A stretch of 57,877 bases of DNA from an uncultured Gammaproteobacteria bacterium (GTDB taxonomy: Bacteria > Patescibacteriota > Microgenomatia > UBA12405), in the NCBI GenBank assembly GCA_964442385.1, contig CAYTYZ010000006.1, positions 1 to 57,877 of the forward strand. Direction: 5' to 3'. The notes below the pieces were generated by a model. That model saw only the letters and a program-made list of their open reading frames with translations. It had not been told where the DNA came from and made no database searches. Position numbers and translations under genes: made by a program. How positions within the stretch are numbered: the stretch's first letter is position 1; the number at the start of each line of letters is the position of its first letter. Below, piece by piece: positions 1 to 57,877 of this stretch.

Positions 1-1141
1 TTTGTACTACCGGATAACTCAAGTTAGTCACTAGAATATTTTTGGCCAAAAGGTCTTCGGCAATCTTTTTAGATTTTGCACTGTCTCCAATTAAAACTGG
101 TTGGATAGGATGAGTCGATTCAGCAGCAAAGCATAGCCCAGCCTCAAGCATCAACTTCTTGAAATATTTTGTATTTTCGGCTGATTTTTTAAGCAGTTTT
201 TTCCCAGCAGGGGAGTCGACAATCCTAACGGCAACCAAGGCCGCTCCAGCGGTTCCAGGGGTTATGGAATTAGAGTATATATAAGTGGCCGAAGATTCCC
301 TTAGGTAATTTATTATTCTCTTGCTTGCCACCACATAGCCGCCATCGGTCCCAAATCCCTTACCCAAAGTGCCAACCAGTACATCAGCCTTGACCCCACT
401 TAATTCCTCAACTCCTCGTCCAGTAGGACCGCAAGCTGCAATTCCATGGCAGTCATCTACCACCATCATAACTCCCAAGGGATACTGACTATCATATTCG
501 TCTATTATTTGGCGCATTTCCGCCAGGTGCTGATACTCGCCGAGCATACTAAATACTCCGTCCGTAACCACAAGGACTCGTGACACCTTGCCAATATTTG
601 CCACCAATACCTCTCTAAGACTTGCCATATTCATATGTTCAAAAACCGCTTTGTTCTGGTCAGGCAGGTTAGCCAGTCTTATTCCATCAATAATACTTCG
701 ATGGTTAAGCGAATCTGATACCACCAAAACATCTTTATTTACAAGTGAATCCTTACTTTGACCACTACTTAGGCAAAACATAGTAGCTAAATTAGCCGCA
801 AAAGCCGATGAAAAAACCATCGCAGCTTCTCTATTATGAAATTCAGCCAGTTTTTCTTCTAATTCCAAGTGCACCTGCATAGTTCCAGAGATAAACCTAA
901 CCGCCCCCGGTCCAGTTCCATATTTAAGAGTAGCCTTGTGTTCGGCACTCATAACCTTTTTGTTAAACCGCAGTCCTAAATAGTCATTAGAGTTAAATAT
1001 TATTACTTTTTTATTATCAATATTTGCCACTGTTGCACTTTCCAAAGACAGGATTATTTTTTCCTGACGTTTTGTTGTTGCTACTCCGTCAATCCGCTCA
1101 ACTTCCGAATCTAAAATTTTGAAAAAATTATTTTTTGACAT
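1..1141 (-). CDS. kbl: Glycine C-acetyltransferase / 2-amino-3-ketobutyrate CoA ligase family (PLP-dependent alpha-oxoamine synthase). The C-terminus runs off the window start.
   Basis: Absent from the ORF track because it is open at the window edge. My minus-strand translation from ATG 1141..1139 gives MSKNNFFKILDSEVERIDG..NSNDYLGL..VRFISGT..SDSLNHRSIIDG..VVTDGVFSM..VVDDCHG..GTLGKGFG (PLP lysine)..YPVV. VRFI(S/C)GT and YPVV favour Kbl over BioF. Confidence 0.8.
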   Translation of the reverse strand, partial: MSKNNFFKILDSEVERIDGVATTKRQEKIILSLESATVANIDNKKVIIFNSNDYLGLRFNKKVMSAEHKATLKYGTGPGAVRFISGTMQVHLELEEKLAEFHNREAAMVFSSAFAANLATMFCLSSGQSKDSLVNKDVLVVSDSLNHRSIIDGIRLANLPDQNKAVFEHMNMASLREVLVANIGKVSRVLVVTDGVFSMLGEYQHLAEMRQIIDEYDSQYPLGVMMVVDDCHGIAACGPTGRGVEELSGVKADVLVGTLGKGFGTDGGYVVASKRIINYLRESSATYIYSNSITPGTAGAALVAVRIVDSPAGKKLLKKSAENTKYFKKLMLEAGLCFAAESTHPIQPVLIGDSAKSKKIAEDLLAKNILVTNLSYPVVQ

Positions 1142-1174
1142 AGCCTATTTTACTCCACTTTTAGATTATTTAAC

Positions 1175-1906
1175 TTGTACCAAGTGTTACAATGGTTAAT
1201 GATACCAATAAGTCAAAAGATAAAGGGTTTTGACAGGATAGCCCATGGCTATTTATTGGCCAAAAAGCATTTTACAGGTGAATTTCTAGGGCAGATATTC
1301 TTAACTGTATATGACCAAAAACTTAAAAAAAGTTCTACCGCATCTATATTTTTAACCAAAAATGAAATATTTTTATTTCTAGAAGATAGTCTTTCTGACC
1401 CAGTAGGCCTTTATCAGATGCAAAAAAGTGACTTATTTACAATATTTGACGAAAAGACTTCGGATCTAAAAGAAATACTCAATGCCACAGGTGGGGCTCA
1501 GATTTTAAAAGTTGAATCAAATTATCCAATTTCATATATTAATCTAAACAATAAATATTTACTTCTGCTTAGTATTGACAATGACATGAGTAGTAACGCG
1601 TCATTTTATCTTTATGAACAAATCTTAGTAGGCAAGGACTATCTTGAAAAAAACATAAAAACTCTAAAAGTAATCCAGGCTATCTTAAATTCCGAAAATA
1701 TCACTGATACTACTCAAATCCAAGGTATCTCACCTTTACTTTCAAAATTTAATACTTATTTCGTATTAGTTTCAGTACTAATTGTAGGTCCAGCTGTATT
1801 AATCTCCTTAACTATAATATTAGCTCAAAATCCAGGAGTTTCTTGGGTTCCATTCTTTTTGTTTACACTATATTGGATTATTAACATATTCAAATCTCCC
1901 AGATAA
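1175..1906 (+). CDS. Hypothetical protein with a C-terminal transmembrane segment
   Basis: 243-aa ORF with a TTG start; an ATG 8 codons downstream is an alternative. Hydrophobic C-terminus (FVLVSVLIVGPAVLISLTIILA). No recognisable motif. Confidence 0.45.
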   Translation: MYQVLQWLMIPISQKIKGFDRIAHGYLLAKKHFTGEFLGQIFLTVYDQKLKKSSTASIFLTKNEIFLFLEDSLSDPVGLYQMQKSDLFTIFDEKTSDLKEILNATGGAQILKVESNYPISYINLNNKYLLLLSIDNDMSSNASFYLYEQILVGKDYLEKNIKTLKVIQAILNSENITDTTQIQGISPLLSKFNTYFVLVSVLIVGPAVLISLTIILAQNPGVSWVPFFLFTLYWIINIFKSPR

Positions 1907-1973
1907 TCAGACTTATCTTGCTAACATATCAAGCAAAGAAATTTATTAAAATTTAATCCTATTTCCTCACTTC

Positions 1974-3332
1974 TTACTCCACAAGATGAGTATCTTTTAA
2001 AAACTCAAACATCTTGTTATCCTCAGCCTTCGTGGTTGGGTTTAAGTATCCTAGCCAAGGTATAAAACCACCATTTACAAGTTTTGATATTTGTTTTTTG
2101 TCGGCAAAGCTAAGTTTTGGACCAGTCAAATCAAAGGCCAGCTCGCTTAATCTATTTGACAAGTCAATTAGATCTCCATCAGCAAAGTCATTCTTAAAAT
2201 CACCAGCTATTTTATTTATTCTTTCCCGGTTAAGTACTAATCTGCCAAACTCATGATCCCACAAAGCTTTTTTCTGACTGGGGGACAGATTGTATACTTC
2301 ACCTAGCATTTCAAAAGACAAGCCTTCAGCTTGAGCCTCGGCAATAGCCTCTTCTGTCTGCAGTGTCGCCAGTATATTTTTAGAATCGAAAAACTTTTGC
2401 AAAGTGGGTGTTGCTGATTCCAAGGTCTGCCCTTTGGCAAAATAGGCATATTTACCACTACCCTTATTTACTTGACGTACACTCTCCTGCAATATATGGG
2501 TAAATTCGTGATAACAAGTTTTTCTAATAGAAAAATTCCTCACTGCCTTTTCATAACTTTCAGGACTTGTCGCTTTCAGATGGTCTAGGACTCCACTACG
2601 CTTGTACATAATCGAACCAAAATAAATGTGAACAGCACTAATTACAAATTGTTTTTTGCCATTGTCCAGGTTTTTTACATAGGCTATGCTATTTTTTTTA
2701 GGATCATTACTATCATCATATTCAAAAGTAGACAGGTCCGTTGGAAATATCTCATCAAGTTTTTCGATATATCTACTGTTTACGCCACGAAAGTTTAAAT
2801 AGTCAGCATACTCCTTGCGGCAGCTAACCAAGGTATTGGCAATTTCTTTACTAACTTCAGTGCCCAAGTATATATTCTTTAATTCAGGTGGTACTGTTTG
2901 TAGTTCGTTATTATCTTTATCCGTATTAATTATGCTTAATAGTGTTTCTTCGTCTGGCTGACTTATTAGCTTGGCCTCAGCCACTTTTCCGCCTTTACCC
3001 AAGGCTGCGTAAAACATCGTCACTGTCTCTACATCCGGTGAATTGGCAATTTTTGCTCTATTGATAGAAGAGATATCGTTGTAAATCGAACCAACCGAAC
3101 TGGCTGTATAGTTAGATAGATCATCTAACCCAAAAGCGCTAATCAAAGTTGCATTGTTTAAATCAAATTCCAAATCCAAAGTACTATTTGCAGCATGTCC
3201 TAAATTTTGGATATTATTAGTTGTCGAGGGTACCAACGGTAACAAAGTTTTATTGCTATCAATTGAGTTTCCACAGGCACCTAATCCAAGGCTCAGTACC
3301 ACAACTAAAGCACCCTTCAAATTTTTATGCAT
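1974..3332 (-). CDS. Secreted lipoprotein, putative zinc metallopeptidase (HExxH)
   Basis: Start refined to MHKNLKGALVVVLSLGLGAC, a signal peptide with an LGAC lipobox. An HEFTH motif (CYHEFTHILQE) lies in the C-terminal half. Confidence 0.6.
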   Translation of the reverse strand: MHKNLKGALVVVLSLGLGACGNSIDSNKTLLPLVPSTTNNIQNLGHAANSTLDLEFDLNNATLISAFGLDDLSNYTASSVGSIYNDISSINRAKIANSPDVETVTMFYAALGKGGKVAEAKLISQPDEETLLSIINTDKDNNELQTVPPELKNIYLGTEVSKEIANTLVSCRKEYADYLNFRGVNSRYIEKLDEIFPTDLSTFEYDDSNDPKKNSIAYVKNLDNGKKQFVISAVHIYFGSIMYKRSGVLDHLKATSPESYEKAVRNFSIRKTCYHEFTHILQESVRQVNKGSGKYAYFAKGQTLESATPTLQKFFDSKNILATLQTEEAIAEAQAEGLSFEMLGEVYNLSPSQKKALWDHEFGRLVLNRERINKIAGDFKNDFADGDLIDLSNRLSELAFDLTGPKLSFADKKQISKLVNGGFIPWLGYLNPTTKAEDNKMFEFLKDTHLVE

Positions 3333-3402
3333 ATACATCCTCATATATATTAACAGCAAATTAAGAGTACAATGGGGTGTTAGTCATATTTTTTTACCCC
3401 CT

Positions 3403-3747
3403 ATGTTAGTGCTCATACTTTTTTTAGTAGTCGGTTCGGCTCTGGTATATATTTCCAAGTTTAATTTTACGCCAGTGACAGTAAACCTCGGTTTTTATAC
3501 TGTAACCGACGTTCCATTATTTTACGTAATTATAGCCTCTTTTTTATTAGGTATCGTCCTTTCTTATCTTATTTCTTCGGCACATTCTATTTCCAACTTC
3601 TTTACTCTCCGTGGTAAAAATAAAGAAATAAAAGATAATAAAAATGAAATCTTAGAATTAACCAAAAAAGTCCACCAGTCGGAGCTTGAAAACGAAAAAC
3701 TTAGTCATAATCTAGAGGCTAAGCCACAAGACCCCAACGCTCTGTGA
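3403..3747 (+). CDS. LapA/DUF1049-like small membrane protein
   Basis: I use the internal ATG at 3403; the track ORF from 3154 runs antisense through the neighbouring gene. Two TM helices are followed by a charged coiled tail (KNKEIKDNKNEILELTKKVHQSELENEKL). Confidence 0.55.
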   Translation: MLVLILFLVVGSALVYISKFNFTPVTVNLGFYTVTDVPLFYVIIASFLLGIVLSYLISSAHSISNFFTLRGKNKEIKDNKNEILELTKKVHQSELENEKLSHNLEAKPQDPNAL

Positions 3748-4205
3748 AGACTATACTAGCCAAGATCTACAAGGCCTTGCATCTGACAAAGTCACTTCAA
3801 CTCTTGGCCATGCGTTTTCTTCAAGATCAATTTCTAGTAGGTGTAACTGGCATCATTTTTAATGACAAAAAAGAAATTTTACTATTCAAACACACCTACC
3901 GTACCCACTCATGGAGCCTTCCCGGTGGCTATTTAAAGTCGGGAGAACATCCCCGCGAGGCCTTGGAAAGAGAAATTAAAGAAGAATCAGGACTAGTTGT
4001 TAGTGTTGACGCCCCGCTTAAGACCCGTACCGATCGCGATTCTGCCAGGCTAGATCTTTGTTACACTGGTGTACTCATTGGTGGCGAATTTAAGGGAACC
4101 CATGAGGTTTCTGAATATGGATTTTATTCCATGGACAAGTTGCCCTTACTACGTAAAAACCAACTATTTCTAGTACATGAAGCACTTCAACTACTTGCTC
4201 CTTGA
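3744..4205 (+). CDS. Nudix hydrolase
   Basis: Nudix box GGYLKSGEHPREALEREIKEESGL. The GTG start overlaps the upstream stop (GTGA). Confidence 0.8.
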   Translation: MKTILAKIYKALHLTKSLQLLAMRFLQDQFLVGVTGIIFNDKKEILLFKHTYRTHSWSLPGGYLKSGEHPREALEREIKEESGLVVSVDAPLKTRTDRDSARLDLCYTGVLIGGEFKGTHEVSEYGFYSMDKLPLLRKNQLFLVHEALQLLAP

Positions 4206-4238
4206 CATGCACTTGTAGTTGCTGTAATATATTAATAT

Positions 4239-4406
4239 ATGGCAGATAATTCAAAGCAAAGAATAACCTTGTTTTTAAATCCTTCTCTGGCCAAGCATGC
4301 TCGTGCCCAAGCAGTAATTGATGATGTAACCCTAACCGTCTTAGTTGAAAGAGCATTGCTCTCCTACCTACCAGCAGAAACAGTAATAAAAAAAATAACT
4401 ACTTAA
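4239..4406 (+). CDS. Small 55-aa protein, possibly ribbon-helix-helix (CopG-like)
   Basis: Below the track length cutoff. My translation is MADNSKQRITLFLNPSLAKHARAQAVIDDVTLTVLVERALLSYLPAETVIKKITT, with the beta-strand (ITLFL) then two helices typical of RHH. Confidence 0.4.
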   Translation: MADNSKQRITLFLNPSLAKHARAQAVIDDVTLTVLVERALLSYLPAETVIKKITT

Positions 4407-4447
4407 ATATTGGCTTTATTTGTTTGATTAAGTGAAAAAGAAAATAT

Positions 4448-4657
4448 ATGGCTACTATAGTAAACAATCCACCAACCTCAGGTGATGGTGGAAGCGGGTT
4501 CTTGGTTGGTGTCGTCGTGCTGATCGGGTTTTTCTTAGTTTTAGTTTATTTTGGTCTTCCAGAGCTAAGGAGACTCAGCTCCAATCAGCAAAATAGTCCC
4601 TTGCCACAAATAGTTGTTCCAGACAAACTGGATGTGAATATCAACCAAACAAAATAA
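4448..4657 (+). CDS. Small single-pass membrane protein
   Basis: 69-aa ORF with one TM (FLVGVVVLIGFFLVLVYFGL), in a run of co-oriented small membrane-protein genes. Confidence 0.45.
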   Translation: MATIVNNPPTSGDGGSGFLVGVVVLIGFFLVLVYFGLPELRRLSSNQQNSPLPQIVVPDKLDVNINQTK

Positions 4658-4683
4658 TTTAATAATTTAGTTTTAAACAAAAT

Positions 4684-4932
4684 ATGGGTATTATACTATG
4701 GGTAATTTTTGGAGCACTGGCTGGCTGGATTGCTTCACTTGTCATGAAAACAGATTCTAACCAAGGAACTGGTATGGATATAGTTATGGGTATAGCCGGT
4801 TCAGTAATCGGTGGCTTTCTCATGAGTCTCATAGGCCAATCTGGGGTTACCGGTTTTAATATGTATAGCTTAATTGTGGCTGTAATTGGTGCCGTAGCGC
4901 TTATCTATTTAGCCCGCATAGTTCGAAAATAA
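4684..4932 (+). CDS. GlsB/YeaQ/YmgE family (transglycosylase-associated) stress membrane protein
   Basis: MGIILWVIFGALAGWIASLVM..GMDIVMGIAGSVIGGFL matches the Gly-rich TM pattern of this family, and the size of about 82 aa fits. Confidence 0.75.
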   Translation: MGIILWVIFGALAGWIASLVMKTDSNQGTGMDIVMGIAGSVIGGFLMSLIGQSGVTGFNMYSLIVAVIGAVALIYLARIVRK

Positions 4933-4934
4933 AT

Positions 4935-5153
4935 ATGTCTAAAAATATCAAAAACAATACTGTCCTAAGTGTAAACCCTGTTATGGCCGCCGTTGCTGCC
5001 GTAGGTGTTGTAGGTGCCGGTGTGGCAGTTGCAGGCGCGATTGTTATGTCTGACGAGATAAACCAAGACAAGGTAAAAGAAGTTTTGGCCAATGCTCAAG
5101 ATAAAAAAGAACAGATTAAAGAAAACGTAATTAAAGGAGTAGAAAAAGTATGA
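4935..5153 (+). CDS. Small membrane protein with an Ala/Gly/Val-rich TM and a charged tail
   Basis: 72-aa ORF tightly packed against both neighbours, with an ATGA overlap to the next gene. Confidence 0.45.
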   Translation: MSKNIKNNTVLSVNPVMAAVAAVGVVGAGVAVAGAIVMSDEINQDKVKEVLANAQDKKEQIKENVIKGVEKV

Positions 5154-5551
5154 CAGAATTTGTTAAAGAAACAGTAACTACTCAAACTTCAGATCCAGAT
5201 ATTATCTTGACAACTCCGGTCCCAGAACAGGCTGATGCCACCAAGACCCAAAAAACCGAGTATGTGATTTACTATTTTTTAGGGGCCTTAGAAATCCTCT
5301 TAGCCTTTAGACTGGTTTTAAAGATTACTGGTGCCAGTTTGTCCAGTGGATTTGTCGGCCTTATTTATGGCTTAAGTGGAATTTTTGTACTACCCTTTGA
5401 AGGCATCTTTCGCAGAGGTGTTTCACAGGGTCTAGAAACTGCTTCAGTCCTCGAGCCCTCCACTATCGTGGCCATGATCGTTTACGCCATCCTTGCCTGG
5501 GGTGGAGTCAAGTTGGCTCTACTACTTTCTGGTAAACAACAACCTGCTTAA
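5150..5551 (+). CDS. YggT-family-like membrane protein
   Basis: YYFLGALEILLAFRLVLKITGA followed by LPFEGIFRR resembles the YGGT repeat. Confidence 0.5.
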   Translation: MTEFVKETVTTQTSDPDIILTTPVPEQADATKTQKTEYVIYYFLGALEILLAFRLVLKITGASLSSGFVGLIYGLSGIFVLPFEGIFRRGVSQGLETASVLEPSTIVAMIVYAILAWGGVKLALLLSGKQQPA

Positions 5552-5584
5552 GTTTGCTAGTTAATTATTTTAATTTTTATAAAT

Positions 5585-5728
5585 ATGAATATCTCTCTCG
5601 GCAATCTTAGCCCTTTAGCCTCTATAGTTTTTGGGGTGCTAATTTTAATGTTTCCCAAGTTTCTAAATTATTTAATAGCAGGGTATCTAATAATCGTCGG
5701 ACTTTTAGGTCTCGGTATCCTAAGATAA
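5585..5728 (+). CDS. DUF3096-like 47-aa membrane protein
   Basis: Below the track cutoff. My translation is MNISLGNLSPLASIVFGVLILMFPKFLNYLIAGYLIIVGLLGLGILR. Confidence 0.45.
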   Translation: MNISLGNLSPLASIVFGVLILMFPKFLNYLIAGYLIIVGLLGLGILR

Positions 5729-5772
5729 ATATTTCTTAGTTTTACAATTATCAATGGAGATCCTAGATCTTG

Positions 5773-6279
5773 TTAATAAACACAACTATATTTTGCGTCA
5801 AAACAGTATTCCAAATCGATTAGGCTATATCTAGGATCTGGCCCACCCTTTCTTCGGTTGATTATAATAAACCCCAATTTCTTGTACATTTTTAAAGCTG
5901 GTTTAAAGAAAGGATGTTGGCTAGTTGTAACCATAGCCTTACTTAATGGCAACTCTTTAAGCCGTTTTATTACCTCCTCTATTTGTTTATGTCCCAAACC
6001 TCGATTTCTAAATTCTGGCAAAACGCAGTTCTGGCCAATTTCTCCACTTCTTGGGTCCCAGGATGCCAGTCCCACAATTTTGTTATTTTCCCAAGTAACG
6101 AACAAACATTTACCAATAGTTTCAGGATAGTCAAAAACCAGCTTGTCAAAGTTGTTCCACTTTAATTTTTCGTCTTTCTACACACCAGACGACTCTGTAC
6201 TTAGGTCTTTATAGCTTTCAGCAAGGATTTTACTAAGTTGTCCACGCGATAAGCTCAGAGCCGACAAGAACTTAATCAT
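5773..6279 (-). pseudogene. GNAT N-acetyltransferase interrupted by one in-frame TAG (codon 34, coordinates 6180..6178)
   Basis: ATG 6279..6277 overlaps the TGA of the upstream gene (ATGA). The reading is MIKFLSALSLSRGQLSKILAESYKDLSTESSGV*KDEKLKWNNFDKLVFDYPETIGKCLFVTWENNKIVG..., continuing in the same frame into the track ORF 5773..6105. That ORF carries the GNAT core EFRNRGLGHKQIEEV. Confidence 0.7.
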
Positions 6280-6587
6280 TTTATTTTCTTAATTTCCCTA
6301 AGCCCAATTATTGTCAAAATGATAATTAAGGCTTTTAACAGGTAGTGACCATCTAAATCCATAAAATATTTTGTCATTAAAGTTCTTTGCCCAACCAGCA
6401 AGTGGATCAAAATACTAATTGGCAATGTCCATATCAACCAAATCTTTCTTGAAATTTCCAGTTTTATTAAGTCAAATAATTTCGACAAAACAGGGGACAG
6501 TAGTCCCATACCAACAAAGGCTAGGGTCATATCAAAAATCGCATATTCACCCAACCTAAATTGCCGTAGACTTTCGATGGTTATCAT
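6276..6587 (-). CDS. Polytopic small membrane protein
   Basis: 103-aa ORF with three hydrophobic segments, translationally coupled to the GNAT gene downstream. Confidence 0.5.
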   Translation of the reverse strand: MITIESLRQFRLGEYAIFDMTLAFVGMGLLSPVLSKLFDLIKLEISRKIWLIWTLPISILIHLLVGQRTLMTKYFMDLDGHYLLKALIIILTIIGLREIKKIK

Positions 6588-6648
6588 ACTTTATTATACT
6601 TCTTTTTCCAGCTTGACTTACTGCTTTAGGTCTAATATGCTGTTTATA

Positions 6649-6760
6649 GCATTGTCCAGAGAATCTCCATTCCGCCTTGCGGAGTAGGGGTCGGCAACCG
6701 AGACTACAATAGTAGGTCCACGGTGCCAAGAACCTCGGCGTTAGTCGGGCTCAGACATGC
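6649..6760 (+). promoter_or_regulatory. SAM riboswitch candidate (SAM-I / SAM-IV clan) in the metK leader
   Basis: P1 is GCAUUGUC (6649-6656) pairing with GACAUGC (6754-6760). J1/2 is CAGAGAA. P2 is CUCC..CCGC-cuu-GCGG..GGGG. P3 is the hallmark GGCAACC..(CUAC-aaua-GUAG)..GGUGCC, followed by AAGAACC. It sits directly upstream of the metK RBS (GGAGG 6776-6780). Confidence 0.55.
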
Positions 6761-6785
6761 CTCTTATAAATTAATGGAGGAAAAA

Positions 6786-7892
6786 ATGAACTATTCCCTT
6801 TTTGCGTCCGAGTCTGTGTGTGCTGGTCATCCCGACAAAGTGGCTGATCAAATTTCTGATGCTGTGGTTGATGCAGCTCTTTCAGTTGATCCACTTTCCA
6901 GGGTGGCCTGCGAAACTCTGGTAACCACCAATAAAATTATTTTAGCCGGCGAAATTACCTGTCCTAAAAAACTAAATTTTAAAACTATAGCCAGAGCTAA
7001 AATAAAAGAATTGGGTTACACCAACCCCGAGTTTAATTTTACAAGTGAGTCCGATATCGAGGTTTACATCCACCAGCAGTCGCCCGATATTGCCCTCGGT
7101 GTAGACGATGGGGGAGCTGGCGATCAGGGAATGATGTTTGGTTATGCTTGTAATGAAACGACTAGTCTTATGCCGCTTCCCATAACCTTATCACACGAGC
7201 TGTGCCAAAAAATGGACGAGCCGCAAGAGCTGTATTCCTGGCTGCGTCCCGATGGTAAATCAGCCGTTACTGTAAATTACCTAGATGGCCAGCCTGTTTC
7301 TGTTGGAGCTATCGTCCTAGCCAAGCCCCTTGATTACTCTCAAATAGACAGTAAAGAAGCCAAGCAAATACTTATAAATGAGGTCATCATACCAATTTTA
7401 GAAAAATATAAACTAAAAAATATCACGGCAGACAAGGTAATATTCAATGGTACTGGCAAGTGGGAAATTGGCGGACCAGCCTCCGATACAGGTGTAACCG
7501 GACGCAAAATTATTGTGGATACATATGGCGGTATGGCTCGTATTGGCGGCGGTTGCTTTTCTGGAAAAGACCCCACCAAGGTTGACCGTTCCGCGGCTTA
7601 TGCAGCCAGGTTTATTGCCAAAAACATTATTGCAGCTGGTCTAGCCACCAGAGCCGAAGTCCAAATTGCGTATGCAATTGGTGTTCGCGATCCTATTGGT
7701 AAGGCCATCGAAACATTTGGAACATCTAAAAAAAGCCAAAAGGTAATCGAAGATTTTGCATGGGGTCTACTAGATCTATCAGTTGGTGGAATTTGCCAAG
7801 CCCTAGATTTACGCCAGCCAATTTACCAAGCCACTGCCCGCTATGGTCACTTTGGAAATCCATCGTATCCTTGGGAAAAAATAGTGCAATAA
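6786..7892 (+). CDS. metK: S-adenosylmethionine synthetase
   Basis: Start refined to MNYSLFASESVCAGHPDKVADQISDA, preceded by a GGAGG RBS. Further motifs are GAGDQGMMFGYA, DTYGG and GGGCFSGKDPTKVDRSAAY. Confidence 0.95.
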   Translation: MNYSLFASESVCAGHPDKVADQISDAVVDAALSVDPLSRVACETLVTTNKIILAGEITCPKKLNFKTIARAKIKELGYTNPEFNFTSESDIEVYIHQQSPDIALGVDDGGAGDQGMMFGYACNETTSLMPLPITLSHELCQKMDEPQELYSWLRPDGKSAVTVNYLDGQPVSVGAIVLAKPLDYSQIDSKEAKQILINEVIIPILEKYKLKNITADKVIFNGTGKWEIGGPASDTGVTGRKIIVDTYGGMARIGGGCFSGKDPTKVDRSAAYAARFIAKNIIAAGLATRAEVQIAYAIGVRDPIGKAIETFGTSKKSQKVIEDFAWGLLDLSVGGICQALDLRQPIYQATARYGHFGNPSYPWEKIVQ

Positions 7893-7920
7893 CTGGAAAG
7901 CTATTGCACTGACTTAATTT
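7875..7920. terminator. Bidirectional hairpin spanning the convergent stop codons of metK and the 7901..8596 gene
   Basis: AGTGCAATA (7883-7891) pairs with TATTGCACT (7902-7910) around a 10-nt loop. A T-run follows on the minus strand (complement of gaaaaaa at 7874-7880), and a T-rich stretch follows on the plus strand. Confidence 0.45.
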
Positions 7921-8596
7921 CTTTCTCTGGCATAGTACCATCAAAGCTCACGCCGTTTTGGTCCAGCTTTAGTGTTCTGATGTACAAATTTGGCACAGCC
8001 CTAATTCGCTCTTCGGCAAATCCATTGGCTGTAGACAGGTTTGAGCTAACCAAAGAACTTGGCACACTAATTCTACCAATTTGGACTTCACTCGGTACCA
8101 TGCTCACCTGGTTGTTGGTTATACTTACCCTACCTTTTAAATAAAATGGTGGATTAGCACTAATATGATATTTCTCCATAGCTTCTTTTACTTCTGCAGT
8201 GGAGTGAGTTAGCGATACAAAAGGTAAAATCTTATCCACATGTAGTATACCTGAAGCCTCGCCACTCCCATCTGGATATATCTTTATTTGAACTTTGGAT
8301 ATTGGGCTATACTGCCAGTTGTTACCGTTTACGATAGCCGTAATTTCACTCGAACTCATGGTAAATTTAACCTCTTTTTTACCCTCATATCGAACACTTT
8401 TTGTAATATCGTTTACTGCTGGTAGGGTAGTGGCCACCACTCCATTTTTCAGGTAAGCACTGGCCTTATCTTGCTTTGTGTAAGTTATTCCCAAGTCTCG
8501 CGGAGAAGTCATGCCTCCGACTAAATACCACCCAGTCACTAGTACCCCCACGATAATTACGACCAGCAGACCAAAAATTACTTTGACTGCACCCAT
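7901..8596 (-). CDS. Membrane-anchored hypothetical protein
   Basis: 231-aa ORF with an N-terminal TM (VIFGLLVVIIVGVLVTGWYLV) and a beta-rich extracytoplasmic remainder. Confidence 0.5.
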   Translation of the reverse strand: MGAVKVIFGLLVVIIVGVLVTGWYLVGGMTSPRDLGITYTKQDKASAYLKNGVVATTLPAVNDITKSVRYEGKKEVKFTMSSSEITAIVNGNNWQYSPISKVQIKIYPDGSGEASGILHVDKILPFVSLTHSTAEVKEAMEKYHISANPPFYLKGRVSITNNQVSMVPSEVQIGRISVPSSLVSSNLSTANGFAEERIRAVPNLYIRTLKLDQNGVSFDGTMPEKEIKSVQ

Positions 8597-8619
8597 ACCA
8601 TATTATACTCCTTAAAAAT

Positions 8620-9357
8620 TTAGAGTAAAAATTTATCCAAAAATATTCCAATCTTTGCGTTTACCTCTTTGATAATTTCAGGATGTCGGCGATAACTGTG
8701 GTCAGTATTTAGTTCAATTAGCATCTTTGGTTCTGGAATCGACTGGTATATTTCCTCAATTTCTCCAGGTGTATAAAATTTGTCGTTAGTTCCTGAAAAT
8801 AATAATTTAGGCTTATTACAGTTTCTCAAAATTGTCAGTGGCTCATATTTTTCACCGTCCTTAAAATAATTTAATGGCAGGGCAAACTCTTTTTGTTCTT
8901 TGGTTCTAACACTGCCTGGAGGTAAATCTCTGTGTTCTATTTGAACCCCATTGGCTAGATTGCTTGGACGAGTAGGTGATTCGTATGAAGACATTACCAA
9001 AACTATTCCCGTTACATGTGGATTTTCGCTAGCCAATATAGCTACATTTCCTCCCCGGCTATGCCCTAGCAGTAAAGTTGGTTTATTCCCCAAATAGTCA
9101 ATAAGATCATTTACAGCTTTTAAATAATTTATGGTTGTAAAAAGTTCAATTCCTCCAGGACTTTCCCAGGTTCCAGGTGGGTCAAGCGCTACTGCGTAAA
9201 ACCCCTTATTTGCCAATAACTCGCTATGGCTTTCAAAATTGGCATAATCTTTTGTGTCCAGCCTGCCGGGAAGTAAAATTGCCACTTTTTTAGCATTTTT
9301 ATCGCCTTTGGCATTTATAGCCAAATCAAAAGACTTCGTACTAACAATATTCATCAT
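8620..9357 (-). CDS. Alpha/beta hydrolase
   Basis: Nucleophile elbow LLLGHSRGGN and a C-terminal DHSY histidine region; 245 aa. Confidence 0.7.
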   Translation of the reverse strand: MMNIVSTKSFDLAINAKGDKNAKKVAILLPGRLDTKDYANFESHSELLANKGFYAVALDPPGTWESPGGIELFTTINYLKAVNDLIDYLGNKPTLLLGHSRGGNVAILASENPHVTGIVLVMSSYESPTRPSNLANGVQIEHRDLPPGSVRTKEQKEFALPLNYFKDGEKYEPLTILRNCNKPKLLFSGTNDKFYTPGEIEEIYQSIPEPKMLIELNTDHSYRRHPEIIKEVNAKIGIFLDKFLL

Positions 9358-9371
9358 CCAAGTATATCAAT

Positions 9372-9932
9372 ATGTTATTCTTGGCTATGCACTCAGCCTT
9401 GGTTATTATCGATATGCAACAAGATTTCTTTAAAAAAGACGAGCTGACAGTGCAAAAAGACTTCCTAATTAAAAATATAAACCAACTTGTAGCCCATTTT
9501 AGGGACAAATCTCTTCCCATAATTTGGCTTCGCCAAACCATGAAAGCTGATCTGTCTGACGCTCCTCTTGGTCCCAAAAATACTGGTACAGCTTTCGTAG
9601 TTGAGGGTACCCCTGGCAGCCAGCTTTTGCCTGGTTTGGACTTTTTATCTTCAGATATTGAAATTATTAAAAAGCGTTACAGCGGTTTTTACCAGACCAA
9701 CCTTGAGGATACTTTAAAGAGTTTGAGCGTAGACACCTTGGTGGTATCTGGCATAAACTCTCACGCCTGTGTCAGGGTTACCGTAGTCGATGCCTATCAA
9801 AGAGATTTCGATGTAATTGTTGCCCAAGACTGCGTTGCTTCCTGGGACCCTCCCCACCACGCCATCACCATGAAATACTTTGTCCCCACCATAGCCAAAG
9901 TAATGACCAATTCAGAGATTCTAAGCTTGTGA
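9372..9932 (+). CDS. Isochorismatase-family cysteine hydrolase (nicotinamidase-like)
   Basis: ALVIIDMQQDFF, KKRYSGFYQTNLEDTLK and LVVSGINSHACVRVTVVDA (catalytic Cys). Confidence 0.8.
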   Translation: MLFLAMHSALVIIDMQQDFFKKDELTVQKDFLIKNINQLVAHFRDKSLPIIWLRQTMKADLSDAPLGPKNTGTAFVVEGTPGSQLLPGLDFLSSDIEIIKKRYSGFYQTNLEDTLKSLSVDTLVVSGINSHACVRVTVVDAYQRDFDVIVAQDCVASWDPPHHAITMKYFVPTIAKVMTNSEILSL

Positions 9933-9946
9933 TAATACCTATAATA

Positions 9947-9975
9947 TTGACTTTATATCACTTTTCAAGTATACT
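9947..9975 (+). promoter_or_regulatory. Sigma70-type promoter for the serpin-like gene
   Basis: TTGACT (9947-9952), a 17-nt spacer, then TATACT (9970-9975). This implies a leader of roughly 215 nt. Confidence 0.5.
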
Positions 9976-10015
9976 TAACCATTACACATCAAGTGTAAGC
10001 ATTCAAATACAGGTT

Positions 10016-10117
10016 GGATATTGCATCTAACTTTTGTTTCTGTCCTTTTAAAAATAGATACTTCAATATTTTGCATCTACTGGTTGGTGGCTATTTGGAC
10101 ATAATATTTTGTATCTA
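10016..10117 (+). repeat. Three imperfect direct repeats AATATT(TT)G(C/T)ATCTA in the leader
   Basis: Copies end at 10029, 10079 and 10117. GGTTGG precedes copies 1 and 3. A 9-bp inverted repeat, TGGCTATTT (10088-10096) with AAATAGCCA (10118-10126), brackets copy 3. Confidence 0.55.
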
Positions 10118-10197
10118 AATAGCCATCAATCAAAGTTAATGCAAAAGTAGATTACTTTGATGACCACACTGGTCATGGCAATACACAAGGAGAAAAC

Positions 10198-11076
10198 ATG
10201 AGCTCATCACTAGGTTTGTTAACAATCGCCAGAGCCATGATTGAGGCTGAAGGTCTTCTTGGTGGCCAATGCACTTGGAAAGCCACCAACCCAACTCAAA
10301 AGGAACTACTTTCCCGTTTGACCGTTTTGCGGCAAGCGGTGACCAAAGTACCCACCCTACAGGGCTGGGCTAAAAAAACAGCCGAAGAACTAAATCAAAT
10401 TCTGCGCGAGAATGGCCTGAGCATTCAGCTTCGACCGTGGCTTCCAGGCTCCGGCTTCGGCGTCGTGGCCATCAACAAGTACGGCGTACAGTGGCTTTCA
10501 CCGGGTCTCACCTCGCTTTTTGAGGGCGGCCCCAGGCTGGAGGTTCTAGGACACCCAGCTTTTCTTCTCAAGAGCAGTACCGCCAGAGTCAAAATCTGGG
10601 AGACCAAAAGCAGGAAACTGATCGTCAAGGTCCCAACTAAATCCGGCGACACGCTTTGCCTCAGTATGGAAGACAGGCCTCTCACAGGCTTTGGGCTGCA
10701 TGAGTACGTTGAAAGTTTGCAAGCAGAGCAGGTCAAATCCTTCTATGGTTACGAAGGAGCTATTCTTCCAATGGTCAAGCATGGGCTTCCCGTAGATTTG
10801 GATTGGCTTCGTTTTATGGAAGTCTACTCCTCAGTTGACGGTAACTGGTTCATTAGCCAGGCTCTGCAGGAAATTCAGTTCTCCATGAATCAGTTTGGTG
10901 CAGCAGTCACAGAGGCAGCAGCCATGTCCTTTGCCAGGGGGATGCCCCAGTACCTAGAGGTCAACAAACCTTTTGTTCTTTGGATTGAGCGTCCTGGTGT
11001 GGAAATTCCCCTTAATGTTTTCCATATCACTCCAGAGGACTGGAAAGATCCTGGTAATCTTGCCAAAAGTATGTAG
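10198..11076 (+). CDS. Compact serpin-like protein (292 aa)
   Basis: The C-terminus LEVNKPFVLWI fits the PROSITE serpin signature as I recall it. A hinge-like FGAAVTEAAAMS lies upstream. AINKYGVQW resembles NAIYFKG.W, and VKVPTKSGDTLCLSM resembles LPY.g.lSM. AAGGAG RBS. G+C is visibly above the flanks. Confidence 0.6.
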   Translation: MSSSLGLLTIARAMIEAEGLLGGQCTWKATNPTQKELLSRLTVLRQAVTKVPTLQGWAKKTAEELNQILRENGLSIQLRPWLPGSGFGVVAINKYGVQWLSPGLTSLFEGGPRLEVLGHPAFLLKSSTARVKIWETKSRKLIVKVPTKSGDTLCLSMEDRPLTGFGLHEYVESLQAEQVKSFYGYEGAILPMVKHGLPVDLDWLRFMEVYSSVDGNWFISQALQEIQFSMNQFGAAVTEAAAMSFARGMPQYLEVNKPFVLWIERPGVEIPLNVFHITPEDWKDPGNLAKSM

Positions 11077-11091
11077 TTTGAAGTAGTCTTC

Positions 11092-11129
11092 TCCGCCGGG
11101 TAGCCCAAAGGGCAACGGCGGATTTTTTT
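11092..11129 (+). terminator. Rho-independent terminator
   Basis: CCGCCG (11093-11098) pairs with CGGCGG (11116-11121), with an inner GCCC-aaa-GGGC stem and then T7 (11123-11129). Confidence 0.8.
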
Positions 11130-11130
11130 A

Positions 11131-11616
11131 TTACTTTTCTTCGCTTACTTCCATTTCTGGAATCTCGACTCGTGCTTCTGGCATAGACTCAGCTTCTGCC
11201 TTAACTTCCTTTTTTTCTTTCTTTTTCTTGGGAGCAGGAGCAACAGCTGTGTCTCCTGACAAAAGTGAAATGAGTTTGTCTAATTTAGCGTTAAGTTCAT
11301 TAAATTGGCGTCCATAATCTGGTTGGTCATAGTTTCTAGTTTCCACTCTTGGCCTGGATGAAAAGGACCTTTCCCCTCCAAAGCTTCTATTTTCGCCTTG
11401 TGGTGCTCCGCCCCCTTCTTTTTCAAAACAGTTACTACAATACACTGGTTTTCTACCATTTGGCCGAAAAGGCAGCTCACAAGGTCGTCCACATTTATCA
11501 CAGGTGGCCGAATACATTTTTCTTTCTTCACCGCCCCCTCCACCTCCAAAGTCCCGTCTTGGACCTCCAAAACTTCTATTTCCACCACTAAAGCCACCAC
11601 GATTATTGTTATACAT
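11131..11616 (-). CDS. CxxC-x17-CxxC domain protein with Gly/Arg-rich N-terminus and Lys/Glu-rich tail
   Basis: Start refined to MYNNNRGGFSGGNRSFGG. The core is CDKCGRPCELPFRPNGRKPVYCSNC (CxxC, 17 residues, CxxC). Confidence 0.75.
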   Translation of the reverse strand: MYNNNRGGFSGGNRSFGGPRRDFGGGGGGEERKMYSATCDKCGRPCELPFRPNGRKPVYCSNCFEKEGGGAPQGENRSFGGERSFSSRPRVETRNYDQPDYGRQFNELNAKLDKLISLLSGDTAVAPAPKKKKEKKEVKAEAESMPEARVEIPEMEVSEEK

Positions 11617-11705
11617 ATTTAAGTATAATACACTAAATATTGGCAATAGTATGGGCAAGTTATATGTCCCGATATCAACAGAAAACATTTTAGGTAGAAT
11701 TAGTC

Positions 11706-12863
11706 ATGTTTGACAGTCTTACTATTGACAACTCCAAGCATAAACTCCAAATTCCTGATTTTAATCCAGAAAATATCACAGGCTACATAAACGAGCCTGT
11801 CCACTATCTCAACGACCCTGAACCGAATATGGTTGCAAGTAGGTTTGGCAATATCATGTATCGTCTGGGTCAACTAACCAAGCTTTCTGCCCATTTTCGT
11901 ACACCCTTTGATCGATCTAAAGCCCAAGAATTGCTCAGTCAAATAAAAGACCACCGCGTACGATCTGATTCGCATAGTCATCTTTACAAAGAGTTGAAAG
12001 AGCGTGGCAAAATAGCAAAAAAATATTTACAGCAGGGATCAGTTTGTGTTTACATGGGTACTTTGGGGATACAAAAATCACCACTTGTGATTATACCTCC
12101 CCCAAGAGTTGACCCAAGGTTCAGCGCTCGTCCAGTAGTTTTGATACCTGGTATCAGTAACGGATTGGCTGGAATAGAAACCCTCATTAAAGAATTTGCC
12201 TACCAGGGGAGAATTGTAATTGCTCTAGGCCAGCCCGAAAGTTTTATGGGTAGTGTGACACCAAGTTTTGCTCAGGCTGTCGAAGAATCTAGTCAACTTT
12301 CCCCACATATAGAATTTTACAAGAGAGCCATCGCTCTTACTTTGCAAGAACGTTTTGGAAACAAAGTTAAAATCGATTTGGTAGGTCATTCTACTGGTTG
12401 CCCTATGATTGCTGGTCTACTTGCCGACAAACACTACCAAGACATATGTGCCAATGTATGCTTAGTCTCTCCGGCAGCCGTTGCCGAACAGTCGGTCCTG
12501 TCGTTTGATTTAGCAACTATCCCAGAAATATATTATTTATTAGTTAGACATGGCGCTTTGGCCAACTTTAATAGAAATGATCAGCCTCAGGAACCAGTTA
12601 AAGCTCGAGCTACCCAAGGGGTAAAGCGCAACATTATCCATTTTTTACAAGGTCTTTACAAAAATGCCCATTTGTCTAACCATAGGCGAATTTCAGTAAT
12701 TTCTTGCGATGATGATCATATTGTAAAAAGCAGACAAGCCCAAGATGCTCTTGCCAAACTAAATCCCGATATTGATTTTATTCCGCTCAGTAGGGCTACT
12801 CATGCCGAAGCTTTAATAAACCCACAGAGAGTCGTAACGCTAATACAATCTATTCTAAAATAA
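11706..12863 (+). CDS. Alpha/beta-hydrolase-fold protein
   Basis: Nucleophile elbow DLVGHSTGCPM and a late THAEALINP histidine; 385 aa. Confidence 0.6.
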   Translation: MFDSLTIDNSKHKLQIPDFNPENITGYINEPVHYLNDPEPNMVASRFGNIMYRLGQLTKLSAHFRTPFDRSKAQELLSQIKDHRVRSDSHSHLYKELKERGKIAKKYLQQGSVCVYMGTLGIQKSPLVIIPPPRVDPRFSARPVVLIPGISNGLAGIETLIKEFAYQGRIVIALGQPESFMGSVTPSFAQAVEESSQLSPHIEFYKRAIALTLQERFGNKVKIDLVGHSTGCPMIAGLLADKHYQDICANVCLVSPAAVAEQSVLSFDLATIPEIYYLLVRHGALANFNRNDQPQEPVKARATQGVKRNIIHFLQGLYKNAHLSNHRRISVISCDDDHIVKSRQAQDALAKLNPDIDFIPLSRATHAEALINPQRVVTLIQSILK

Positions 12864-13374
12864 CTCCCAAGCCATATAGTAAACTCATGGCACCAGGAAG
12901 TGAGAATTTGGCCCCCTTAATAGTAGCTGACCTAACATCAATAAAATAATTTTTTGCACCAAGCAGATTTGCTTTGGTTAAATTAGTCTTGGCAAACACA
13001 GTTTTTTCAAAATCACTATTCTGCAGTTGTGATTCGCTTAAATTGGCCTCCGTAAAATCACATTCTTTTGCCATACATTCCCTAATCACAATTTTAGGTA
13101 GCGACAATAGTCTAAAATTTGAATAACTAAGTTCGCAATTTTTAAAAACCAAGTTTTCTACTTTAGCTGCCCTAGTCCAATCCATTCCCATTATATTGCA
13201 GTCAATAAACTCCACATCCACAAACTGGCTATCACTAATATCCACTGCACTTAAAATACACCCTTTAAATTGACAGTTCACAAACCTACACTTAATAAAC
13301 TTGCACTGACTATATTTACAATCCAAAAACCTTTCTTCCTCAAACTCCTTTTTTGAAAATATTTTTCCCACCAT
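12850..13374 (-). CDS. Pentapeptide-repeat protein
   Basis: Continuous A(D/N)LxX-type repeats (CKFIKCRFVNCQFKGCILSAVDISDSQFVDVEF..ANLSESQLQNSDFEKTVFAKTNLTKANL). Confidence 0.8.
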   Translation of the reverse strand: MVGKIFSKKEFEEERFLDCKYSQCKFIKCRFVNCQFKGCILSAVDISDSQFVDVEFIDCNIMGMDWTRAAKVENLVFKNCELSYSNFRLLSLPKIVIRECMAKECDFTEANLSESQLQNSDFEKTVFAKTNLTKANLLGAKNYFIDVRSATIKGAKFSLPGAMSLLYGLGVILE

Positions 13375-13541
13375 ACTACTATTTTACTCTGCTAAACTAA
13401 CCAATAATCACCATAACCAAACCTATCACCATAGACCTCGTCCATATTAAACAAATTCTTAGTCAGTGGACAGAGCCCATTGAAGTTGATAAGTATATTT
13501 CAAGAATAGAAAACGAGATTCATGGACATACTGAATTTAAT

Positions 13542-13886
13542 ATGCATTTTTGGGTAGCCAAACAAGATGACACTGTTATTGGCATAGTTGGTCTATCCAA
13601 TCCATTGCCCAAAGTACTTTCTTTTACCAAAACCTTTCTTCCAGGGGAACTAAAAATTCTTTATGTTGATACTAGTCATCAGGGCAGGGGAGTAGGCGGA
13701 CTATTGGTAAATTTTATTGAACAAGAGGCTATGTACCATGGCTATACCGAGTTATTGGTTCGAAGTGCCCAAAGATACCAAGATACGGCTTTTGGTTTTT
13801 ACAAGAAAAAAAACTACACCGATTTGGGTACAATCGATGGCGATGATAATAAAAAGTCCATGCAAGTTTTTCAAAAAATCCTCTAA
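13542..13886 (+). CDS. GNAT N-acetyltransferase with an unresolved N-terminus
   Basis: HQGRGVGGLLVNFIEQEA is the acetyl-CoA loop. The frame is open back to 13401 and encodes a plausible GNAT N-terminus (ITIDLVHIKQILSQW..), but no ATG, GTG or TTG occurs there. Confidence 0.65.
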   Translation: MHFWVAKQDDTVIGIVGLSNPLPKVLSFTKTFLPGELKILYVDTSHQGRGVGGLLVNFIEQEAMYHGYTELLVRSAQRYQDTAFGFYKKKNYTDLGTIDGDDNKKSMQVFQKIL

Positions 13887-13906
13887 AAATATGCTAAAGT
13901 ATTTTT

Positions 13907-14374
13907 ATGGATAAAATAAAAAAAACCAGCCCAACCCCAGCTAAGTCTAACAATTTTGCAAGAAATTTTCTGATTGGTTTATTAGGTGTTGCCGCCTATT
14001 TTGCCATCCAATATTTTTTCACTAACCAGTCCAACCAAGCCAAATTTAACCAAACCAGTACCAAGTTTGACCAGCTCTCAGAATCAATTTCTCAAAAAAA
14101 CGAACAGCTTTTTAATCTAAAAAACAAAGATGCCAAAACACTTTTGCCAGCGGTACAAAGCCTTCAGTCTGATTACGTGCAAATGCAAACCCTTCTGGGT
14201 GGTCTTAATAAAACACCTGAAACTAGTGCTGATTTTGCTATGACCGGCAAGGCCATTGAAGCCCTAAAAGCTATCGAAAAAGGTATTTTGGACAACAACA
14301 AAACTCTAAAAGACAAAGGCTTTTTGCTTCTTGATAGCCTACTTGCACCTGTAACTCCATCTCCAAAAAACTAA
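13907..14374 (+). CDS. Membrane-anchored hypothetical protein
   Basis: 155-aa ORF with one TM (FLIGLLGVAAYFAIQYFF) and a helical Gln-rich ectodomain. Confidence 0.5.
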   Translation: MDKIKKTSPTPAKSNNFARNFLIGLLGVAAYFAIQYFFTNQSNQAKFNQTSTKFDQLSESISQKNEQLFNLKNKDAKTLLPAVQSLQSDYVQMQTLLGGLNKTPETSADFAMTGKAIEALKAIEKGILDNNKTLKDKGFLLLDSLLAPVTPSPKN

Positions 14375-14381
14375 CAATAAA

Positions 14382-14885
14382 ATGGTAAAACCATTCCCAC
14401 CCATGGCTATATTTAAACCAGGGGTGTTATCTGTGACAGTTTTTAGTGAAATTAATTATTTTCTAATTGTTATCTATTCGGCAATCTTAATTAACATCCA
14501 AGATATATCAAAAATTAATATAAATTCATTTTACTTACTATTTATTTTATTAATTGTTTTGTCACTTGTGTCCGCGTTTATATCAACGAAAATAGTAATA
14601 ACTGGACCAAAACTAACATCCTTCAGCCCAATTAGCTCCGGTCACGAATTTAATATTAATCAACCTTTTGAGGTTGAAGCTCGTAGAAGGAGATGGAACA
14701 CAGAAGGGAACATCACTATTTTCCCCACTTACTCATATATTGATTTTTACTTGTCTTCAGATATCGCCCATAGGTCGAACCAGCATATCTCTCTTGGGTT
14801 AGGGTGGAGTAAAAATGATGTTATCAAATTATTTACATATCTTCAGAATAATTATCCAAATATTAAGCAACTATACTTTCCATAA
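14382..14885 (+). CDS. Hypothetical membrane protein
   Basis: 167-aa ORF with two or three N-terminal TM segments. Its stop overlaps the next gene's start (TAATG). Confidence 0.45.
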   Translation: MVKPFPPMAIFKPGVLSVTVFSEINYFLIVIYSAILINIQDISKININSFYLLFILLIVLSLVSAFISTKIVITGPKLTSFSPISSGHEFNINQPFEVEARRRRWNTEGNITIFPTYSYIDFYLSSDIAHRSNQHISLGLGWSKNDVIKLFTYLQNNYPNIKQLYFP

Positions 14886-15418
14886 TGAAAACTACAAGCC
14901 CCTTTAAAACCACCTGGGTGACTTCGGACAAAGTTAATCCTAGTGAGCAACATGTTCCTGTCACGCAAGTTTATTGTTGGATTATTTCAAAGGATGGACA
15001 AGTATGCATAGTTTCCAAAGACAATCAGTCCTGGCAACTGCCTGGAGGTCACCCTTTGCCAGGTGAAAATATAAGCCAAACAGTAGTACGTGAAGTGGCA
15101 GAAGAAGCAGGACTAGATTTATCCCACAGTCAGAACGATATTCAGCTCTTTGGCTATAATAATGTCAAAAAACTATCAGACACTGGAACAGTTATCGACC
15201 ATTTTTTACAGCTTAGAACGTATTGTTTTATTGACAAATTGGCCAAGGATTACATACTCTTACCCCAAGAAAAACCAACCGAAAAAATTGAATATAGAAT
15301 CATTTCTGCTAAATTTGTCACGATGGAAAAATTGCTTGAACTAATACCATGGCTATCTACCAGTCCAGAGTATAACGCCATAAAAAAAGCCCCTATCGGT
15401 GATTTTCATCACCTCTAG
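14885..15418 (+). CDS. Nudix hydrolase
   Basis: Nudix box GGHPLPGENISQTVVREVAEEAGL. Confidence 0.8.
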   Translation: MKTTSPFKTTWVTSDKVNPSEQHVPVTQVYCWIISKDGQVCIVSKDNQSWQLPGGHPLPGENISQTVVREVAEEAGLDLSHSQNDIQLFGYNNVKKLSDTGTVIDHFLQLRTYCFIDKLAKDYILLPQEKPTEKIEYRIISAKFVTMEKLLELIPWLSTSPEYNAIKKAPIGDFHHL

Positions 15419-15453
15419 GGGCCTGCGTTGCGGAAAGAACTTTCAGAAAAAGT

Positions 15454-16062
15454 CTAGTTTGGTAAACTGACAGCAGCAGCCACCCTATCTAGGGTGATGA
15501 CTCCATCGTTACAAAGTTTGTCAAGCAATTGAAGGTTTGGCAAATGCGCGTCACATGCGCCGATTTTTACCTGAATTCGGTCGGGCTCATGTACACGATA
15601 ATCAAGTAGCGCACCATTTGCAACTTTATCGAACATTTGGATAATTCTTTGACCCGAAGCCTTGCATTGCACGAAAGCGGCAATGTTATTAAGATATATA
15701 TGCCCCATCCTATCACGATCACGGGTTCCACAGACAAAGCAAGTACAAGAATCCAAACCTATGCCTCGGGACCAAAAGAATTCGCCACCCCCTTCGGGTT
15801 GTTTATCTGGTTTACCATGAGAATCAATTCCCTCGCGAGGGTGTTTTTGAAGTTCAGGATAAAAGCTGCCAAATCCGATGGCTGACTTCTTAACGTCATC
15901 AGCCAGAACAGCAAAGCTAACTTCGCATTCACCACAGGATACTATTGCTGTACCTCCCCCTGATATTGGCGAGTAGCCAGATCGATAGCCACAATTGGGG
16001 CATCCCCACTTTTGGTACTCATTCGCTGCGACAGCAATTGGTTGTTTGATGCCATCAGTCAT
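15454..16062 (-). CDS. Cys-rich zinc-ribbon protein of unknown function
   Basis: Start refined to MTDGIKQP, with AAGGAAG 6 nt upstream. It contains CPNC-x20-CGEC, then CTCFVC, plus further Cys and His (QCK, GACDAH, LCND). It overlaps the upstream paralog by 8 nt, so they form an operon. Confidence 0.6.
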   Translation of the reverse strand: MTDGIKQPIAVAANEYQKWGCPNCGYRSGYSPISGGGTAIVSCGECEVSFAVLADDVKKSAIGFGSFYPELQKHPREGIDSHGKPDKQPEGGGEFFWSRGIGLDSCTCFVCGTRDRDRMGHIYLNNIAAFVQCKASGQRIIQMFDKVANGALLDYRVHEPDRIQVKIGACDAHLPNLQLLDKLCNDGVITLDRVAAAVSLPN

Positions 16063-16417
16063 TTTGTTCTTCCTTCTTTGGTTTGTCACCAAACTTCATT
16101 TGCTCGTCGTTTACCTCTTTAAGAAAGAGGTGAGCTTCGCTGGCAATATCCTTGTCGTCGACCAGGGCATCAACGATCTGTGGAATACACAAATATAGAA
16201 CTGAAAAGGTATCCAGGCCATAGTCAGTCGTGTTTGAAAATTCGTTGATTATGACAATCAATTGCCTGACTAGGCTATACGCACTCATTTTCTGACCTGC
16301 CAATTTGACAAGAGCCTGATTAAAAGGCCCTGCCACTCTCTCATCCAAACCTAACTGCGCCGTTTCCATTCGTGCAACAATCTCTTTCGCACTCGGAAGT
16401 TTGACGGTCTTATCCAT
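16055..16417 (-). CDS. Small helical protein, paralog 1 of 3
   Basis: 120 aa with an AAGGAG RBS. It shares GLDE(R/Q)V..FNQ.L..LA.Q and LCIPQI(V/I)DALVDDK with the next gene. Confidence 0.65.
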   Translation of the reverse strand: MDKTVKLPSAKEIVARMETAQLGLDERVAGPFNQALVKLAGQKMSAYSLVRQLIVIINEFSNTTDYGLDTFSVLYLCIPQIVDALVDDKDIASEAHLFLKEVNDEQMKFGDKPKKEEQND

Positions 16418-16434
16418 GTCTTTCTCCTTCTTGG

Positions 16435-16779
16435 TTAGTTTTTGGTTTTTGACATTGAAGCAAGTACTTCTTCGTAATAGCGCTTGGCTTCCTCGACAAC
16501 ACCTTTGTCGTCGACCAAAGCGTCAATAATCTGTGGAATGCAGAGCAATAGGACTTCATAGAAGTTAGGGCCATAATCACCTGTTTTTGTAAATCTGTAG
16601 ATCACCACACCCAGTAGTATGACCAAGCTCTGCCCACTGACTGCCTGGTCAGCCAATCCGATAAGACACTGATTAAAGAGCCGTCCCACTTGCTCATCCA
16701 ACCCAATCTGCATTTTCTCCAGCCGGGTTTGAAACTTTTCCCCGGCAGGAAGTCTGGTATAAAACCTTGGGTTACTCAT
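16435..16779 (-). CDS. Small helical protein, paralog 2 of 3
   Basis: 114 aa with an AGGAG RBS; colinear with 16055..16417. Confidence 0.65.
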   Translation of the reverse strand: MSNPRFYTRLPAGEKFQTRLEKMQIGLDEQVGRLFNQCLIGLADQAVSGQSLVILLGVVIYRFTKTGDYGPNFYEVLLLCIPQIIDALVDDKGVVEEAKRYYEEVLASMSKTKN

Positions 16780-16816
16780 ATTTTTGCTCCTTTTTTTGGT
16801 TTACGCCGTTTTTTTT

Positions 16817-17158
16817 CTACGAATAAACTGCTTGTGTGCGAATCATCTTTCCATAAAATTCCTTGGCTTCTGTGGCAATATCTTCGTTTTCCACCAGAAT
16901 ACCGATAATAAAGGTAACTTTTGTACTCAAGAATGCATCCATATCACGTGGATATCCACCACTTTTCACAAATTTGGAAATTGCATCAAGAATCACCCCA
17001 ACCATATGCTTCCGATAAATCGAACCCCGGGTAACTTTGTAAATAAACCCAAAGAGGTCTTCGTTCGAGAACCGCTCGGACAGAGGTGGGGTATTTGCAA
17101 CTAGACGCATTGCCTCGTCTATATTCCGAAGCACCACAAACTCAACTTGCTTGCTCAC
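16817..17158 (-). CDS. Small helical protein, divergent paralog 3 of 3
   Basis: Start refined to GTG 17158..17156, with AAGGAG 6 nt upstream. The C-terminal IIGILVENEDIATEAKEFY aligns with DALVDDKDIASEAHLFL and DALVDDKGVVEEAKRYY in the other two. Confidence 0.55.
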   Translation of the reverse strand: MSKQVEFVVLRNIDEAMRLVANTPPLSERFSNEDLFGFIYKVTRGSIYRKHMVGVILDAISKFVKSGGYPRDMDAFLSTKVTFIIGILVENEDIATEAKEFYGKMIRTQAVYS

Positions 17159-17349
17159 GTTGTTCTCCTTCTTACTTTTTTTCTTGTTTTCTAACCGAAT
17201 GGTTAGCACACTAAGCAAAAAAATTTGCCCAGAATGCTAACCATTGATTTTATAAGAAGATATGTTTTCCGCAACTTTTTAAAGAGCACTATTTACAAGT
17301 TTTAAATTTACCCACAGCAATTGTGGATTATTTAATTCTTGAATACATA

Positions 17350-17384
17350 AGTATATCAAAAAACATATATTTTGCAATATTATA
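17350..17384 (-). promoter_or_regulatory. Promoter for the three-paralog / zinc-ribbon operon
   Basis: On the minus strand: TTGCAA (17377-17372), a 16-nt spacer, then TATACT (17355-17350). An alternative TATAAT lies at 17384-17379. Either way the leader is about 185 nt. Confidence 0.45.
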
Positions 17385-17416
17385 GGTAAAATGCAGTGGT
17401 GCACTTAGTTCTCTAT

Positions 17417-18682
17417 CTAATCTACTAGACAAATACCCAACTCTCGGTTGGTTTTCAGTATGTTTCGGTTGGTTTTATCTAGCTCCAGTTTCTTTCTCAA
17501 CCTTGATACAAACTTATCAAAAGCCCAGTCAGTAGGATATTCGTCTTTACCCCAAACATTCTCCATAATTTCTTCGCGACTAAAAACTTTATTTGGGCTA
17601 TCCGACATAAAAGTTAATAGTCGATACTCTCTCTTTGACAATAGATTGTTAATTAATTTACCTAAAAAGAACAGCTGTTCATTTTCCTTGTCATACACAA
17701 ATGGAGCAATACTTTGCTTGCCAGATTTTAAATAGGTGTCTAGAAGTGGTGAAAAAACTTTGATTTTGTTATCGATCACAGATTGAAAACCTAATTTAAT
17801 TAATAGCTCATCTTTTTGGTTTGTTTTTAGTTTGGCTATTTGCAAGTCAGTCAAGCTACTTAATATTCTTTGACATTGAAACATTATCTCCTCCTCGTTA
17901 CATAGATTTGTTATTTTTTTTGCATAATTTGTCTGTGACACTTTTGATAATGTTTGAACACAAAATTTAATCAATCCTGCATGTCCTCCACAAAGTTCAA
18001 TAATCTTATTCTTTTCTTTATCTGTCAAGTTAACCTGATATCTGTGGCAATTTCTTTGCAGTACCCACCCGGCCTGGTCTTCAGAAAATGGCGTCATAAA
18101 AACCATTTTCTGAAAGAAAAAAGTCACCGGCTCAAAAGGCCTAACTCCTCCAAAAATAAATACCAAAGAAAATCTGGCCGCGTTTCTTAGAGCTATTAAT
18201 TGGTGGTAAACCAGATCCAAATCCATTTTTCTAGCTTGGTCAAAATTATTAAAAAGAAACACAATTATTTTTCCGGTCTTGTTTGCCACATTGGCCAGAT
18301 CTTCTTTTAGAGATTTTAAAAGAATATTAGGCTGGTCTATAAATATTTGGTTTAAATAAGTACTCTCCAATCCTAGTTTTGTAGCTTCTTCCATCAAGCT
18401 AGCACTTATTAAGTGGTACAAGCTAGGCAGGGTAAACGATCCCAGTTCATTTAAATCTACTAATACAAACATATATTTATCCGCCTCAGCCCCTAAATAT
18501 TTTGTTTGCACATCTGCACGTCTTGAAATATATCTCATTACGTTTATCTTGCAGTTATCCTTCATGCCGATAAACGAAAAAGATTCGCTTCTTTTTAATA
18601 AGTCAAAAATATCTCCAACCACATCTTGCCGGTAATCTAGGGGAAAATTATCCTCCAGCACCAGGTGTTTATCCAGTTCCAT
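17417..18682 (-). CDS. Transcriptional regulator with an N-terminal STAND/AAA-like NTPase fold (degenerate Walker A) and a C-terminal OmpR/PhoB-type winged helix
   Basis: The C-terminus LSKREYRLLTFMSDSPNKVFSREEIMENVWGKDEYPTDWAFDKFVSRLRKKL matches trans_reg_C. In the N-terminal part, FSFIGMKDNCKINV sits where GxxGxGKT is expected, IIVFLFNNFDQA is Walker-B-like, and LCGGHAGLIKF is STAND-like. Confidence 0.65.
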   Translation of the reverse strand: MELDKHLVLEDNFPLDYRQDVVGDIFDLLKRSESFSFIGMKDNCKINVMRYISRRADVQTKYLGAEADKYMFVLVDLNELGSFTLPSLYHLISASLMEEATKLGLESTYLNQIFIDQPNILLKSLKEDLANVANKTGKIIVFLFNNFDQARKMDLDLVYHQLIALRNAARFSLVFIFGGVRPFEPVTFFFQKMVFMTPFSEDQAGWVLQRNCHRYQVNLTDKEKNKIIELCGGHAGLIKFCVQTLSKVSQTNYAKKITNLCNEEEIMFQCQRILSSLTDLQIAKLKTNQKDELLIKLGFQSVIDNKIKVFSPLLDTYLKSGKQSIAPFVYDKENEQLFFLGKLINNLLSKREYRLLTFMSDSPNKVFSREEIMENVWGKDEYPTDWAFDKFVSRLRKKLELDKTNRNILKTNRELGICLVD

Positions 18683-18690
18683 ACTATCAA

Positions 18691-18727
18691 ATTATATCAT
18701 TTGTCAGCCTGTGTCAGCTTGGTGACA
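18691..18727. promoter_or_regulatory. Divergent control region with phased direct repeats TGTCAGC and the regulator's own -10 box
   Basis: TGTCAGC occurs at 18702-18708 and 18712-18718, exactly 10 bp apart. GTCA-gcttgg-TGAC follows as an inverted repeat. On the minus strand TATAAT (18696-18691) lies 8 nt before ATG 18682, so the mRNA is near-leaderless, and the repeats overlap the -35 region. Confidence 0.45.
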
Positions 18728-18782
18728 AGCACAACCACTTTTTTAGACGTATTCTCAGCTGGTTAGTCATTATTTTCTTTAT

Positions 18783-19958
18783 ATGTACGAAAAAATTGAT
18801 ACCCTGCCTGTTACAAAGGAATACTATGGTGATACTAGGGCCGAAGATTCCTGGGTTGATCCAGTTCGTAATCAAACCGTTAGTACGATGAGCGAAGAAT
18901 TTTCTCGGAGGTCGTTGGAGATAATTCAAGAACTTTGTAGACGAAAAGGTGTGACAAATCCCCAGGGATTCATTTTAAATACTTCCCACCAAAGTGCACC
19001 ATATTCATATAGCAGAGCCTCCTTTCAGCTGGAATGCCAGGATGAAGGCAAAGAGAAGCCTATTCTGATAATCAGAAAATCAAGAGATAATCGCAAGCCA
19101 CAGTATGACCCCCAAGAGTCAAAGTGGGTAAACGAAAATGATCTTCTGCCTAGAAGCGAAGTTATTGTCAGAAAATTAGGTTATTGGAACGAAGACAAAG
19201 CTAAAAAAGGAGATTTGTATGATACATCTCTTTTAGTTTCCACTGTTAAAAGTCTCGACGCGCTCAAACCTGTTGATAAAAGAAAACTGATTCGTGGAAT
19301 TGAAAAAACCCAATTTCTTTGGCTAGAGAAAGAAATTTCAAGCGAAGAAAAATGGCAATCCTATTATCAAAATGCCTCGCATAGAAAAGATGTTGACCAG
19401 TGCAGACTTTTGGTAATTTTGTTAAATGCAAAAACATACCAGAAACACGGACGTTGGCAAGGGCATGACGATGCACTTGCAAGACAAGGCACCTGGGATA
19501 TACCGGCCCAACCTGCTCTTGAAATAAAAACTGAAGAATATCTACTTGGGGCAATAAATGAGTTATTACTACAGGGCCACAAGCAGTGGGATGAAGTCGC
19601 TTGGTTTGCAGTTCAAACCCTTGGTAACACAGGAGGGGCAAGGGCTTTACCTGCTATGTTTGACTACTTAAAAACCATTACTGAACCTGATGATCAAGTC
19701 ACGATTCTAAAAGCGCTAGCCAAAATTGGCTCGCCAAGAGTTGGAAAATACCTTATTGCCAATCTAAAAGGTGACAAAAGTTTTGTCAATTTTTGGCAAA
19801 AATCTAGAATAGTTACCGACTTGATAAAAGCCTCACCCCATCAAGAAGGAGCCAAAAAAGCCTACAAGAATCTTCTTGCATTCGTCGATCAGCTAAAAGG
19901 AGATAGCAAGTCCTCAAATGCTATGTTCTTAGCCGATAGTTTAAAAAATATTTATTAA
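18783..19958 (+). CDS. Family-A protein, copy 1: unknown N-terminal domain plus C-terminal HEAT/PBS-lyase-like repeats
   Basis: 391 aa. The C-terminus AVQTLGNTGGARALPAMFDYLKT..ILKALAKIGSPRVGKYLI is HEAT-like. It is colinear with the next gene. Confidence 0.6.
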   Translation: MYEKIDTLPVTKEYYGDTRAEDSWVDPVRNQTVSTMSEEFSRRSLEIIQELCRRKGVTNPQGFILNTSHQSAPYSYSRASFQLECQDEGKEKPILIIRKSRDNRKPQYDPQESKWVNENDLLPRSEVIVRKLGYWNEDKAKKGDLYDTSLLVSTVKSLDALKPVDKRKLIRGIEKTQFLWLEKEISSEEKWQSYYQNASHRKDVDQCRLLVILLNAKTYQKHGRWQGHDDALARQGTWDIPAQPALEIKTEEYLLGAINELLLQGHKQWDEVAWFAVQTLGNTGGARALPAMFDYLKTITEPDDQVTILKALAKIGSPRVGKYLIANLKGDKSFVNFWQKSRIVTDLIKASPHQEGAKKAYKNLLAFVDQLKGDSKSSNAMFLADSLKNIY

Positions 19959-19959
19959 T

Positions 19960-21123
19960 ATGACCAATTACAAAGAATTTCCAACTCTAAAAGTTACCAG
20001 TTCTAGCTATCAGGATTCTAGGGCAGAGGATTCCTGGATAGATCCGAATCGCAATGAAAAAGTAACTACTATTAGCGACCTGTTTGAACCCAGAGCTATA
20101 GAAATAATCAAAGAACTATGCATACGTAAAGGTGTTGTTAACCCACAGGAATTTACACTACACACCTCTAGTCGCTCTGCGCCATATTCCTTCAGCAGAT
20201 CAACCTTTTTATTAAAATGTATCGACGAAAATATTCCTTCTCCCATAGTAATTGTAAAAAAAGAAACCGACAATCGATATCCTGACCCCGACCCCAGAGA
20301 GGAGTATTGGGTCAATGAAAATGATTTACTGCCCAGAAGTGAGCTTAAAGTTCGAAAACTTGGTTTTTTTAATGAAATCAAAGCTCAAAAGGAAGCCGGA
20401 GAGCTACTACGAGCCTCAAAACTAATCAAAACTATAAATGAGCGACCGGGGCTTAGCAAAGATGAAAAACAATTTATCGTTGAGGAAGTAGAACACTGGC
20501 AAGGGACATGGCTGGTGGATGGAGTAAAAAGTGAAAGTCATTGGCAGTGGTGTTATCAAAATGCTTTGTACAGAAAAGACTACCACCAGTGCGGCTTGTT
20601 AATAAAAGTGCTAATACACAACAAAATCAACCATGGGTCAGACAAAAAAAGTGCCTGGGCAAGTCCCAATATTTCCAGAAAAGGGACTTGTGACATTCCT
20701 GCCCAGGCGATAATTGCTGATAAAACCCAAGCATGGCTACAGGAGGCTGTTAAAAAGAGTTTATCTGGGCTTTCAGAATGGAAGGATCTGTCGTATCAAG
20801 CTATCCAAGCCCTGGGTCATCTTGGCAACGCTAGTGCCTTGCCTGTTATTTTTGATTATCTAAAAACAGCGCCCATGGGGTCTCGCGAACAAGATAAGGC
20901 CCATCGAGCTTTAGCCAGAATAGGATCACCCAGGGTATATAGATATTTTATCAACTATTTTCAATCTGAAGATAAAGCTAAGACAGAGCACTCTAAGTTC
21001 ATAGTTAGAGAGTTACTAGACGATATGATCGAAAATGATCCAAAGCAACCCGGTGCTAAAAAAGCAATACTTGAATTCAAAAAATATGCCAAAAAGCACA
21101 ATTTAAGATATTTAGGGAAATGA
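19960..21123 (+). CDS. Family-A protein, copy 2 (tandem paralog)
   Basis: 387 aa. Shared with copy 1: Y.D.RAEDSW(V/I)DP.RN, II.ELC.RKGV.NPQ.F, SAPYS(Y/F)SR, WVNENDLLPRSE, DIPAQ, ALP..FDYLKT and IGSPRV. Confidence 0.6.
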   Translation: MTNYKEFPTLKVTSSSYQDSRAEDSWIDPNRNEKVTTISDLFEPRAIEIIKELCIRKGVVNPQEFTLHTSSRSAPYSFSRSTFLLKCIDENIPSPIVIVKKETDNRYPDPDPREEYWVNENDLLPRSELKVRKLGFFNEIKAQKEAGELLRASKLIKTINERPGLSKDEKQFIVEEVEHWQGTWLVDGVKSESHWQWCYQNALYRKDYHQCGLLIKVLIHNKINHGSDKKSAWASPNISRKGTCDIPAQAIIADKTQAWLQEAVKKSLSGLSEWKDLSYQAIQALGHLGNASALPVIFDYLKTAPMGSREQDKAHRALARIGSPRVYRYFINYFQSEDKAKTEHSKFIVRELLDDMIENDPKQPGAKKAILEFKKYAKKHNLRYLGK

Positions 21124-21153
21124 CCAATCTGTTATCTATTTATTTCTTTTGCT

Positions 21154-22065
21154 ATGTCCAAAGAACAATTAAAACCAACCCAAGAACAGCCTGAAGTTAT
21201 CCAAGTTAGATCTGAAAAAAAGAGGGGTATTCACTACCCCACCAAAGCCGAAATTTCTGCTGGTTTTCAGTCCATTTGCGATCAGTATGGCCTAAAGCCT
21301 GATGACTATTTACCAGAAATTGCAAAAATTACCCAGAGAAGATTGGAAATCAGAGAAAAGGAAAGTCCCAAAGATAAAACCATGAATAGTTACATAAAAG
21401 CCAGCATAAAGCCGTTTGAACATTATTGGACAAGTATTTGTTTTGAAGCGAAATTAGATCCTAAGTATCCTGCTTGGCTAGCCAGAGCTGTCACGGGATA
21501 TCCCGTCCATAGGCTAAAGCTAGACCTTGGAATGCATTTTAATAACCAATTTTCAAAGACTCAAAGATACCTTTGGTTTATAAATAATGCTGCTTGGTGG
21601 CTAACTGCAGGTGACATCCCAGCAAGTATTGCCTTGGAAGAATGCGATTTTAGAGCAATACAACGCGGCCAACCACCTCTTTATGAAAACTGGATAAGAA
21701 CTACCATTCCATTAGTTCATGATAAGGATTTACCACCAGAGGTAGGAGCTCTCACAGCCAAATTCGTTCAGAACGAAGTTGTTAGCACCATAAGGAATAT
21801 TCATTATCACTGGGGATTTGCTTTGGGCATGATCCCAGATCTTGAGCAAAGATATCCACGAACTAGCCGAAACAAGGGACCTACTAGTTTTCTTGGATAT
21901 AAAGAACCAGGTGCCCTTCCTGGCTCTACATTTTTTGAAAGCATTAGCTTTCACAAAATTGCTCTTAGGGTTACAGTAAATCAAGTTCCTGCCACCAAAT
22001 ACGAAGAGTCCGATAGCGCCAATTTCGCTAGATTGGCCAATATTAGTTATGGCGAAGACTTTTAA
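21154..22065 (+). CDS. Family-B protein, copy 1 (unknown function)
   Basis: 303 aa. Shares IHYPTKAEISAGFQ..CDQYG, NAAWWLT.GD, PLYENWI, NKGPTSF and VPATK with the next gene. Confidence 0.6.
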   Translation: MSKEQLKPTQEQPEVIQVRSEKKRGIHYPTKAEISAGFQSICDQYGLKPDDYLPEIAKITQRRLEIREKESPKDKTMNSYIKASIKPFEHYWTSICFEAKLDPKYPAWLARAVTGYPVHRLKLDLGMHFNNQFSKTQRYLWFINNAAWWLTAGDIPASIALEECDFRAIQRGQPPLYENWIRTTIPLVHDKDLPPEVGALTAKFVQNEVVSTIRNIHYHWGFALGMIPDLEQRYPRTSRNKGPTSFLGYKEPGALPGSTFFESISFHKIALRVTVNQVPATKYEESDSANFARLANISYGEDF

Positions 22066-22076
22066 TCTATTCAATT

Positions 22077-23006
22077 ATGACCAAAGAACAACTAAATCCA
22101 TTATCAGAAAAACCAGCCGATATACAATCCAGAGCTGAAAAAAAGCCTGTTATACACTATCCCACCAAGGCTGAAATTTCTGCTGGTTTTCAAACTGTTT
22201 GCGATCAATACGGACCTTGGTTGGACGAGTTAAAAAAGAGCTTGTCTGCACGTATTTTAAAACAGTCAGACAAACTTAGTAAAAAAGTACCCGAAGGTGA
22301 ATTACCAGAGAAAGATAAAAATTATTATATTGAAAGCAAGATTAGCCGGTATGCAAAGACTTGGAAAGAAATGGATTTCGATAAAGATCTTGACCCAGGG
22401 TTTCCTACTTATCTAGCCAGGGCCACCACAGGGTTTTACCTTGAGGTATTACGACATGATCTACGCGGGGGAGACTTTTTTGAGGGAGCATTTGATCAAA
22501 CTCAAAAATATGTCTGTTATTTGCACAATGCTGCTTGGTGGCTAACTAATGGAGATCTGGAAACCAGCTATGCCTTGGTTAACTGCGACGCTCACGCTAG
22601 AAAAACTGGCCACCAGCCATTATATGAAAATTGGATAAAAACAATTACTCCCATACCTCTTGTAGACAAATTACATCCTGACGTTGTATCTATTACCAAG
22701 CGGTTTATTCAAAACGAAATTTATCGAAGAATCTGGAAAATCCAATTATACTGGGAAGAAGCCTGGGGTATCATACCTCTACTAGAATCTACACTAAAAA
22801 GACCACCTGGTATCAACAAGGGGCCCACTAGCTTTGCCACTTATGCCACCCCTAGTGGCTATTATAATCTTAGTTTCTACGACGAAATAAATTTTGCCAA
22901 ATTTGCTCTCAGAATTATGTCAAATAATGTCCCAGCGACCAAACTCCAGGAGCTAGAAAACCGTGAGTCATCCAGACTAGGAAATTATAGTGATATATAT
23001 GGATGA
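22077..23006 (+). CDS. Family-B protein, copy 2 (tandem paralog)
   Basis: 309 aa. Two DNA runs are identical to copy 1: a 20-mer gaaatttctgctggttttca (21250-21269 and 22173-22192) and a 21-mer aatgctgcttggtggctaact (21586-21606 and 22527-22547). Confidence 0.6.
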   Translation: MTKEQLNPLSEKPADIQSRAEKKPVIHYPTKAEISAGFQTVCDQYGPWLDELKKSLSARILKQSDKLSKKVPEGELPEKDKNYYIESKISRYAKTWKEMDFDKDLDPGFPTYLARATTGFYLEVLRHDLRGGDFFEGAFDQTQKYVCYLHNAAWWLTNGDLETSYALVNCDAHARKTGHQPLYENWIKTITPIPLVDKLHPDVVSITKRFIQNEIYRRIWKIQLYWEEAWGIIPLLESTLKRPPGINKGPTSFATYATPSGYYNLSFYDEINFAKFALRIMSNNVPATKLQELENRESSRLGNYSDIYG

Positions 23007-23041
23007 CTTTTAAATCCCCAAATTAATCGCTATTATAATTA

Positions 23042-23989
23042 ATGCACGAACGAATTATTTTCCTGGCTTTGTCAGTTTTTCTACTCTCTGCCCAGGGGGT
23101 CCAGGCTACCACTCTAATTAGACAAAATGGCACTGTTACTTCAGTTGCCGGAGTAGTTTTAGGTGATGAAGTCACTCCCACTCCAGAAGTTGATGAATAT
23201 TGGAAGCGACCTTCACCCGTAGTCGACGATCATTGGAATCGTCCTTCACCAGCCGTTGATGACTATAAGAATAGACCTACCTGGTATCCCGGAGCCACCA
23301 GGCCTCCAACCTGGACACCTATTTCTCGTCCGCCAACTTGGTCACCAGAGCACGAGCCTAGCCGTTATCCTACCAGATCCCCAGAACCAAGCAGAAAGCC
23401 AGAGCTTCACATTACCCCTTGGCTAACCAGGCCACCTACCCCCACCAAAAGCCTTACCCCAAAGCCCACCAGAACTATAGATGAATACCGTGAATTATAT
23501 TTAAAAATTCGTGATAGTAAAGGCAAGGAAACGATCGTCGATAAAAAAGACGATGTAGTAGTCGAAACCAAGAAAGATAATTTTCGTCTTAAAGAAAATA
23601 TTGAAAGCCAAACTATAGAAATGACCAAAGGTGAGGATAAGCTTGATATTACTCTTCCCGTTATAATCAATTCTGACACCAAGCAAGTATCTGTTGGCAC
23701 CAGTTCTGGCAAGGAAGTAGAAATTAAAGCAGAGCTTCGCGATGCAATTGAAAAAACCTTAGAGCACCTTGATCTTCAAGACACAATTCCACCCCAAGAA
23801 GTTGGCACTTCCATTGTAGAGGATGACGGTAAGGTGGTTTACAAACTTGAAACCCAAAAACGCCAAAAACTCTTTGGATTTTTACCAGTAAAAGTTGAAG
23901 AAACTACTACTCTTGATGCTGAAAGTGGCGAGTTAGTTAAAACAGAAAAAAGTTTTGCCAATAGAATTCTTGATTTCTTTTCTTTCTAG
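23042..23989 (+). CDS. Secreted Pro/Trp-rich repeat protein
   Basis: Signal peptide MHERIIFLALSVFLLSAQGVQA. Three tandem 11-aa repeats (VDEYWKRPSPV / VDDHWNRPSPA / VDDYKNRPTW) are followed by RPPTW(T/S)P repeats and a charged C-terminal domain. Confidence 0.6.
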   Translation: MHERIIFLALSVFLLSAQGVQATTLIRQNGTVTSVAGVVLGDEVTPTPEVDEYWKRPSPVVDDHWNRPSPAVDDYKNRPTWYPGATRPPTWTPISRPPTWSPEHEPSRYPTRSPEPSRKPELHITPWLTRPPTPTKSLTPKPTRTIDEYRELYLKIRDSKGKETIVDKKDDVVVETKKDNFRLKENIESQTIEMTKGEDKLDITLPVIINSDTKQVSVGTSSGKEVEIKAELRDAIEKTLEHLDLQDTIPPQEVGTSIVEDDGKVVYKLETQKRQKLFGFLPVKVEETTTLDAESGELVKTEKSFANRILDFFSF

Positions 23990-23992
23990 ATC

Positions 23993-26056
23993 ATGACCAC
24001 CTCCCTGCACCAACTTTTTAATCCATCATCCATTGCAGTTTTAGGAGCATCTAGAGAATCCACCAAAGTTGGCAATATCGTCGTGTCAAATTTACAAAAG
24101 TCTGGGTTCAGGGGAACTATTTATCCTATCAACCAAAATAGTACGGAAATAAATAATTTACCCGCTTATCCTGATTTGCAATCGCTACCCCAAAAAGTCG
24201 ATCTGGTAGTGGTTTCTATACCCTCACAATATGTACTCGAAAATATTATTAAGGCCAATGAATTAGGCTATAAAAATTTTGTAGTCTTTAGTGCTGGCTT
24301 TAAAGAAATAGGGCAGGAGGGTCGCCTACTTGAAGATAACCTAATCAAATATGCCAAGGACAACAATCTAAATATTCTGGGTCCAAATTGTCTTGGGTTT
24401 TACAACCTGGATTGTAGTGCCAATATTACTTTTGGTACAACCGCCGGGCTTCCAGGAAACCTCAGGTTTGTTTCCCAATCTGGTGCTATAGTTACTGCTC
24501 TCTTTGATTATGCCACTCATCATAATCTGGGTTTTCGCGATTGTCTAACTCTGGGCAACAAAGCCGTCCTAAACGAGAATGATATCTTAAATTATTATTT
24601 GGAAACCAGCCGGCAAGGAGATGTTGTTGGTTTATATCTAGAATCAATAACAGATGGCCGAATTTTCTTAGATTTATGCCAACAACTAACCGAAAAAAAA
24701 ATTCCTGTTTTCATCCTCAAACCTGGTAGACACTCTAGCTCTCAAAAGGCTATGCTTTCTCATACAGGTTCGATGGCCGGAGAGGATTCCATTCTGGATG
24801 TAGCCCTCTCTGAAGCGGGAGTGCTCAGAATAAATGGCTTTGAAGAACTCTTTGACCTTTCGCGCGCTTTTTCCTGGCTAGGTAAACCTTCAAGCAATAC
24901 TGTTGCAATAGTTTCTAACGCTGGTGGACCAGCCGTAGTTAGTTCTGATATGGTAGTAGATTACGGACTGGAGTTGGCGCAGTTATCACCACAAACCGAG
25001 CAAGTCTTATCCCAGTCTCTACCACGTTTTGCCGGAATCCATAATCCAGTGGATGTCCTGGGTGATGCCCAGTCAGACCGGTACCGCCTAGCACTTGATG
25101 CCGTTTTAAATGAACCCAACGTATCTTCAGTTCTAGTTCTTCTAACTCCTCAAACCATGACTGACATAGAAAATATTGCCAATGTAATTTCAGACATGTC
25201 TATAAAATACACCAAGCCAATTGTGGCCAGTTTTATTGGCGGCGATGTAACCCAACAAGGTGCCAAGATTTTAGATCAAAAACATATTCCGTGTTATAAC
25301 TATCCAGAAAGAGCTATCCGCGCCCTGTCTAGAGTATATTTCCAGACACAAAACCAACCGATCCCCTTGTCCGAATTAACCAACACTCACCAGAAGTTAG
25401 AAACTACCGAAGTTGGTCTTTTGGGATTTTCACAAGCCCAGGCACTTTTGTCAAAGCATGGCATCACACCTCCAGCTTTTAAAATAATTTCCTCCGTTCC
25501 TGATTTAGAAAATTATATACAAGAACACGGCTACCCATTAGTACTTAAAGCTACTGGCCCCTCTTTAGTTCATAAAACTGAACACAAAGCAGTCTATATC
25601 AACCTAATTACATTTTCTCAAGTTACAGAAGCCTACGAAAAGCTAAAAACCCTTCAAGGGCAATATGAAAATACCCAAATCATAGCCCAATCTCAAGTTA
25701 AAACCGGACTAGAACTTATTTTTGGCATAAAACGTGACCCAACTTTTGGGCCTGTTGCTATGTTTGGAGCCGGTGGTAAATGGGTCGAACTTTTGCACGA
25801 TCGCAATTTGGCCTTACTGCCGTTAAATCTACAAAAGGCGACCAGTTTAATTTCCACCTCTAAACTTAATAAGATTTTTTCTGGATATAGGGGAGAAGAG
25901 GGGTACCCAGTAGACAAGTTAGCCCAAGTTCTAGTTAGTCTAAGTGACATATTTCTATCATTTAGTAATATCTCCGAACTAGAAATTAACCCAATTATCC
26001 TTACTCACAATGATGCTTGGTGTGTAGACTTTCGGCTGATAATTTCCCAGATTTAA
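23993..26056 (+). CDS. ADP-forming acetyl-CoA synthetase (acetate--CoA ligase family, fused alpha/beta)
   Basis: PSSIAVLGASRESTKVGNIV is the CoA-binding region. ILGPNCLGF, SQSGA and MLSHTGSMAG (phospho-His loop) follow, with a C-terminal ATP-grasp; 687 aa. Confidence 0.85.
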   Translation: MTTSLHQLFNPSSIAVLGASRESTKVGNIVVSNLQKSGFRGTIYPINQNSTEINNLPAYPDLQSLPQKVDLVVVSIPSQYVLENIIKANELGYKNFVVFSAGFKEIGQEGRLLEDNLIKYAKDNNLNILGPNCLGFYNLDCSANITFGTTAGLPGNLRFVSQSGAIVTALFDYATHHNLGFRDCLTLGNKAVLNENDILNYYLETSRQGDVVGLYLESITDGRIFLDLCQQLTEKKIPVFILKPGRHSSSQKAMLSHTGSMAGEDSILDVALSEAGVLRINGFEELFDLSRAFSWLGKPSSNTVAIVSNAGGPAVVSSDMVVDYGLELAQLSPQTEQVLSQSLPRFAGIHNPVDVLGDAQSDRYRLALDAVLNEPNVSSVLVLLTPQTMTDIENIANVISDMSIKYTKPIVASFIGGDVTQQGAKILDQKHIPCYNYPERAIRALSRVYFQTQNQPIPLSELTNTHQKLETTEVGLLGFSQAQALLSKHGITPPAFKIISSVPDLENYIQEHGYPLVLKATGPSLVHKTEHKAVYINLITFSQVTEAYEKLKTLQGQYENTQIIAQSQVKTGLELIFGIKRDPTFGPVAMFGAGGKWVELLHDRNLALLPLNLQKATSLISTSKLNKIFSGYRGEEGYPVDKLAQVLVSLSDIFLSFSNISELEINPIILTHNDAWCVDFRLIISQI

Positions 26057-26070
26057 CATATACTTATTTA

Positions 26071-27249
26071 ATGCCTGGCCCAAAAAAAATATTAATTATA
26101 GGCGGTGGTTTTGTTGGGGTTGCCCTGGCCAAAGATTTGCTGTCAGAATCTCTACCAGATACTGAAATAACTTTGGTTTCAAGTAATCCTAATTTTGAAT
26201 ATCACGCAGCCTTGTACAGGGTCGTTACCGGGCGTTCTCCCAAGCAAGTCAGTATCCCTCTAAAAACTATTTTTAAAAACAGAAAAATTAACCTAATAAC
26301 TGACCGGATAAATACTCTGGATTTTAAAAAACAAACAGCAACCGGTGACTCAAAAACTATTTATTACTACGATTACTTAGTTTTGGCTCCAGGAAGTCAA
26401 ACTGCCTATTATGGTATCCCAGGTATCAGACAAAACTCATTCCCTTTAAAGTCTCTACATGATGCCCAAATTCTTAACAGGCACTTAAGTGATATGGCTG
26501 GAACCTGTCGACTAGATCCCAAAAATTCTCTCCACATAGTTATAGTTGGGGGTGGTGCTACAGGAGTTGAGCTGGCAGGGGAGATTGGTGGTTACATGAA
26601 AAAACTAGTATGTCGCCATCACTATAATTGCTCTTGCTTAAAAATAGATCTTATTGAATGTGGCCCAAAAGTTTTATCTCCTTTTGGGCCAAAAGTAACC
26701 GAGCTTGCTACTAGACGTCTCCAGTCTCTTGGGGTAAATATACTCGAAAACACGCATATTACCAAAGAAAATACTCATGGATTAATTACAGACAAAGGCA
26801 AGTTTTCTGCCAAAACAGTAATTTGGGTGGCTGGAATTATCGGACATGCCTTGTTTAAAAATACCTCTGGCCTAAAGCTACAACCCAATGGCAAAATAGA
26901 GCTAGGTCCTAATTTATCATTGCCCAATTATTCCAATGTTTATGTTGGTGGCGACAATGCGGCCACACCAGATTCTGGCAATGCCCTTTCAGCTCTTTCC
27001 CATGGGCACTTTATCGCCGGTGAAATTATCGCGTCTTTTTACAATTACCCCAGTCAAGCCTACAAGCCAATCCTTGCCCCTTATTCTGTTCCAGTAGGCC
27101 CTCGTTGGGCTATTTCCAAGCTTGGCCCTTTTATTACCACTGGTCCACTTGGTTGGTTGGTGCGACGTTCTATCGATCTTTGGTTTTTTACTTCTATTCT
27201 TCCCCTTAACATAGCCTGGTGGGTATTCAAAAGGGACAAATCTTTGTAG
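26071..27249 (+). CDS. FAD/NAD(P)-dependent oxidoreductase, type-II NADH dehydrogenase-like
   Basis: Start refined to MPGPKKILIIGGGFVGVA. A second dinucleotide motif is IVIVGGGATGVELAGE, and GGD is present. Confidence 0.7.
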   Translation: MPGPKKILIIGGGFVGVALAKDLLSESLPDTEITLVSSNPNFEYHAALYRVVTGRSPKQVSIPLKTIFKNRKINLITDRINTLDFKKQTATGDSKTIYYYDYLVLAPGSQTAYYGIPGIRQNSFPLKSLHDAQILNRHLSDMAGTCRLDPKNSLHIVIVGGGATGVELAGEIGGYMKKLVCRHHYNCSCLKIDLIECGPKVLSPFGPKVTELATRRLQSLGVNILENTHITKENTHGLITDKGKFSAKTVIWVAGIIGHALFKNTSGLKLQPNGKIELGPNLSLPNYSNVYVGGDNAATPDSGNALSALSHGHFIAGEIIASFYNYPSQAYKPILAPYSVPVGPRWAISKLGPFITTGPLGWLVRRSIDLWFFTSILPLNIAWWVFKRDKSL

Positions 27250-27257
27250 ACTTAATT

Positions 27258-27602
27258 ATGATTAAAACTGCTCCAGCCTCTTCAGATGACAGATTTTTGG
27301 CCATTGCTTCTCATCTTGGCGGGTTACTGGTAAGTTTTGCAGTCCCCTTAATTATTTGGCTAATAGCAAAAGAAAGCCCAACATTACGTTTTGCCTCCTC
27401 TCATGCCAAAGAAGCCTTAAACTATCAGATTACTTTTATAATAGTCATGATTGTGGGCATTTTTCTTTGTTTAATCTTGATTGGAATTCCAATCTTATTC
27501 GTACTGTTTATTTTAAACATAATATGGTCTATTCAAGCAACGGTTGCCGCATCCAATAATCAAGACTTTAAATATCCACTAAATTTTCGCTTAATTAACT
27601 AA
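27258..27602 (+). CDS. DUF4870 membrane protein, copy 1
   Basis: Start refined to MIKTAPASSDDRFLAIASHLGG. SHAKEALNYQITF and the terminal YPLNFRLIN are present. Confidence 0.75.
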   Translation: MIKTAPASSDDRFLAIASHLGGLLVSFAVPLIIWLIAKESPTLRFASSHAKEALNYQITFIIVMIVGIFLCLILIGIPILFVLFILNIIWSIQATVAASNNQDFKYPLNFRLIN

Positions 27603-27652
27603 ACAATCTTTTGACTATATTCAAGATAGTTAAACTGAGTTAATATGAATAT

Positions 27653-27988
27653 ATGACAACAGAAACCCAACCAACTGCCAGCCTTAATTTAGATAGTAAG
27701 TCCATGGTGCTGCTAACCCATCTCAGCGGTATATTAGTATCTTTTGTTGGACCATTGGTGATCTATTTAATGTACAAAGATAAAAAAGAATCACAGGACT
27801 TGGTATCCCATGCCAAAGATGCACTAAATTTCCAAATTGTTATGGCCATCGCTTATGCTGTGTCCTCAGTACTTAATCTGTACGGTATAATCTGGTTGGT
27901 AAATATTGTTTTTTGTATAAAAGTTGCTATGGATATTTCCAACAAAAAACCCTATAGCTATCCCTTCAATCTGAAATTAATCAAATAG
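27653..27988 (+). CDS. DUF4870 membrane protein, copy 2
   Basis: LTHLSGIL..SHAKDALNFQIV..YPFNLKLIK; a tandem paralog of copy 1. Confidence 0.75.
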   Translation: MTTETQPTASLNLDSKSMVLLTHLSGILVSFVGPLVIYLMYKDKKESQDLVSHAKDALNFQIVMAIAYAVSSVLNLYGIIWLVNIVFCIKVAMDISNKKPYSYPFNLKLIK

Positions 27989-27993
27989 TCTAA

Positions 27994-29712
27994 ATGACAG
28001 ATCCTGCCCCAAAGGTGTTTACATTCAAGCTAGGCGGTGAAGCTGGTAATGGCATTATGGCTGCTGGGTTAACTTTTTCCAAACTGGCCACCCGGTCTGG
28101 TTATCATATCTTCAACTACACAGAATATCCCTCACTCATTCGCGGAGGTCATAATGTAATGCAAACTAGCATTAGTACATCGCCTGTTTTTAGCCAATAT
28201 GCCTCTACTGATTTTTTAGTGGCTTTTAATCAAGAAACCGTATCTTTGCACAAAGACGAGCTCACTCCTGAGGCTTACGTAGTTTATGACTCTAGCTTGG
28301 ATATTAAAGTAGATGGTCTTACTCAAAGATGTTTTGGGATACCACTTACCGAATTAGTAAAAAAAGCCAATGGTTCCATGGTAATGCGCAACGCAGCGGC
28401 TCTTTCTGCTGCCATCACCCTTATGGGAGGATCTCTAGAAATTTTTGCTCAAATCCTTGATGAGGAACTTGGCGGTAAAAAAGAATTAATTAGAGAAATG
28501 AACCACCGGATTATCGATGCTGCCAAAGACTATGTTATAGCTAATTATGCCCAGGATATACAAAAAACCTTAAATGTTTTACCAGATACTAAACCACAGA
28601 TAGTGGCCACAGGCAATGAAGCTGCTGCCCTGGGATCTCTGTATGGTGGAATGAATTTTTTTAGTGTTTATCCAATGACCCCAACTTCCAACATCATGCA
28701 TTATCTGGCCCCACTCCAACATGACTATGGCTTCATTTATAAACAACCCGAAGATGAAATTTCGGCCATAAATATGGCTCTAGGAGCTAGTTTTGCCGGT
28801 GCTCGCGCCATGGTAGCCACTTCTGGAGGTGGTTTTTGTCTTATGTCAGAAGGTCTTGGCTTGTCTGGCATTACTGAAACGCCAATTGTAATTATCGAAG
28901 GTATGCGCGGCTCGCCTGCTACAGGCCTTCCAACCTGGACTGAGCAAGGTGACTTGAGATTTGTACTTCACGCGCATCAAGGGGACTTCCCTAGAATTGT
29001 TTTAGCCCCTGGTGACACACGAGAGGTTTTTCAGTGTATAGCCGATGCCTTTAACTTGGCAGATATTTATCAATGCCCGGTTATTGTGCTTTTGGACAAA
29101 TATTTGTGTGAAAGTCATATTTCGACACCTGCTTTTTCCTATCCAGGTTATGCAATCAATCGAGGTAAATTAGTGACAAGTAAACAGGATAATTATGCTC
29201 GTTATGCTCTATCTGAGGATGGAATTTCTCCTCGTTCACTTCCGGGAGTGGGTAACTTTTCTCCAGCAAACTCAGACGAGCACAATACTCTAGGCTACTC
29301 AGTCGAAGATTCTAAAAATAGACTGGACCAAATGAACAAACGAATGCAAAAAATAACCACCTGTGCAAATGATCACATGCAAGATCCAGTTCTACATGGC
29401 GATCCAAATGCTCCTATCACAATTGTCTCGTGGGGTAGCAACAAGGGTCCAATTTGCGAAGCTTTAAAAAAAGTAACTCATGCTAACTTTTTACAGCTTA
29501 CTTGGCTCAATCCTTTTCCTGTTGAGGCTGTTACCAAATATCTAAAAAACGCCAAACATATCGTCAACCTAGAATGCAATTACTCTGGCCAAATGGGCGG
29601 CTATTTGCGGGAAAAAACCGGCCTGAATATTACCCACAACTTCCTTAAATATGATGGCCGACCTTTTAATCCTGAAGAAATAGTTACCAAATTAAACAGC
29701 CTAAAATTTTAA
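27994..29712 (+). CDS. korA: 2-oxoacid:ferredoxin oxidoreductase, alpha subunit (gamma-alpha fusion type)
   Basis: GGEAGNGIMAAG is the gamma-like N-terminus, followed by GNEAAALGSLYGGMNFFSVYPMTPTS and EDEISAINMALGASFAG. Confidence 0.85.
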   Translation: MTDPAPKVFTFKLGGEAGNGIMAAGLTFSKLATRSGYHIFNYTEYPSLIRGGHNVMQTSISTSPVFSQYASTDFLVAFNQETVSLHKDELTPEAYVVYDSSLDIKVDGLTQRCFGIPLTELVKKANGSMVMRNAAALSAAITLMGGSLEIFAQILDEELGGKKELIREMNHRIIDAAKDYVIANYAQDIQKTLNVLPDTKPQIVATGNEAAALGSLYGGMNFFSVYPMTPTSNIMHYLAPLQHDYGFIYKQPEDEISAINMALGASFAGARAMVATSGGGFCLMSEGLGLSGITETPIVIIEGMRGSPATGLPTWTEQGDLRFVLHAHQGDFPRIVLAPGDTREVFQCIADAFNLADIYQCPVIVLLDKYLCESHISTPAFSYPGYAINRGKLVTSKQDNYARYALSEDGISPRSLPGVGNFSPANSDEHNTLGYSVEDSKNRLDQMNKRMQKITTCANDHMQDPVLHGDPNAPITIVSWGSNKGPICEALKKVTHANFLQLTWLNPFPVEAVTKYLKNAKHIVNLECNYSGQMGGYLREKTGLNITHNFLKYDGRPFNPEEIVTKLNSLKF

Positions 29713-30545
29713 TGCCAACTTATACAAATTTAAATACTCTCAATACGCCCACCTGGTGTCCAGGCTGTGGAGATTTTGGTATATGGACAGCTTTCAAGCA
29801 AGCCGCCGAGTCACAGCTTTGGGATGATACCAACACTTTTCTAACCGCTGGTATAGGCTGCCATGGTCATATTTTAAATTATCTAAAAATTTCTAGTTTT
29901 GAAGGACTTCATGGGCGAGATTTAGCTCTAGCTTCCGGTGTGAAATTGGCCAACCCCTCTCTTAACGTATTCACTTTTACTGGTGACGGTAATTGCCTTT
30001 CAGAAGGAGGCAATCATTTTATCCATACAGCAAGACGTAACCATAACATTACAGTTATTTTACATGATAATGCTATTTATGGCCTAACTACAGGTCAAAC
30101 ATCTCCCAGAACCCCCAAGGGTATGGTTACTAAATCCAATCCAGAAGGTGCCTTTGACGAGCCCTTAAACCCGCTTTCTATGGCTATTGCAGCCGGGGCC
30201 ACCTTTGTTGCTCGTTGTTATTCTGGTGACATTGAATATTTGTCCGAATTGATAATTAAAGCCAATGCTCATCCTGGATTTGCCCTAATAGATGTTCTTC
30301 AACCCTGTGTCACTTTCAACAAAACTTACTCTCACTTTTTTTATCAAAAAAATATTTATAGACTAGGTGATGACCACGATAAAACTAATAAAGTTGGTGC
30401 CTTTACTAAGTCACTTGAGTGGGGAGAGTCTGCAATTCCTACCGGTATCTTTTATGAAGTTATAGCCCCAACTGCCGAGGAGCATTATGGCCCAACCAAG
30501 ATCGAAGTCCGCGATCTTAACGCTCTTTTTCAAAAGCTAGTATAA
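29712..30545 (+). CDS. korB: 2-oxoacid:ferredoxin oxidoreductase, beta subunit (TPP-binding)
   Basis: WCPGCGDFGI and TGDGNC..GGNHF..NNAIYGLTTGQ. A TAATG overlap links it to korA. Confidence 0.85.
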   Translation: MPTYTNLNTLNTPTWCPGCGDFGIWTAFKQAAESQLWDDTNTFLTAGIGCHGHILNYLKISSFEGLHGRDLALASGVKLANPSLNVFTFTGDGNCLSEGGNHFIHTARRNHNITVILHDNAIYGLTTGQTSPRTPKGMVTKSNPEGAFDEPLNPLSMAIAAGATFVARCYSGDIEYLSELIIKANAHPGFALIDVLQPCVTFNKTYSHFFYQKNIYRLGDDHDKTNKVGAFTKSLEWGESAIPTGIFYEVIAPTAEEHYGPTKIEVRDLNALFQKLV

Positions 30546-30551
30546 TACTGC

Positions 30552-31094
30552 ATGTCTTCAAAAGAAGTTGCGCAAAATAACAAGGATAAAAAACGTAAAG
30601 AATTTCTAGAAGGTCTACCAATTATTGCGCTTGAAATTGGGGGACAATCAGGTCCAGAATTACTCGAGCAACTTAAATTAAAAGGTATAAAAACTAGTCC
30701 TAACGTCGATTTTATTCTTAAGAGCCCAGAATTTATCCATCATCAAATTCCACAAGAACAAACTTTTGGCCTAGTACCAGTATCCAAGCTTTTAGGAAAC
30801 GAAGAGGGTGGTACAACAGATGAGATAAACTCAGCCCTGGATCAACTCGGACTGTCTATGTGCCCAAGAGAAGCCGGCGTGGAGTTGATGCTACAAATAC
30901 CGAATGCTGCCAAGGGTGTTTGGATTACTGTCTTAACGCCATCGACTCAAGACCAATTTGGTGCAGATTGTTTTCTCGTCGTTAGTGAAAAAGAGGGAAT
31001 CAAGTCAAGTGCTGAATATCCACCAGATTTGGACGAAAACTACAATATCATTCCTTGGTCTGGCAGCACCCAAGTATTAGTCCGTCTTAGCTAA
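30552..31094 (+). CDS. Hypothetical protein
   Basis: 180-aa ORF immediately downstream of korB; no motif recognised. Confidence 0.45.
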   Translation: MSSKEVAQNNKDKKRKEFLEGLPIIALEIGGQSGPELLEQLKLKGIKTSPNVDFILKSPEFIHHQIPQEQTFGLVPVSKLLGNEEGGTTDEINSALDQLGLSMCPREAGVELMLQIPNAAKGVWITVLTPSTQDQFGADCFLVVSEKEGIKSSAEYPPDLDENYNIIPWSGSTQVLVRLS

Positions 31095-31528
31095 ATCTTT
31101 TTTGCCCACTCTCTGGCTTGCTCGATGTTTTCTTCCAAATGAAAAAAGAAATGGTTTATTCGTAGTGACTCGCAGTATTTACTAACATTTTTCTCTCCCA
31201 TAATTTTTTCCATTTCATCTACTGCCCCGCAATATTGCAGATAAGACCGATCCCCACAGCCATAAAAAGCAAATTTCTGCCCATTTAAATAACTTAGTTT
31301 ACCCATGAATTCCAACATAAATTCGTGTGGTTGACCTTCCTTTTCATTTACATACCAAGAAGGGGACCCCAATATTACTAAATCTTTTTCAACCATGTCC
31401 TGCTCATTACTGTCTTGGGCTTTTTTAAAGCTAACTTCATGTCCATTCTTTTCCAGTTCTTCTTTAATTATTTTGCCTACTACAAAATTACTCCCGGCAT
31501 TACTTGCATATATGATGGCTACTTTCAT
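31091..31528 (-). CDS. Short-chain flavodoxin
   Basis: MKVAIIYASNAGSNF is the FMN phosphate loop, followed by LGSPSW and YGCGD; 145 aa. Confidence 0.65.
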   Translation of the reverse strand: MKVAIIYASNAGSNFVVGKIIKEELEKNGHEVSFKKAQDSNEQDMVEKDLVILGSPSWYVNEKEGQPHEFMLEFMGKLSYLNGQKFAFYGCGDRSYLQYCGAVDEMEKIMGEKNVSKYCESLRINHFFFHLEENIEQAREWAKKI

Positions 31529-31590
31529 TAATTAATCATACAGAACTCTTTAATACCAATCTAGAAGCGAAAACTAAGTTAAAATTATAT

Positions 31591-31935
31591 ATGTCAGAAG
31601 TAATTGAGCTATCTCCTAGATGTCCAGTGTGCCACATGGAAGTTAAAGCTACTGATTATTTTTGTTTTAACTGTGGCAAGTCGCTCCATCCAGTGCCACT
31701 ATCAACTTCGACCAAAGACCAAGCTATTTTATATATTAAGTCCGCCCTACTGCCACCTTTGGGGATTTTCTGGGGATTAAAATATTTCCGTCAGCCAGAT
31801 ACCAAATCTAAAATAGTTGGCGCTATAGCCATAATATTAACTTTTCTAATTATTTTATACGCCATAAAGTTCACCCAAGATTTATTTTTCAATCTAACTA
31901 ATCAAATCAACAGTCAGCTTAATAGTTCTTTTTAA
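31591..31935 (+). CDS. Zinc-ribbon membrane protein
   Basis: CPVCHMEVKATDYFCFNCG followed by two TM helices. Confidence 0.55.
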   Translation: MSEVIELSPRCPVCHMEVKATDYFCFNCGKSLHPVPLSTSTKDQAILYIKSALLPPLGIFWGLKYFRQPDTKSKIVGAIAIILTFLIILYAIKFTQDLFFNLTNQINSQLNSSF

Positions 31936-31956
31936 TATGTTAAATTATATAAATAT

Positions 31957-32586
31957 ATGAGTCGACCAACTAGAGAAATTATTACCGGAATAACTGGACC
32001 AATGAAATCTGGCAAGACTGGACAGCTTATCGAACTTGCTACCATCGCTAAAATAGTAGGTAAAAATGTCCAAGTCTTCAAGCCAGACATAGACACTCGG
32101 TTCTTGTCAACAGAGATAAGATCACGAAACGGTGCTTCTATTCCAGCCTTACCCATTGCACGCGCAAAAGACATCATGGGCCTATTACGCCGAGATACTG
32201 ACTTGGTGGTTCTTGATGAGGCACAGTTTTTAGATGCTGGTTTATTAAATGTTGTTTTATGTCTAACAGAAGAAAAAGGTATCGAATTCGCCTTTTCGGC
32301 CTTAAAAACGGATTTTAGAGGTGAACCATTTCCTACCACTTCTTTACTTTTACCCATAGCAACCAGACTAGTGACTGTTTATGGATCCTGCGAACATCGA
32401 GCAAATTTTGCTCGAAAAAAATGTGGAGAACCAGCCTCCATGACTCAAAGATTAGTAAATGGCAGGGTTGCCTCTTACAATGATCCAGTTCTACATGTAG
32501 AAAAAACCGGCGAAGAGATAACTTATCAGGCTCGGTGCTACAAGCATTGGGATGTAAAAAATCTTCCAAATAGGCAGATTCGTTAG
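31957..32586 (+). CDS. tdk: Thymidine kinase
   Basis: ITGPMKSGKTGQLIE is the P-loop, VLDEAQF follows, and a C-terminal Cys cluster (CEHR..C..C) is present. Confidence 0.85.
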   Translation: MSRPTREIITGITGPMKSGKTGQLIELATIAKIVGKNVQVFKPDIDTRFLSTEIRSRNGASIPALPIARAKDIMGLLRRDTDLVVLDEAQFLDAGLLNVVLCLTEEKGIEFAFSALKTDFRGEPFPTTSLLLPIATRLVTVYGSCEHRANFARKKCGEPASMTQRLVNGRVASYNDPVLHVEKTGEEITYQARCYKHWDVKNLPNRQIR

Positions 32587-32918
32587 AATTCCCAATTAAA
32601 AATTGCCCGTCTAATTTGCATCCAAATTTTTCCTCCTAATCCAGCGCTTAAATATCTGCTATACCTTTCTTTTTTAACCAAGTCAAAACTTCCAGGAAGT
32701 GGTGGGTCTACCCAGGATGAAACCACCACCCAATTTTCCCTGTCTGCTTTGGCAATAACCTTATAATAATACTGCCCTAGCTTTTTTCTAAACTCTACTA
32801 ATCCATTTTTATTTTCAACTTTTTTATCATAATTAAAGATCGTATTTTCAATATCTTTTTCAAGTATATTTCTAGATAAGATTCTCTCGCTGGCATGCCT
32901 GGTTAGAACTACTTGCAT
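32583..32918 (-). CDS. DUF4258-like small protein
   Basis: MQVVLTRHASERILSRNI..I matches the H..R...R..I opening of DUF4258; 111 aa. Confidence 0.45.
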   Translation of the reverse strand: MQVVLTRHASERILSRNILEKDIENTIFNYDKKVENKNGLVEFRKKLGQYYYKVIAKADRENWVVVSSWVDPPLPGSFDLVKKERYSRYLSAGLGGKIWMQIRRAIFNWEF

Positions 32919-32967
32919 AAGTACTTGTAGTTTATCATTTGCAGGTTTATAAATAATTAACTGCTTT

Positions 32968-34794
32968 ATGAATCCTGCTGCGACAAATATTCGACAAATC
33001 CTTACGGTTTTTTTGCTTCACGACAAGCCCCATGTCTTATACAGAACCATTATCGGAAATCTTTTTTATGCACCACTAATCGATAACGTAATTGATACAA
33101 AAAATAAAAAACAATTAATCTTAAAAGATATCAAGGGTAAAACAGTTACCGATTATTTACATGATGCCAGAATAGTATTTTTGGGAAGTAAATTTGTATT
33201 AACTTATACTACTGTATTAGAAGGCACTAGGCATGCCGTAGTCGCCACTGGAAAAAATATCAATCGTCTATGGGTTGTCCACACCACCGTGTATGATGGC
33301 AGTGCTATCTGTGTGGTTCCTGGCTATATGTTTAAAAAACATACCATCGCATTTTCAGGTAGTGGCTCAGTTGACCTTTCTTTAATAGACCCAACTGGTA
33401 AATTTATTGAACACCTGCATCAGCTTCTTGTCCCTAGAACCGAATTAGTTTTTGACCATCGTATTCGCAAACCCATTGGTGGTATTAAATTAGATATTGG
33501 TGTCGCGCTTTTCTACGACTCCAGTGAAGAAACCGATGACTCTTATCATGTAAAAATTGGCCTAGCCCTTTGTCACACCGAAGATCCCTCAACTTTTGTC
33601 TGTCGTTCGGAAGAAATTCCATATTGGCAAGGACATTTTCAGAAAAATGGTTCGCATCCAGAATGTATTGGGCTTTTCCAAAAAGGCCACCAAGTATATA
33701 TTTACTTCCTACAAAACAATGATCTTTACTCTTTGGTACTAATGCGTCCACTCCCAAGATTTGGTAAAGAAAGCCAAGCTAGTTTAAAACTTGGTCGCCA
33801 CGATGACAACCCAATTTTAAAGCCCAATAAAAAGTTGCCGTGGGAAAGTGAAGCCACCTTTAATCCGGCTGTGTTCGACATAGACGGAAAAATACATCTT
33901 TTTTATAGAGCAATGGGTCCAGATGGGGTTTCTCGAATTGGTTATGCTTGTAGCACCAATGGATATGATCTTGACACTCGTTTGCCCTTCCCTGTCCTTG
34001 ATCCCCACATTACTAAAATCAAAATGTCACGGGAACTTCGCCGTCGCATATATCCCTCTGGGGCCAGTTCCGGAGGGCTTGAAGACCCTCGAAGTGTTAT
34101 TCTCGACGGCCGAGTCTATATTACTTACACCTCCTTTGAGGGGTGGGGTTCTATTCGTATGACTGTAAATTCTATTAGCCTTTCTGATTTGGATAATCAA
34201 ATTTGGAATTGGTCCAAAACAGTTTTTATGTCCAAGCCCGGTGAAATTCACAAAAACTGGATAATCTTTCCCGAAAAAATAAATGGGAAGTATTGCATTT
34301 TGTACTCCATAGCTCCCAAGATTTTAGTCAAGTTTGTCGATACTCTCGATGATTTTGGGCCTAATGGTCTGCAAATTCCCAGACACCATCCTGTGGGAGG
34401 CAACCTAGATTCCTGGGATAATAAACTGCGAGGAGTTGGTCCGCCACCTATAAAAACCAAACTTGGCTGGTTGGTTTTATATCATGCTACTGAAATAAGA
34501 GAGCCCAATAAGTACAAACTTGGGGCCATGATTCTCGACGAAAAAAATCCTACCAAAATCCTGTTTAAATCTCCCAACCCCATTTTAGAACCAGATATGG
34601 ACTACGAAAATAACTGGAAACCAGGGGTAATTTATGCTTCCGGTGCCATAGTCAGAGACGGTAAACTTTTTGTCTATTACGGTGGTGGAGATATGGTAGT
34701 GGCCCTAGCTAGCTGTGCTCTAGACGACCTTCTCTCTCATCTGCAAACCAATCAACCTTTTACGTTAACCAAGGTAAAGAAGTATACAATTTAA
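32968..34794 (+). CDS. GH130-family glycoside phosphorylase/hydrolase with an unknown 270-aa N-terminal domain
   Basis: WESEATFNPAVFDIDGKIHLFYRAMGPDGVSRIGYACSTNG, EDPR, and VIYASGAIVRDGKLFVYYGGGD in the C-terminal 340 aa. Confidence 0.7.
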   Translation: MNPAATNIRQILTVFLLHDKPHVLYRTIIGNLFYAPLIDNVIDTKNKKQLILKDIKGKTVTDYLHDARIVFLGSKFVLTYTTVLEGTRHAVVATGKNINRLWVVHTTVYDGSAICVVPGYMFKKHTIAFSGSGSVDLSLIDPTGKFIEHLHQLLVPRTELVFDHRIRKPIGGIKLDIGVALFYDSSEETDDSYHVKIGLALCHTEDPSTFVCRSEEIPYWQGHFQKNGSHPECIGLFQKGHQVYIYFLQNNDLYSLVLMRPLPRFGKESQASLKLGRHDDNPILKPNKKLPWESEATFNPAVFDIDGKIHLFYRAMGPDGVSRIGYACSTNGYDLDTRLPFPVLDPHITKIKMSRELRRRIYPSGASSGGLEDPRSVILDGRVYITYTSFEGWGSIRMTVNSISLSDLDNQIWNWSKTVFMSKPGEIHKNWIIFPEKINGKYCILYSIAPKILVKFVDTLDDFGPNGLQIPRHHPVGGNLDSWDNKLRGVGPPPIKTKLGWLVLYHATEIREPNKYKLGAMILDEKNPTKILFKSPNPILEPDMDYENNWKPGVIYASGAIVRDGKLFVYYGGGDMVVALASCALDDLLSHLQTNQPFTLTKVKKYTI

Positions 34795-36720
34795 ATGTTT
34801 TCAGTTAAAAGAGATCCTCAAAATCCCATTATTAGACCTTACAAGGCCAGAGCCTGGGAAGGTTACGCTACTTTTAATTGGTGCCCCATAGAACACGATG
34901 GAAAAACCTTTGTTACTTACCGGGCCATGTCACTTCATGATCCCATCTTGCCCGATCCCAAACAGCGCTCCATAATCGGGGTTGCTCAAACCATAGACGG
35001 TCATACTTTTACTAACCGCCATGAACTTATAGTTCCCCAGGAAGATTGGGAATGTTTTGGTTGCGAAGATCCCCGTGTCATAAAATGGGGAGACACTTTT
35101 TATATTTTCTACACCGCTCTGTCTATCTATCCTTATGGCCCAGATGGTATCCGTCTTGCTGTTGCACTCAGTAAAGATATGGAAACGGTTTATGAGCGCC
35201 ATTTGGTAACTCCCTTTAACGCCAAAGCCATGTCGCTTTTCCCAGACGACGTAAACGGCAAGTTAACAGCAATATTAACCGTAAACACCGATAGACCTCC
35301 ACTACCTGCTCGAATTGCCATAGCCCAGTTTGATTCCATCGAGGATCTTTGGAACCACGAAAAGTGGAACACCTGGTATAACAATGTAGAGCTAGAACAC
35401 CGAGTAAATCTACACCGCAGGTCTGAAAGCGACCACATTGAACTAGGAGGACCTCCGATTAAAACTGATGCAGGCTGGTTATTAATATATTCTTATACTG
35501 AAAATTTCTTCAAGTATGACAATCGTCCTGTCGTTATGGGAATCGAAGCAGCCCTTTTGAGCAAAGAAGACCCCAAGCAAGCTATAGGACAGACCAAAGG
35601 GCCCATTTTAGCCCCAGAAGAATATTATGAAAGAGTTGGATATGTCGGTAACGTAGTTTTTCCTAGTGGTACCAAATTAATAGACAATAAATTAGAAATA
35701 TATTACGGCGCAGCCGACACCACCTGTTGCAAAGCTAGCGTTAATCTAGAAAGTCTTTTGGGTTCCATAAATCCGCAAACTCAAGAGCACTATTCTTTTC
35801 AAAGATATCACAAAAATCCCATTCTTTTACCAACCGACAAACCATGGGAAAATAAAGCTGTTTTTAACCCAGCGGCCATAGATTTAGGTGGTAAAATCCA
35901 CATTCTTTACCGAGCTATGGGGGACGATGACACCTCCACAATTGGGTATGCCTCAAGTACAAACGGCTACGATATTGACGAGCGACTTGACTACCCAATT
36001 TACACCCCAAGATCTGACTTTGAGTTGAAAATCAAGCCACCAGGCAACTCTGGTTGCGAAGATCCCAGAATTGTTCAAATAGGGGATACTCTCCATATGT
36101 ACTACACCGCCTACAATGGGGTTGATCCACCGAAAGTTGCAGCCACCACTATTTCTGTATCAGATTTCCTATCAAAGTCTTGGAACTGGTCCCAGCCTGT
36201 AATTATTACCCCAACAGGTGTCGATGACAAAGACTCTTGTATAATTCCAGAAGAAATAAATGGCAAATTTCTAATAATTCACCGTATCAATGGCCGTATT
36301 TGTGCAGACTACTTGCCAGGACTTGATTATGACAAATTCAAAGTTCAAAAATGTACCGAACTACTTGAACCACGTTCTGGTATGTGGGACAGCTGGAAGG
36401 TTGGTATTGCTGGTCAACCGCTTAAAACCGATGTGGGTTGGCTATTGTTTTACCATGGAGTTTCTCAAATACGCCATTCCTATCGGTTGGGTGTGGCTCT
36501 TTTAAACCCACTAAACCCACTTGAAGTCTTAGCTAGGTCATCAGACCCCATTTTAGAACCAGTCGAAAATTATGAGAAATACGGAATTGTTCCTAATGTT
36601 GTTTTTCCCTGTAGCACCATAGTAAGAGACAACAAAGTTATAGTTTACTATGGAGGAGCCGATACTGTTATTGGTGTTGCTTCTATGGATTTACAAATTA
36701 TTCTAAAATCCTTAGTTTAA
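34795..36720 (+). CDS. Tandem double GH130 domain protein
   Basis: There are two complete copies. The first has WEGYATFNW..YRAM, CEDPRVIKWGDTFYIFYTA and IYYGAADT. The second has WENKAVFNPAAIDLGGKIHILYRAMG, CEDPRIVQIGDTLHMYYTA and VYYGGADT. Confidence 0.75.
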   Translation: MFSVKRDPQNPIIRPYKARAWEGYATFNWCPIEHDGKTFVTYRAMSLHDPILPDPKQRSIIGVAQTIDGHTFTNRHELIVPQEDWECFGCEDPRVIKWGDTFYIFYTALSIYPYGPDGIRLAVALSKDMETVYERHLVTPFNAKAMSLFPDDVNGKLTAILTVNTDRPPLPARIAIAQFDSIEDLWNHEKWNTWYNNVELEHRVNLHRRSESDHIELGGPPIKTDAGWLLIYSYTENFFKYDNRPVVMGIEAALLSKEDPKQAIGQTKGPILAPEEYYERVGYVGNVVFPSGTKLIDNKLEIYYGAADTTCCKASVNLESLLGSINPQTQEHYSFQRYHKNPILLPTDKPWENKAVFNPAAIDLGGKIHILYRAMGDDDTSTIGYASSTNGYDIDERLDYPIYTPRSDFELKIKPPGNSGCEDPRIVQIGDTLHMYYTAYNGVDPPKVAATTISVSDFLSKSWNWSQPVIITPTGVDDKDSCIIPEEINGKFLIIHRINGRICADYLPGLDYDKFKVQKCTELLEPRSGMWDSWKVGIAGQPLKTDVGWLLFYHGVSQIRHSYRLGVALLNPLNPLEVLARSSDPILEPVENYEKYGIVPNVVFPCSTIVRDNKVIVYYGGADTVIGVASMDLQIILKSLV

Positions 36721-36740
36721 ATATGTTACACTAATTTTAT

Positions 36741-36911
36741 ATGGCTAAAAAACGCACCTCCCAAACCAAAAAAACTGTAGTTAAAGCTACACCGGTTAAA
36801 AAAACTGTTCCCCAGCAAGTCCAAGAAGTAAGGTCCAATCATATTGCCAGGCTACTATTAATTTTGGCTCTCATAACAGTTGCCGGTTATTTTTTGTATA
36901 GTTTGTATTAA
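36741..36911 (+). CDS. Small 56-aa basic membrane protein
   Basis: Below the track cutoff. My translation is MAKKRTSQTKKTVVKATPVKKTVPQQVQEVRSNHIARLLLILALITVAGYFLYSLY. Confidence 0.4.
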   Translation: MAKKRTSQTKKTVVKATPVKKTVPQQVQEVRSNHIARLLLILALITVAGYFLYSLY

Positions 36912-36913
36912 TT

Positions 36914-37324
36914 ATGGCTATTCCTAAATTTAAACCAGTTGCAAATCTACCCCAGGGCACAAAAGACAGGCTAAAGCCTCTTTTTGGTGTTATTTTAGCC
37001 CTACTTTTGGGAGCTTTTGGCCTCGAGGCCAGTAAAACTGATTTCGATTTAGGTAAATTAATGCAAGGTCAAACTTTAGAGGAAGCCAAAATTCCCCGCG
37101 ACAACAATGGCAATTTGATTTTAAATCCCAAGGTAAAACGAGACAGTGCTGGAAATTTTCTTTTGGAAAATTGCACCAAAGATCTTTATAACTGCGACAA
37201 CTTTAAAACCCAATCCGAAGCCCAAGAGGTATATCTAAAATGTGGTGGCAAAGGTGATGACGTCAATAATCTAGATCGTGACAAAGACGGCAAACCTTGT
37301 GAAGATCTACCCGTTGGCAAGTGA
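36914..37324 (+). CDS. Excalibur calcium-binding domain protein (membrane-anchored)
   Basis: CDNFKTQSEAQEVYLKCGGKGDDVNNLDRDKDGKPCEDL. Confidence 0.75.
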   Translation: MAIPKFKPVANLPQGTKDRLKPLFGVILALLLGAFGLEASKTDFDLGKLMQGQTLEEAKIPRDNNGNLILNPKVKRDSAGNFLLENCTKDLYNCDNFKTQSEAQEVYLKCGGKGDDVNNLDRDKDGKPCEDLPVGK

Positions 37325-38419
37325 TCCCATTTTTAAAGCATTCTTTTTAACCAAGGGATCAATAGTGTAACTAGCAATAATATAAACAGCCTCAAAAGCC
37401 AAAACTGAAAGGTCGTGCGAGCAAGGCATTAGATGAGTTAAAAAGTAGGCTACAACTGCGATCAAAAAGGCGTTTCTGAGAGTAGTTCTAGTGCTTTCCC
37501 GATGAACCCTGTCCACAATTTCTTGACTTAATCCATTTTTTAGGGCATGTTCTCTTTGTTCCTTGTTGTGTTTATTACCCATAAAAATCGTAGCCACAAA
37601 AGTTGCCAAAGCTGTGATTATATTAAAACTTGTATTTTGTTTTGAGATATCGGCTGATAATAACACGCCTTCGGCTGCAGAGGGAAAATTTCTAAAAAGA
37701 TATATAGATGCTATAAACAAACTGCCAATTATTCCTATCAACCAATAATGAATTCGGTTTAACTTAATTCTTAAATTTACCAAAATGGCCGGCTTAAGCC
37801 CTGTACTATTTCTTATCCATTTCCACAGCATTCTAGGTACAAAAAGTAGTGCAAATACCACTGCCCAAAAACTTACGATGTTAATCCAAGGGATATCAAT
37901 AGTCTGAGTAACGTTTAGCCAAGGGAAAGGGAAATGGGTGCCTTTTAGGGGATACTCTGGGTACGGCACCCAGCCATACAAATATTTTGAAGCATCAATT
38001 TTATGATGATCACTATAAAAATCTAACAAGAAAAATCTACCAGCTGAGACAAAGGCAATCAAAAGTAGCAAAAAATTGATCGAGTAAATTAAAGTTGGCC
38101 AATCCCCAGACTGTACTTTCTTTTTTAGCAAAAACCCTTGTTCTTCTTTATTTTTCTGGTCCGAGAGTTCATCTTCAAAGGCTTTTAGTTTTGGCCAGGT
38201 CATCTCTCCGATAAATCTCAGCGGCAAAAAAGCCAAATTTTGTACCACCGCTACTAGAATAATTACAATCCATGAATTCTGCACCAAGTGGTACATGCTA
38301 AAGAACAAGCTCCCGTACAACCTAAAACTACCTCCCTGAGCAAACCAAATTCCGACCACCAGTACAAAGAAAGCAAAAAACAGCAATGGAAAGGGCATTT
38401 GTTTTTGTTCATTAACCAT
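37307..38419 (-). CDS. Polytopic membrane protein (weakly YidC/Oxa1-like)
   Basis: 370 aa with at least 6 TM segments. VVQNLAFLPLRF followed by a charged hairpin resembles the insertase core, but I cannot confirm this. Confidence 0.4.
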   Translation of the reverse strand: MVNEQKQMPFPLLFFAFFVLVVGIWFAQGGSFRLYGSLFFSMYHLVQNSWIVIILVAVVQNLAFLPLRFIGEMTWPKLKAFEDELSDQKNKEEQGFLLKKKVQSGDWPTLIYSINFLLLLIAFVSAGRFFLLDFYSDHHKIDASKYLYGWVPYPEYPLKGTHFPFPWLNVTQTIDIPWINIVSFWAVVFALLFVPRMLWKWIRNSTGLKPAILVNLRIKLNRIHYWLIGIIGSLFIASIYLFRNFPSAAEGVLLSADISKQNTSFNIITALATFVATIFMGNKHNKEQREHALKNGLSQEIVDRVHRESTRTTLRNAFLIAVVAYFLTHLMPCSHDLSVLAFEAVYIIASYTIDPLVKKNALKMGSLANG

Positions 38420-38454
38420 AGATTACTTATATTGTATCAATTAGACTCTCCATC

Positions 38455-39546
38455 TTAAAAACCTATTGGCCTGTTCTTTTCTGTTGTGTCAAATCCCATC
38501 CAAGAAAAACAAGCCCGTGCCACCTCTAGCATTACTTCTGGGTGTTTGGCATCTAACAGAGCCTTTAAAACGCTTTTTATATCCACACTATAATATCTAT
38601 GGCCATCTGGCCCAAAAGTATACCTTAAATATTCTTTTGCAATAACGGAGTCCTGATGCCCAAGGGTTAATTCACCGGTGTGGTCACCTAAAAGTATTCT
38701 CGTGATATCTACAATCGGCCGATACCTATAATGATCAGCACTTTTGCTTAATGCTATAATTTCCGAATTATTTGGTAGCCTTAAAACTTCCTTGTTCCAA
38801 TTCTTACCATATTTTCCAACAATTTCAATATAAAGTGCGGTAATAAGACCCCTTAAAACCTGAAACCCTCCTTTTCCGTTTGGATATACCTTTTCGTATA
38901 AACCAGTCTCTCTCTCAATCTTTTCCATCATACTTCTCACTTTTCTAATATTTACTCCGTGTTCAGTTTCTTCTAATGCTAAAAGTACATCACTATAAAA
39001 TTTATCCAGCTGATGTCTTGGTTTAATGGGGTCGTCAACAAGTCCGGCCCCCTTCGCTTCTGTAGGTGCCGATCTAAGCATAACTAGAATATTTTCCTCG
39101 ATGCCTATTTCTTGTCCATAAAAAAATACCCCAAAATGAGATCCGGTATCAGTAGTTCGTAGCTTAATTATTTGTTTATTTCTACCTAAAAAAGTTAGCA
39201 ATGACTTTGGATCAAGGGCAGGCAAGTTCAAAAATCGGGCTCTTACCCCCTTGTCTGTCACTTCAGTTATTCCATTCCACCTAAATCCAATAGTTTTTCC
39301 ACTTATAGGATCAGAGCCACCATTTGTGGATTTTATTCCAGTTGTATCAGCTTGAAAAAGTCTTGTTAGACCTGAAAACGCATAATCAGGTGCTGTCCTT
39401 TGATCAGTAGTTGGTTCACTGTAGTATGACCCATCAGCTGCAGCAACTAAGTTTGTTAATCTGTCACCTATTTTTAACAATCCCACAACAGGAATTAATA
39501 CTTCCTGTTCGGAATCACTCAATAATACATCTAGTCTCCTTGCCAT
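38455..39546 (-). CDS. Hypothetical protein (363 aa, soluble)
   Basis: Long clean ORF; no motif recognised. Confidence 0.5.
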   Translation of the reverse strand: MARRLDVLLSDSEQEVLIPVVGLLKIGDRLTNLVAAADGSYYSEPTTDQRTAPDYAFSGLTRLFQADTTGIKSTNGGSDPISGKTIGFRWNGITEVTDKGVRARFLNLPALDPKSLLTFLGRNKQIIKLRTTDTGSHFGVFFYGQEIGIEENILVMLRSAPTEAKGAGLVDDPIKPRHQLDKFYSDVLLALEETEHGVNIRKVRSMMEKIERETGLYEKVYPNGKGGFQVLRGLITALYIEIVGKYGKNWNKEVLRLPNNSEIIALSKSADHYRYRPIVDITRILLGDHTGELTLGHQDSVIAKEYLRYTFGPDGHRYYSVDIKSVLKALLDAKHPEVMLEVARACFSWMGFDTTEKNRPIGF

Positions 39547-39588
39547 ATATGTAATTATATCATATTATAAGATTATAGTCAAATATAA

Positions 39589-39620
39589 TTCGAGCTGGTG
39601 CTGAAAGACACCAGCTCGAA
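39589..39620 (-). terminator. Intrinsic terminator after the MFS gene
   Basis: TTCGAGCTGGTG (39589-39600) pairs with CACCAGCTCGAA (39609-39620), a 12-bp stem starting 3 nt after the TAG stop. TTATATTT follows on the minus strand. Confidence 0.6.
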
Positions 39621-39622
39621 AC

Positions 39623-40768
39623 CTAGACAAGACGTTTCCGAGTCCACAAGGCCAAAAGTATCAAGCCCACAGAAAAGATCATCCAAACTTGCAGAGGTTC
39701 TAGAAAAGTGGTCAGTAGTCCTGATACGATTAGTCCCAGGGCGTTTCCTCCAGTTCCCACCGCGCTTCGAATCGAGTTGGCACTGGATCTTTCCGGGTCA
39801 TCTATTTCCCTGTTGGCCCAAGAAAACAGAATAGGCCGCAGGGCCCCTCGCCCAATTTCATGCAACCAAAAACCAGATAGTAGACCCAGAGGTATACCCA
39901 GACTACCAGTTACCAGAATAGGCGCTCCTGTTGCCAGGATTACTAGCCATATATGATTATGGTCTAGCTTGTTAGCAATCCACGACCCTATGGCAGTAAA
40001 GAGAGCCACCCCAACCCAGATTAGACCAACCCATTCTTGCCCGCCAAGTACTTCCTTTAGTATCGGAGCCCAGAACATATTAAAACTTGTCACAAATCCA
40101 AAAAACAAAAAAGATACCACTAGAGTATTTCTAAGTATTGGATTTTGCCAACTTTTAGCCAAAACATTTTTCAAGTTAACCCCAGCCTTTTCTCTCTCTT
40201 CATGGCTTATACCATCAACTGTTCCCCGCATGGCCAAATGAGTTATTAGCCAACCTATTAGCCCCATTCCAGCGCCAATTAGCCAAGGATATTGCAAGCC
40301 TAGTTTGGCACCAATCCAACCTCCAGCAACAGCCCCTGGTAGGCCAATAACCTTTGACCAAAAGCCCATTTTGGAAATTTGCTCCTTACTTTTTTCCTGA
40401 CCAACCACGTTTCTTAGCCAAGACTCCAGAGCTTCAGACATCAGCACATGTCCAACTGCAGCGGTGGCCTCTGCCAGGGCAAACTGCCAAAAAAAGTTTC
40501 CCGTTCCATATATTAACATTGCCCCTGCCCAAACTAGTTGACCGGCCAAATATACTCTTTTTTGTCCTATTTTATCGGCCAACCACCCAGTCAGCGGATC
40601 CAGTAAAAACGACAAGCTCATGTATATTACATTCAGCAGGTTGGCTTGAAGTAGGCTCAGTCCCTTGTCTTGCAAAAACAATACGTAGGTTGTCATCATC
40701 CAGCCAACGGCCAAAGACATACTGACATTAGCCACCGCAAAGGCGGCTATCTCTCGCTTATGTTTCAT
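39623..40768 (-). CDS. MFS transporter
   Basis: 381 aa with about 12 TM segments. A loop 2-3 motif GWLADKIGQKR is present. AAGGAGGAG RBS. Confidence 0.8.
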   Translation of the reverse strand: MKHKREIAAFAVANVSMSLAVGWMMTTYVLFLQDKGLSLLQANLLNVIYMSLSFLLDPLTGWLADKIGQKRVYLAGQLVWAGAMLIYGTGNFFWQFALAEATAAVGHVLMSEALESWLRNVVGQEKSKEQISKMGFWSKVIGLPGAVAGGWIGAKLGLQYPWLIGAGMGLIGWLITHLAMRGTVDGISHEEREKAGVNLKNVLAKSWQNPILRNTLVVSFLFFGFVTSFNMFWAPILKEVLGGQEWVGLIWVGVALFTAIGSWIANKLDHNHIWLVILATGAPILVTGSLGIPLGLLSGFWLHEIGRGALRPILFSWANREIDDPERSSANSIRSAVGTGGNALGLIVSGLLTTFLEPLQVWMIFSVGLILLALWTRKRLV

Positions 40769-40857
40769 GACTCCTCCTTTTTTAAAGAACTATTAACCTG
40801 ACTTCACTCCTTTCAGATAGTAAAGTCAAATAAGCCTCCAGAAGGGAATTTTCTATT

Positions 40858-40886
40858 AAAAAAGCCCCCATTGCTGGAGGCTTTTT
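40858..40886 (-). terminator. Intrinsic terminator inside the MFS leader
   Basis: On the minus strand AGCCUCCA-GCAA-UGGGGGCU forms 8 bp including one G-U, with a GNRA loop, followed by U6. On the plus strand the same position is a C-A mismatch, so the minus strand is the better fit. An upstream-strand copy AAGCCTCCAG (40832-40841) can also pair with it. Confidence 0.6.
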
Positions 40887-40898
40887 AAAGTTTACTTC

Positions 40899-41000
40899 TT
40901 AAAAGCCCCCACCCGTGCAGGTAATAAGCACGGCCATACCCTTCCAGTTTTCACCGGAAGTGTGTGTGGGTCGACAACTTTTAGAGTAATAACTTTTCAT
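40899..41000 (-). CDS. Candidate leaderless 33-codon sORF overlapping the structured leader
   Basis: The ATG at 41000 lies 6 nt after a TAGAAT -10 box. The product is MKSYYSKSCRPTHTSGENWKGMAVLITCTGGGF, with TAA at 40901..40899, 15 nt before the terminator stem. No SD sequence. Confidence 0.25.
   Translation of the reverse strand: MKSYYSKSCRPTHTSGENWKGMAVLITCTGGGF
40905..40975 (-). ncRNA. Three-way-junction RNA fold in the MFS leader (unclassified cis-regulatory candidate)
   Basis: Read on the minus strand. P1 is CCCAC with GUGGG. Pa is CUUCCGG-ugaaaa-CUGGAAG, 7 bp, where the G-U pair would be an A-C mismatch on the plus strand. Pb is CCGUGC-uuauuaccu-GCACGG. Confidence 0.35.
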
Positions 41001-41006
41001 AATCCA

Positions 41007-41035
41007 ATTCTATCCTATATAAATATATGTAGCAA
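41007..41035 (-). promoter_or_regulatory. Promoter for the MFS leader
   Basis: On the minus strand: TTGCTA (41035-41030), a 17-nt spacer, then TAGAAT (41012-41007). Confidence 0.45.
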
Positions 41036-41096
41036 GTAGGCAAATATGTAAAGCATACTTGACACCCGAATTATCTCAATGTAAAGTAAACTATAC

Positions 41097-41294
41097 ATGC
41101 AAATTAACAATAACATTAGTATATTAAGGGATCAAATTCACCTTACTCAAGAAGATTTAGCTAAAAAAGTAGAAGTTAGCAGGCAAACCATAATAGCTAT
41201 GGAAAAAGGGGATTATAGCCCGTCTTTGCTACTAGCTTTTAAGCTTTCCAAGGTCTTTAAATTATCAATTGAAAAAATATTTTATCTAAAATGA
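41097..41294 (+). CDS. XRE-family helix-turn-helix regulator (short, YozG-like)
   Basis: LRDQIHLTQEDLAKKVEVSRQTIIAMEKGDYSPSLLLAFKLSKVF. Confidence 0.8.
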   Translation: MQINNNISILRDQIHLTQEDLAKKVEVSRQTIIAMEKGDYSPSLLLAFKLSKVFKLSIEKIFYLK

Positions 41295-41647
41295 CCAAGT
41301 CCAATTTTATTCAGGCATTATTTTGCTTAATTATTATAATTATTGCCTCATCCTTGGCCAATTTATTTGATTTTTTTATGCCCATGGGTTTTCAATATAT
41401 TCTAATTGCTCTTGCCACTGTCCTATTTTCCTTAGTCGCTAAAAAACTTTTAGCAAAAACTAACCTAGATGAGCGCGAACAACAGCTGGAATTAATTAAC
41501 TATAAATATGCCTATATCATCAGCAATACTATTTTATTGGCTACTATTTTTTATCAGAGTTTAATCCACAACTGCAGCCCAGTCCTAGTTTTTGTATTAG
41601 GTGTATCTTTGTTTAGTAAAATTATCATTTCATTTATAAGAAAGTGA
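41291..41647 (+). CDS. Membrane protein coupled to the HTH regulator
   Basis: 118 aa with about 4 TM segments and an ATGA overlap with the HTH gene. Confidence 0.5.
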   Translation: MTKSNFIQALFCLIIIIIASSLANLFDFFMPMGFQYILIALATVLFSLVAKKLLAKTNLDEREQQLELINYKYAYIISNTILLATIFYQSLIHNCSPVLVFVLGVSLFSKIIISFIRK

Positions 41648-42051
41648 CCAAAAAATATGCGTTTAGCCTAGTCTTGTGCGTACTTTTACTTTCAGCCTGC
41701 AACGGGAACCCAAAAGTTAGCGAAAAAACTGGTGATCTGATGCAAAAACAAAGTTATTTAGCTTATTCTCCCCAGTTATATGCTCAAACTATAGACCAAA
41801 AGAGAATTCTATTTTTCAAAGCCAACTGGTGTCCAACTTGTAACACTGCTGACAAAGACTTTTTGGATAATATTGGAAAAATTCCCGAAGGCGTAACCGT
41901 ATATCAAGTCGATTATGACAAGGAAACAGTGCTTAAGAAAAAGTATAACATTACTTATCAGCATACTTTCGTTCAGGTGGACACCCAGGGTAATGAAATA
42001 GCCAAATGGAACGGGGGAGGCATAGATAAATTATTATCGTCTTTAAAATAA
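41644..42051 (+). CDS. Thioredoxin-like lipoprotein
   Basis: Lipobox LLLSAC; active site WCPTC. Confidence 0.75.
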   Translation: MTKKYAFSLVLCVLLLSACNGNPKVSEKTGDLMQKQSYLAYSPQLYAQTIDQKRILFFKANWCPTCNTADKDFLDNIGKIPEGVTVYQVDYDKETVLKKKYNITYQHTFVQVDTQGNEIAKWNGGGIDKLLSSLK

Positions 42052-42052
42052 T

Positions 42053-43594
42053 ATGTTGACAATCATAATTGCTTATCTTGCTGGTGTTATAACTCTTCTT
42101 AGTCCATGTGTTTTACCTGTCTTGCCACTTATCCTATCTGGAACTTCAGGAAATAAAAACCGATCCTATGGCATAATTTTTGGTTTTACTTCTGCGTTTA
42201 CTGCTTTAACTTTATTTCTATCAACTTTGGTGAGGATTTTGGGAATTTCGGCTGATTTCATTAGAACTTCGGCTATCTTATTTATCGCTTTTTTTGCCCT
42301 AACTATTCTAATTCCACCGCTACAATTATTTTGGGAAAGGATTACCAGTAAATTTTTACCAAAACAGTCTTCAAAAACTAACAATGGTTTTATTGGTGGT
42401 CTCATTTTTGGCCTAAACCTAGCCATTCTATGGACACCTTGTGTAGGGCCTATTCTGGCTTCGGTTATATCCCTGGCCCTTACTGGAACCGTCACCCTGC
42501 AAACATTTTTTATTACCCTCTCTTATAGTTTGGGCACAGCTTCTACTATGCTTCTAATTATGGCTTTTGGTCGAAATCTTACCTCGCGACTGCGAAATCC
42601 AATTCTTTTACAAAAAGGCCTGGCTCTTCTAATGCTTGCCACCGCCATTGCCATGTATTTTGGCTTTGATCGTCAGTTACAAACCAAATTGCTTGACCTA
42701 GTACCCACAGTAAAGATATTAGATAACCTTGAAAAAAACGTTACAACCGTAGGGGTAGACCCACGTGTCTACCCTGATAGCAATGCCTACCCATCAGCTC
42801 CTGACTTTACTGGAGGTGGCACCTGGCTTAATTCACCAAACCCTCTTAGCCTTAAAACCAACTTAAAAGGCAAGGTGGTTTTAGTGGATTTTTGGACCTA
42901 TACTTGCATAAACTGTATTCGAACTTTGCCTTATGTTCAATCTTGGCAAGAAAAATATGCCGCCAAAGGGTTTACTGTTGTAGGTGTCCATTCTCCTGAA
43001 TTTGAAATCGAAAAAAATACTAAAAATGTTGAGGACGCTATCACGCGACACAAACTGACTTATCCAGTAGTTCAAGACAACGATTTTAAGATTTGGAGTA
43101 GTTACGACAACCGTTATTGGCCGGCTCACTATTTAATTGATAAAGAGGGGCGGGTTCGCTACACCCATTTTGGTGAAGGCAATTATCTTGAAACCGAAAA
43201 TAAGATCAGGGAACTATTGGACGAATCCCCAATAACAGGCTCCGAACCCAAAGTCGACAATAAGCCAATTTCGCCCGAAACTTATTTAGGAACAGCCAGG
43301 GCCGATTATTCTAGCTTTAGGCTCTCGCCAGATTTTATAAAAAAACCAGAATATATCGAAAGTGCCAGCGATTCTGCTTCGCTTCAACTTCGTTGGCTGG
43401 GTTCAAAAATTATTTTAGTACTATCCTCAGATACTCCCAAAAAACTAACTATAAATAGCGACGGAGCTGTAACTACGATGCTAGTTGATTCCGACAAGGA
43501 ATATATTTTAGCCGACACTACATATGGTCAACATCAGCTTGAATTAACCTTTCAAACCGGAATTCGAGCCTACGCTTTTACCTTTGGTCAATAA
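42053..43594 (+). CDS. dipZ: DipZ-like protein: CcdA/DsbD transmembrane thiol-disulfide transporter fused to a redoxin domain
   Basis: LLSPCVLPVLPL and WTPCVGPIL are the two CcdA Cys motifs, followed by VLVDFWTYTCINCIRTLPY and GVHSPEF. Confidence 0.8.
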   Translation: MLTIIIAYLAGVITLLSPCVLPVLPLILSGTSGNKNRSYGIIFGFTSAFTALTLFLSTLVRILGISADFIRTSAILFIAFFALTILIPPLQLFWERITSKFLPKQSSKTNNGFIGGLIFGLNLAILWTPCVGPILASVISLALTGTVTLQTFFITLSYSLGTASTMLLIMAFGRNLTSRLRNPILLQKGLALLMLATAIAMYFGFDRQLQTKLLDLVPTVKILDNLEKNVTTVGVDPRVYPDSNAYPSAPDFTGGGTWLNSPNPLSLKTNLKGKVVLVDFWTYTCINCIRTLPYVQSWQEKYAAKGFTVVGVHSPEFEIEKNTKNVEDAITRHKLTYPVVQDNDFKIWSSYDNRYWPAHYLIDKEGRVRYTHFGEGNYLETENKIRELLDESPITGSEPKVDNKPISPETYLGTARADYSSFRLSPDFIKKPEYIESASDSASLQLRWLGSKIILVLSSDTPKKLTINSDGAVTTMLVDSDKEYILADTTYGQHQLELTFQTGIRAYAFTFGQ

Positions 43595-43609
43595 CAAACA
43601 ACCTATAAC

Positions 43610-43637
43610 TTGACAAATAGATATATTATGCTACAAT
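43610..43637 (+). promoter_or_regulatory. Near-consensus extended -10 promoter
   Basis: TTGACA (43610-43615), a 16-nt spacer, then TGcTACAAT (TACAAT at 43632-43637). Confidence 0.45.
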
Positions 43638-43674
43638 AAAGTACGTAGATAATACATATCTACCTTGTACTTTT
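43638..43674 (+). terminator. 14-bp hairpin plus T4; either the dipZ terminator or a 5' stem-loop of the island transcript
   Basis: AAAGTACGTAGATA-ataca-TATCTAC(ctt)GTACTTT, then T. Confidence 0.45.
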
Positions 43675-43703
43675 AAAATCCAATCAGGCAATTAAAACAA
43701 TGG

Positions 43704-43764
43704 TTTTGCCCACTTTCCTGTGTCTTTTGCTTTCATGTACTTAGACACAGCAATGTGGGCAAAG
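43704..43764 (+). promoter_or_regulatory. Long nested hairpin in the leader of the G+C-rich gene
   Basis: UUUUGCCCAC (43704-43713) pairs with GUGGGCAAAG (43755-43764). An inner stem is UGUGUCU (43719-43725) with AGACACA (43743-43749). Confidence 0.45.
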
Positions 43765-43851
43765 GGGATAAGGTGCATTGTGCACCCTGGTCCCAAGCCA
43801 ACGTTTTTTTTACTCCACACTGTGGAGATTCTACCCTAAGGAGGGATTACC

Positions 43852-44772
43852 ATGGCTAAGAACAAAGGAAACGGAAACGGAAACGGCAGCGGTAAGGGGG
43901 GTGGCCCCAAGAACCACCAGACCGCCGCGGAGCGCTACGAAGAGCGCGGGAAGCGATCTCAGCCGTCGACGAAGAGTCGGCTGCCGGGGCAGCAACCCCT
44001 AGAGCCCACCTTCGGGTTCAATTTCAGCGTGATGGTTGGCATCGTGACCGGATTCATCGGCTCGACCATCAGGTTGCTGAACGGCAAATTCGTCGTCCGC
44101 GAAAACCAGCGCACGCTGGTTGGTGGCGAGGATGGCAAAGTCACCCTCAAGCTGTCCGGAAGCGTCAGCTCAACCGTGACTTACCTGTGGGAAGGTGACC
44201 ATATCATCGTCATGCTCGAGAAGGGCACTGACAACTGGTATTGGACTACTGTGGCCAATTGGGTCAACACCTTCCCGACCGAGAGCGTTTTCCGAAGCGT
44301 CAACGTCAACGGCACGCCTTTCTGGCGTGGCTTTGGCCTGCCGGGGCCCGAGGTGTCGACTTCCATCACCCAGCTCATGCTGAGCGGGCAGGAAGTCCGC
44401 ATCAAGGAAAACATTGGCAATGCCCAGAGTCAGCTCTGGGTGCCCATGCCCGACCGTATGGCCGGGGCTCGCTGGATCGTTGTTTGCCTGTTGCGCTCCG
44501 CGCGACAGGTCACCAACCTCTACGGCGTCAATCTTGATCCCGAGGTGTTCGACGGGTTCGTGGCCAAGATGGCCACGGGCGAGATCGGCTTCAACGAGTG
44601 CGAGGCGGAAATCGCCTCTGCACTTCAGGCGAAGAAGGCGGAAACGCTTCCTATCGCCGATGTCACCCAGGATGCCCCCGCTTTGGCGGAGGCGTCCACC
44701 GCAGAGCCCGCCCCGGAGCCCGCCATCGAGGCGGCGCCGGAAACGGTCAACGAGCAGGCCATTCTGGCCTAA
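43852..44772 (+). CDS. Orphan G+C-rich protein (306 aa) with a basic Gly/Asn-rich N-terminus, a beta-rich core and an Ala/Pro/Glu-rich tail
   Basis: AAGGAGG lies 7 nt before the ATG. Third codon positions are overwhelmingly G or C in this frame only. Two 60-nt lines I counted by hand are 57% and 68% G+C. Confidence 0.65.
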   Translation: MAKNKGNGNGNGSGKGGGPKNHQTAAERYEERGKRSQPSTKSRLPGQQPLEPTFGFNFSVMVGIVTGFIGSTIRLLNGKFVVRENQRTLVGGEDGKVTLKLSGSVSSTVTYLWEGDHIIVMLEKGTDNWYWTTVANWVNTFPTESVFRSVNVNGTPFWRGFGLPGPEVSTSITQLMLSGQEVRIKENIGNAQSQLWVPMPDRMAGARWIVVCLLRSARQVTNLYGVNLDPEVFDGFVAKMATGEIGFNECEAEIASALQAKKAETLPIADVTQDAPALAEASTAEPAPEPAIEAAPETVNEQAILA

Positions 44773-44790
44773 GGAGTAACGCCTGATTGG

Positions 44791-44839
44791 TGTCTGTGGC
44801 GTATGCGCAAGCATATGCCACAGACATCTTTCTTTTTCT
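44791..44839 (+). terminator. Strong rho-independent terminator
   Basis: A 16-bp stem TGTCTGTGGCGTATGC / GCATATGCCACAGACA (one G-U) with a GCAA tetraloop, then TCTTTCTTTTTCT. Confidence 0.85.
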
Positions 44840-44858
44840 AAAATCTATTTTTTAGCTT

Positions 44859-44887
44859 TTGGAAAAATAAAGACACGGTGGTAACAT
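44859..44887 (+). promoter_or_regulatory. Promoter of the second island gene
   Basis: TTGGAA (44859-44864), a 17-nt spacer, then TAACAT (44882-44887). Confidence 0.4.
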
Positions 44888-44891
44888 ATTG

Positions 44892-44914
44892 CACGTGAAC
44901 ATTTTGTTCATGTG
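44892..44914. promoter_or_regulatory. Palindromic operator-like site over the predicted transcription start
   Basis: CACGTGAACA-ttt-TGTTCATGTG: 10-bp arms with one mismatch. Confidence 0.45.
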
Positions 44915-44945
44915 TTCTTTCAAATACAAAAAGGAGCAAACTATC

Positions 44946-45524
44946 GTGTCAAGCCAGTTTTTTTACACCGCTAGTGAAAAAAATGCCCGCGCCCTTTGTG
45001 ACAAGGCCAATCTTTTGCTGTTTTTCATCAAAACGCTTCGTCCCAGCTTTTGGGACCTGGACCGGTTTTCAATACACTTTGCTAATCCGCCCAAGCAGAT
45101 CAAATCTATACTTAAATACAGTTGTGTAGATGGCAGGTATAGAATTGAAGTTGAATCAGATTCGCTTCTTTGCCGACTAGTAGATCTCATGACTAGTTGT
45201 GGATCGGAGTTTTATGGCAAGTGGTCCTCAACAGGTCCTCTTCTTGAGCCATCGGTAGAACCTGTCTACTTTAATTTTGGGGATCGCAGACTTGTTTTCG
45301 TCCTGGACGAGTTTTACCTTTTCTGTGTCAGTGCCGAGCTTGAGCAGTTTCGCTGGTCCTTTATCGGCAACGAATTCCGCTACAAAAATCCTCATCTAGT
45401 CACCGTTCTCCAGCTAATGCAACACTATAACCCCAGAATGGCCATAAATATTGAGGGTCCCTACAGCGAGCCAAAGCAAGACTGGGTCCATCCTCCTGAA
45501 GGAACCTTCAGTTTCTTTGGTTAA
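44946..45524 (+). CDS. Orphan hypothetical protein (192 aa)
   Basis: Start refined to GTG 44946, with AAGGAG 9 nt upstream. No motif recognised. G+C is intermediate. Confidence 0.5.
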   Translation: MSSQFFYTASEKNARALCDKANLLLFFIKTLRPSFWDLDRFSIHFANPPKQIKSILKYSCVDGRYRIEVESDSLLCRLVDLMTSCGSEFYGKWSSTGPLLEPSVEPVYFNFGDRRLVFVLDEFYLFCVSAELEQFRWSFIGNEFRYKNPHLVTVLQLMQHYNPRMAINIEGPYSEPKQDWVHPPEGTFSFFG

Positions 45525-45542
45525 GTGAAACTTTGAAAGATC

Positions 45543-45575
45543 AAGCCCGGCAGTTAATTCTGTCGGGCTTTTTTT
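45543..45575 (+). terminator. Rho-independent terminator
   Basis: AAGCCCGGCA-gttaattc-TGTCGGGCTT followed by a T-run. Confidence 0.8.
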
Positions 45576-45602
45576 ATGCCTAAAAACAGTTAAAATACAG
45601 CC

Positions 45603-46649
45603 ATGTTGGATATAAAAAGCTTCTCCTATAGTTTGCCCAAAAGCAGTATCGCCTCTACCCCAGTCACACCTCGTGACCATTCTAAACTACTTGTTTTTAA
45701 CCGCCAAACAGGGGAGTATCAAGATCAACATTTTTACAATCTAGTCGATTTACTAACCGAAAATGACGTACTAGTTCTAAACCAAACTAAAGTTTTTCCT
45801 GCTCGTCTTTTTGGCACCAAACCCACCGGAGGCAAGTGTGAAATTCTACTACTCAAACAGCTGACGACTAACAGCTATGAATGTATTGGTACTAATTTAA
45901 AGTCTAATTTAAAAATAACTTTTTCAAGCAATCTTTTTGGTCAAATTATTTCTCACAATACTGTTCAATTTAATCTGTCTGGACTGGAGTTATTACAAGA
46001 ATTTAATCTAATCGGTCACACCCCACTTCCGCCCTATATCGTCGACAATACAGACTCAGAAACCGAATTAAGAACAAAATATCAAACCGTCTATGCTAAA
46101 ACTGGTAGCAGTGCTGCCGCACCCACCGCAGGGCTACATTTTACAACCGAACTTTTAGAAAAACTAAACCAAAAAAATATTCAAATTGAGTTTGTTACGC
46201 TCAATGTTGGCCTTGGAACTTTTCAAAACCTTCGGCCAGAAAATCTTTCTACAAAAACCTTGCATACTGAGTCCTTTGATTTAGAACCAGCCGTAGCCAC
46301 ACGCTTGAATTTAGCCAAACAAGACGGAAAACGTATTATTGCCGTAGGTACCACCACTACCCGAGTGCTCGAAACTTGCACCGAAAATAAAGTTTTAGTA
46401 CCTCAAAAAAATAATACCAATATCTTTATTTTTCCAGAATACCGCTTTAAATTTGCAGATTCGCTTATCACCAATTTTCATTTGCCTGAATCCAGCCTAC
46501 TAATGTTAGTCTCAGCCTTTACTACTTTTCCCAATACTTCCCCAAAATTTACTAACTTTTTGTCGTCTCCTGTGGGCAGAGCCTACACCCACGCCATTAA
46601 TTCTGATTACCGCTTTTTCTCTTTCGGCGATGCTATGTGGATTAGCTAG
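45603..46649 (+). CDS. queA: S-adenosylmethionine:tRNA ribosyltransferase-isomerase
   Basis: FSYSLPKSSIASTPVTPRDHSKLLV, LNQTKVFPARL, YQTVYA, GSSAAAPTAGLHFT and AVGTTTTRVLE. Confidence 0.9.
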   Translation: MLDIKSFSYSLPKSSIASTPVTPRDHSKLLVFNRQTGEYQDQHFYNLVDLLTENDVLVLNQTKVFPARLFGTKPTGGKCEILLLKQLTTNSYECIGTNLKSNLKITFSSNLFGQIISHNTVQFNLSGLELLQEFNLIGHTPLPPYIVDNTDSETELRTKYQTVYAKTGSSAAAPTAGLHFTTELLEKLNQKNIQIEFVTLNVGLGTFQNLRPENLSTKTLHTESFDLEPAVATRLNLAKQDGKRIIAVGTTTTRVLETCTENKVLVPQKNNTNIFIFPEYRFKFADSLITNFHLPESSLLMLVSAFTTFPNTSPKFTNFLSSPVGRAYTHAINSDYRFFSFGDAMWIS

Positions 46650-46654
46650 TATAA

Positions 46655-47173
46655 TTGATTGTGCTAAGAAAAATAATCCTTCTGGCTTTAATGTTAGGTT
46701 GTTTTATTTCTTGGCCGCTTTCACTAGTAAGGTCTCCGGCTAAACAAAATCTAAAGCTGATCTTTAGCCACCAGACACCAGACGAACTCCAGGCCTTTGG
46801 GGAAAAACTTTCTCTTACCACTAGTCCCATAAAAAGAATCTACTATAACAAGTCAACTCTATTTTTAAACCGTTATTTTTCCAATCTAGTAAATCTACTC
46901 GACCCCAATAACTATTTTTTCAATTCACACCCCAGGGGAGATGTTAGTTATTTTGTCTACAGACAAAAATTTCCTTATCTCTATATTTTTCCTTTTATAT
47001 TAGGCCTTTTTACTTATATAGACTCTAGGAAAAACAAATTATTATTCACTGCTGCCATTTATCTATTTTTGCTATCATTTTTCGAGAATACTGATTTTTT
47101 GGATTTCGGCCTGTTTTTTCTAATCAACTACTTTATTTATTTAGGACTTAAAAGATTATTAAAACTCTCTTAA
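46655..47173 (+). CDS. Membrane protein resembling an internal segment of the adjacent glycosyltransferase
   Basis: LLDPNNYFFNSHPRGD..FPYLYIFPFILGLFTYI parallels LSPRALFSLGDPGGRF..LPFYIYGLYLLI in 47188..48741. Confidence 0.45.
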   Translation: MIVLRKIILLALMLGCFISWPLSLVRSPAKQNLKLIFSHQTPDELQAFGEKLSLTTSPIKRIYYNKSTLFLNRYFSNLVNLLDPNNYFFNSHPRGDVSYFVYRQKFPYLYIFPFILGLFTYIDSRKNKLLFTAAIYLFLLSFFENTDFLDFGLFFLINYFIYLGLKRLLKLS

Positions 47174-47187
47174 TTCTTATTCTAGTT

Positions 47188-48741
47188 TTGGTACTGGGAT
47201 TTATTCTTAGGTTTTATCTTCTGGGTCAAACCCCAGCAGGACTTTATGCTGATGAAGCTTCCTTGGGTTATAACGCCTATTCACTCTTAAAAACTGGCAA
47301 GGATGAGTATGGCATGTCCTATCCAATCTTAATTCGTTCTTTTGGGGTTTATGCTGCCCCTATATATACCTATTTATTAATGTTACTTCTGAATTTTCTA
47401 GAATTATCAGTTTTTACTATCAGACTTCCCTCAGCCATATTTTCCACATTAACTATATTGTTTGTCTTCTTACTTGTTTTCGAAGTTAGTAAAAACAAAA
47501 AGTTAGCCTTGCTTTCTTCTTTCTTAATTTCACTTTCTCCTTGGCACTTGGCTTTTTCAAGAAGCTTGTATGAGGCCACCTTGGCTCTCTGCTTTTTTGT
47601 TCTTTCCCTTCTGTTTTTTTATAAATCCTTTTCCAAGAGGTTCTTCCTATTTCCCAGTGTTGTTCTCGCTAGTCTGTCCATCCTCTCCTATCCAGCCTAT
47701 AGAATCATCACCCCTCTAACTTTTTTCTTTTTACTTCTTGTCTATAGGAAAAATGTACTTTTTGCCCATAACTTAAAAACCGTATTTATTTCATTTGTCT
47801 TAGGGCTATTGTTACTGTTACCCACCCTGGCGATAGTAAACACAGCTGGCTTTAAAGCTAGACTCAGTAGTACAGGAATAGGACATGGAGGTATGTCTAT
47901 CACAAGCGAATTTTTGTCGCAATACTTTTTCTATTTATCACCCAGAGCGCTTTTTTCCCTGGGGGACCCGGGAGGCAGATTTTCTTTTCCAGATCTACCG
48001 CCATTTTTTCTCTGGCAATTGCCTTTCTATATCTACGGTCTATATTTGTTAATATCGAATAGAAAACAAAATCAGAGTTTATCTAGCCTAATTTTTATTT
48101 TATTTCTTATCAGCCCCATTGCTGCTGCCCTAACCAAAGATCCATTTTCTTCAATTAGATCTCTACCCCTGTTAATTCCAATAACTATAATCATAAGTTT
48201 TGCCATAATCCACATCCTTAAAAACCACAAACTTCTCATGCTGTTTCTCACTCTTGCTAGTCTCTTTTCTTTAGGACGTATCTATTTATCGGTCTTCAAA
48301 TTTTCCGATTATTATAGACATGTATCTTGGGACTATGGAGCACAGGAATTGTCTTGGAAGTTATATCAATACAAACCTATTCCGATAATAGTCGATAATA
48401 GCCGGGGTCTTTTATATTCTCAATTTTTATTTTTTTATCGCTACAATCCCACCAGCTACCAGATTGACAATCCCGATACCACTTCCGAAAACTATTATGA
48501 CAAAATTTCAATTGAACCCAACAAAAAAATAGATAATATTATCTTTAGACCAATATATTGGGAAAAAGATGTCTATCTAAACCAAATAATTGCTGGAGAC
48601 AGTCTGTCAATAAGTGATGAACAAATTGCCGAACACTGCTTGACCCTATTACATGAGATCAATGGTTTTTCCCACAATCTCCTGTATCGAATCGTAAAAA
48701 CTAATCCACAAAAGAAGTTAAAAAATCACAATTGTTTCTAA
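47188..48741 (+). CDS. ArnT/PMT-like (GT39/GT83-type) membrane glycosyltransferase
   Basis: GLYADEASLGYNAYSLLKTGKDEYG lies in the first loop, with more than 10 TM segments. The start is TTG; the frame is open a further 12 codons upstream without a canonical start. Confidence 0.65.
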   Translation: MVLGFILRFYLLGQTPAGLYADEASLGYNAYSLLKTGKDEYGMSYPILIRSFGVYAAPIYTYLLMLLLNFLELSVFTIRLPSAIFSTLTILFVFLLVFEVSKNKKLALLSSFLISLSPWHLAFSRSLYEATLALCFFVLSLLFFYKSFSKRFFLFPSVVLASLSILSYPAYRIITPLTFFFLLLVYRKNVLFAHNLKTVFISFVLGLLLLLPTLAIVNTAGFKARLSSTGIGHGGMSITSEFLSQYFFYLSPRALFSLGDPGGRFSFPDLPPFFLWQLPFYIYGLYLLISNRKQNQSLSSLIFILFLISPIAAALTKDPFSSIRSLPLLIPITIIISFAIIHILKNHKLLMLFLTLASLFSLGRIYLSVFKFSDYYRHVSWDYGAQELSWKLYQYKPIPIIVDNSRGLLYSQFLFFYRYNPTSYQIDNPDTTSENYYDKISIEPNKKIDNIIFRPIYWEKDVYLNQIIAGDSLSISDEQIAEHCLTLLHEINGFSHNLLYRIVKTNPQKKLKNHNCF

Positions 48742-48766
48742 CCCCATTTATTCTATACAATCAACC

Positions 48767-49438
48767 ATGACCACCGTTCGTATCCATCCTTCATGGCAAG
48801 CCCTTTTGCAAGACGAGTTTATTAAGACTTATTTTCAAGAATTAGTTCAGTTCGTAAAAGGGGAGTATGCAACCAAAACTGTCTTTCCACCCGCCAAAAA
48901 TATTTTTGCCGCTTTTGATAATTGCTCATTAGATACGCTAAAAGTTGTAATTCTAGGTCAAGATCCATATCATACCCCAGGTGTTGCCAATGGTTTGGCT
49001 TTTTCCGCCAACCAAGGCAACCGTATACCCCCAAGCTTACAAAATATATTTAAAGAAATAATTTCTGAATATGGAGGTGAGATGCCAAAAAATCCTGATC
49101 TGACATATTGGGCCAACCAAGGTGTTTTACTCTTAAACACTACTCTTACAGTTCTACAGGGACAGCCTATGTCGCACAAAGACAAGGGCTGGGAGACCTT
49201 TACCGATGCTGTCATAAAAAAAGTATCTGCTACCAATACTAATTTAGTTTTTATGCTTTGGGGGGCCCATGCTCAAAAAAAGAATGATCTTATTGACTCC
49301 CAAAAACACCTAATTCTCACCTCTCCGCACCCCTCACCTTTTTCTGCCCACTCGGGATTTTTTGGCAACTACCATTTTCGACTTTGTAACGAATATTTAG
49401 TACTTCACAATTTACCTGAAATTATATGGAAAAACTAA
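48767..49438 (+). CDS. ung: Uracil-DNA glycosylase (family 1)
   Basis: VILGQDPYH, GVLLLNTTLTV and LTSPHPSPFSA. Confidence 0.9.
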   Translation: MTTVRIHPSWQALLQDEFIKTYFQELVQFVKGEYATKTVFPPAKNIFAAFDNCSLDTLKVVILGQDPYHTPGVANGLAFSANQGNRIPPSLQNIFKEIISEYGGEMPKNPDLTYWANQGVLLLNTTLTVLQGQPMSHKDKGWETFTDAVIKKVSATNTNLVFMLWGAHAQKKNDLIDSQKHLILTSPHPSPFSAHSGFFGNYHFRLCNEYLVLHNLPEIIWKN

Positions 49439-49770
49439 TTGGTATTGCCTTATTGTTTGTTGGCGAAGTTCTGGCAATAAATGCCGAACTCTTTGTTTCT
49501 GTGGCTTTAAAAAATGAACAAAAAATTCTCCCAATATTTATCAAAAATAGCCTACTTTTTACCTTATCTGGCATACTGTGTATTTCTGGTTATTATTTAA
49601 TATACAAGTCCACCAGGAATATCTGGTTTGCCAGTTTTATTTCAATACTAGGCATCATTATTGCCGAACCAATTTCCACGTATTTAATATTCCACGAACT
49701 GCCCCAGAGGGGCACTTTAATTGGAATAATTCTAGGTATTTTAGGCCTACTGGCTACTATTTTTCTCTAG
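49426..49770 (+). CDS. Small 4-TM membrane protein
   Basis: 114-aa hydrophobic ORF overlapping the end of ung by 13 nt. Confidence 0.45.
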   Translation: MEKLIGIALLFVGEVLAINAELFVSVALKNEQKILPIFIKNSLLFTLSGILCISGYYLIYKSTRNIWFASFISILGIIIAEPISTYLIFHELPQRGTLIGIILGILGLLATIFL

Positions 49771-50268
49771 GTTATCAATTTCTTTTATTCGGTTTTCAGC
49801 CACCTCAGACTTCTGGTCAAACAAAAAACTTGCTCTAATCTTTTTACCCTGTATAACCCGCTTTAGCCAGTACCTGTCATCGGCCCACATTTTGTCAAAG
49901 GGAATTTTGTCAAAGTCAAACCACTCTGGTTTCATTTCTTCCGACTCTGTTGGCTCTCCAACCCATTTATTGACCCTAAAAACACTTACTTTCTGGTTCC
50001 AGTCTGGTTTGTGTGCAAAATAAAAGTCAATTACACCCATCATTTCCATATTTTCAATCTTAACCCCAATTTCTTCTTCAGTCTCACGTATTGCCGCCGT
50101 CTCTATGTCTTCGCCTTCGTTCTTTTTCCCACCAGGTCCATTATATTTTCCAGTTCCAAATCCTCTTTTCTTCATAGCCAAAAGTATTTTTCCATCCCTA
50201 AATAGTAAACACAAAGTAGCCTCTTTTACAGGTTCACCCCAAGTTTTAATATAGTTTTCCAAATCCAC
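49747..50268 (-). CDS. Nudix hydrolase (MutT-like)
   Basis: GPGGKKNEGEDIETAAIRETEEEIGV. Confidence 0.8.
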   Translation of the reverse strand: MDLENYIKTWGEPVKEATLCLLFRDGKILLAMKKRGFGTGKYNGPGGKKNEGEDIETAAIRETEEEIGVKIENMEMMGVIDFYFAHKPDWNQKVSVFRVNKWVGEPTESEEMKPEWFDFDKIPFDKMWADDRYWLKRVIQGKKIRASFLFDQKSEVAENRIKEIDNLEKNSSQ

Positions 50269-50272
50269 AATC

Positions 50273-50854
50273 TTAGTAAACCAATAGTTTTACTTTTTCA
50301 ATAACTTTCTTCCAGGGAACCAGGCCAGGAAGAACTACTAAAAGTAACATAGTAATGCCAATTCCAACTATAGATCTTGGCTCAAAACCTTCTCTAAATA
50401 TAGTTTCAATATTTTTATCCAAGGCATTAGCGCTACCCACCCAAAAACTATAACTCAATATCCGACCACCTAAAAAGGAAATAGCCAGCAGTTTGGGATT
50501 TAGCTTCGACAAGCCAGCTACTATAAACAGCTGATTAGATGGCAAAGGATAAAATGCAAACAACAAAAAAAGTGGAATGCTCAATGTTTTATGACTACCA
50601 AGTTCTTCACCCAGAGCCTGATAATTATTAGCCATATTCTTTGGCAAATGTGATTGAGTAATAGTTGAAACGTAATACAGGGTTAGTCTACCCATAAGTG
50701 CAAAACTTGCCCCCAAGATTACGGTAAAAATAGGATTCAAGTTATTTGTTGTCTGAAAAAAAGCCAATACCATCCAAGTTGGTGGCATAAAAGCCGGCAA
50801 GGCGTTTACCACATATACCACCCCACATAACCATAAATAAGGCAATATACCCAT
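50273..50854 (-). CDS. Membrane protein (VTT/DedA-YqaA-like)
   Basis: 193 aa with about 5 TM segments. The pattern LPAFMPPTWMVLAFF..GASFALMGRL resembles YqaA-type proteins. Confidence 0.4.
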   Translation of the reverse strand: MGILPYLWLCGVVYVVNALPAFMPPTWMVLAFFQTTNNLNPIFTVILGASFALMGRLTLYYVSTITQSHLPKNMANNYQALGEELGSHKTLSIPLFLLFAFYPLPSNQLFIVAGLSKLNPKLLAISFLGGRILSYSFWVGSANALDKNIETIFREGFEPRSIVGIGITMLLLVVLPGLVPWKKVIEKVKLLVY

Positions 50855-50903
50855 TACTCTATGCTACACTAACCTAAGAAAATAGTTATAATTTAAAATA
50901 AAT

Positions 50904-51206
50904 ATGAAAGGTTTTCTAAACTTTGTCCGTGAGCAGGGTGTTGTAGGCCTTGCTGTAGGTATTATTTTAGGTGGCGGTGTTGGCAAACTAGTGGGGTCAC
51001 TAGTTGATAACATTATCAACCCAGTATTAGGCATAATTTTAGGTGCCGCTGGTGGCCTAAAAGACTATTCCGTTGAGGTCATGGGTGCCAAACTAATGTG
51101 GGGTGCTTTTACAGCCTCACTGATTGATTTCCTGGTAATTGCTCTAGTGGTCTATTTTGGTGTTATGGCGCTTGGGCTAAACAAACTTGACAAGAAAAAG
51201 GCCTAA
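50904..51206 (+). CDS. mscL: Large-conductance mechanosensitive channel
   Basis: FLNFVREQGVVGLAVGIILGGGVGKLVGSLVDNIINPVLG. Confidence 0.85.
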   Translation: MKGFLNFVREQGVVGLAVGIILGGGVGKLVGSLVDNIINPVLGIILGAAGGLKDYSVEVMGAKLMWGAFTASLIDFLVIALVVYFGVMALGLNKLDKKKA

Positions 51207-51955
51207 GTTTTAGGTAAGTTTAAAACTTGTTTTACAAGCTTTTTAAACCAAAAGTCCCTATACTTTTCCATAAAAGATAGGGACTTTTTTGTTGCCCATA
51301 TATTTACCGACTCACCAAAAAATTTTCTAGATTCACTTCTAAATTGCAAATACTCGTCTACTAGGTAAAAATGATAGTTATCGAGTGTTATCTTTTCATC
51401 CCAACTCTCAAAAAGAATTTCAGGCATATATTTTTGTATTAATTTGCAAGCTCCTTTAAAAATTTGCTCTTCCGCCCCTTGAGTATCACTTTTAATAAAA
51501 TCAATTTTTATATTTTTAATTAAATCATCCAATCTGTCCATTTTCACCTCTTCCTTTTGCCTGTCTTTGGTTGCAAAAATGCTATGGTCACCAAAATTTA
51601 CTTTAGATAAATATAATTTTGTTTTTTTCTTTTTATCACCCAGGGCAATTTGATATGCCTTTATCTGTTTTTCTACTTTATTGTATTTTATATTCTTAAT
51701 TAGCAATTCATAATTATGTTTATTTGGTTCAAAGGCAAAAACATTACACCCAAGTTTTGCCGCAAGCACGCTATAGTAGCCAATATTTGCTCCTGCATCT
51801 ACTATATTCATCCCTGGACGTAAATAATCTAAAACTAGTTTGGTTAAAAACGGTTCGAATTTTCCCAAAGCTATTCTTTCCCCAATTTCTCTGTCAGCCG
51901 TATTAAAAAAAAACTGTGAACCTAATTTTCCCACTGGACTAAGTGCAATAGTCAT
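51203..51955 (-). CDS. FkbM-family SAM-dependent methyltransferase
   Basis: IVDAGANIGYYSVLAAKLG..VFAFEPN. Confidence 0.75.
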   Translation of the reverse strand: MTIALSPVGKLGSQFFFNTADREIGERIALGKFEPFLTKLVLDYLRPGMNIVDAGANIGYYSVLAAKLGCNVFAFEPNKHNYELLIKNIKYNKVEKQIKAYQIALGDKKKKTKLYLSKVNFGDHSIFATKDRQKEEVKMDRLDDLIKNIKIDFIKSDTQGAEEQIFKGACKLIQKYMPEILFESWDEKITLDNYHFYLVDEYLQFRSESRKFFGESVNIWATKKSLSFMEKYRDFWFKKLVKQVLNLPKT

Positions 51956-51972
51956 ACGGTATACTACTATCT

Positions 51973-52608
51973 ATGCAAGATTTATTAAACCTCATACTTC
52001 ACTTCGATAAACATTTAGCAGAATTTTCGCAAAGTTATGGACTGCTAGTTTACGGCCTGGTCTCCCTAATAATTTTTTCAGAAACTGGTCTAATTTTTGC
52101 CTCTATTCTTCCGGGAGATTCTTTGCTTTTTGCTGCAGGAGCTCTAACTTCTGCTGGTATCTTTCCACTCCCTGTTTATCTCTTGTGGTTAATGCTAGCC
52201 GTTGCAGCAATCTTGGGTGATGCGCTCAATTATCAGCTAGGCAAACACTTTGGACGCAAAATATTTAAAAAAGATAGTCGACTTTTTAGTCTAGAAAAAC
52301 TTCATATGGCCGAAGCATTTTATAAAAAACACGGTGGTAAGGCCATTATTTTAGCTAGATTTGTACCGTTTGTACGAACATTTGCACCTTTTGTAGCCGG
52401 AGTGTCTGATATGAATTATTACGAATTTGCCCGCTACAATATTGTGGGTGGAATACTTTGGGTTACTTCGTTTGTAGGTTTAGGTTACTTTTTTGGCACC
52501 ATACCCTTTGTCCAGCATAATTTTCATTATCTTATGTTTGGGATTGTGGCTTTCTCAGTAATTCCAGTATATCTAGAATTTAAAAAGCCTAGGCAAAAAG
52601 ATCTCTAG
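51973..52608 (+). CDS. DedA-family membrane protein
   Basis: LPGDSLLFAAGAL, LGKHFGRKIF and ARFVPFVRTFAPFVAG. Confidence 0.8.
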   Translation: MQDLLNLILHFDKHLAEFSQSYGLLVYGLVSLIIFSETGLIFASILPGDSLLFAAGALTSAGIFPLPVYLLWLMLAVAAILGDALNYQLGKHFGRKIFKKDSRLFSLEKLHMAEAFYKKHGGKAIILARFVPFVRTFAPFVAGVSDMNYYEFARYNIVGGILWVTSFVGLGYFFGTIPFVQHNFHYLMFGIVAFSVIPVYLEFKKPRQKDL

Positions 52609-52932
52609 TCCAACCAGTACGCTAACCCCAGCGGCTAGTAAAACCGCACCTGCAGCCAAATCTCTGGTTTTCCGAGTTGCGCTATAGCTAAGTTTTAGTT
52701 CATCGCGAACTACATTAGCCAATTCTTCCAAAGCACTGTTTACCATTTCCAGCGATAATACTGCTGTAAAACACAATAAAATCGCTATCCACTCAAAATA
52801 GCTCACCTTGTAAAATATTCCTGCAAAGGTCACCAGCATTCCAATAGCTACCTGGACTTTATAGTTTCTGGCTTGAGCACCGAGCTTAACCCCATCCCAC
52901 GCATATTTGAAGCTTTTTATTAGTCTGGACAT
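52573..52932 (-). CDS. dgkA: Diacylglycerol/undecaprenol kinase (DgkA family)
   Basis: SFKYAWDGV, EMVNSALEELANVV and AKDLAAG-like RDLAAGAVL; 119 aa. Confidence 0.75.
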   Translation of the reverse strand: MSRLIKSFKYAWDGVKLGAQARNYKVQVAIGMLVTFAGIFYKVSYFEWIAILLCFTAVLSLEMVNSALEELANVVRDELKLSYSATRKTRDLAAGAVLLAAGVSVLVGLEIFLPRLFKF

Positions 52933-53162
52933 TAATTAAAACTATCATACTTTCCACCACCCTGTAAATGCATAAAACATATTTTACCCCTTGCAACATG
53001 GGATCGATAACCTTTATACTTATTCTCATAATATGAAGCAGCACCTAAAAGAATCTTCGCCACTTTTTGCTCTGCTCTTTATTCTTGGTTTCCTGGGTCT
53101 AGCTCTTACACTTTTTGCAAAAAATTCAATTTCTAAGGAAAAAGTAACCTTGGAAAGTCATC

Positions 53163-54413
53163 CTACTCAAGTACCTTAGTTTTTTCCCAAGTGTCTAGTC
53201 TTATTTGGTGGAAACTCTTTTCAAAGGTTTTCATGTAACCCTTATTTGACATGTATTTATTGTAATCAATTCCTATAATATCAGACCCATAATTAGTTGA
53301 GTACACTACCCCTAGCGTAGTCGTTTGGCTTATATCTGCTATTTGCACATCTGGTCTATAAAAAATTATCGGATCCGAAAAGTTTAAAGGAAGAAGTATG
53401 GTGGATTTTGCAGGCAGGCTTTCACTTAGTCCCTTCCAGTCTTCTCTCCACTCTATTGGATTTAAAACATAAAAACTAATCCAAAGTAAACTTACAATCA
53501 GTAATGCAATCTTGGTTTTTTGACCATATTTTGCCAGCCCAAGGCATAGTACTGGTATCAAATACAAAAAACGAAAGTATTGCATCATAGGCGCCCAAAA
53601 TGACACTAAAAATGCCATACCAATTGGCCATATTAATAGTTTTTTATTAGATTTGGCTATTGCCAATAATGCGACCCAACTTGCCCAAAACCCACCCAAA
53701 ATAAAATATAACATTTTGGGATAAAAAGATACCCGTCCAGTAAAAAACTTAATTGGTATCAAAATTAAATTCTTTATTTCAGCCTTTCCTAGGACCAAAT
53801 CCCAATTTTTTATTTGAGCTAACATTAGCTTTGAATTTTCAAGTTGCAAAATCAAAAGAGGCGAAACAACACCCAGCGCTAAGGCCATACCCGGTAGCAC
53901 CACTTTCCAATTTTTTTTATAGGCAAATAATAAAGCAATCAGAAAATAAATACTTCCGTAAAAGGTCAATAAGGCAAAAAAACCCCACAGATTAGCCCAC
54001 CATTTGTTTTTACCAATTCCATACCAAGTGCCTGTTAAAAGCCCCACACTTAACATATACATCCGAGCCTCTTGAGAATAATAAAATACCAAAGGATTGG
54101 CCAAAAACAATATACATGCCCATTTTCCACCGAGTTTATAAACAAAAATAGCTGCTAAAATACAAGCCAGTAGTGATGGTAAACGTACAGTAAGCTCGCT
54201 ATAACCAAGTAGGTCTCCAAAAGTTTTTACCACAAAATAATGCCCAGGTGGGTGAAAGTCAGCAATGCTATATTTAGTTACCAGTTCTCTATATGACAGG
54301 GATTTAGCCTTTTGGGCAGTAATTGCCTCATCTAGCCACAATGACTGATTAATATTCCCCAGTCGGAGTAAGATTAGTACTGTTACAATTAGATAGAATT
54401 TAAGCACCACCAA
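53163..54413 (-). CDS. ArnT/PMT-like membrane glycosyltransferase (second copy)
   Basis: SLWLDEAITA lies in the first loop, with more than 10 TM segments; 416 aa. Confidence 0.6.
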   Translation of the reverse strand: MVVLKFYLIVTVLILLRLGNINQSLWLDEAITAQKAKSLSYRELVTKYSIADFHPPGHYFVVKTFGDLLGYSELTVRLPSLLACILAAIFVYKLGGKWACILFLANPLVFYYSQEARMYMLSVGLLTGTWYGIGKNKWWANLWGFFALLTFYGSIYFLIALLFAYKKNWKVVLPGMALALGVVSPLLILQLENSKLMLAQIKNWDLVLGKAEIKNLILIPIKFFTGRVSFYPKMLYFILGGFWASWVALLAIAKSNKKLLIWPIGMAFLVSFWAPMMQYFRFLYLIPVLCLGLAKYGQKTKIALLIVSLLWISFYVLNPIEWREDWKGLSESLPAKSTILLPLNFSDPIIFYRPDVQIADISQTTTLGVVYSTNYGSDIIGIDYNKYMSNKGYMKTFEKSFHQIRLDTWEKTKVLE

Positions 54414-54417
54414 TTAT

Positions 54418-55305
54418 ATGCCAGAACTTCCTGAAGTAGAGTCACTAAAGCAGTCACTGGAACCTTTTCTGCTAGGCAAGACAATAGTAAATATCCAAGT
54501 CAATAACGCCAAACTGGTAACCAGCAAAGGCACCACCAGGCTATCATCAGACCAAAAAAAACAAGAGTTTACCACGGGTCTTTTACATGAAACCTTTTTA
54601 AAAATCGAGCGCCGCGCCAAAAACCTAATTTTCTATTTCAAGTCTGGAAAAATTATTCTAGTCCATCTGAAAATGACCGGACAATTAGTTTATCAAGATG
54701 ATCAAAGCCAAATTTCCGGTGGCCATCCTATTCATAATCTAGATTTACCCAATAAACATACACATATTATTTTTACCTTAAATAAGGGCATATTATATTA
54801 TAATGACATCAGGCAGTTTGGCTATGTTTTGTATTACCCAAGCCAAGTAGCTTTTGATACTCAGGCCCATTTTAAAGACCTTGGTCCAGAACCTTTTGAG
54901 GCCAAATTCAGCGCTCCATATTTATATAACAATCTGCGATCATCTAATCAAAAATTAAAATCAGCTCTTATGGCCCAATTCATTGTTACTGGTCTTGGCA
55001 ATATCTACTGTGACGAGGTTTGTTTTGCCAGCGGAGTACTGCCAACTAGAAATACCAAGACAATTACTAAAAAGGAATCTCAGGCACTATACCAAAATAT
55101 AATTACTATTTTAAAACAGGCCATCCTGTTGGGTGGATCTAGTATCTCGGATTATTTGCTTGCCGATGGATCCAGGGGCAACTACGCCAGGGAGCACAAG
55201 GTCTATGGCAGAGGAGGCGAGGCATGTTTTATATGTCAAACTATCCTTACCACCACCAAACTTGGTAGCCGCACTACTGTTTATTGCCAGCGATGTCAAC
55301 ATTAA
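54418..55305 (+). CDS. mutM: Formamidopyrimidine-DNA glycosylase
   Basis: MPELPEVE at the N-terminus, H2TH GLGNIYCDEVCF, and a C-terminal zinc finger CFICQT..YCQRCQ. Confidence 0.9.
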   Translation: MPELPEVESLKQSLEPFLLGKTIVNIQVNNAKLVTSKGTTRLSSDQKKQEFTTGLLHETFLKIERRAKNLIFYFKSGKIILVHLKMTGQLVYQDDQSQISGGHPIHNLDLPNKHTHIIFTLNKGILYYNDIRQFGYVLYYPSQVAFDTQAHFKDLGPEPFEAKFSAPYLYNNLRSSNQKLKSALMAQFIVTGLGNIYCDEVCFASGVLPTRNTKTITKKESQALYQNIITILKQAILLGGSSISDYLLADGSRGNYAREHKVYGRGGEACFICQTILTTTKLGSRTTVYCQRCQH

Positions 55306-55721
55306 TTCTTGTTTATTCTATTCTGGCTTTTAGTCTGGGCTTTTTGGGACTAAAAAAATCCAGGACAAATGCTTTTGGTGGCAACTTTTTTTTAAATTCT
55401 ATCGGCGCTTTTGTTTGGGCAGATGCTGCTATTTTTGGCTTTTTTTGGGGATTAGTTTCACTGCTCTTAGGTTTTACCGGCAATAGTCTATTATTTTTAT
55501 TTTTTCAGTCAGTATTTTGGAGTGTGAGGAGTTTAGGTGAGATCAACTATTGGCTCCACGAGCAATTTGCTCCCACAAAGATAAACCCCACTCGTCCATT
55601 CAAGAACTTTTTTTCTGGTGATTCGGTTTTGTTTGTCTATCAAATTTTCTGGCAATGCACTCTTGTTATTGCTCTGGTAGCTAGTGTTTATTTTGCCCAC
55701 TTGTGGATTAAATCATTGTGA
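55284..55721 (+). CDS. Membrane protein
   Basis: 145 aa with 4 TM segments, overlapping both neighbours in operon packing. Confidence 0.45.
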   Translation: MPAMSTLILVYSILAFSLGFLGLKKSRTNAFGGNFFLNSIGAFVWADAAIFGFFWGLVSLLLGFTGNSLLFLFFQSVFWSVRSLGEINYWLHEQFAPTKINPTRPFKNFFSGDSVLFVYQIFWQCTLVIALVASVYFAHLWIKSL

Positions 55722-56305
55722 CAAAACAGCGCATTTTTCTCATCTTGCTACTCTTGTCCCTTTTTCTTTATCTATTATTTCTTAGACATAGCTTACCCGC
55801 CCCTTCGTCAGTTTCAGCAACCATTACTCCCTACCCCAGCGCTGTTTTACCGCCCAGTCTAGAAGGGCCGTATCTAGTTACCCAAGTACTAGATGGTGAT
55901 ACTATCGATGTAGAGATTAATGATTCTGTCCAAAAAATCCGCTTTGTTGGGCTTGATACCCCAGAAGTACAAGGTCCTAATCGGTCGGCTATGTGTTTTG
56001 GCGGGGAAGCCAGCGCCAAAACCAAAGAACTTTTAACCGGACAGTACGTTTATTTAGAAACTGATAGTCCTGTTAATTTAATTGACAAATACGACCGACT
56101 GCTTCGGTATATCTACCGTGCCTCAGACAATCTTTTTATCTCCAAATACTTAGTAGAAACTGGCTATGCTACCGAATATTCCTATCAAGGAGTAGCTCAC
56201 AAATATCAATCCGAGTTTAGAAGGGCACAAGCCGAGGCTAGGTCAAATAATCGCGGTCTTTGGAACCCACGCACTTGCGCCACAGTCCCAAATCCACATC
56301 TGTAA
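55718..56305 (+). CDS. Thermonuclease (staphylococcal nuclease homologue), membrane-anchored/secreted
   Basis: VLDGDTIDV..IRFVGLDTPE, RYGRLL-like DRLLRYIY and AEARSNNRGLW. Confidence 0.8.
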   Translation: MTKQRIFLILLLLSLFLYLLFLRHSLPAPSSVSATITPYPSAVLPPSLEGPYLVTQVLDGDTIDVEINDSVQKIRFVGLDTPEVQGPNRSAMCFGGEASAKTKELLTGQYVYLETDSPVNLIDKYDRLLRYIYRASDNLFISKYLVETGYATEYSYQGVAHKYQSEFRRAQAEARSNNRGLWNPRTCATVPNPHL

Positions 56306-56980
56306 TTACAATACAAATGGATAGCTCTCCGCCACTGGTTCCCATGATTGTGGCCGATTCGAAATGATACTGGTGCCGCCTTTGTAAATACCTGAAGAAC
56401 CCTCACCTCTTGTTTTTGCTGACTTTACTGTTTCTTTAAGTATTTTCTCTCGCACTGAAAACGTTTTGTTAACTTGAATATCCATATCGCACCAATGTAT
56501 TACAAAATCTAACTCATCCTTTGGAGTCAGCTCATCTCCGTTTTTGTCAAATATCGGGTACTCTATTTGCCAATCCGATATGTTAGCAAAAAAATCACCA
56601 GTATCCCAAAGTGCACCACTATTTGGATAACTAGACCTCTTATAAATAGCTAGTCGGAAAATTTCTTTTTCTTGTCCTCTCAGAGTTTTTGTTTCTTTAG
56701 ATACAAAAAGTAGAAGATCTTTTTCAGTTAAAAACTGAACAATTTGCCTACCCATTTCAATTTGAAATATGGCCTCTTTTTGTAATGCAAATCCAGCTTC
56801 GTCATAGAAGCTCCCGTCATATCCATAGTAGCGCTCGCCAGCACTGTTTTTATCAGGCCTGATTATGACATAGTCTACGGCTCCACAAAATATTTTTTCA
56901 TCTCTTACCCGAACAGATCCCTCTGGTATAACAATACTTTTCGTTTCACCAATGTCTTTATACTCGGGAATACGGCTCAT
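56306..56980 (-). CDS. Hypothetical protein
   Basis: I prefer the start MSRIPEYKD (ATG 56980). The track start at 57010 would overlap the divergent gene. Confidence 0.45.
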   Translation of the reverse strand: MSRIPEYKDIGETKSIVIPEGSVRVRDEKIFCGAVDYVIIRPDKNSAGERYYGYDGSFYDEAGFALQKEAIFQIEMGRQIVQFLTEKDLLLFVSKETKTLRGQEKEIFRLAIYKRSSYPNSGALWDTGDFFANISDWQIEYPIFDKNGDELTPKDELDFVIHWCDMDIQVNKTFSVREKILKETVKSAKTRGEGSSGIYKGGTSIISNRPQSWEPVAESYPFVL

Positions 56981-56999
56981 ATTTACCTTATAATAACAC

Positions 57000-57572
57000 A
57001 TGAACACCAAGCCTCGTCTTCCTCCAGGTCAGCGACAAGCAAGCTCTTGGATAGCCATGCCGCCAATTCGCTGGGATTATCCCAATATAAAAAAAGAAGA
57101 TTGGAGACTAAAAATTTATGGTTTAGTAGGAGTTGAAAAGTACTATAACTGGGCTGAATTTAACACCTTAGAACAAAAAGATTATACAATTGATTTTCAT
57201 TGTGTCACTCGCTGGTCACGACTAAATCAGCATTTTACTGGCATAAACTTCAAAACCATTCTCGACATTGTAAGGCCAACTCCTGAAGCCCACTTTGTAA
57301 TATTTGAATGTGACGACGGTTACACTACCAACCTTTCGCTAAAAGAATTGCAAGGTTACGATGATGTAATTATCACCACTCAAATGGATGGATCTGATAT
57401 TCCATATAAGTTTGGAGGACCAGTGCGTGTTATAGTTCCGCAGCTTTATGGTTGGAAAAGTGCCAAATTTTTATGCGGGATTCGGTTTATCGAAGATGAC
57501 CAGCCGGGTTATTGGGAGACTCGTGGTTATCATAACCACGGGTCTCCGTGGGACGAAGAACGGTACTCCTAG
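57000..57572 (+). CDS. Molybdopterin-dependent oxidoreductase (sulfite-oxidase-like / YedY-MsrP-like catalytic domain)
   Basis: DFHCVTRWSRLNQHFTGI, GGPVRVIVPQLYGWKSAKFL and GYWETRGYH. Confidence 0.7.
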   Translation: MNTKPRLPPGQRQASSWIAMPPIRWDYPNIKKEDWRLKIYGLVGVEKYYNWAEFNTLEQKDYTIDFHCVTRWSRLNQHFTGINFKTILDIVRPTPEAHFVIFECDDGYTTNLSLKELQGYDDVIITTQMDGSDIPYKFGGPVRVIVPQLYGWKSAKFLCGIRFIEDDQPGYWETRGYHNHGSPWDEERYS

Positions 57573-57877
57573 AACTTTTTTACTCTTGTGGTCTCTATCA
57601 TCCGGTTTTGTTTTGAGTTCCAGACACCAAATATTTCTACGCTGTCGCCAACTACAATATCTGCATTGGTTATGGCTTTGCCCTTTTGCATATATTTAGT
57701 CTTGTCAGTGACCACAGCTACTTGGCTACCTTTGTTCTGGGTGTTGACGGTAATGGTAGCGGTATCTTTTCCAGTAACACTACCTTTAAACTGGGCCATT
57801 CTTTTAAAAATTGAGATATCTCTAATATATTTTGCTAAAATGGTTGTTTTTGCATCGTCAGAATAGTTTCCTCGAAT
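57569..57877 (-). CDS. Hypothetical protein, probably N-terminally incomplete at the window edge
   Basis: The track ORF 57569..57799 begins at an internal Met. The same frame stays open to the window end (..IRGNYSDDAKTTILAKYIRDISIFKRMAQFKG..). Confidence 0.35.
   Translation of the reverse strand: MRGNYSDDAKTTILAKYIRDISIFKRMAQFKGSVTGKDTATITVNTQNKGSQVAVVTDKTKYMQKGKAITNADIVVGDSVEIFGVWNSKQNRMIETTRVKKF

What the first reader, a model, noticed from the sequence alone, without database searches (positions are those of the whole stretch)
15454..23989. Regulator-centred 8.5-kb locus built entirely of lineage-specific paralog families
Every gene in this block is either of unknown function or a regulator. 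On the left arm (minus strand) the order is STAND-like/winged-helix regulator, then three tandem small helical paralogs, then a Cys-rich zinc-ribbon protein. On the right arm (plus strand, divergent from the regulator) the order is A, A', B, B', then a secreted Pro/Trp-rich repeat protein. Genes are tightly packed with gaps of 1-35 nt. Each arm appears to have its own promoter in a shared or adjacent control region. Housekeeping genes flank the block: a Nudix hydrolase on the left and the acetyl-CoA synthetase on the right. The combination of serial duplication, a dedicated sensor-type regulator and an exported product is what I would expect of an accessory host- or environment-interaction or conflict module. 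I could not match any family to a described system.
Basis: partly seen in the sequence, partly recalled or inferred. Interest (0 to 1): 0.72.

Follow-up and report, generated by a model that had tools for sequence, protein, structure and literature searches.

The report
Variable island with STAND-type regulator module
The ten genes are real, but they are not one system: the conserved core is a new ATPase-fold/OmpR-type regulator with its own binding site and fast-changing partner genes of unknown function, all inside a stretch that differs between related genomes.

Summary
The gene order and the tandem paralogy are confirmed (A1/A2 45%, B1/B2 44%, S2/S3 49% identity; S1 is divergent). The block is not one module.

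- **Variable segment.** A related contig (L020) keeps GNAT and SEC–ACD but has a single unrelated gene where the window has 13891–23020. The block is therefore variable, and the secreted protein belongs to the backbone.
- **Conserved core.** REG models with high confidence as an AAA+/STAND-class NTPase (best match 2qen, then ORC/Cdc6 and CED-4). Its Walker motifs are degenerate and it carries a C-terminal OmpR-type winged helix.
- **Operator.** A direct-repeat element, CTTGxxx-N5-CTGACA-N4-CTGACA, lies upstream of REG in 8 of 10 distinct REG loci. In the window it ends 19 nt before REG's ATG.
- **Partner genes.** A divergent gene carrying the "A-N" N-terminal module is present in 6 of 10 loci. 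A1 and A2 add PBS-type HEAT repeats.
- **Orphans.** B is found only in this organism among 1.84 billion representatives. S had no global protein search.
- **Left arm.** S1–S3 and ZnR have no operator. All four have strong Shine-Dalgarno sites, and S1–S3 have raised GC3. ZnR occurs elsewhere without REG.

Function is unknown, and no defence, phage or plasmid match was found. This is a new variant of a known regulator kind, of moderate interest.

The parts
13891..23020 (.). Segment that differs from related contig L020. It holds two hypothetical genes, Nudix, ZnR, S3-S1, REG, A1, A2, B1 and B2.
   Evidence: L020 aligns to window 13169-13890 (80.8% nt) and 23021-25017 (75.2% nt), with only a 687-nt Exo_endo_phos gene in between. 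No boundary repeats of 9 nt or more were found.
15454..16062 (-). ZnR: a 202-aa Cys-rich protein with an N-terminal zinc ribbon. It is conserved elsewhere but not linked to REG.
   Evidence: The 202-aa gene call is confirmed. Homologues at 49-57% identity occur in L004 and L010-L013. In L010 it lies near infC and rplT with no REG. No Pfam or PDB match.
16055..16417 (-). S3: a small helical orphan paralog (120 aa).
   Evidence: 49% identical to S2. AAGGAG Shine-Dalgarno site. GC3 0.47.
16435..16779 (-). S2: a small helical orphan paralog (114 aa).
   Evidence: No plasmid, phage or viral relatives.
16817..17158 (-). S1: a divergent third paralog. The likely start is the GTG at 17158 (113 aa); the ORF extends to the TTG at 17218.
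   Evidence: jackhmmer links S1 to S2 and S3. A 35-nt start-region repeat with AAGGAG is shared with S3 (D2).
17198..17245 (.). Inverted repeat with 22-nt arms (82% complementary, 4-nt loop), 40 nt upstream of the S1 start. It could be an operator or a 5'-UTR hairpin for the left arm.
   Evidence: I1. Function not tested.
17417..18682 (-). REG: a 421-aa regulator with an AAA+/STAND-class NTPase module, degenerate Walker motifs, a helical/winged-helix region and a C-terminal OmpR/PhoB winged helix.
   Evidence: Trans_reg_C at residues 348-418, E 3e-17. AF2 pLDDT 87, pTM 0.85. Foldseek: 2qen E 1.5e-9, then ORC/Cdc6, CED-4, NRC and Apaf-1. Motifs are shown in the alignment. Eleven homologues at 42-51% identity.
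18691..18696 (-). TATAAT box 8 nt upstream of the REG ATG, implying a leaderless or near-leaderless REG mRNA.
   Evidence: Sequence. 25 of 67 window genes have such a box at -18..-4, against 3 in a control window.
18702..18729 (-). Putative REG operator: CTTGTCA-N5-CTGACA-N4-CTGACA, direct repeats with a 10-12 bp period.
   Evidence: It is the only exact CTGACA-N4-CTGACA in the window. The same element lies upstream of REG in 8 of 10 distinct loci. It is the top hit in the window of a weight matrix built only from the other loci.
18783..19958 (+). A1: an N-terminal 'A-N' module plus an unknown middle region plus C-terminal PBS-type HEAT repeats (391 aa).
   Evidence: HEAT_2 E 2.7e-6. alphaRep profile hits, E 1.7e-16. 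A-N homology to REG-adjacent proteins in other loci.
19960..21123 (+). A2: tandem paralog of A1 (387 aa), starting 1 nt after the A1 stop.
   Evidence: 45% identity, E 2e-100. dN 0.53 with dS saturated.
21154..22065 (+). B1: a 303-aa orphan protein predicted to be all-helical.
   Evidence: A profile search of 1.84e9 representatives found only the window's own copies, two fragments matching them (one from a ~97%-identical strain), and one weak repetitive protein judged spurious. AF2 pLDDT 42.
22077..23006 (+). B2: tandem paralog of B1 (309 aa).
   Evidence: 44% identity. The duplicated DNA includes 18 nt upstream of the start (D1). dN/dS is about 0.34.
23042..23989 (+). SEC: a secreted Pro/Trp-rich protein. 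It is a backbone gene and not part of the variable block.
   Evidence: It has an 85%-identical orthologue in L020, directly followed by ACD and preceded by an unrelated gene. TATAAT lies 3 nt before the ATG in both.

Best explanation
The reported block is a patchwork lying inside a 9.1-kb segment (13891-23020) that varies between related genomes. Only one part of it is a coherent unit that recurs elsewhere: REG, its operator, and the divergent A1-A2-B1-B2 genes.

**REG.** REG is a one-component regulator built from an AAA+/STAND-class NTPase module fused to a C-terminal OmpR/PhoB winged helix. The NTPase keeps the Walker A lysine but has lost the preceding glycine, the Ser/Thr and the Walker B aspartate.

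**Proposed mechanism (inferred).** REG binds head-to-tail to the tandem direct repeats CTTGxxx-N5-CTGACA-N4-CTGACA. These repeats sit where the -35 region of REG's own leaderless promoter would be, and 53 nt upstream of A1. From there REG would regulate itself and the divergent operon.

**The cargo.** A1, A2, B1 and B2 are cytoplasmic helical or repeat proteins. A combines the A-N module with HEAT repeats; B is an orphan family. They are fast-evolving and expendable, and their biochemical role is unknown.

**The other genes.** S1-S3-ZnR is a separate operon translated from Shine-Dalgarno sites; S1-S3 also have higher GC3, which suggests a different origin. SEC belongs to the conserved backbone together with the acetyl-CoA synthetase gene.

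**Shown:** gene structure, paralogy, the REG fold, conservation of the operator, the recurring REG/A-N pairing, and variability of the segment.
**Inferred:** that REG binds the operator, that A1-B2 form one operon under its control, and everything about function.
For: - **REG fold.** AF2 pLDDT 87, pTM 0.85. Foldseek finds 2qen at E 1.5e-9, followed by ORC/Cdc6, CED-4, NRC and Apaf-1.
- **DNA-binding domain.** Trans_reg_C, E 3e-17. PDB PhoB, E 1e-11.
- **Operator.** The exact 12-base pattern occurs once in the 57.9-kb window, in the REG-A1 spacer. It occurs upstream of REG in L005-L009, L014-L016 and L019, and with one mismatch in L002.
- **Operator copies at neighbouring genes.** Further copies lie 40-114 nt upstream of neighbouring unknown genes, in the same relative orientation: L002 at 7872 and 9150, L004 at 11297, L009 at 5709.
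- **Independent scan.** A weight matrix built without the window ranks 18698-18729 first in the window.
- **A-N pairing.** hhalign gives 80% probability, E 1e-5. phmmer of the L019 122-aa protein hits only A2 (1e-4) and A1 (1.6e-3). jackhmmer joins the REG-adjacent proteins of L002, L014-L016 and L019.
- **Variability.** L020 synteny. The L014/L015 indel.
- **Composition.** REG, A and B have native codon usage. S1-S3 have raised GC3, and all four left-arm genes have Shine-Dalgarno sites.
Against: - There is no experimental or expression data.
- The assignment of the operator to REG rests on co-location and on the known preference of OmpR-family proteins for direct repeats. Another factor could bind it, for example the small HTH protein present in L002, L014 and L016.
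- The matrix score of the window site (17.7 bits) is within the range of shuffled-sequence maxima (mean 13.4, maximum 19.9). Its significance comes from its position and its recurrence.
- A-N homology is remote, limited to about 70-100 residues, and rests on few sequences.
- Only one comparator contig (3.4 kb) defines the variable segment. Insertion in the window and deletion in L020 cannot be told apart.
- A2, B1 and B2 have neither a Shine-Dalgarno site nor a -10 box, so the operon call is based on spacing alone.
- Two of ten REG loci lack the operator upstream of REG (L004, L017). Four of ten lack a detectable A-N neighbour, and some of those contigs are truncated.
Confidence: 0.55

Rival explanations
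1. One reading: all ten genes form one integrated accessory module for conflict or host interaction. A sensor-type regulator would control two divergent arms and an exported effector.
For: - The genes are tightly packed and of unknown function.
- The families are serially duplicated.
- REG is STAND-like.
- The segment is variable.
- A ZnR homologue lies 9 kb from a REG homologue in L004.
Against: - SEC is retained next to ACD in L020 without the block, and has its own conserved promoter box.
- No operator lies upstream of S1.
- The left arm differs: all four genes have Shine-Dalgarno sites, and S1-S3 have raised GC3.
- ZnR occurs without REG in L010 and L011.
- B was found in no other organism, and S was not found in any locus or collection searched.
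- PADLOC gave no system hit.
Confidence: 0.08
2. REG and the A, B and S genes are unrelated neighbours in a hotspot for orphan genes. REG would regulate only itself or distant targets, and its adjacency to A would be incidental.
For: - The neighbourhoods of REG homologues are very diverse.
- In L017 REG sits between rpsI and recA with no cargo.
- B and S are orphans.
Against: - A-N family genes are the divergent neighbour in 6 of 10 distinct REG loci.
- The A-N family was found nowhere else in a search of 5.8 billion proteins.
- Extra operator copies precede the A-N genes in L002.
Confidence: 0.2
3. Split-STAND model. REG lacks the repeat sensor arm typical of STAND proteins. The A proteins (A-N module plus HEAT repeats) would supply that arm in trans: A-N docks on REG, the HEAT repeats sense a ligand or partner, and together they switch REG oligomerisation on the tandem repeats.
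For: - REG ends at the winged helix with no TPR, WD40 or LRR region.
- A carries PBS-type HEAT repeats, a typical sensor scaffold.
- The A-N module is the only recurring partner of REG.
Against: - There is no direct evidence of an interaction.
- Most A-N homologues elsewhere (122-218 aa) have no HEAT repeats.
- The L015 strain lost the 218-aa A-N gene while its REG stayed identical, although a 138-aa A-N-like gene remains.
Confidence: 0.1
4. The block is the remnant of a mobile element or prophage.
For: - The segment is variable between relatives.
- The S genes and some other Shine-Dalgarno-bearing genes have atypical GC3.
Against: - There is no integrase, tRNA or boundary repeat.
- No significant PHROG hit (best E 0.03) apart from the REG winged helix.
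- No relatives in viral contigs, phage records or plasmids for the families tested.
- REG, A and B have native codon usage.
Confidence: 0.05

Closest known systems
ATPase_2 ('archaeal ATPase', PF01637) proteins with a C-terminal winged helix, e.g. Pyrococcus abyssi PABY2304 (PDB 2qen)
   Same: This is the best structural match to REG over about 366 alignment columns (E 1.5e-9, TM 0.48/0.56). Both have an AAA+/STAND-class NTPase followed by a helical and a winged-helix region.
   Different: - No Pfam ATPase_2 hit was found at the sequence level.
- Walker A and B are degenerate in the whole REG family.
- REG adds an OmpR/PhoB-type DNA-binding domain.
MalT / LAL regulators (STAND NTPase plus a C-terminal LuxR-type HTH)
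   Same: The logic is the same: an N-terminal STAND-class NTPase controls a C-terminal DNA-binding domain, and the regulator lies next to its target genes.
   Different: - REG is 421 aa and has no sensor super-helical domain.
- Its DNA-binding domain is of the OmpR type, not the LuxR type.
- Its P-loop is non-canonical.
SARP / AfsR-type regulators (OmpR-type winged helix plus BTAD, with or without NB-ARC and TPR)
   Same: They combine an OmpR-family winged helix with a STAND NTPase. They bind direct repeats that overlap the -35 region (established knowledge of the family).
   Different: - The domain order is reversed: the winged helix is C-terminal here.
- There is no BTAD or TPR.
PhoB/OmpR response regulators and the pho box
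   Same: REG has a Trans_reg_C domain (E 3e-17). Its putative operator is made of direct repeats with a period of about 10-11 bp that replace the -35 element just upstream of a -10 box.
   Different: There is no receiver domain and no phospho-acceptor. The N-terminal part has an NTPase fold instead.
PBS-lyase-type HEAT repeat proteins (the natural basis of alphaRep scaffolds)
   Same: Residues of about 265-355 in A1 and A2 match HEAT_2/HEAT_PBS and alphaRep sequences.
   Different: There are only about 2-3 repeats. The N-terminal 260 residues have no known relatives beyond the REG-linked A-N module.

Membership tests
STAND / AAA+ NTPases | P-loop NTPase core fold of the AAA+/STAND class, followed by a helical and a winged-helix domain | tested here: met
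   AF2 pLDDT 87. Foldseek hits to 2qen, ORC/Cdc6, CED-4, NRC4 and Apaf-1, all at probability 1.00. A conserved GGHAG/GGHPG motif sits in the helical domain.
STAND / AAA+ NTPases | Canonical Walker A, GxxxxGK[ST] | tested here: not met
   The family consensus is G-[MVIT]-[KE]-D-[NV]-[CA]-[KR]-[ISV], located between strand 35-39 and helix 45-54.
STAND / AAA+ NTPases | Canonical Walker B, hhhhD[DE] | tested here: not met
   The family has hhhhF-N-[NED]-F-D. The Asp position is a nearly invariant Asn (N145).
STAND / AAA+ NTPases | C-terminal repeat sensor domain (TPR, WD40, LRR or HEAT) | tested here: not met
   The protein ends with the OmpR winged helix. No repeat domain appears in Pfam or in the model.
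OmpR/PhoB response regulators | C-terminal Trans_reg_C winged helix | tested here: met
   PF00486, E 3.2e-17, 62.8 bits against a cut-off of 26.2. All 12 family members match.
OmpR/PhoB response regulators | N-terminal receiver domain with a phospho-acceptor Asp | tested here: not met
   No Response_reg hit. The N-terminal 320 residues fold as an NTPase.
OmpR/PhoB response regulators | Binding to tandem direct repeats | not testable with these tools
   A conserved direct-repeat element lies next to REG in 8 of 10 loci. Binding itself was not shown.
SARP regulators | N-terminal winged helix followed by a BTAD domain | tested here: not met
   The winged helix is at residues 348-418. No BTAD hit.
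Known anti-phage defence systems (PADLOC-DB 2.0) | Any component matching a defence-system model | tested here: not met
   The only hit is a generic HEAT-ARM match for A2 (E 2.5e-5). The other nine proteins have none.
HEAT / PBS-lyase repeat proteins (A1, A2 C-termini) | HEAT_2 / HEAT_PBS repeat match | tested here: met
   A1 HEAT_2 scores 28.0 bits against a cut-off of 27.7. A2 scores 23.4 bits, below the cut-off. The profile of both paralogs against PDB alphaRep gives E 1.7e-16.
Mobile element / prophage | Integrase, attachment repeats, phage or plasmid homologues | tested here: not met

The most novel reading that the evidence does not exclude
REG plus the A-N proteins could be a previously undescribed two-part STAND-type switch in an uncultivated, poorly sampled lineage. 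REG would be a minimal NTPase-fold/OmpR regulator with a degenerate P-loop. Its exchangeable, rapidly duplicating partner proteins (A-N module, with or without HEAT repeats) would act as trans sensor arms or as diversifying cargo. The whole would be a self/non-self or partner-recognition module that no current defence or regulator catalogue lists.
Probability: 0.1. Interest if true: 0.75.

Novelty: new variant of a known kind. Interest (0 to 1): 0.4.

Why it matters
- **A testable regulator.** If REG binds the conserved repeats, this gives a defined regulator/operator pair with candidate target genes in a lineage known only from metagenomes, where transcription factors with known sites are scarce. 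The architecture (STAND-class fold with a degenerate P-loop and a C-terminal OmpR winged helix) matched no Pfam or NCBIfam model beyond the winged helix.
- **Fast gene turnover under a conserved regulator.** The target genes change quickly while the regulator stays the same. Examples are the tandem duplicates and a gene-sized indel between contigs that are 99.9% identical. This offers a small, tractable case of orphan-gene turnover.
- **A caution for genome scanning.** Tight packing of unknown genes around a regulator does not make a module. A single comparator contig was enough to take the "exported product" out of the block.

Tried and rejected
- **Family libraries.** Pfam, NCBIfam, PADLOC and PHROGs on all ten proteins gave only Trans_reg_C (REG) and HEAT (A).
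- **PDB sequence and profile searches.** ZnR, B, S and SEC gave nothing significant.
- **B1 structure.** AF2 with the two-sequence alignment gave pLDDT 42, which is unusable, so no fold search was run on it.
- **A1 word-index search.** It returned only A1 itself and A2.
- **B profile against 1.84e9 representatives.** It returned the window's own copies, two fragments matching those copies (one from a ~97%-identical strain), and one weak hit to a repetitive protein that I judged spurious.
- **Genome-contig scans.** The B scan used poor N-terminal patterns and found nothing. The ACD scan found only a Latescibacterota locus at 37% identity, useless for synteny or taxonomy.
- **Viral, plasmid and phage searches.** Viral-contig scans for S, A and ZnR, and plasmid and phage tblastn for S2 and B1 (B1 against phages only), found no relatives.
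- **Operator upstream of the S1 operon or elsewhere in the window.** None was found. The two 2-mismatch hits are at chance level.
- **ZnR against a Cys-rich 93-aa REG neighbour in L016.** hhalign probability was 13%, so this was rejected.
- **Pfam on REG-adjacent proteins in other loci.** Nothing significant.
- **Literature searches.** Searches for the architecture and for the assembly accessions returned nothing relevant.
- **Taxonomic placement of the window.** Not achieved. That it belongs to the CPR/Patescibacteria is only an inference from the sources and gene content of related contigs.

Full report

The ten ORFs are present with the stated order and strands. Paralogy is clear. A1/A2 are 45% identical (E 2e-100), B1/B2 44% (E 8e-84) and S2/S3 49% (E 6e-31). 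S1 is a divergent third member: blastp against S2 gives E 1e-4, and jackhmmer joins it firmly. No further paralogs exist in the 57.9-kb window.

The duplicates are old and constrained. For B1/B2, dN is 0.51 and dS 1.51. For S2/S3, dN is 0.46 and dS 0.94. For A1/A2, dS is saturated.

Some starts need correcting. ZnR begins at the ATG at 16062 (202 aa; this gene call is confirmed) and overlaps the S3 stop. S1 most likely begins at the GTG at 17158, behind an AAGGAG that lies in a 35-nt repeat shared with the S3 start.

"Gaps of 1-35 nt" is true only for A1-A2-B1-B2-SEC. The S1-REG gap is 198-258 nt. SEC is only 3 nt from the acetyl-CoA synthetase gene. The Nudix and ADP-forming acetyl-CoA synthetase flanks are confirmed.

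**2. What the proteins are**

*REG.* Pfam sees only Trans_reg_C, at residues 348-418 (E 3e-17). With an alignment of 12 family members, AlphaFold2 gives a confident model (pLDDT 87, pTM 0.85). Foldseek against the PDB returns the Pyrococcus Walker-type ATPase 2qen (E 1.5e-9), then ORC/Cdc6, CED-4, NRC resistosomes and Apaf-1. "STAND-like plus winged helix" is therefore correct at the fold level.

The nucleotide motifs are non-canonical across the whole family. Walker A reads G-x-[KE]-D-N-[CA]-[KR]-[ISV], and Walker B reads hhhhF-N-[NED]-F-D. A GGHAG/GGHPG motif is conserved. REG has no repeat sensor arm and no receiver domain.

*A1 and A2.* These carry PBS-type HEAT repeats at about residues 265-355 (HEAT_2; alphaRep profile hits at E 1.7e-16).

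*B, S, ZnR and SEC.* None matches anything in Pfam, NCBIfam, PADLOC, PHROGs or PDB sequences. B1 modelled poorly (pLDDT 42). None of A, B, S or ZnR has a hydrophobic segment. SEC has an N-terminus that looks like a signal peptide.

**3. Distribution**

- **B.** A profile search of 1.84 billion representatives found only the window's own two proteins, two fragments matching those copies (one on a contig from a strain about 97% identical), and one weak hit to a repetitive protein that I judged spurious.
- **A1.** A word-index search found only A1 itself and A2.
- **REG.** It has 11 full-length homologues at 42-51% identity. I fetched their contigs, which gives 10 distinct loci including the window.
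- **ZnR.** It has homologues at 49-57% identity. One lies 9 kb from a REG homologue (L004). Others lie near infC and rplT with no REG within the roughly 12 kb fetched.
- **S, B and SEC.** None has a relative in any fetched REG or ZnR locus.
- **Mobile-element collections.** Viral, plasmid and phage searches were negative.

**4. The conserved core**

Two features travel with REG.

*(a) A cis element.* The window spacer reads, on the minus strand, CTTGTCACCAAG-CTGACA-CAGG-CTGACA-AATGA-TATAAT-TTGATAGT-ATG(REG). The exact pattern CTGACA-N4-CTGACA occurs only once in the window. The same element, preceded by CTTGAT about 5 nt upstream, lies upstream of REG in 8 of 10 distinct loci.

Further copies lie 40-114 nt upstream of adjacent unknown genes, in the same relative orientation as the window element has to A1. 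These are L002 at 7872 and 9150, L004 at 11297 and L009 at 5709. A weight matrix built without the window ranks 18698-18729 first in the window. The score alone (17.7 bits) is within the range of shuffled maxima.

Direct repeats with a period of about 10-11 bp that replace the -35 element are how OmpR/PhoB and SARP proteins bind DNA (established knowledge). I therefore assign the element to REG, but this is an inference.

*(b) A partner family.* The first 70-100 residues of A1 and A2 are related to small proteins (122-218 aa) encoded divergently from REG in L002/L003 (two tandem copies), L005/L006, L014-L016 and L019. The evidence is as follows.
- hhalign gives 80% probability, E 1e-5.
- phmmer of the L019 protein hits only A2 (1e-4) and A1 (1.6e-3).
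- jackhmmer unites most of the set.
- A profile search of 5.8 billion proteins found this family only on REG contigs.

**5. The block is variable, and SEC is not part of it**

SEC has an 85%-identical orthologue on contig L020. L020 aligns with window 13169-13890 (pentapeptide and GNAT genes, 80.8% nt) and with 23021-25017 (SEC plus ACD, 75.2% nt). Between these two stretches L020 carries only one Exo_endo_phos gene. The 9.1 kb at 13891-23020 therefore differs between related genomes. It contains two hypothetical genes, Nudix, ZnR, S1-S3, REG, A1, A2, B1 and B2.

SEC keeps a TATAAT box 3 nt before its ATG in both genomes, so it has its own promoter. No boundary repeats, integrase or tRNA were found. 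Turnover of the cargo is also visible elsewhere. L014 and L015 are 99.9-100% identical except for a clean deletion of the 218-aa A-N gene between short repeated gene starts.

**6. The left arm is a different unit**

S1, S2, S3 and ZnR each have a strong AAGGAG/GAAGGA site. REG, A1, A2, B1, B2 and SEC have none. In the whole window only 10 of 67 genes have a Shine-Dalgarno site. By contrast, 25 of 67 have a -10-like box at -18..-4, which points to widespread leaderless mRNAs.

S1-S3 have GC3 of 0.42-0.50, against 0.34 for the window. REG, A and B are native in composition. No REG operator lies upstream of S1. Instead there is a promoter-like site at 17377-17350 and an inverted repeat with 22-nt arms at 17198-17245.

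**7. Mechanism and verdict**

The most likely reading (confidence about 0.55) is this. REG is an autoregulated one-component switch that binds the tandem repeats overlapping its own leaderless promoter, and it controls the divergent A1-A2-B1-B2 genes. Those genes are expendable, fast-evolving cytoplasmic helical or repeat proteins of unknown role.

"Accessory and regulator-linked" is supported for the REG-A-B part. A defence or host-interaction role can be neither shown nor excluded.

The architecture is a new variant of known regulator kinds (MalT/LAL, SARP, ATPase_2 with a winged helix). The most novel reading is a split-STAND system in which the A proteins act as trans sensor arms. It is possible but untested (probability about 0.1).

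**8. Limits**

- There is no expression or binding data.
- Only one comparator contig defines the variable segment.
- The A-N homology is remote.
- S, SEC and ZnR did not get a global protein search.
- The organism was not placed taxonomically.

Noticed in passing
whole window (e.g. 18691-18696, 23031-23038, 30535-30545, 38550-38560): Translation and transcription signals look unusual. 25 of 67 genes have a near-consensus TATAAT within -18..-4 of the start codon, against 3 in a control window. Only 10 of 67 have a Shine-Dalgarno site. This suggests that leaderless mRNAs dominate in this genome. The Shine-Dalgarno-bearing genes tend to have higher GC3 (10198-11076: 0.53; 39623-40768: 0.43; S1-S3).
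   Followed up: partly
window 43852-44814: There is a local GC spike (0.56 against about 0.39). It covers a 306-aa ORF with a strong AAGGAGG site, an N-terminal Gly/Asn-rich tract and an Ala/Pro/Glu-rich tail, and no Pfam hit. A long antisense ORF overlaps it. It may be a foreign gene.
   Followed up: no
window 32968-36720: Two adjacent large GH130 (mannooligosaccharide phosphorylase-like) paralogs of 608 and 641 aa. Each has a long N-terminal extension with no annotation.
   Followed up: no
L014 2749-3402 vs L015: Two contigs from different samples are 99.9-100% identical except for a clean deletion of about 654 bp. The deletion removes exactly the 218-aa A-N gene next to REG. Its borders lie at the repeated gene starts (ATGAAAGAAAG, i.e. 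'MKE...').
   Followed up: yes
L018 1-284 vs window 21050-21333: A JGI contig from a ~97%-identical strain matches the end of A2 and the start of B1, then switches abruptly into a type IV pilus operon. This is either a chimeric assembly or a rearrangement. Its B1 start carries B2-like residues (QTVCDQ), which hints at gene conversion between the paralogs.
   Followed up: partly
L002 7860-7887 and 9138-9165; L004 11297-11324; L009 5709-5736: Extra copies of the REG-associated CTTGAT-N5-CTGACA-N4-CTGACA element lie upstream of other unknown genes: a 96-aa HTH protein, a 210-aa A-N protein, a 197-aa protein and a 185-aa Cys-rich protein. Together they outline a small REG regulon in relatives.
   Followed up: partly
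L005 9126-9665, L016 4142-5514, L014 5076-5729: Downstream of REG, and convergent with it, several relatives carry a HEPN_RnaseLS-like gene (faint or weak hit) and/or an Rce1-like CPBP protease gene. Both types are often seen in toxin or immunity contexts.
   Followed up: no
window 23180-23290 vs L020 1580-1660: SEC and its 85%-identical orthologue differ by one copy of an 11-residue repeat of the 'VDD[HY]WNRPSP' type. The copy number of the repeat therefore varies between relatives.
   Followed up: partly
window 17198-17245: A near-perfect inverted repeat with 22-nt arms (AATGGTTAGCA...TGCTAACCATT) lies just upstream of the S1 start. It could be an operator or a 5'-UTR hairpin for the S1-S3-ZnR operon.
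   Followed up: no

What the first reader, a model, noticed from the sequence alone, without database searches (positions are those of the whole stretch)
15454..17158. Three tandem small helical paralogs followed by an overlapping Cys-rich zinc-ribbon gene
The three roughly 115-aa proteins share a colinear pattern: GLDE.V..FNQ near the N-terminus and LCIPQI(V/I)DALVDDK..EA near the C-terminus. The third copy is much more diverged (IIGILVENEDIATEAKEFY). Each has its own strong SD. The last paralog overlaps by 8 nt a 202-aa protein carrying CPNC-x20-CGEC, CTCFVC and further Cys and His, which suggests a metal centre. G+C is visibly higher than in neighbouring genes; one 60-nt line I counted is 50%. 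Nothing in the sequences let me name the family.
Basis: seen in the sequence. Interest (0 to 1): 0.62.

Follow-up and report, generated by a model that had tools for sequence, protein, structure and literature searches.

The report
Two undescribed gene families, one operon
A tiny-genome (Patescibacteria) bacterium carries a tight four-gene operon: three copies of an unnamed small helical protein, then an unnamed two-zinc-site protein; both families are real and resemble nothing characterised, but they sit together only in this genome, so there is no sign that they work as a pair.

Summary
On the minus strand, 17158-15454 encodes three about 115-aa helical proteins and a 202-aa Cys-rich protein that overlaps the last paralog by 8 nt.

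- **Paralogs:** copies 2 and 3 are clear paralogs (49% identity, E 3e-32). Copy 1 is a true but fast-evolving member: a profile built only from outside relatives scores it 44.8 bits over its full length.
- **Helical family:** this is a real, unnamed family of about 50 representatives. It occurs in 9 of 401 Patescibacteria genomes.
- **Zinc family:** about 150 homologs, 50-70% identical across Patescibacteria classes. Its about 100-aa C-terminal core also occurs in DPANN archaea and large phages. It occurs in 6 of 401 genomes.
- **No known relative:** neither family matches Pfam, NCBIfam, PHROGs, PADLOC or PDB sequences. Both AlphaFold models are confident (pLDDT 93 and 94) and have no significant PDB fold match.
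- **No linkage:** both families are absent from the 40 nearest genomes. Elsewhere they never co-occur, are never adjacent and are never fused (55 and 9 loci).
- **G+C:** the raised G+C is a property of the families. The zinc gene exceeds its flanks in 31 of 31 loci.

Function is unknown. My best guess is a protein with structural zinc that binds nucleic acid or nucleotide, beside small acidic adaptor proteins. Interest is moderate.

The parts
16817..17158 (-). P0001: first and most diverged helical paralog (113 aa, GTG start, SD AAGGAG at 17170-17165)
   Evidence: An HMM built only from outside family members scores it 44.8 bits, aligned over residues 6-109. Its tree branch is very long, 3.35 changes per site, and its placement is unresolved.
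16435..16779 (-). P0002: helical paralog (114 aa, SD AAAGGAG at 16793-16787)
   Evidence: The AlphaFold model has pLDDT 94.3, with six helices and two short strands. It is sister to P0003 with support 99/88.
16055..16417 (-). P0003: helical paralog (120 aa, SD GAAGGAG at 16430-16424)
   Evidence: It is 49% identical to P0002 (E 3e-32).
16055..16062 (-). 8-nt overlap ATGACTGA: the stop codon of P0003 lies inside the start of P0004, which suggests translational coupling
   Evidence: Read directly from the sequence. The SD GAAGGAAG at 16076-16069 lies inside the 3' end of P0003.
15454..16062 (-). P0004: 202-aa protein with two predicted zinc sites. Residues 20-50 form an N-terminal C4 zinc ribbon (C21, C24, C43, C46). 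A highly conserved linker follows (HPRxGxxSHGxPDKxPEGGGEFF). The C-terminal alpha/beta core carries the second site, CxxC...CxxH (C108, C111, C170, H173).
   Evidence: It has 149 homologs, with invariant columns listed. The AlphaFold model has pLDDT 93.0. There is no PDB fold match; the only significant BFVD match is one 158-aa viral protein.
17350..17377 (-). Promoter-like site TTGCAA-16 nt-TATACT with TG upstream, about 190 nt before the P0001 start
   Evidence: This is a consensus match only; the number of such sites found equals the number in shuffled sequence, so it is weak evidence.
17198..17245 (-). 22-nt imperfect inverted repeat (82% complementary, 4-nt loop) in the leader, just upstream of the P0001 SD
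   Evidence: I2. Function was not tested. No T-run follows, so it is not an intrinsic terminator.

Best explanation
The four genes form a real, tightly packed operon, probably co-translated. It is a lineage-specific juxtaposition of two independent, undescribed accessory gene families, not a conserved two-component system.

Family 1 (helical):
- About 105-115 aa, mildly acidic, with a six-helix fold.
- Motifs: LPsxEEIxxRL ... FYP ... GYPP ... vPxfIDALVDDxEVAxEAKxF.
- It was expanded here by local tandem duplication. P0002 and P0003 are sisters. P0001 is an old or fast-evolving copy that has lost most family motifs.

Family 2 (zinc):
- A C4 zinc ribbon plus an about 100-aa alpha/beta core domain.
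- Core motifs: RGIG, CxxC, N[IL][SA][GA]FV, KxxGxR, LDYRxxEP, QVK[IV]GACxxH.
- The core is scattered patchily over Patescibacteria, DPANN archaea and large phages.

Inferred, not shown:
- Both zinc sites are structural.
- The invariant Arg, Lys, Asn and Gln surface of the core, together with the ribbon, binds nucleic acid or a nucleotide.
- The helical proteins are small binding or adaptor proteins. Any interplay with the zinc protein would be specific to this genome.
For: The genes are real and packed:
- Each has a Shine-Dalgarno site; gaps are 37 and 17 nt; the last pair overlaps by 8 nt.
- Both families are conserved in many metagenomes.

Duplication:
- P0002 and P0003 are sisters with support 99/88.
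- The genome holds only these three copies.
- P0001 is a family member by an outside-only HMM.

Independence of the two families:
- Phylum sample of 401 genomes: helical family in 9, zinc family in 6, overlap only the window's genome.
- 55 distinct zinc loci have no helical gene, and 9 helical loci have no zinc gene.
- No neighbour family recurs.
- No domain fusions exist.
- Upstream neighbours of the zinc gene differ from locus to locus.

Accessory status:
- Both families are absent from the 40 nearest genomes, including two of the same genus.
- Copies 57-60% identical to P0004 occur in Saccharibacteria, Nealsonbacteria, WWE3, Levyibacteriota and Paceibacterota. Core-only relatives occur in Micrarchaeota, Woesearchaeota, Nanoarchaeia and Aenigmatarchaeota, and in viral contigs.
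- Homologs occur in about 200-kb Rhizobium phages.
- The same-genus ortholog of the upstream regulator is not followed by the cassette.

Structural zinc:
- The ligands are invariant in the Patescibacteria members.
- The second site is absent in the Rhizobium-phage and gut-phage homologs, which keep RGIG, FV, G-R, LD-R, EP and QVK.
Against: - The 8-nt overlap and the shared operon are what one expects of proteins that act together, and they could be partners in this lineage.
- A previous note on another Patescibacteria genome (e1-852873), and loci L010 and L013, also show unrelated small genes packed directly upstream of the zinc gene. A 'variable small gene plus conserved zinc gene' rule is therefore not excluded.
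- The functional part (nucleic-acid or nucleotide binding) rests only on residue types and on the generic character of zinc ribbons. No fold or sequence relative of known function was found.
- Gene neighbourhoods were read from crude ORF calls and from only 9 helical loci.
Confidence: 0.55

Rival explanations
1. The helical proteins and the zinc protein form a true functional module. The helical proteins would act as chaperones, inhibitors or specificity subunits of the zinc protein, and the three paralogs would give three variants.
For: The genes share one operon with an 8-nt overlap. In L010, L013 and the genome of note e1-852873 the zinc gene is also preceded by tightly packed small genes, although these are unrelated to the helical family.
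Against: There is no co-occurrence in 401 genomes beyond this one, no adjacency in 55 plus 9 other loci and no fusion. Most zinc genes stand alone behind 100-430-bp intergenic regions. Helical genes stand alone elsewhere.
Confidence: 0.2
2. The cassette is horizontally acquired conflict cargo, such as a toxin-antitoxin or immunity pair, a phage-defence system or an anti-defence system.
For: Both families are distributed patchily yet are well conserved. The zinc core occurs in large phages and viral contigs. One helical member lies on a contig full of small zinc-finger ORFs, with Ku and a topoisomerase-IB-like gene. GC3 of P0002 and P0003 is at the 96th-97th percentile of the genome.
Against: There are no PADLOC hits. 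No partner is conserved. The helical family is absent from 50,697 phage records. The raised G+C is intrinsic to the families in all hosts, and GC3 of P0004 is ordinary.
Confidence: 0.12
3. P0004 is a metalloenzyme whose Cys/His cluster is a catalytic metal centre.
For: The ligands are invariant, and many polar residues are invariant too (H74, D86, E94, R99, N126, R139, R156, Q164, K166). The linker motif is extremely conserved.
Against: Site 1 is a canonical C4 ribbon, with only weak generic matches to Zn_ribbon_IS1595, L37ae and Lar. Site 2 is missing in phage homologs that keep the core. No enzyme fold was matched.
Confidence: 0.1
4. P0001 is not a functional paralog but a decaying copy, or an ORF that resembles the family by chance.
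For: Pairwise similarity is weak. The motifs LP, FYP and IDALVDD are lost. The tree branch is the longest, at 3.35.
Against: The frame is open over its full length with a strong SD. The outside-only HMM gives a colinear 44.8-bit match that includes GGYP and IATEAKEFY.
Confidence: 0.1

Closest known systems
C4 zinc-ribbon domains (Pfam Zn_ribbon_IS1595 PF12760, Ribosomal_L37ae PF01780, Lar_restr_allev PF14354, DUF7838 PF25208)
   Same: Residues 20-50 of P0004 have CxxC-x18-CxxC on a predicted three-stranded sheet. Weak matches recur across homologs: 26 of 64 members hit PF12760 (best E 0.0011), and the family profile hits L37ae chains at E about 0.01.
   Different: All matches are below the curated cut-offs and cover only about 30 residues. 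The other 150 residues (linker and core domain) match nothing.
Hypothetical 158-aa protein of Rhizobium phages of Kleczkowskaviridae (for example QIG71849.1 of RHph_TM2_3B); BFVD model A0A7S5R5G8, also 158 aa, is probably the same protein, but its identity was not verified
   Same: It is homologous to the C-terminal core of P0004: tblastn gives 31% identity over residues 66-202 (E 5e-10), and Foldseek gives E 5e-8, TM 0.58 and rmsd 2.2 A over 112 columns.
   Different: It has no zinc ribbon and no CxxC...CxxH site, and it is itself uncharacterised. It lies in an early region with NAD and nucleotide-metabolism genes, not beside helical genes.
MqsA-type antitoxins (N-terminal zinc domain, encoded downstream of their toxin). 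This comparison comes from memory, as a lead only.
   Same: A zinc-binding N-terminal domain, and a gene placed downstream of small genes and overlapping the last one.
   Different: There is no HTH domain, no conserved upstream partner, no PADLOC or Pfam hit, and most homologs stand alone.
LAGLIDADG homing endonucleases (best PDB Foldseek rows, for example 6bcn_A)
   Same: The beta-beta-alpha-beta-beta-alpha order of the P0004 core resembles the LAGLIDADG half-site topology.
   Different: The match is not significant (E 0.57, TM 0.22, rmsd 7.7 A). There is no LAGLIDADG helix or motif.

Membership tests
C4 zinc ribbon (rubredoxin-like knuckle pair) | Two CxxC knuckles 15-30 residues apart on a small beta-sheet, with the Cys residues conserved | tested here: met
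   C21, C24, C43 and C46 are invariant or at least 90% conserved in 64 homologs. The model has strands at 29-35, 38-43 and 49-53. Pfam matches to ribbon families are below threshold.
Any curated protein family (Pfam-A, NCBIfam, PHROGs, PADLOC) for the helical paralogs | A score at or above the family cut-off | tested here: not met
   No hit below E 0.07 for P0001-P0003. No family is shared by more than 1 of 48 members.
Any curated protein family for the P0004 linker and core domain | A score at or above the family cut-off outside the ribbon | tested here: not met
   Searches returned only ribbon-type sub-threshold matches.
Known folds in the PDB | Foldseek E <= 0.001 or TM >= 0.5 to a solved structure | tested here: not met
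   P0004 model: best E 0.57, TM 0.22. Helical model: best E 1.1, TM <= 0.42. AlphaFold DB for cellular proteins was not available.
Globins (suggested by the hit to P0126, a protein of 14 globin repeats) | A significant per-domain match or a globin fold | tested here: not met
   Each near-identical repeat scores 5.3 bits with the two-sequence profile and 0.4 bits with the family profile, so the summed score is a repeat artefact. Globin entries reach only TM 0.26-0.32.
Toxin-antitoxin or toxin-immunity pair, or another obligate two-gene system | The two families co-occur and are adjacent across genomes | tested here: not met
   The only overlap in 401 genomes is the window's own genome. Adjacency is 0 of 55 and 0 of 9. 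There are no fusions.
HNH / His-Me finger nucleases | A conserved catalytic His at the end of a beta-strand plus Asn/His on the following helix, often between two CxxC pairs | tested here: not met
   H121 of P0004 is not conserved; most homologs read CFVCGG....NNIAAFV with no His. There is no Pfam HNH hit and no fold match.
Integrated mobile element or prophage cargo | An integrase or recombinase, a tRNA target, flanking repeats or phage structural genes nearby | tested here: inconclusive
I did not annotate every ORF of the window. G+C is raised, but this is intrinsic to the families.

The most novel reading that the evidence does not exclude
The about 100-aa core of P0004 (RGIG ... CxxC ... 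NI[SA][GA]FV ... LDYRxxEP ... QVK[IV]GACxxH) would be a new zinc-stabilised fold, shared by episymbiotic bacteria (Patescibacteria), DPANN archaea and large phages, that acts on a conserved nucleic-acid or nucleotide target. In this genome it would have recruited an expanded helical family as lineage-specific modulators, making a new two-part module.
Probability: 0.12. Interest if true: 0.65.

Novelty: new variant of a known kind. Interest (0 to 1): 0.4.

Why it matters
Patescibacteria and DPANN genomes are small, yet a large share of their genes has no assigned function.

This work delimits two such families. Each now has an alignment, motifs, a confident structural model with no solved counterpart, and a known distribution. 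One of them has a core domain shared among ultra-small bacteria, ultra-small archaea and large phages. That pattern usually marks genes moving between symbionts and their viruses.

Neither family is linked to a known pathway, so the gain is a well-defined target for structural and biochemical work, not a new mechanism.

The work also gives a caution. Tight operon packing and raised G+C suggested a functional pair in a foreign island, and comparative data support neither reading.

Tried and rejected
- **Globin relationship of the helical family.** The 1.4e-24 hit to a 2461-aa protein is the sum of 14 near-identical repeats scoring 5 bits each. Rejected.
- **Word-based homolog search with P0003.** It found only itself. 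The exhaustive HMMER search was needed to find the family.
- **The search for related loci with the helical alignment.** It failed because no stretch of the alignment is conserved enough.
- **Helical family in phages.** No match in the phage collection.
- **Regulator link.** The TGTCAGC repeats of the regulator's own promoter are absent upstream of the cassette. The same-genus regulator ortholog has a different downstream gene.
- **DNA synteny with same-genus genomes.** The genomes are too diverged to use, at about 66% identity.
- **Rfam.** No RNA family was found in the window or in upstream regions of homologs.
- **Fusion partners.** Extended zinc-family proteins contain no known domain.
- **NUDIX association of the zinc family.** At background level, 1 of 55 loci.
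- **Recent import as the cause of raised G+C.** Not supported for P0004: its GC3 is ordinary, and the gene is richer in G+C than its flanks in 31 of 31 genomes.
- **Multimer prediction.** Not available.
Full report
**What is in the sequence**

The minus strand between 17158 and 15454 carries four close-packed ORFs:
- P0001, 17158-16817, 113 aa, GTG start
- P0002, 16779-16435, 114 aa
- P0003, 16417-16055, 120 aa
- P0004, 16062-15454, 202 aa

Each gene is preceded by a Shine-Dalgarno sequence: AAGGAG 17170-17165, AAAGGAG 16793-16787, GAAGGAG 16430-16424 and GAAGGAAG 16076-16069. The gaps between genes are 37 and 17 nt. P0003 and P0004 overlap by 8 nt (ATGACTGA). The leader holds a promoter-like site (17377-17350) and a 22-nt inverted repeat (17198-17245).

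**Are the three small genes paralogs?**

P0002 and P0003 are 49% identical over 97 residues (E 3e-32). P0001 is weak in pairwise comparison (E 4e-6 to P0002; nothing to P0003).

An exhaustive HMMER search of 1.84 billion representatives, using a P0002+P0003 profile, found about 50 proteins of 100-115 aa that match end to end. They share these motifs: LPsxEEIxxRL, FYP, GYPP and vPxfIDALVDDxEVAxEAKxF (alignment A4). An HMM built from the 45 outside members alone scores P0003 at 90.8 bits, P0002 at 83.9 bits and P0001 at 44.8 bits over its full length. All three are therefore members of one real family.

In a maximum-likelihood tree P0002 and P0003 are sisters (support 99/88). P0001 sits on the longest branch, 3.35 changes per site, and its place is unresolved. 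The genome holds no further copy. I read this as local tandem duplication plus one old or fast-evolving copy.

The top 'hit', a 2461-aa protein, consists of 14 near-identical globin repeats. Each scores 5 bits, or 0.4 bits with the family profile, so the summed score is an artefact.

**The zinc protein**

P0004 has 149 homologs at E <= 0.001, about 47-72% identical among those listed, and all are annotated as hypothetical. In 64 aligned homologs the following are invariant or at least 90% conserved:
- the zinc-ribbon ligands C21, C24, C43 and C46
- the second set C108, C111, C170 and H173
- H74, D86, E94, R99, N126, R139, R156, Q164 and K166

The AlphaFold model built on this alignment is confident (pLDDT 93.0, pTM 0.78). 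It consists of a three-stranded ribbon, a long ordered linker (HPRxGxxSHGxPDKxPEGGGEFF) and a beta-beta-alpha-beta-beta-alpha core.

Foldseek finds no significant PDB relative (best E 0.57, TM 0.22). The only significant match in the viral model library is one 158-aa protein (E 5e-8). It has the same length as a hypothetical protein of about 200-kb Rhizobium phages that tblastn also finds, so it is probably the same protein.

Scans of other collections extend the family:
- In species genomes it occurs in Saccharibacteria, Nealsonbacteria, WWE3, Levyibacteriota, Paceibacterota, Moraniibacteriota and Kaiserbacteria.
- The about 100-aa core alone occurs in Micrarchaeota, Woesearchaeota, Nanoarchaeia and Aenigmatarchaeota, in a few other MAGs, and in eight viral contigs of 16-260 kb.

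Across this whole range G (of RGIG), the first Cys, G (of KxxGxR), QVK, G, H and two Leu are invariant. The Rhizobium-phage and gut-phage versions lack the CxxC...CxxH ligands but keep the rest. This is why I take the second zinc site to be structural.

No Pfam, NCBIfam, PHROG or PDB-sequence match exists for the linker or core, or for any domain fused to them.

**The helical fold**

The family model is also confident (pLDDT 94.3, pTM 0.86). It has six helices and two short strands. It has no PDB counterpart (best E 1.1) and no PDB sequence relative. Members are mildly acidic, with a median pI of 5.1.

**Do the two families belong together?**

The window lies in a 1.14-Mb, 92%-complete Patescibacteria genome. 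Neither family occurs in the 40 nearest genomes, two of them in the same genus. The only exceptions are one weak partial hit for each family, each in a different same-family genome.

In an even sample of 401 genomes of the phylum, the helical family is in 9 and the zinc family in 6. The only genome with both is this one.

I collected 55 distinct zinc-family loci and 9 helical-family loci, with 1.5-6 kb of flank on each side:
- No zinc locus has a helical gene, and no helical locus has a zinc gene.
- No other neighbour family recurs.
- Neither profile hits any extended protein of the other family.
- Zinc genes mostly stand alone, often behind 100-430-bp intergenic regions. Where a small gene is packed upstream (L010, L013), it is unrelated to the helical family.

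I could neither confirm nor exclude a general 'variable small gene plus zinc gene' rule with crude ORF calls: 5 of 28 loci have a close upstream ORF on the same strand.

The OmpR-type regulator upstream of the cassette has a 53%-identical ortholog in a same-genus genome. That ortholog is followed by a membrane glycosyltransferase-like gene, not by this cassette. The regulator's promoter repeat TGTCAGC is also absent from the cassette leader.

**G+C**

The cassette is 44.3% G+C against 39.6% for the genome, the 94th percentile of windows of the same size.

The zinc gene is richer in G+C than its flanks in 31 of 31 loci, by 8.7 points on average, in hosts of 34-63% G+C. The helical gene is richer in 8 of 9 loci, by 5.6 points on average. 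GC3 of P0004 is ordinary (77th percentile). Its excess therefore lies in codon positions 1 and 2, which points to amino-acid composition.

GC3 of P0002 and P0003 is high (96th-97th percentile). This leaves room for a later import of the helical genes.

**Interpretation**

Shown:
- The operon is real.
- It contains two real, undescribed families.
- The helical genes duplicated locally.
- Both families are patchy accessory genes.
- Their juxtaposition is unique to this lineage.

Inferred:
- The zinc sites are structural.
- A nucleic-acid- or nucleotide-binding role for P0004 is suggested by the ribbon and the invariant basic and polar core residues, and a binding or adaptor role is suggested for the helical proteins.

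I put about 0.55 on the overall reading, but only about 0.25 on the functional guess. A true lineage-specific partnership remains possible (about 0.2) because of the translational coupling.

**Comparison with what is known**

The N-terminal 30 residues are an ordinary C4 zinc ribbon. Everything else lies outside every library I could search. I therefore rate the finding as a new variant of a known kind: a zinc-ribbon protein with an undescribed core domain, beside an undescribed small helical family. It is not a new kind of system, because nothing shows that it is a system.

Noticed in passing
window 14885-15418 (+); L021 788-1240; L022 918-1160: A NUDIX-box gene lies within 250 bp of the helical-family gene in 2 of 9 other loci (uncorrected Poisson P about 0.011). 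Here a NUDIX gene ends 35 bp from the cassette. The NUDIX proteins are not orthologous (30-40% identity around the NUDIX box only), and the zinc family shows no such enrichment.
   Followed up: partly
window 17198-17245 (leader of the cassette): A 22-nt imperfect inverted repeat (82% complementary, 4-nt loop) lies directly upstream of the P0001 ribosome-binding site. No T-run follows. It could be a regulatory hairpin or an operator.
   Followed up: no
31 zinc-family loci (for example L004, L048, L013) and 9 helical-family loci: Genes of both families are consistently richer in G+C than their flanks, whatever the host G+C (31 of 31 loci, +8.7 points; 8 of 9 loci, +5.6 points). Only for the window's own P0004 was GC3 measured; it is ordinary, which there points to amino-acid composition.
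   Followed up: partly
L017 (ENA contig k139_719857), 3300-9800: One helical-family gene sits on a contig dense with small Cys-rich ORFs, a Ku homolog, two tRNAs and a topoisomerase-IB-like gene that overlaps it by 4 nt. This looks like a phage or another mobile element.
   Followed up: no
L033 / G049:C1:198807-200114: One Patescibacteria genome carries two diverged zinc-family genes in tandem (226 and 224 aa), so this family can also duplicate locally.
   Followed up: no
L036 (Rhizobium phage RHph_TM2_3B, record 2839-13228): The phage homolog of the zinc core lies in an early region with a phosphoribosyltransferase-like gene, a bifunctional NMN adenylyltransferase/NUDIX gene and adenylosuccinate synthetase. 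These are NAD and nucleotide-metabolism genes.
   Followed up: no
P0019, P0034, P0047 (zinc-family proteins of about 300 aa): Three homologs share an extra C-terminal domain of about 100 aa (GWPF.EEPGF...HFFD.YV..FF) that has no Pfam match. Other homologs carry unrelated helical tails or N-terminal extensions.
   Followed up: partly
window 17417-18682 (-) and L091 3529-4749: The 421-aa protein with a C-terminal OmpR/PhoB-type winged helix and no receiver domain has a 53%-identical ortholog in a same-genus genome, in a different gene context.
   Followed up: partly

What the first reader, a model, noticed from the sequence alone, without database searches (positions are those of the whole stretch)
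18783..23006. Duplicated gene pairs A-A'-B-B' with patches of perfectly conserved DNA
Two roughly 390-aa proteins have an unknown N-terminal domain plus HEAT-like repeats. They are followed by two roughly 305-aa proteins of unknown fold, and each pair is colinear along its full length. Despite substantial overall divergence, B and B' retain identical 20- and 21-nt runs (21250-21269 = 22173-22192, and 21586-21606 = 22527-22547). These encode EISAGFQ and NAAWWLT. This points to strong constraint or to gene conversion at particular motifs. Retention of both copies of both families suggests heteromeric or specificity-diversified partners.
Basis: seen in the sequence. Interest (0 to 1): 0.62.

Follow-up and report, generated by a model that had tools for sequence, protein, structure and literature searches.

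The report
Orphan tandem gene pairs with micro-conversion
Four neighbouring genes in a very small bacterial genome are two old tandem duplicates of two protein families seen nowhere else, and one pair is still exchanging short stretches of DNA; the evolutionary process is ordinary and the function is unknown.

Summary
A (18783-19958) and A' (19960-21123) are 45% identical. B (21154-22065) and B' (22077-23006) are 44% identical. Both pairs are colinear. The 20-nt and 21-nt identical runs are exact and maximal.

Synonymous sites are saturated in A/A' and nearly so in B/B', and dN is well below dS. These are old, selected duplicates.

The two B/B' runs are longer than conserved protein plus codon bias predicts (P=2e-4 under a codon-usage null; P=0.014 under a stricter permutation). 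A/A' shows no excess. Other equally conserved B motifs do carry synonymous changes.

A B allele from a related strain in a metagenome differs from the window only in 21270-21292. Five of its seven changes copy B', which extends the identity to 38 nt. That is the signature of a short gene-conversion tract.

Neither family has a detectable homologue outside this genome in any search run, including 60 relatives, two of them in the same genus. The one exception is a generic HEAT-repeat segment in A/A'. Structure prediction failed for B and showed only HEAT repeats for A.

Function and A-B partnership remain untested. The finding is of modest interest.

The parts
18783..19958 (+). A: 391-aa soluble, basic protein. 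It has an orphan N-terminal region of about 260 aa (small alpha+beta unit followed by helices) and a C-terminal PBS-type HEAT repeat segment.
   Evidence: ORF; Pfam HEAT_2 at residues 270-332; AF2 pLDDT 59; Foldseek returns only alphaRep/HEAT hits; no TM segment, pI 8.9
19960..21123 (+). A': 387-aa paralogue of A (45% aa identity). It starts 1 nt after the stop codon of A.
   Evidence: pS 0.76 (saturated), pN 0.38
21154..22065 (+). B: 303-aa soluble protein, predicted all-helical, with no recognisable family.
   Evidence: AF2 pLDDT 41.7; Foldseek gives nothing
22077..23006 (+). B': 309-aa paralogue of B (44% aa identity). It starts 11 nt after the stop codon of B.
   Evidence: dS about 1.5-2.7, dN about 0.5
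21136..21290 (+). 5' module of B: 18 nt of leader plus codons 1-46. It is 74% identical in DNA to 22059-22213 of B', against 54% for the rest of the gene, and has an excess of identical synonymous codons.
   Evidence: the repeat finder family D1; same codon at 21/32 sites versus 42/96 in the rest, Fisher P=0.026
21250..21269 (+). Identical run 1 (20 nt, EISAGF+CA) = 22173-22192. In the sister-strain allele the identity to B' extends to 21287 (38 nt).
22173..22192 (+). Copy of identical run 1 in B'.
21586..21606 (+). Identical run 2 (21 nt, NAAWWLT) = 22527-22547.
22527..22547 (+). Copy of identical run 2 in B'.
18683..18782 (.). 100-bp divergent intergenic region with TGTCAGC at 18702 and 18712 (10-bp spacing). 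It is the candidate operator and promoter for A-A'-B-B'.
   Evidence: The motif count across the whole window is not above chance; only the adjacency of the two copies is notable.
17417..18682 (-). Divergent regulator (context): 421 aa with a C-terminal OmpR/PhoB-type winged helix. It is the only gene tested from this locus with a homologue in a relative (E=1.8e-123; 53% identity by the genome search, 49% by tblastn; same-genus genome G002). The zinc-ribbon gene (15454-16092) and the secreted-protein gene (23042-23989) were not searched in relatives.
   Evidence: Pfam Trans_reg_C E=3e-17
23042..23989 (+). Downstream signal-peptide, Pro-rich protein (context). It starts 35 nt after B' and ends 3 nt before the acetyl-CoA synthetase gene, so it may be in the same transcript.
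   Evidence: no terminator-like site at any gene junction between A and the acetyl-CoA synthetase gene

Best explanation
A-A'-B-B' is a co-directional, tightly packed set of four genes. They encode soluble cytoplasmic proteins from two lineage-restricted (orphan) families.

The set arose by two separate single-gene tandem duplications, A to A+A' and B to B+B'. Both pairs are old: synonymous sites are saturated or nearly so. Both are kept by purifying selection.

In B/B' only, short-tract gene conversion still operates. This is non-reciprocal homologous recombination between the neighbouring copies. It is seeded in the blocks where protein constraint keeps the DNA similar enough. It erases synonymous differences in the 5' module (leader plus codons 1-46) and at the NAAWWLT block, which produces the 20- and 21-nt identical runs.

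What is shown:
- paralogy;
- selection;
- run lengths above expectation;
- a conversion-like allele in a related strain.

What is inferred:
- that A/A' are HEAT-repeat adaptors that bind B/B', possibly through the conserved and probably disordered N-terminus of B;
- that the set is transcribed from the divergent promoter under the adjacent OmpR-type regulator.

The biochemical function is not known.
For: - Paralogy and colinearity.
- Age and selection: A/A' pS 0.76 (saturated), pN 0.38. B/B' dS 1.5-2.7, dN 0.5, omega about 0.2-0.3.
- Run lengths: B/B' P(second run >=20)=2e-4 under the codon-usage null and 0.014 under the stratified permutation. A/A' shows no excess.
- Same-codon use at identical residues: 63/128 in B/B' against 53 expected (z=1.9), and 67/163 in A/A' against 63.5 expected.
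- Other conserved B motifs do carry synonymous changes.
- The 5' module has 75% nt identity and 21/32 identical codons, against 54% and 42/96 elsewhere.
- Sister-strain allele (L005, JGI 3300045333): 284 nt collinear with 21050-21333. All 7 substitutions fall within 21270-21292, and 5 of them equal B'. This gives a 38-nt identity of that B allele with B'. The chance estimate is about 2e-5.
- The phenomenon recurs in this genome. Of the 13 tandem paralogue pairs tested, out of about 28 found, others also show runs longer than expected. Examples are 34 nt in a C10 aminotransferase-like pair and 18 nt in the C6 32968/34795 pair.
- Codon usage and GC of all four genes are typical of the genome, so they are long-term residents.
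- Orphan status.
Against: - The conservative permutation gives only P=0.12 for the single longest run.
- ATT-TCT-GCT-GGT are preferred codons, and the same 12-mer encodes ISAG in two unrelated genes. Codon bias therefore contributes.
- The sister-strain allele comes from the end of a contig that is itself chimeric; the rest is a foreign type IV pilus operon.
- There is no evidence at all for A-B binding, for operon structure or for control by the regulator. The G002 counterpart of the regulator has unrelated neighbours.
Confidence: 0.6

Rival explanations
1. There is no gene conversion. The identical runs arise by chance where invariant residues happen to be encoded by the genome's preferred codons in both copies.
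For: The stratified permutation gives P(max)=0.12. The ISAG 12-mer recurs in two unrelated genes. Both runs sit in the longest identical amino-acid blocks. Overall same-codon excess is only z=1.9.
Against: Two runs of 20 nt or more occur together with P=2e-4 (codon-usage null) or 0.014 (permutation). Other invariant motifs show synonymous differences. The sister allele has a clustered B'-like patch next to run 1. A/A' has the same protein identity but no long run.
Confidence: 0.2
2. The identical patches are kept by selection on the nucleic acid itself. Candidates are an RNA structure, an sRNA or protein binding site, an uptake or Chi-like sequence, or a constraint on 5' mRNA for translation without a Shine-Dalgarno sequence.
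For: The 5' module includes the untranslated leader. None of the four genes has a Shine-Dalgarno sequence, so the 5' coding sequence may matter for initiation.
Against: No 8-mer within the runs is over-represented in the genome; observed/expected ratios are 0.9-1.2. No Rfam match reaches a gathering score anywhere in the window. Run 2 lies mid-gene, at codon 145. No repeat or complementary partner was found in the locus.
Confidence: 0.07
3. The locus is a diversifying conflict module, either an immunity/antitoxin-like array or an anti-phage or host-interaction system. In this reading the paralogues are specificity variants, and conversion shuffles recognition segments.
For: The families are orphan and lineage-specific, sit in a variable 16-kb chromosome stretch and are duplicated in tandem. 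The small-paralogue family tested next to them is equally orphan. A' has a weak PADLOC HEAT-ARM hit, E=2.5e-5.
Against: No toxin, nuclease, secretion or known defence domain is present in or near the locus. The PADLOC hit covers only the generic HEAT segment. There are no mobile-element genes, and composition is native. Conversion here homogenises conserved blocks rather than shuffling variable ones.
Confidence: 0.13

Closest known systems
CpcE/CpcF (and NblB) PBS-lyase HEAT-repeat proteins of cyanobacteria
   Same: A/A' carry PBS-type HEAT repeats (Pfam HEAT_2/HEAT_PBS). The CpcE/F complex 5n3u appears among the Foldseek hits (rank 21). From general knowledge, CpcE and CpcF are adjacent paralogous genes whose products form a heterodimer, which gives a precedent for A/A' acting as a pair.
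   Different: Only about 65 of 390 residues match. The NblB model scores 13 bits against a 300-bit cut-off. The N-terminal 260 aa are orphan. The genome has no phycobiliprotein gene.
Tandem paralogue clusters shaped by recombination at conserved blocks, such as the Staphylococcus aureus lpl cluster (Tsuru & Kobayashi 2008, PMC2568036)
   Same: Tandem paralogues carry a highly conserved nucleotide block that serves as a recombination site. The conserved unit includes intergenic DNA plus the 5' end of the next ORF, as in the B/B' 5' module (paper abstract).
   Different: That case involves many lipoprotein copies on a genomic island, compared across more than ten genomes. Here there are two copies, cytoplasmic proteins, one genome plus one allele fragment, and tracts of tens of bases.
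Gene conversion between anciently diverged paralogues, RF1/RF2 (Ishikawa et al. 2015, PMC4530459)
   Same: Conversion acts between old, functionally retained paralogues and is confined to the region with shared function.
   Different: In RF1/RF2 a whole domain is converted, the events were detected phylogenetically, and the genes are not tandem.

Membership tests
Tandem paralogues undergoing gene conversion | Two homologous copies in the same genome | tested here: met
   BLASTP E=3e-101 (A/A') and 9e-85 (B/B')
Tandem paralogues undergoing gene conversion | Identity tracts longer than expected from overall (silent-site) divergence | tested here: met
   B/B': P=2e-4 and 0.014 for two runs of 20 nt or more. 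A/A': not met (P=0.48-0.70).
Tandem paralogues undergoing gene conversion | Donor-recipient pattern in an independent allele or lineage | tested here: inconclusive
   In L005, 5 of 7 clustered substitutions equal B'. However, there is only one fragment, from a chimeric contig end, and reads were not available.
PBS-lyase HEAT proteins (CpcE/CpcF/NblB) | Full-length match to the family model | tested here: not met
   NblB NF045915 scores 13.3 bits against a 300 cut-off. The HEAT match is limited to residues 270-335.
PBS-lyase HEAT proteins (CpcE/CpcF/NblB) | Phycobiliprotein substrate encoded in the genome | tested here: not met
   PF00502 gives no hit in G000, while the control hits Synechococcus.
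Known anti-phage defence systems (PADLOC) | Match of the component proteins to system models | tested here: not met
   Only A' matches HEAT-ARM_XIII, at E=2.5e-5 over the HEAT segment. A, B, B' and the neighbouring genes give none.
Polymorphic toxin / immunity arrays | Adjacent toxin or trafficking domain gene | tested here: not met
   The Pfam and NCBIfam scans, which covered most but not all ORFs between about 1.2 kb and 35 kb of the window, show housekeeping or unknown genes only.
   No homologue exists elsewhere, so co-occurrence cannot be scored.

The most novel reading that the evidence does not exclude
A/A' and B/B' form a previously undescribed 2+2 heteromeric machine. HEAT-repeat adaptors would hold an all-helical partner. 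The machine would be specific to one lineage of ultra-small bacteria and controlled by the adjacent ATPase-like/OmpR-type regulator. It would serve host interaction or conflict. Micro-conversion would keep the shared docking segments (the B N-terminus and NAAWWLT) identical while the remainder diversifies.
Probability: 0.12. Interest if true: 0.55.

Novelty: new member of a known kind. Interest (0 to 1): 0.3.

Why it matters
The locus is a clean, small example of how short-tract gene conversion leaves identity islands inside otherwise saturated tandem paralogues. It comes from a reduced genome of about 1.1 Mb, where recombination between paralogues has rarely been documented.

It also flags two protein families that are absent from every collection searched, which together hold billions of predicted proteins. 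Despite this, both families are clearly selected and were duplicated in a genome under strong size reduction. That makes them reasonable targets for structure and function work.

The finding does not open a long-standing question. The evolutionary process is well known and the function remains unassigned.

Tried and rejected
- **Family scans.** Pfam, NCBIfam, PADLOC and PHROGs scans of the four proteins and their neighbours gave only HEAT_2/HEAT_PBS for A/A' and Trans_reg_C for the regulator.
- **PDB sequence searches.** The only borderline hit was an alphavirus-type capsid protein at E=0.057, driven by a Lys-rich low-complexity stretch; I rejected it.
- **Homologue searches.**
  - Word-indexed searches of 5.8 billion proteins returned only the window's own paralogues for A and B. 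The A profile added three generic HEAT-repeat proteins covering 15-21% of the query.
  - Full HMMER of the B profile against 1.84 billion representatives gave only two fragments of B and B' and one spurious repeat protein.
  - Six-frame searches covered 60 relatives and 400 genomes of the phylum for the A N-terminal region.
  - Metagenome, genome and viral contig scans found nothing. B was also searched against plasmid and phage records without a match.
- **Structure.** The B model was unusable (pLDDT 41.7), and Foldseek gave no match better than E=0.7, with TM-scores below 0.2. The A model returned only alphaRep/HEAT hits.
- **Relatedness between families.** hhalign of A against B, and of each against the small-paralogue family, showed no relationship. 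There are no internal repeats.
- **Chi or uptake-sequence idea.** K-mers within the runs are not over-represented.
- **Regulator plus tandem-paralogue architecture in relatives.** No such pattern was found.
- **Recent horizontal transfer.** No signal in codon usage or GC.
- **Organism name.** A scan with the acetyl-CoA synthetase protein for a named close relative found only a 37%-identical Latescibacterota gene.
Full report
**What is there**

The window is contig C6 of a 1.14-Mb, 36-contig genome that is 92% complete. Genomes of its family, order and phylum are all 0.5-1.6 Mb. This fits an ultra-small, Patescibacteria-like bacterium.

Four co-directional ORFs lie at the stated coordinates:

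| Gene | Coordinates | Length |
|---|---|---|
| A | 18783-19958 | 391 aa |
| A' | 19960-21123 | 387 aa |
| B | 21154-22065 | 303 aa |
| B' | 22077-23006 | 309 aa |

The spacers between them are 1, 30 and 11 nt. A/A' are 45% identical (E=3e-101). B/B' are 44% identical (E=9e-85). Both pairs are colinear.

The 20-nt run (21250-21269 = 22173-22192) and the 21-nt run (21586-21606 = 22527-22547) are exact, maximal and in frame. They encode EISAGF(Q) and NAAWWLT.

**The proteins**

- A and A' match only Pfam HEAT_2/HEAT_PBS, over about 65 residues near the C-terminus. They are the only HEAT_2 hits in the genome.
- The AF2 model of A (pLDDT 59) shows a small alpha+beta unit at residues 42-98 followed by helical repeats. 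Foldseek returns only alphaRep/HEAT proteins, with CpcE/F at rank 21.
- B and B' match nothing in Pfam, NCBIfam, PADLOC, PHROGs or PDB.
- The AF2 model of B is all-helical but unreliable (pLDDT 41.7). Its fold search is accordingly empty.
- All four proteins are hydrophilic and basic (pI 7.7-9.0), with no hydrophobic segment and no internal repeats.
- A and B are unrelated to each other and to the three small paralogues upstream.

**Distribution**

- Word-indexed searches of 5.8 billion proteins found only the window's own copies, plus HEAT-only partial hits for the A profile.
- A full HMMER search with the B profile over 1.84 billion representatives found only two short fragments of B and B' and one spurious repeat protein.
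- Each of the four proteins is a singleton among about 15 billion sequences.
- Six-frame searches found no A or B in 60 relatives, including two genomes of the same genus. The A N-terminal region was not found in 400 genomes of the phylum.
- Metagenome, genome and viral contig scans found nothing. B also had no match in plasmid or phage records.

Codon usage, GC and GC3 of the four genes are typical of the genome. Pfam scans of 30 ORFs spread over 1.2-35 kb of the window show housekeeping enzymes or no family match, with no mobile-element genes.

In the same-genus genome G002, the acetyl-CoA synthetase orthologue abuts orthologues of window 3154-7889. Window 7901-23989 is therefore a variable stretch.

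The divergent regulator (17417-18682, OmpR-type winged helix) does have a G002 counterpart (53% identity; 49% by tblastn). Its neighbours there are unrelated. The three small helical paralogues upstream (16055-17218) are likewise absent from the 60 relatives.

**Age and selection**

- A/A': pS is 0.76, which is saturated, and pN is 0.38.
- B/B': dS is about 1.5-2.7 and dN about 0.5, so omega is about 0.2-0.3.

Both pairs are old duplicates under purifying selection, so these are real genes.

The order A-A'-B-B' is not what one block duplication of A-B would give; that would produce A-B-A'-B'. Two single-gene tandem duplications are the simplest history. Their nearly equal protein divergence (pN 0.376 and 0.368) is compatible with linked fates, but this is inference.

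**Are the identical runs more than chance?**

I used two null models.

1. Codons were redrawn independently from genome codon usage, keeping both protein sequences. A/A' behaves as expected: 67 identical codons against 63.5 expected, and a maximum run of 12 (P=0.48). B/B' has 63 identical codons against 53 expected (z=1.9), P(max >=21)=0.02 and P(second >=20)=2e-4.
2. Observed codon pairs were shuffled within each amino-acid class. This stricter test gives P(max)=0.12 and P(second)=0.014 for B/B'.

The excess is real but moderate.

Within B/B', other invariant motifs (PLYENWI, NKGPTSF, VPATK, and the first half of IHYPTKAEISAGFQ) do carry synonymous differences. Protein constraint alone therefore does not explain identical DNA.

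Codon preference does contribute. ATTTCTGCTGGT also encodes ISAG in two unrelated genes.

The 5' end of B/B' stands out as a whole. A 155-nt module comprising 18 nt of leader and codons 1-46 is 74% identical. Codons 1-46 have 75% nt identity and 21/32 identical codons, against 54% and 42/96 in the rest (Fisher P=0.026).

No k-mer in the runs is over-represented in the genome. This argues against a Chi- or uptake-type signal.

**Direct evidence for conversion**

The B-like fragment P0006 lies at the end of a JGI metagenome contig (3300045333, locus L005). Its first 284 nt are collinear with window 21050-21333. The remainder of the contig is a type IV pilus operon from a different organism, only about 70% identical to the G000 pilus genes. 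The contig end is therefore chimeric.

Within B codons 1-60, all seven substitutions fall in 21270-21292, immediately after run 1. Five of them (21270, 21271, 21273, 21274, 21285) equal the B' base. That B allele is therefore identical to B' over 38 nt, 21250-21287. The chance estimate is about 2e-5.

This is the footprint of a short conversion tract between B and B' in one of the two strains.

The second fragment (P0005, locus L006, JGI 3300045377) carries 335 nt that are 100% identical to B', inside an unrelated AT-rich contig. It shows only that this B' sequence is present in that sample's assembly.

**Context in the genome**

The genome has about 28 tandem paralogue pairs. The same test was applied to 13 of them. 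Others also show runs longer than expected:

- a C10 aminotransferase-like pair with a 34-nt run (P about 0);
- a C13 pair with runs of 25, 24 and 20 nt;
- the C6 32968/34795 pair with an 18-nt run (P=0.007).

Micro-conversion, or strong codon fixation at invariant motifs, is therefore a general feature of tandem paralogues here and not a peculiarity of B/B'.

**Mechanism proposed**

Purifying selection on invariant peptide blocks keeps the DNA of the two copies similar enough to seed homologous recombination. Short non-reciprocal tracts then erase silent differences around these blocks. This in turn keeps them recombination-competent. The process is known from tandem paralogue clusters such as S. 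aureus lpl (PMC2568036) and from old paralogues such as RF1/RF2 (PMC4530459).

The functional reading is inference only. It holds that A/A' are HEAT-repeat adaptors binding B/B', perhaps via the conserved, low-confidence N-terminus of B, and that the set is expressed from the divergent promoter with two TGTCAGC repeats 10 bp apart. None of the four genes has a Shine-Dalgarno sequence. No terminator-like site lies at a gene junction within the set.

**Verdict**

The evolutionary process is a known kind, while the two protein families are orphans of unknown function. Interest is modest.

Noticed in passing
L005:1-300 (JGI 3300045333) versus window 21050-21333: The 284-nt fragment (A' 3' end, leader, B codons 1-60) is joined in frame to the 3' part of a pilN/pilO-like gene, at the end of an 11.6-kb contig from a different organism. 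This is probably a chimeric contig end.
   Followed up: partly
L006:1151-1486 (JGI 3300045377) versus window 22323-22657: 335 nt that are 100% identical to B' sit inside a 1.6-kb AT-rich contig. The contig also holds a tmRNA-like gene (about 490-825) and ends in a 115-nt tail with no G. It looks like an assembly or library chimera.
   Followed up: partly
window 21058-21084: Relative to the L005 allele, two compensating 1-nt indels occur in A6 runs 21 nt apart. They change five residues near the A' C-terminus (AILEF versus QYLNS). This could be true variation or a homopolymer error in one of the assemblies.
   Followed up: no
genome contig C10:13006-15535: Tandem PLP-dependent aminotransferase-like paralogues (46% aa identity) share a 34-nt identical run, far longer than expected (P about 0 in 3000 simulations). 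It probably lies at the invariant block KLILVDGVYSMSGDY, but the run was not located.
   Followed up: partly
window 18743-18782, 19920-19959, 21114-21153, 22037-22076, 23953-23992: None of A, A', B, B' or the acetyl-CoA synthetase gene has a Shine-Dalgarno-like motif in the 40 nt upstream. All the leaders are AT-rich.
   Followed up: no
window 7901-23989: In same-genus genome G002, the acetyl-CoA synthetase orthologue lies directly beside orthologues of window 3154-7889, in inverted orientation. The 16 kb between them in this window is therefore a rearranged, variable stretch.
   Followed up: partly
window 16055-17218 (minus strand): The three small helical paralogues upstream of the regulator are also absent from all 60 relatives searched. 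Of the locus genes tested (A, A', B, B', the three small paralogues and the regulator), only the regulator has a homologue in relatives. The zinc-ribbon gene (15454-16092) and the secreted-protein gene (23042-23989) were not searched.
   Followed up: partly
window 18702-18718: TGTCAGC occurs twice with 10-bp spacing in the 100-bp divergent intergenic region. This is a plausible OmpR-family direct-repeat operator. The motif count across the whole window is not above chance.
   Followed up: partly

What the first reader, a model, noticed from the sequence alone, without database searches (positions are those of the whole stretch)
43740..44840. A single roughly 60% G+C gene embedded in A+T-rich DNA between dipZ and queA
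Composition switches abruptly. Two 60-nt lines inside the gene that I hand-counted are 57% and 68% G+C. The line at 43621 is 23%, and a nearby ordinary coding line at 47401 is about one third G+C. G and C concentrate at third codon positions of the 43852..44772 frame, and that same enrichment produces the cloud of spurious overlapping ORFs in the track. So this is a genuine coding region with the codon usage of a high-G+C organism. The gene nonetheless carries a host-style SD, an A+T-rich promoter region and a very strong terminator. The protein has a basic Gly/Asn-rich N-terminus (KNKGNGNGNGSGKGGGPKN), a beta-rich core and an Ala/Pro/Glu tail, and I could not place it in any family. It may be a recent horizontal acquisition. 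If the genome is an epibiont, a high-G+C host would be an obvious donor, but that is speculation. The alternative is an assembly chimera.
Basis: seen in the sequence. Interest (0 to 1): 0.72.

Follow-up and report, generated by a model that had tools for sequence, protein, structure and literature searches.

The report
GC-rich orphan gene with virus-grade RNA folding
A single gene of about 61% G+C in a 39% G+C candidate-phyla-radiation (CPR) bacterial genome is real, has only one relative among about 15 billion proteins, and in both copies the RNA is predicted to fold as heavily as the most structured RNA-virus genomes, so its odd composition probably reflects selection on RNA structure and not the imprint of a high-G+C donor.

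Summary
ORF 43852-44772 is 61.2% G+C (GC3 78.5%) in a 39.4% G+C window, more than 5 sd from the mean. It is a true coding gene with its own near-consensus promoter, Shine-Dalgarno (SD) site and 18-bp terminator.

An assembly chimera is very unlikely. The only homologue found (38% identity, an independent contig) shows the same G+C-rich ORF running into A+T-rich DNA. It also shares the SD region, a 3' motif, a terminator hairpin with 5 compensatory pairs, and an A+T-rich tail.

The gene is lineage-specific. A relative with conserved trx-dipZ-queA order lacks it.

The idea that the gene carries a high-G+C donor's codon usage is not supported. No donor homologue exists, the amino-acid composition is not that of a high-G+C organism, and the unit carries its own A+T-rich flanks.

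The new result is that both family members have pervasive excess RNA structure. The minimum-folding-energy difference (MFED, the excess over shuffled controls) is 16.6% and 13.5%, and z is -6.5 and -6.0 against synonymous shuffles. Host genes and ordinary high-G+C genes give 0-2.7%. Seventeen of the 19 nt between the stop codon and the terminator pair with the 5' leader.

Protein function remains unknown. These are predictions from two sequences only.

The parts
43595..45602 (+). Lineage-specific island between the dipZ stop and the queA start. It is 2008 nt here, against about 425 nt holding an unrelated 123-aa ORF in relative L013.
43610..43637 (+). Sigma-70-type promoter TTGACA-16 nt-TACAAT with an extended -10 TG. 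The predicted transcription start is near 43644-43646.
   Evidence: sequence
43645..43663 (+). Hairpin at the predicted 5' end of the transcript (GUAGAUA...UAUCUAC).
43680..43689 (+). 5' arm (CCAATCAGGC) of the 10-bp long-range helix that closes the transcript.
   Evidence: I18; unique in the window, pair probability 0.82-1.0; p = 0.0014
43694..43807 (+). Structured leader domain, including the 21-nt-arm hairpin 43705-43763 and the hairpin 43771-43785. The leader 43645-43865 folds with z = -4.9.
   Evidence: (I1)
43810..43816 (+). 5' arm (TTACTCC) of a second 7-bp closing helix, paired with 44773-44779.
   Evidence: sequence
43838..43845 (+). Shine-Dalgarno AAGGAGGG, 6-7 nt before the ATG. The SD-to-ATG block is conserved in L010.
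43852..44772 (+). 306-aa orphan ORF, 61% G+C. It has a basic Gly/Asn/Lys N-terminal arm, a beta-rich core, three helices and an acidic Ala/Pro/Glu tail. Its RNA is pervasively structured.
44773..44790 (+). 3' clamp between the stop codon and the terminator. GGAGTAA pairs with 43810-16 and GCCTGATTGG pairs with 43680-89. CCTGATTG is conserved in L010.
44789..44838 (+). Intrinsic terminator with an 18-bp stem and U-tract. It is homologous to the L010 terminator: 13 shared pairs, 5 of them compensatory, none broken.
44833..44867 (+). A+T-rich stretch after the terminator that is conserved with L010.
   Evidence: score 32 vs 17.4 +/- 2.9; 0 of 500 shuffles
44946..45524 (+). Second gene of the island. 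It is a 192-aa singleton orphan with a GTG start after an AAGGAG SD, GC3 0.47 and atypical codon usage. Its own terminator lies at 45543-45570.

Best explanation
This is a real, laterally acquired, self-contained single-gene cassette. Its parts, in order, are a promoter, a 5'-terminal hairpin, a structured leader of about 205 nt, an SD, the ORF, a 3' clamp, a long terminator hairpin and a short A+T-rich tail. It belongs to an orphan protein family with two known members. Its high G+C, concentrated at synonymous sites, is an intrinsic and selected property of the transcript and is tied to pervasive RNA secondary structure. It is not a passive imprint of a high-G+C donor genome.

Shown: the composition contrast; that the ORF is coding; that the gene is absent from a syntenic relative; that the only homologue has the same architecture and composition; the excess predicted folding in both members but in none of the controls; the statistically significant 5'-3' complementarity; and the homologous terminator with compensatory changes.

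Inferred: the folded transcript is closed end to end and capped by hairpins, which would make a compact, nuclease-resistant, long-lived mRNA. The encoded protein, with its basic N-terminal arm, beta-rich core and acidic tail, binds nucleic acid, possibly its own RNA.
For: Composition.

Coding under purifying selection.

Family of two: one search gives one homologue among 1.84e9 representatives (E = 1.6e-29). Searches find nothing else. JGI metagenomes, IMG/VR, phage records and plasmid records also give nothing.

Same contrast in the homologue: its ORF is 59.6% G+C (GC3 0.69) and is followed by DNA of 38-45% G+C on the same contig. That flanking gene uses host-like codons (r = 0.53).

Conserved non-coding parts: the SD-ATG block; the CCTGATTG motif; the terminator with 13 shared pairs, 5 compensatory and 0 broken; and the A+T-rich tail.

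Lineage-specific: L013 has trx-dipZ-queA with 70-72% identical proteins but no such gene, and no window above 45% G+C.

RNA structure against synonymous-codon shuffles: z = -6.5 and -6.0, against -0.9 for dipZ and queA and -1.7 to +1.4 for nine ordinary high-G+C genes.

Standard MFED: 16.6% and 13.5%, against 0-1.5% for host genes and 1.0-2.7% for high-G+C controls. The signal is spread along the ORF. Third codon positions are preferentially paired (0.70 vs 0.65 +/- 0.014). The sense strand scores higher than the antisense strand.

Amino-acid index GARP/FYMINK: 0.96-1.39, against 1.9-2.6 for real high-G+C genes.

5'-3' clamp.

General principle: structured RNAs appear as G+C-rich islands in A+T-rich genomes (PMC11109978, read).
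Against: All structure evidence is thermodynamic prediction. There is no probing or expression data. With only two sequences, positional conservation of helices inside the ORF is not demonstrated (true register against shifted registers, z = -1.6).

GC1 and GC2 are also raised, and codon usage correlates with that of a real high-G+C genome (r = 0.66-0.78), so a high-G+C ancestry cannot be excluded.

The antisense strand also folds in excess (z = -4.7), so a single-stranded DNA form or an antisense transcript is not ruled out.

The upstream part of the L010 unit is missing, so the 5'-3' clamp has no comparative support.

The protein's fold and function are unknown: the AlphaFold2 models have mean pLDDT of 39 and 49.

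The junctions were not verified with reads.
Confidence: 0.55

Rival explanations
1. Ordinary recent horizontal transfer from an unsampled high-G+C organism, or from its phage or plasmid. In this reading the composition is a donor imprint that has not yet ameliorated, and the RNA folding is incidental.
For: The gene is absent from syntenic relative L013. GC1 and GC2 are raised as well as GC3. Codon usage is anticorrelated with the host (r = -0.50) and resembles that of a real high-G+C genome (r = 0.66-0.78). Its neighbour orf44946 is also compositionally atypical.
Against: No homologue exists in any lineage other than one equally embedded copy. The two copies are only 38% identical yet both keep GC3 of 0.69-0.79 in A+T-rich surroundings, and they share A+T-rich flanks and a homologous terminator. 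The amino-acid composition is not high-G+C-like. Nine ordinary high-G+C genes show no excess structure.
Confidence: 0.2
2. A DNA-resident form or derivative of an RNA element, such as a satellite-virus-like or self-packaging capsid gene. The heavily and compactly folded 1.1-1.2 kb RNA would be bound or encapsidated by the basic-armed protein it encodes.
For: MFED of 13.5-16.6% lies in the range reported for the most structured RNA viruses (PMC7642675, read). [quoted passage not shown] The window RNA is more compact than its shuffles (maximum ladder distance 90 vs 124 +/- 15, z = -2.2). The protein has a basic N-terminal arm, a beta-rich core and an acidic tail. Weak Foldseek hits are mostly OB-fold, S1 and cold-shock nucleic-acid-binding domains. 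From my own knowledge, single-ORF RNAs of about 1.1-1.2 kb encoding a basic-armed coat protein are typical of satellite viruses.
Against: There is no RNA-dependent RNA polymerase, reverse transcriptase or ribozyme nearby. No capsid fold or viral homologue was found. Both copies sit on DNA contigs with bacterial promoter and terminator signals. The compactness result is not significant for L010 (z = -1.2). The structural models are unreliable.
Confidence: 0.1
3. The hairpin richness acts at the DNA level or on the antisense strand, for example through a single-stranded DNA transfer intermediate. In this reading it is not a property of the mRNA.
For: The antisense strand also folds well beyond its shuffles (z = -4.7 in both members). 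A 10-bp inverted repeat brackets the unit.
Against: The sense strand scores higher in both members. No transposase, relaxase or integrase is present. The promoter, SD and terminator are all in the sense orientation. The terminator keeps G-U pairs that exist only in the sense RNA.
Confidence: 0.06
4. An assembly chimera, in which a G+C-rich fragment from another organism was stitched into a CPR contig.
For: The composition changes abruptly. An independent Logan contig with the identical sequence covers only 43788-44791 and does not reach clearly host DNA. The host proteins tested are recorded from NCBI only, while this protein is recorded from NCBI and Logan.
Against: The homologue on L010, from a different run, reads continuously from the G+C-rich ORF through a homologous terminator into A+T-rich DNA. 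The 3' UTR is complementary to the A+T-rich leader lying outside the Logan contig. Both flanks return to the same syntenic host genes. The host also assembles into roughly 1-kb pieces elsewhere (L020), so the short contig is unremarkable.
Confidence: 0.03
5. A large non-coding structured RNA that happens to contain an open reading frame.
For: It is a G+C-rich island in an A+T-rich genome with a very high folding excess (PMC11109978).
Against: Composition has a three-base periodicity. The third codon position diverges most, and 48 of 88 identical residues are encoded by different codons. The protein-level match has E = 1.6e-29. The SD, ATG and C-terminus are conserved. There is no Rfam match.
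Confidence: 0.02

Closest known systems
[quoted passage not shown]
   Same: The folding excess runs throughout the coding sequence and is of the same size: MFED is 13.5-16.6% here, against 7.5-10.7% for HCV and about 15% for SARS-CoV-2 (PMC7642675). The degree of folding is shared by relatives, but the individual pairings are not demonstrably conserved.
   Different: This gene is DNA-encoded in a bacterial chromosome, with a sigma-70-type promoter and an intrinsic terminator. There is no replicase. It is a single gene of about 1.2 kb. The explanation proposed for viruses, shielding from vertebrate innate immunity, does not apply here.
G+C-rich structured non-coding RNAs in A+T-rich bacterial genomes (the basis of GC-IGR searches; for example OLE, GOLLD and ROOL, recalled from my own knowledge)
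   Same: It is a local G+C spike in an A+T-rich genome that coincides with a highly structured transcript (PMC11109978).
   Different: It is protein-coding and under purifying selection. It has no Rfam match. No conserved architecture is supported by covariation, apart from the terminator hairpin.
hok-type mRNAs of type I toxin-antitoxin systems, which have 5'-3' fold-back (fbi) pairing (recalled from my own knowledge)
   Same: The transcript's 5' leader is predicted to pair with the segment just upstream of the terminator, closing the whole mRNA. In hok mRNA this arrangement confers stability and translational inertness.
   Different: The product is a 306-aa soluble-looking protein, not a small membrane toxin. 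No antisense RNA gene is evident. There is no PADLOC hit. The excess structure spans the whole ORF and not only the ends.
Lineage-specific orphan genes and genomic islets acquired laterally in Patescibacteria
   Same: The composition and codon usage are atypical, the gene is absent from a syntenic relative, and it has no annotated homologues. Gene exchange in Patescibacteria is the subject of PMC12455944, which I saw as a title and abstract but did not read.
   Different: There are no mobility genes, no tRNA and no integration repeats. The only homologue keeps the same composition contrast and the same A+T-rich flanks. The RNA-structure signature is not a feature of ordinary transferred genes.
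Satellite-virus genomes such as STNV and STMV (recalled from my own knowledge)
   Same: A highly base-paired RNA of about 1.1-1.2 kb carries a single ORF for a protein with a basic, flexible N-terminal arm and a beta-rich body.
   Different: The jelly-roll fold is not demonstrated. The gene is found on DNA. There is no helper virus context and no viral homologue.

Membership tests
Laterally acquired genomic island / ORFan | Composition and codon usage deviate from the host genome | tested here: met
   61.2% against 39.4% G+C, more than 5 sd. RSCU correlation with the host is -0.50, against 0.52-0.80 for host genes.
Laterally acquired genomic island / ORFan | Absent from the syntenic position in related genomes | tested here: met
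   L013 has orf41291-trx-dipZ-queA with 59-79% identical proteins, but an unrelated 123-aa ORF lies in the gap. Only one relative was informative.
Laterally acquired genomic island / ORFan | An identifiable donor lineage, or mobility machinery such as an integrase, a transposase, a tRNA target or flanking direct repeats | tested here: not met
   No homologue outside the two embedded copies. No tRNA. No mobility domain in the neighbours. The only repeats are a 10-bp inverted repeat and one 16-nt direct repeat of uncertain meaning.
GORS-type pervasive RNA structure | MFED well above that of unstructured controls (roughly 7% or more) | tested here: met
   16.6% and 13.5%, against 0-2.7% in 7 control genes. 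Synonymous-shuffle z is -6.5 and -6.0.
GORS-type pervasive RNA structure | Structure is distributed along the coding sequence and is not confined to discrete elements | tested here: met
   The 150-nt profile has mean z of -1.95, with 44% of windows below -2 across the whole ORF. In L010 the signal is strongest over the homologous core.
GORS-type pervasive RNA structure | Pairings are poorly conserved between relatives, although the degree of folding is conserved | tested here: inconclusive
   True register against shifted registers gives -93 vs -78 +/- 10 (z = -1.6). With two sequences at 48% nucleotide identity the test has low power.
GORS-type pervasive RNA structure | The molecule is the genome of an RNA virus | tested here: not met
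   Both copies lie on DNA contigs next to cellular genes. No replicase is present.
Structured non-coding RNA | No protein-coding constraint | tested here: not met
   Codon-position substitution pattern and 48 synonymous differences among 88 identical residues.
Structured non-coding RNA | Match to a curated RNA family | tested here: not met
   No Rfam hit at gathering score. Only chance-level hits appear at relaxed thresholds.
Viroid-like / Obelisk-like / delta-like element | Rod-like global fold, circularity, self-cleaving ribozymes | tested here: not met
   The MFE fold is multibranched and not a rod. No ribozyme family was hit. The ends of the Logan contig do not overlap. Circularity itself cannot be tested here.
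Type I toxin-antitoxin (hok-like) | Small hydrophobic toxin ORF with an antisense RNA | tested here: not met
   The ORF is 306 aa with no conserved transmembrane segment. No defence or TA model was hit.
Type I toxin-antitoxin (hok-like) | 5'-3' fold-back pairing of the full-length mRNA | tested here: met
   Helices of 10 bp and 7 bp join the leader and the 3' UTR, with pair probability of about 1. Shuffles give p = 0.0014 for the 10-mer and 0 of 5000 for both helices. This is prediction only.
Satellite-virus-like capsid gene | Jelly-roll capsid fold | tested here: inconclusive
   The models have mean pLDDT of 39 and 49. No Foldseek match reaches E <= 1e-3.
Satellite-virus-like capsid gene | RNA is encapsidated and depends on a helper virus | not testable with these tools
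   This needs particle purification, or paired metatranscriptome and virome data.

The most novel reading that the evidence does not exclude
A chromosomally carried, self-contained RNA-protein element of CPR bacteria. The cassette would produce an RNA of about 1.2 kb with RNA-virus-grade folding, closed end to end, which is bound or packaged by the basic-armed protein it encodes. That would make it a domesticated or endogenized satellite-like or capsid-like system. It could serve as an ultra-stable message, or as a vehicle for RNA transfer between an episymbiont and its host cell, where the G+C-rich codons might be decoded more readily.
Probability: 0.08. Interest if true: 0.95.

Novelty: new variant of a known kind. 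Interest (0 to 1): 0.7.

Why it matters
Local G+C anomalies in protein-coding genes are routinely read as horizontal transfer from a donor of that composition. In this case the donor reading fails several direct tests. The anomaly instead coincides with a predicted RNA-structure excess that has so far been described for RNA-virus genomes and not for cellular genes. If probing confirms it, this would be a cellular mRNA whose synonymous sites, and therefore its G+C content, are shaped mainly by whole-transcript folding. That would add a new cause of apparently alien genes, and a possible handle on mRNA stability or RNA packaging in the poorly understood CPR bacteria. It also suggests a practical screen: compute MFED on compositional-outlier ORFs to separate donor imprint from RNA-level selection.

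Tried and rejected
Family libraries. Pfam, PHROGs, NCBIfam and PADLOC gave no hit for the protein or for orf44946.

Homologue searches. The word-indexed search of 5.8e9 clusters found only the protein itself, both with the single sequence and with the two-member profile. P0003 from the exhaustive search is a low-complexity false hit. JGI metagenome contigs, IMG/VR, phage records and plasmid records had no relatives. The conserved 3' element was not found in IMG/VR. My first pattern had a gap one base too short to admit the L010 version.

Structure. Two AlphaFold2 runs gave mean pLDDT of 39 and 49. Foldseek against PDB and BFVD gave nothing at E <= 1e-3. The OB-fold-like hits rest on a region with pLDDT below 50, so I did not use them as evidence. 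A PDB sequence-profile search found nothing significant.

Synteny. Distant CPR relatives (DipZ about 44% identical) share no synteny. Attempts to reach the junction in the closer relative in run SRR19554488 failed, because no cluster-mates of junction proteins exist.

Independent existence of the gene in run SRR12487045. This is inconclusive. The host proteins tested are recorded from NCBI only. However, the host also assembles into roughly 1-kb pieces in a JGI sample, so fragmentation explains the pattern.

Ideas rejected. A rod-like, viroid-like fold is rejected because the fold is multibranched. A conserved antisense gene is rejected. Relatedness among the three compositionally odd ORFs is rejected. 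Comparable G+C spikes were not found in about 200 kb of related CPR loci.

Literature. A search for the run accessions and the JGI contig prefix returned nothing.
Full report
1. THE OBSERVATION

The ORF at 43852-44772 (+, 306 aa) is 61.2% G+C (GC1 59.0, GC2 46.3, GC3 78.5). The window as a whole is 39.4% G+C. Among all 921-nt windows the mean is 39.4% with sd 3.9%, and the maximum falls exactly on this ORF. Host ORFs have GC3 of 0.25-0.43. The neighbours are a thioredoxin, a DsbD/DipZ-like reductase (42053-43594) and QueA (45603-46649). A promoter with 11 of 12 consensus matches and an extended -10 TG lies at 43610-43637. The SD AAGGAGGG lies at 43838-45, and an 18-bp terminator at 44789-44828. 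The description is therefore accurate. The cloud of overlapping ORFs is a by-product of composition, and the long antisense ORF has no conserved counterpart in the homologue.

2. IT IS A CODING GENE IN A FAMILY OF TWO

The protein matches nothing in Pfam, PHROGs, NCBIfam or PADLOC. The word-indexed search of 5.8 billion clusters returned only the protein itself. The exhaustive HMMER scan of 1.84 billion representatives found one true homologue, P0002 (433 aa, E = 1.6e-29, 38% identity over residues 43-294). A profile built from the two found nothing more, and each is a singleton cluster. Nothing turned up in JGI metagenome contigs, IMG/VR, phage records or plasmid records.

Between the two genes, differences per codon position are 0.48, 0.44 and 0.63. 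Of 88 identical residues, 48 use different codons. The ORF is therefore translated and under purifying selection.

3. NOT A CHIMERA, AND THE CONTRAST IS A FAMILY TRAIT

P0002 lies on an independent contig (L010, run SRR20217191). Its ORF is 59.6% G+C (GC3 0.69). It runs through a long terminator hairpin into DNA of 38-45% G+C, which carries a convergent membrane-protein gene with A+T-type codon usage.

The two loci share several non-coding elements:
- the SD-ATG block;
- a CCTGATTG motif after the stop codon;
- a homologous terminator in which all 13 consensus pairs form in both sequences, 5 of them through double compensatory changes;
- about 35 nt of A+T-rich sequence after the terminator (score 32 against 17.4 +/- 2.9 for shuffles; 0 of 500 reached it).

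In the window, 17 of the 19 nt between the stop codon and the terminator stem are complementary to two segments of the 5' leader, 43680-89 and 43810-16. Shuffled leaders reach a 10-mer in 0.14% of trials and never reach both helices (0 of 5000). Conserved and complementary elements thus cross the composition boundary on both sides, which a mis-join cannot explain.

A Logan contig identical to 43788-44791 exists. It does not reach clear host DNA, so it adds nothing on the junctions. Its short length is unremarkable, because the host also assembles into a 981-nt piece in a JGI sample.

4. LINEAGE-SPECIFIC

The host is a Patescibacteria (CPR) bacterium. The nearest DipZ in the species-representative genomes is 44% identical and shows no synteny. 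A JGI contig (L013, 36.5% G+C) has orf41291-trx-dipZ-queA followed by a UDG-like gene, with 59-79% identical proteins. In L013 the dipZ-queA gap is about 425 nt and holds an unrelated A+T-rich 123-aa ORF. In the window the gap is 2008 nt and holds the G+C-rich gene plus a second orphan, orf44946. orf44946 is itself a singleton with atypical codon usage (GC3 0.47; r = 0.28 with the host). The interval 43595-45602 is therefore an island, which is consistent with lateral acquisition.

5. THE DONOR-IMPRINT READING FAILS SEVERAL TESTS

- No member of the family exists in any high-G+C lineage.
- Two copies that have diverged to 38% identity both keep a high GC3 inside A+T-rich DNA, and they share A+T-rich flanks.
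- GARP/FYMINK is 0.96 for the P0001 core and 1.39 for the P0002 core. Host proteins give 0.72 +/- 0.19 (maximum 1.09). Genes of a real 61-65% G+C genome with the same GC3 give 1.9-2.6. The enrichment is disproportionately synonymous.

Against this, GC1 and GC2 are raised, and RSCU correlates with that of a Comamonadaceae genome (r = 0.66-0.78). A high-G+C ancestry cannot be excluded.

6. THE UNEXPECTED RESULT: PERVASIVE RNA STRUCTURE

I shuffled synonymous codons so that the protein, the codon usage and GC3 were all preserved.
- The window ORF folds to -431.9 kcal/mol against -373.6 +/- 9.0 for shuffles (z = -6.5; 0 of 60 shuffles reached it).
- The L010 ORF folds to -576.8 against -521.8 +/- 9.1 (z = -6.0).
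- dipZ and queA give z of about -0.9.
- Nine ordinary high-G+C genes give z from -1.7 to +1.4.

By the standard measure (350-nt fragments, dinucleotide-preserving shuffles):
- MFED is 16.6% for the window gene (17.7% for the whole unit) and 13.5% for L010 (14.9% for its core).
- dipZ gives 1.5%, queA 0.0% and orf44946 5.4%.
- Five high-G+C control genes give 1.0-2.7%.

For comparison, PMC7642675 reports about 1.1% for unstructured viruses, 7.5-10.7% for HCV and about 15% for SARS-CoV-2.

Further properties of the signal:
- It is spread along the ORF. Mean local z is -1.95 and 44% of windows fall below -2, against a mean of -0.06 for dipZ.
- The sense strand exceeds the antisense strand (-6.5 and -6.0 against -4.7 and -4.7).
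- Third codon positions are preferentially paired (0.70 against 0.65 +/- 0.014).
- The window RNA is somewhat more compact than its shuffles (maximum ladder distance z = -2.2). For L010 this is not significant (z = -1.2).
- Helices are not demonstrably conserved in position between the homologues (z = -1.6). That matches the published description of GORS, but the test has low power.
- The global fold is multibranched and not rod-like. The whole ORF sits inside a domain closed by the two 5'-3' helices, with a hairpin at the predicted 5' end and the terminator at the 3' end.
- No Rfam family, including any ribozyme, matches.

7. INTERPRETATION

Structured RNAs are known to stand out as G+C-rich islands in A+T-rich genomes (PMC11109978). 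The simplest account of all the results is that this family's transcript is under selection for extensive folding. That selection would recruit synonymous sites and raise G+C, and the unit would move or persist together with its own A+T-rich regulatory flanks.

The consequence I infer is a closed, hairpin-capped, nuclease-resistant and possibly compact mRNA. This is not shown.

The protein has a net-positive N-terminal arm, a beta-rich core, three helices that are predicted with better confidence, and an acidic Ala/Pro/Glu tail. I infer nucleic-acid binding from this. Weak OB-fold-like Foldseek hits come from an unreliable model and carry little weight.

Rivals, in order of my estimate:
- plain transfer from an unsampled high-G+C donor, 0.20;
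- an RNA-element-derived or self-packaging system, 0.10;
- DNA-level or antisense hairpins, 0.06;
- chimera, 0.03;
- non-coding RNA with a spurious ORF, 0.02.

8. LIMITS

Only two sequences are known. All structure evidence is predicted. There are no reads, no expression data and no usable protein model. The upstream half of the L010 unit is missing. Only one informative syntenic relative was found.

9. VERDICT

Lateral acquisition is supported. The inference of a high-G+C donor is not supported. What raises the interest is the RNA-virus-grade folding shared by the only two members of an otherwise unknown gene family in A+T-rich genomes. That feature has, to my knowledge, not been described for a cellular protein-coding gene.

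Noticed in passing
window 10198-11076 (+): This is a second compositional outlier: a 292-aa ORF of 50% G+C (GC3 0.53) with no Pfam hit. It shows no similarity to the 43.8-kb gene and no excess RNA structure (synonymous-shuffle z = -0.5). It is probably an ordinary foreign gene and makes a useful contrast.
   Followed up: partly
window 44946-45524 (+): The island's second gene is a 192-aa singleton orphan with a GTG start after an AAGGAG SD and its own terminator at 45543-45570. It has GC3 of 0.47, codon usage outside the host range (r = 0.28) and a mild structure excess (MFED 5.4%, z = -2.0). It is absent from L013 and from the L010 locus.
   Followed up: partly
window 46655-48741 compared with L013 8614-8640: The window carries two further genes between queA and the UDG-like gene: orf46655 and a PMT_2-like glycosyltransferase at 47188-48741. 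Relative L013 lacks both. L013 also has a small Met/Lys-rich, secreted-looking 123-aa ORF in the dipZ-queA gap. This neighbourhood is a hotspot of gene turnover.
   Followed up: no
window 43828-43843 and 44761-44776: A 16-nt direct repeat, ATTCTnnCCTAAGGAG (14 of 16 identical), lies at the SD and again across the stop codon, 933 nt apart. It occurs nowhere else in the window. It could be chance, or a trace of a tandem or recombinational origin. The copy at the stop codon is not conserved in L010.
   Followed up: partly
window 43865-43891: A hexanucleotide repeat (GGAAAC) x3 encodes the GNGNGN run in the N-terminal arm. It is a possible site of in-frame length variation (D1).
   Followed up: no
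L001 (= window 43788-44791): Of 16 window proteins whose exact sequence was found in the collection, this is the only one that is also recorded from a Logan run (SRR12487045). The 1004-nt contig ends just inside the leader hairpins and exactly at the base before the terminator stem. Graph branching from multiple contexts or alleles and simple low coverage could not be told apart.
   Followed up: partly
L003, L006, L009 (GTDB genome contigs): Records titled 'uncultured Pseudomonadales' or 'uncultured Gammaproteobacteria' carry the CPR-type DipZ (39-44% identical to the window's) and are 39-43% G+C. Their taxonomic labels look doubtful.
   Followed up: no
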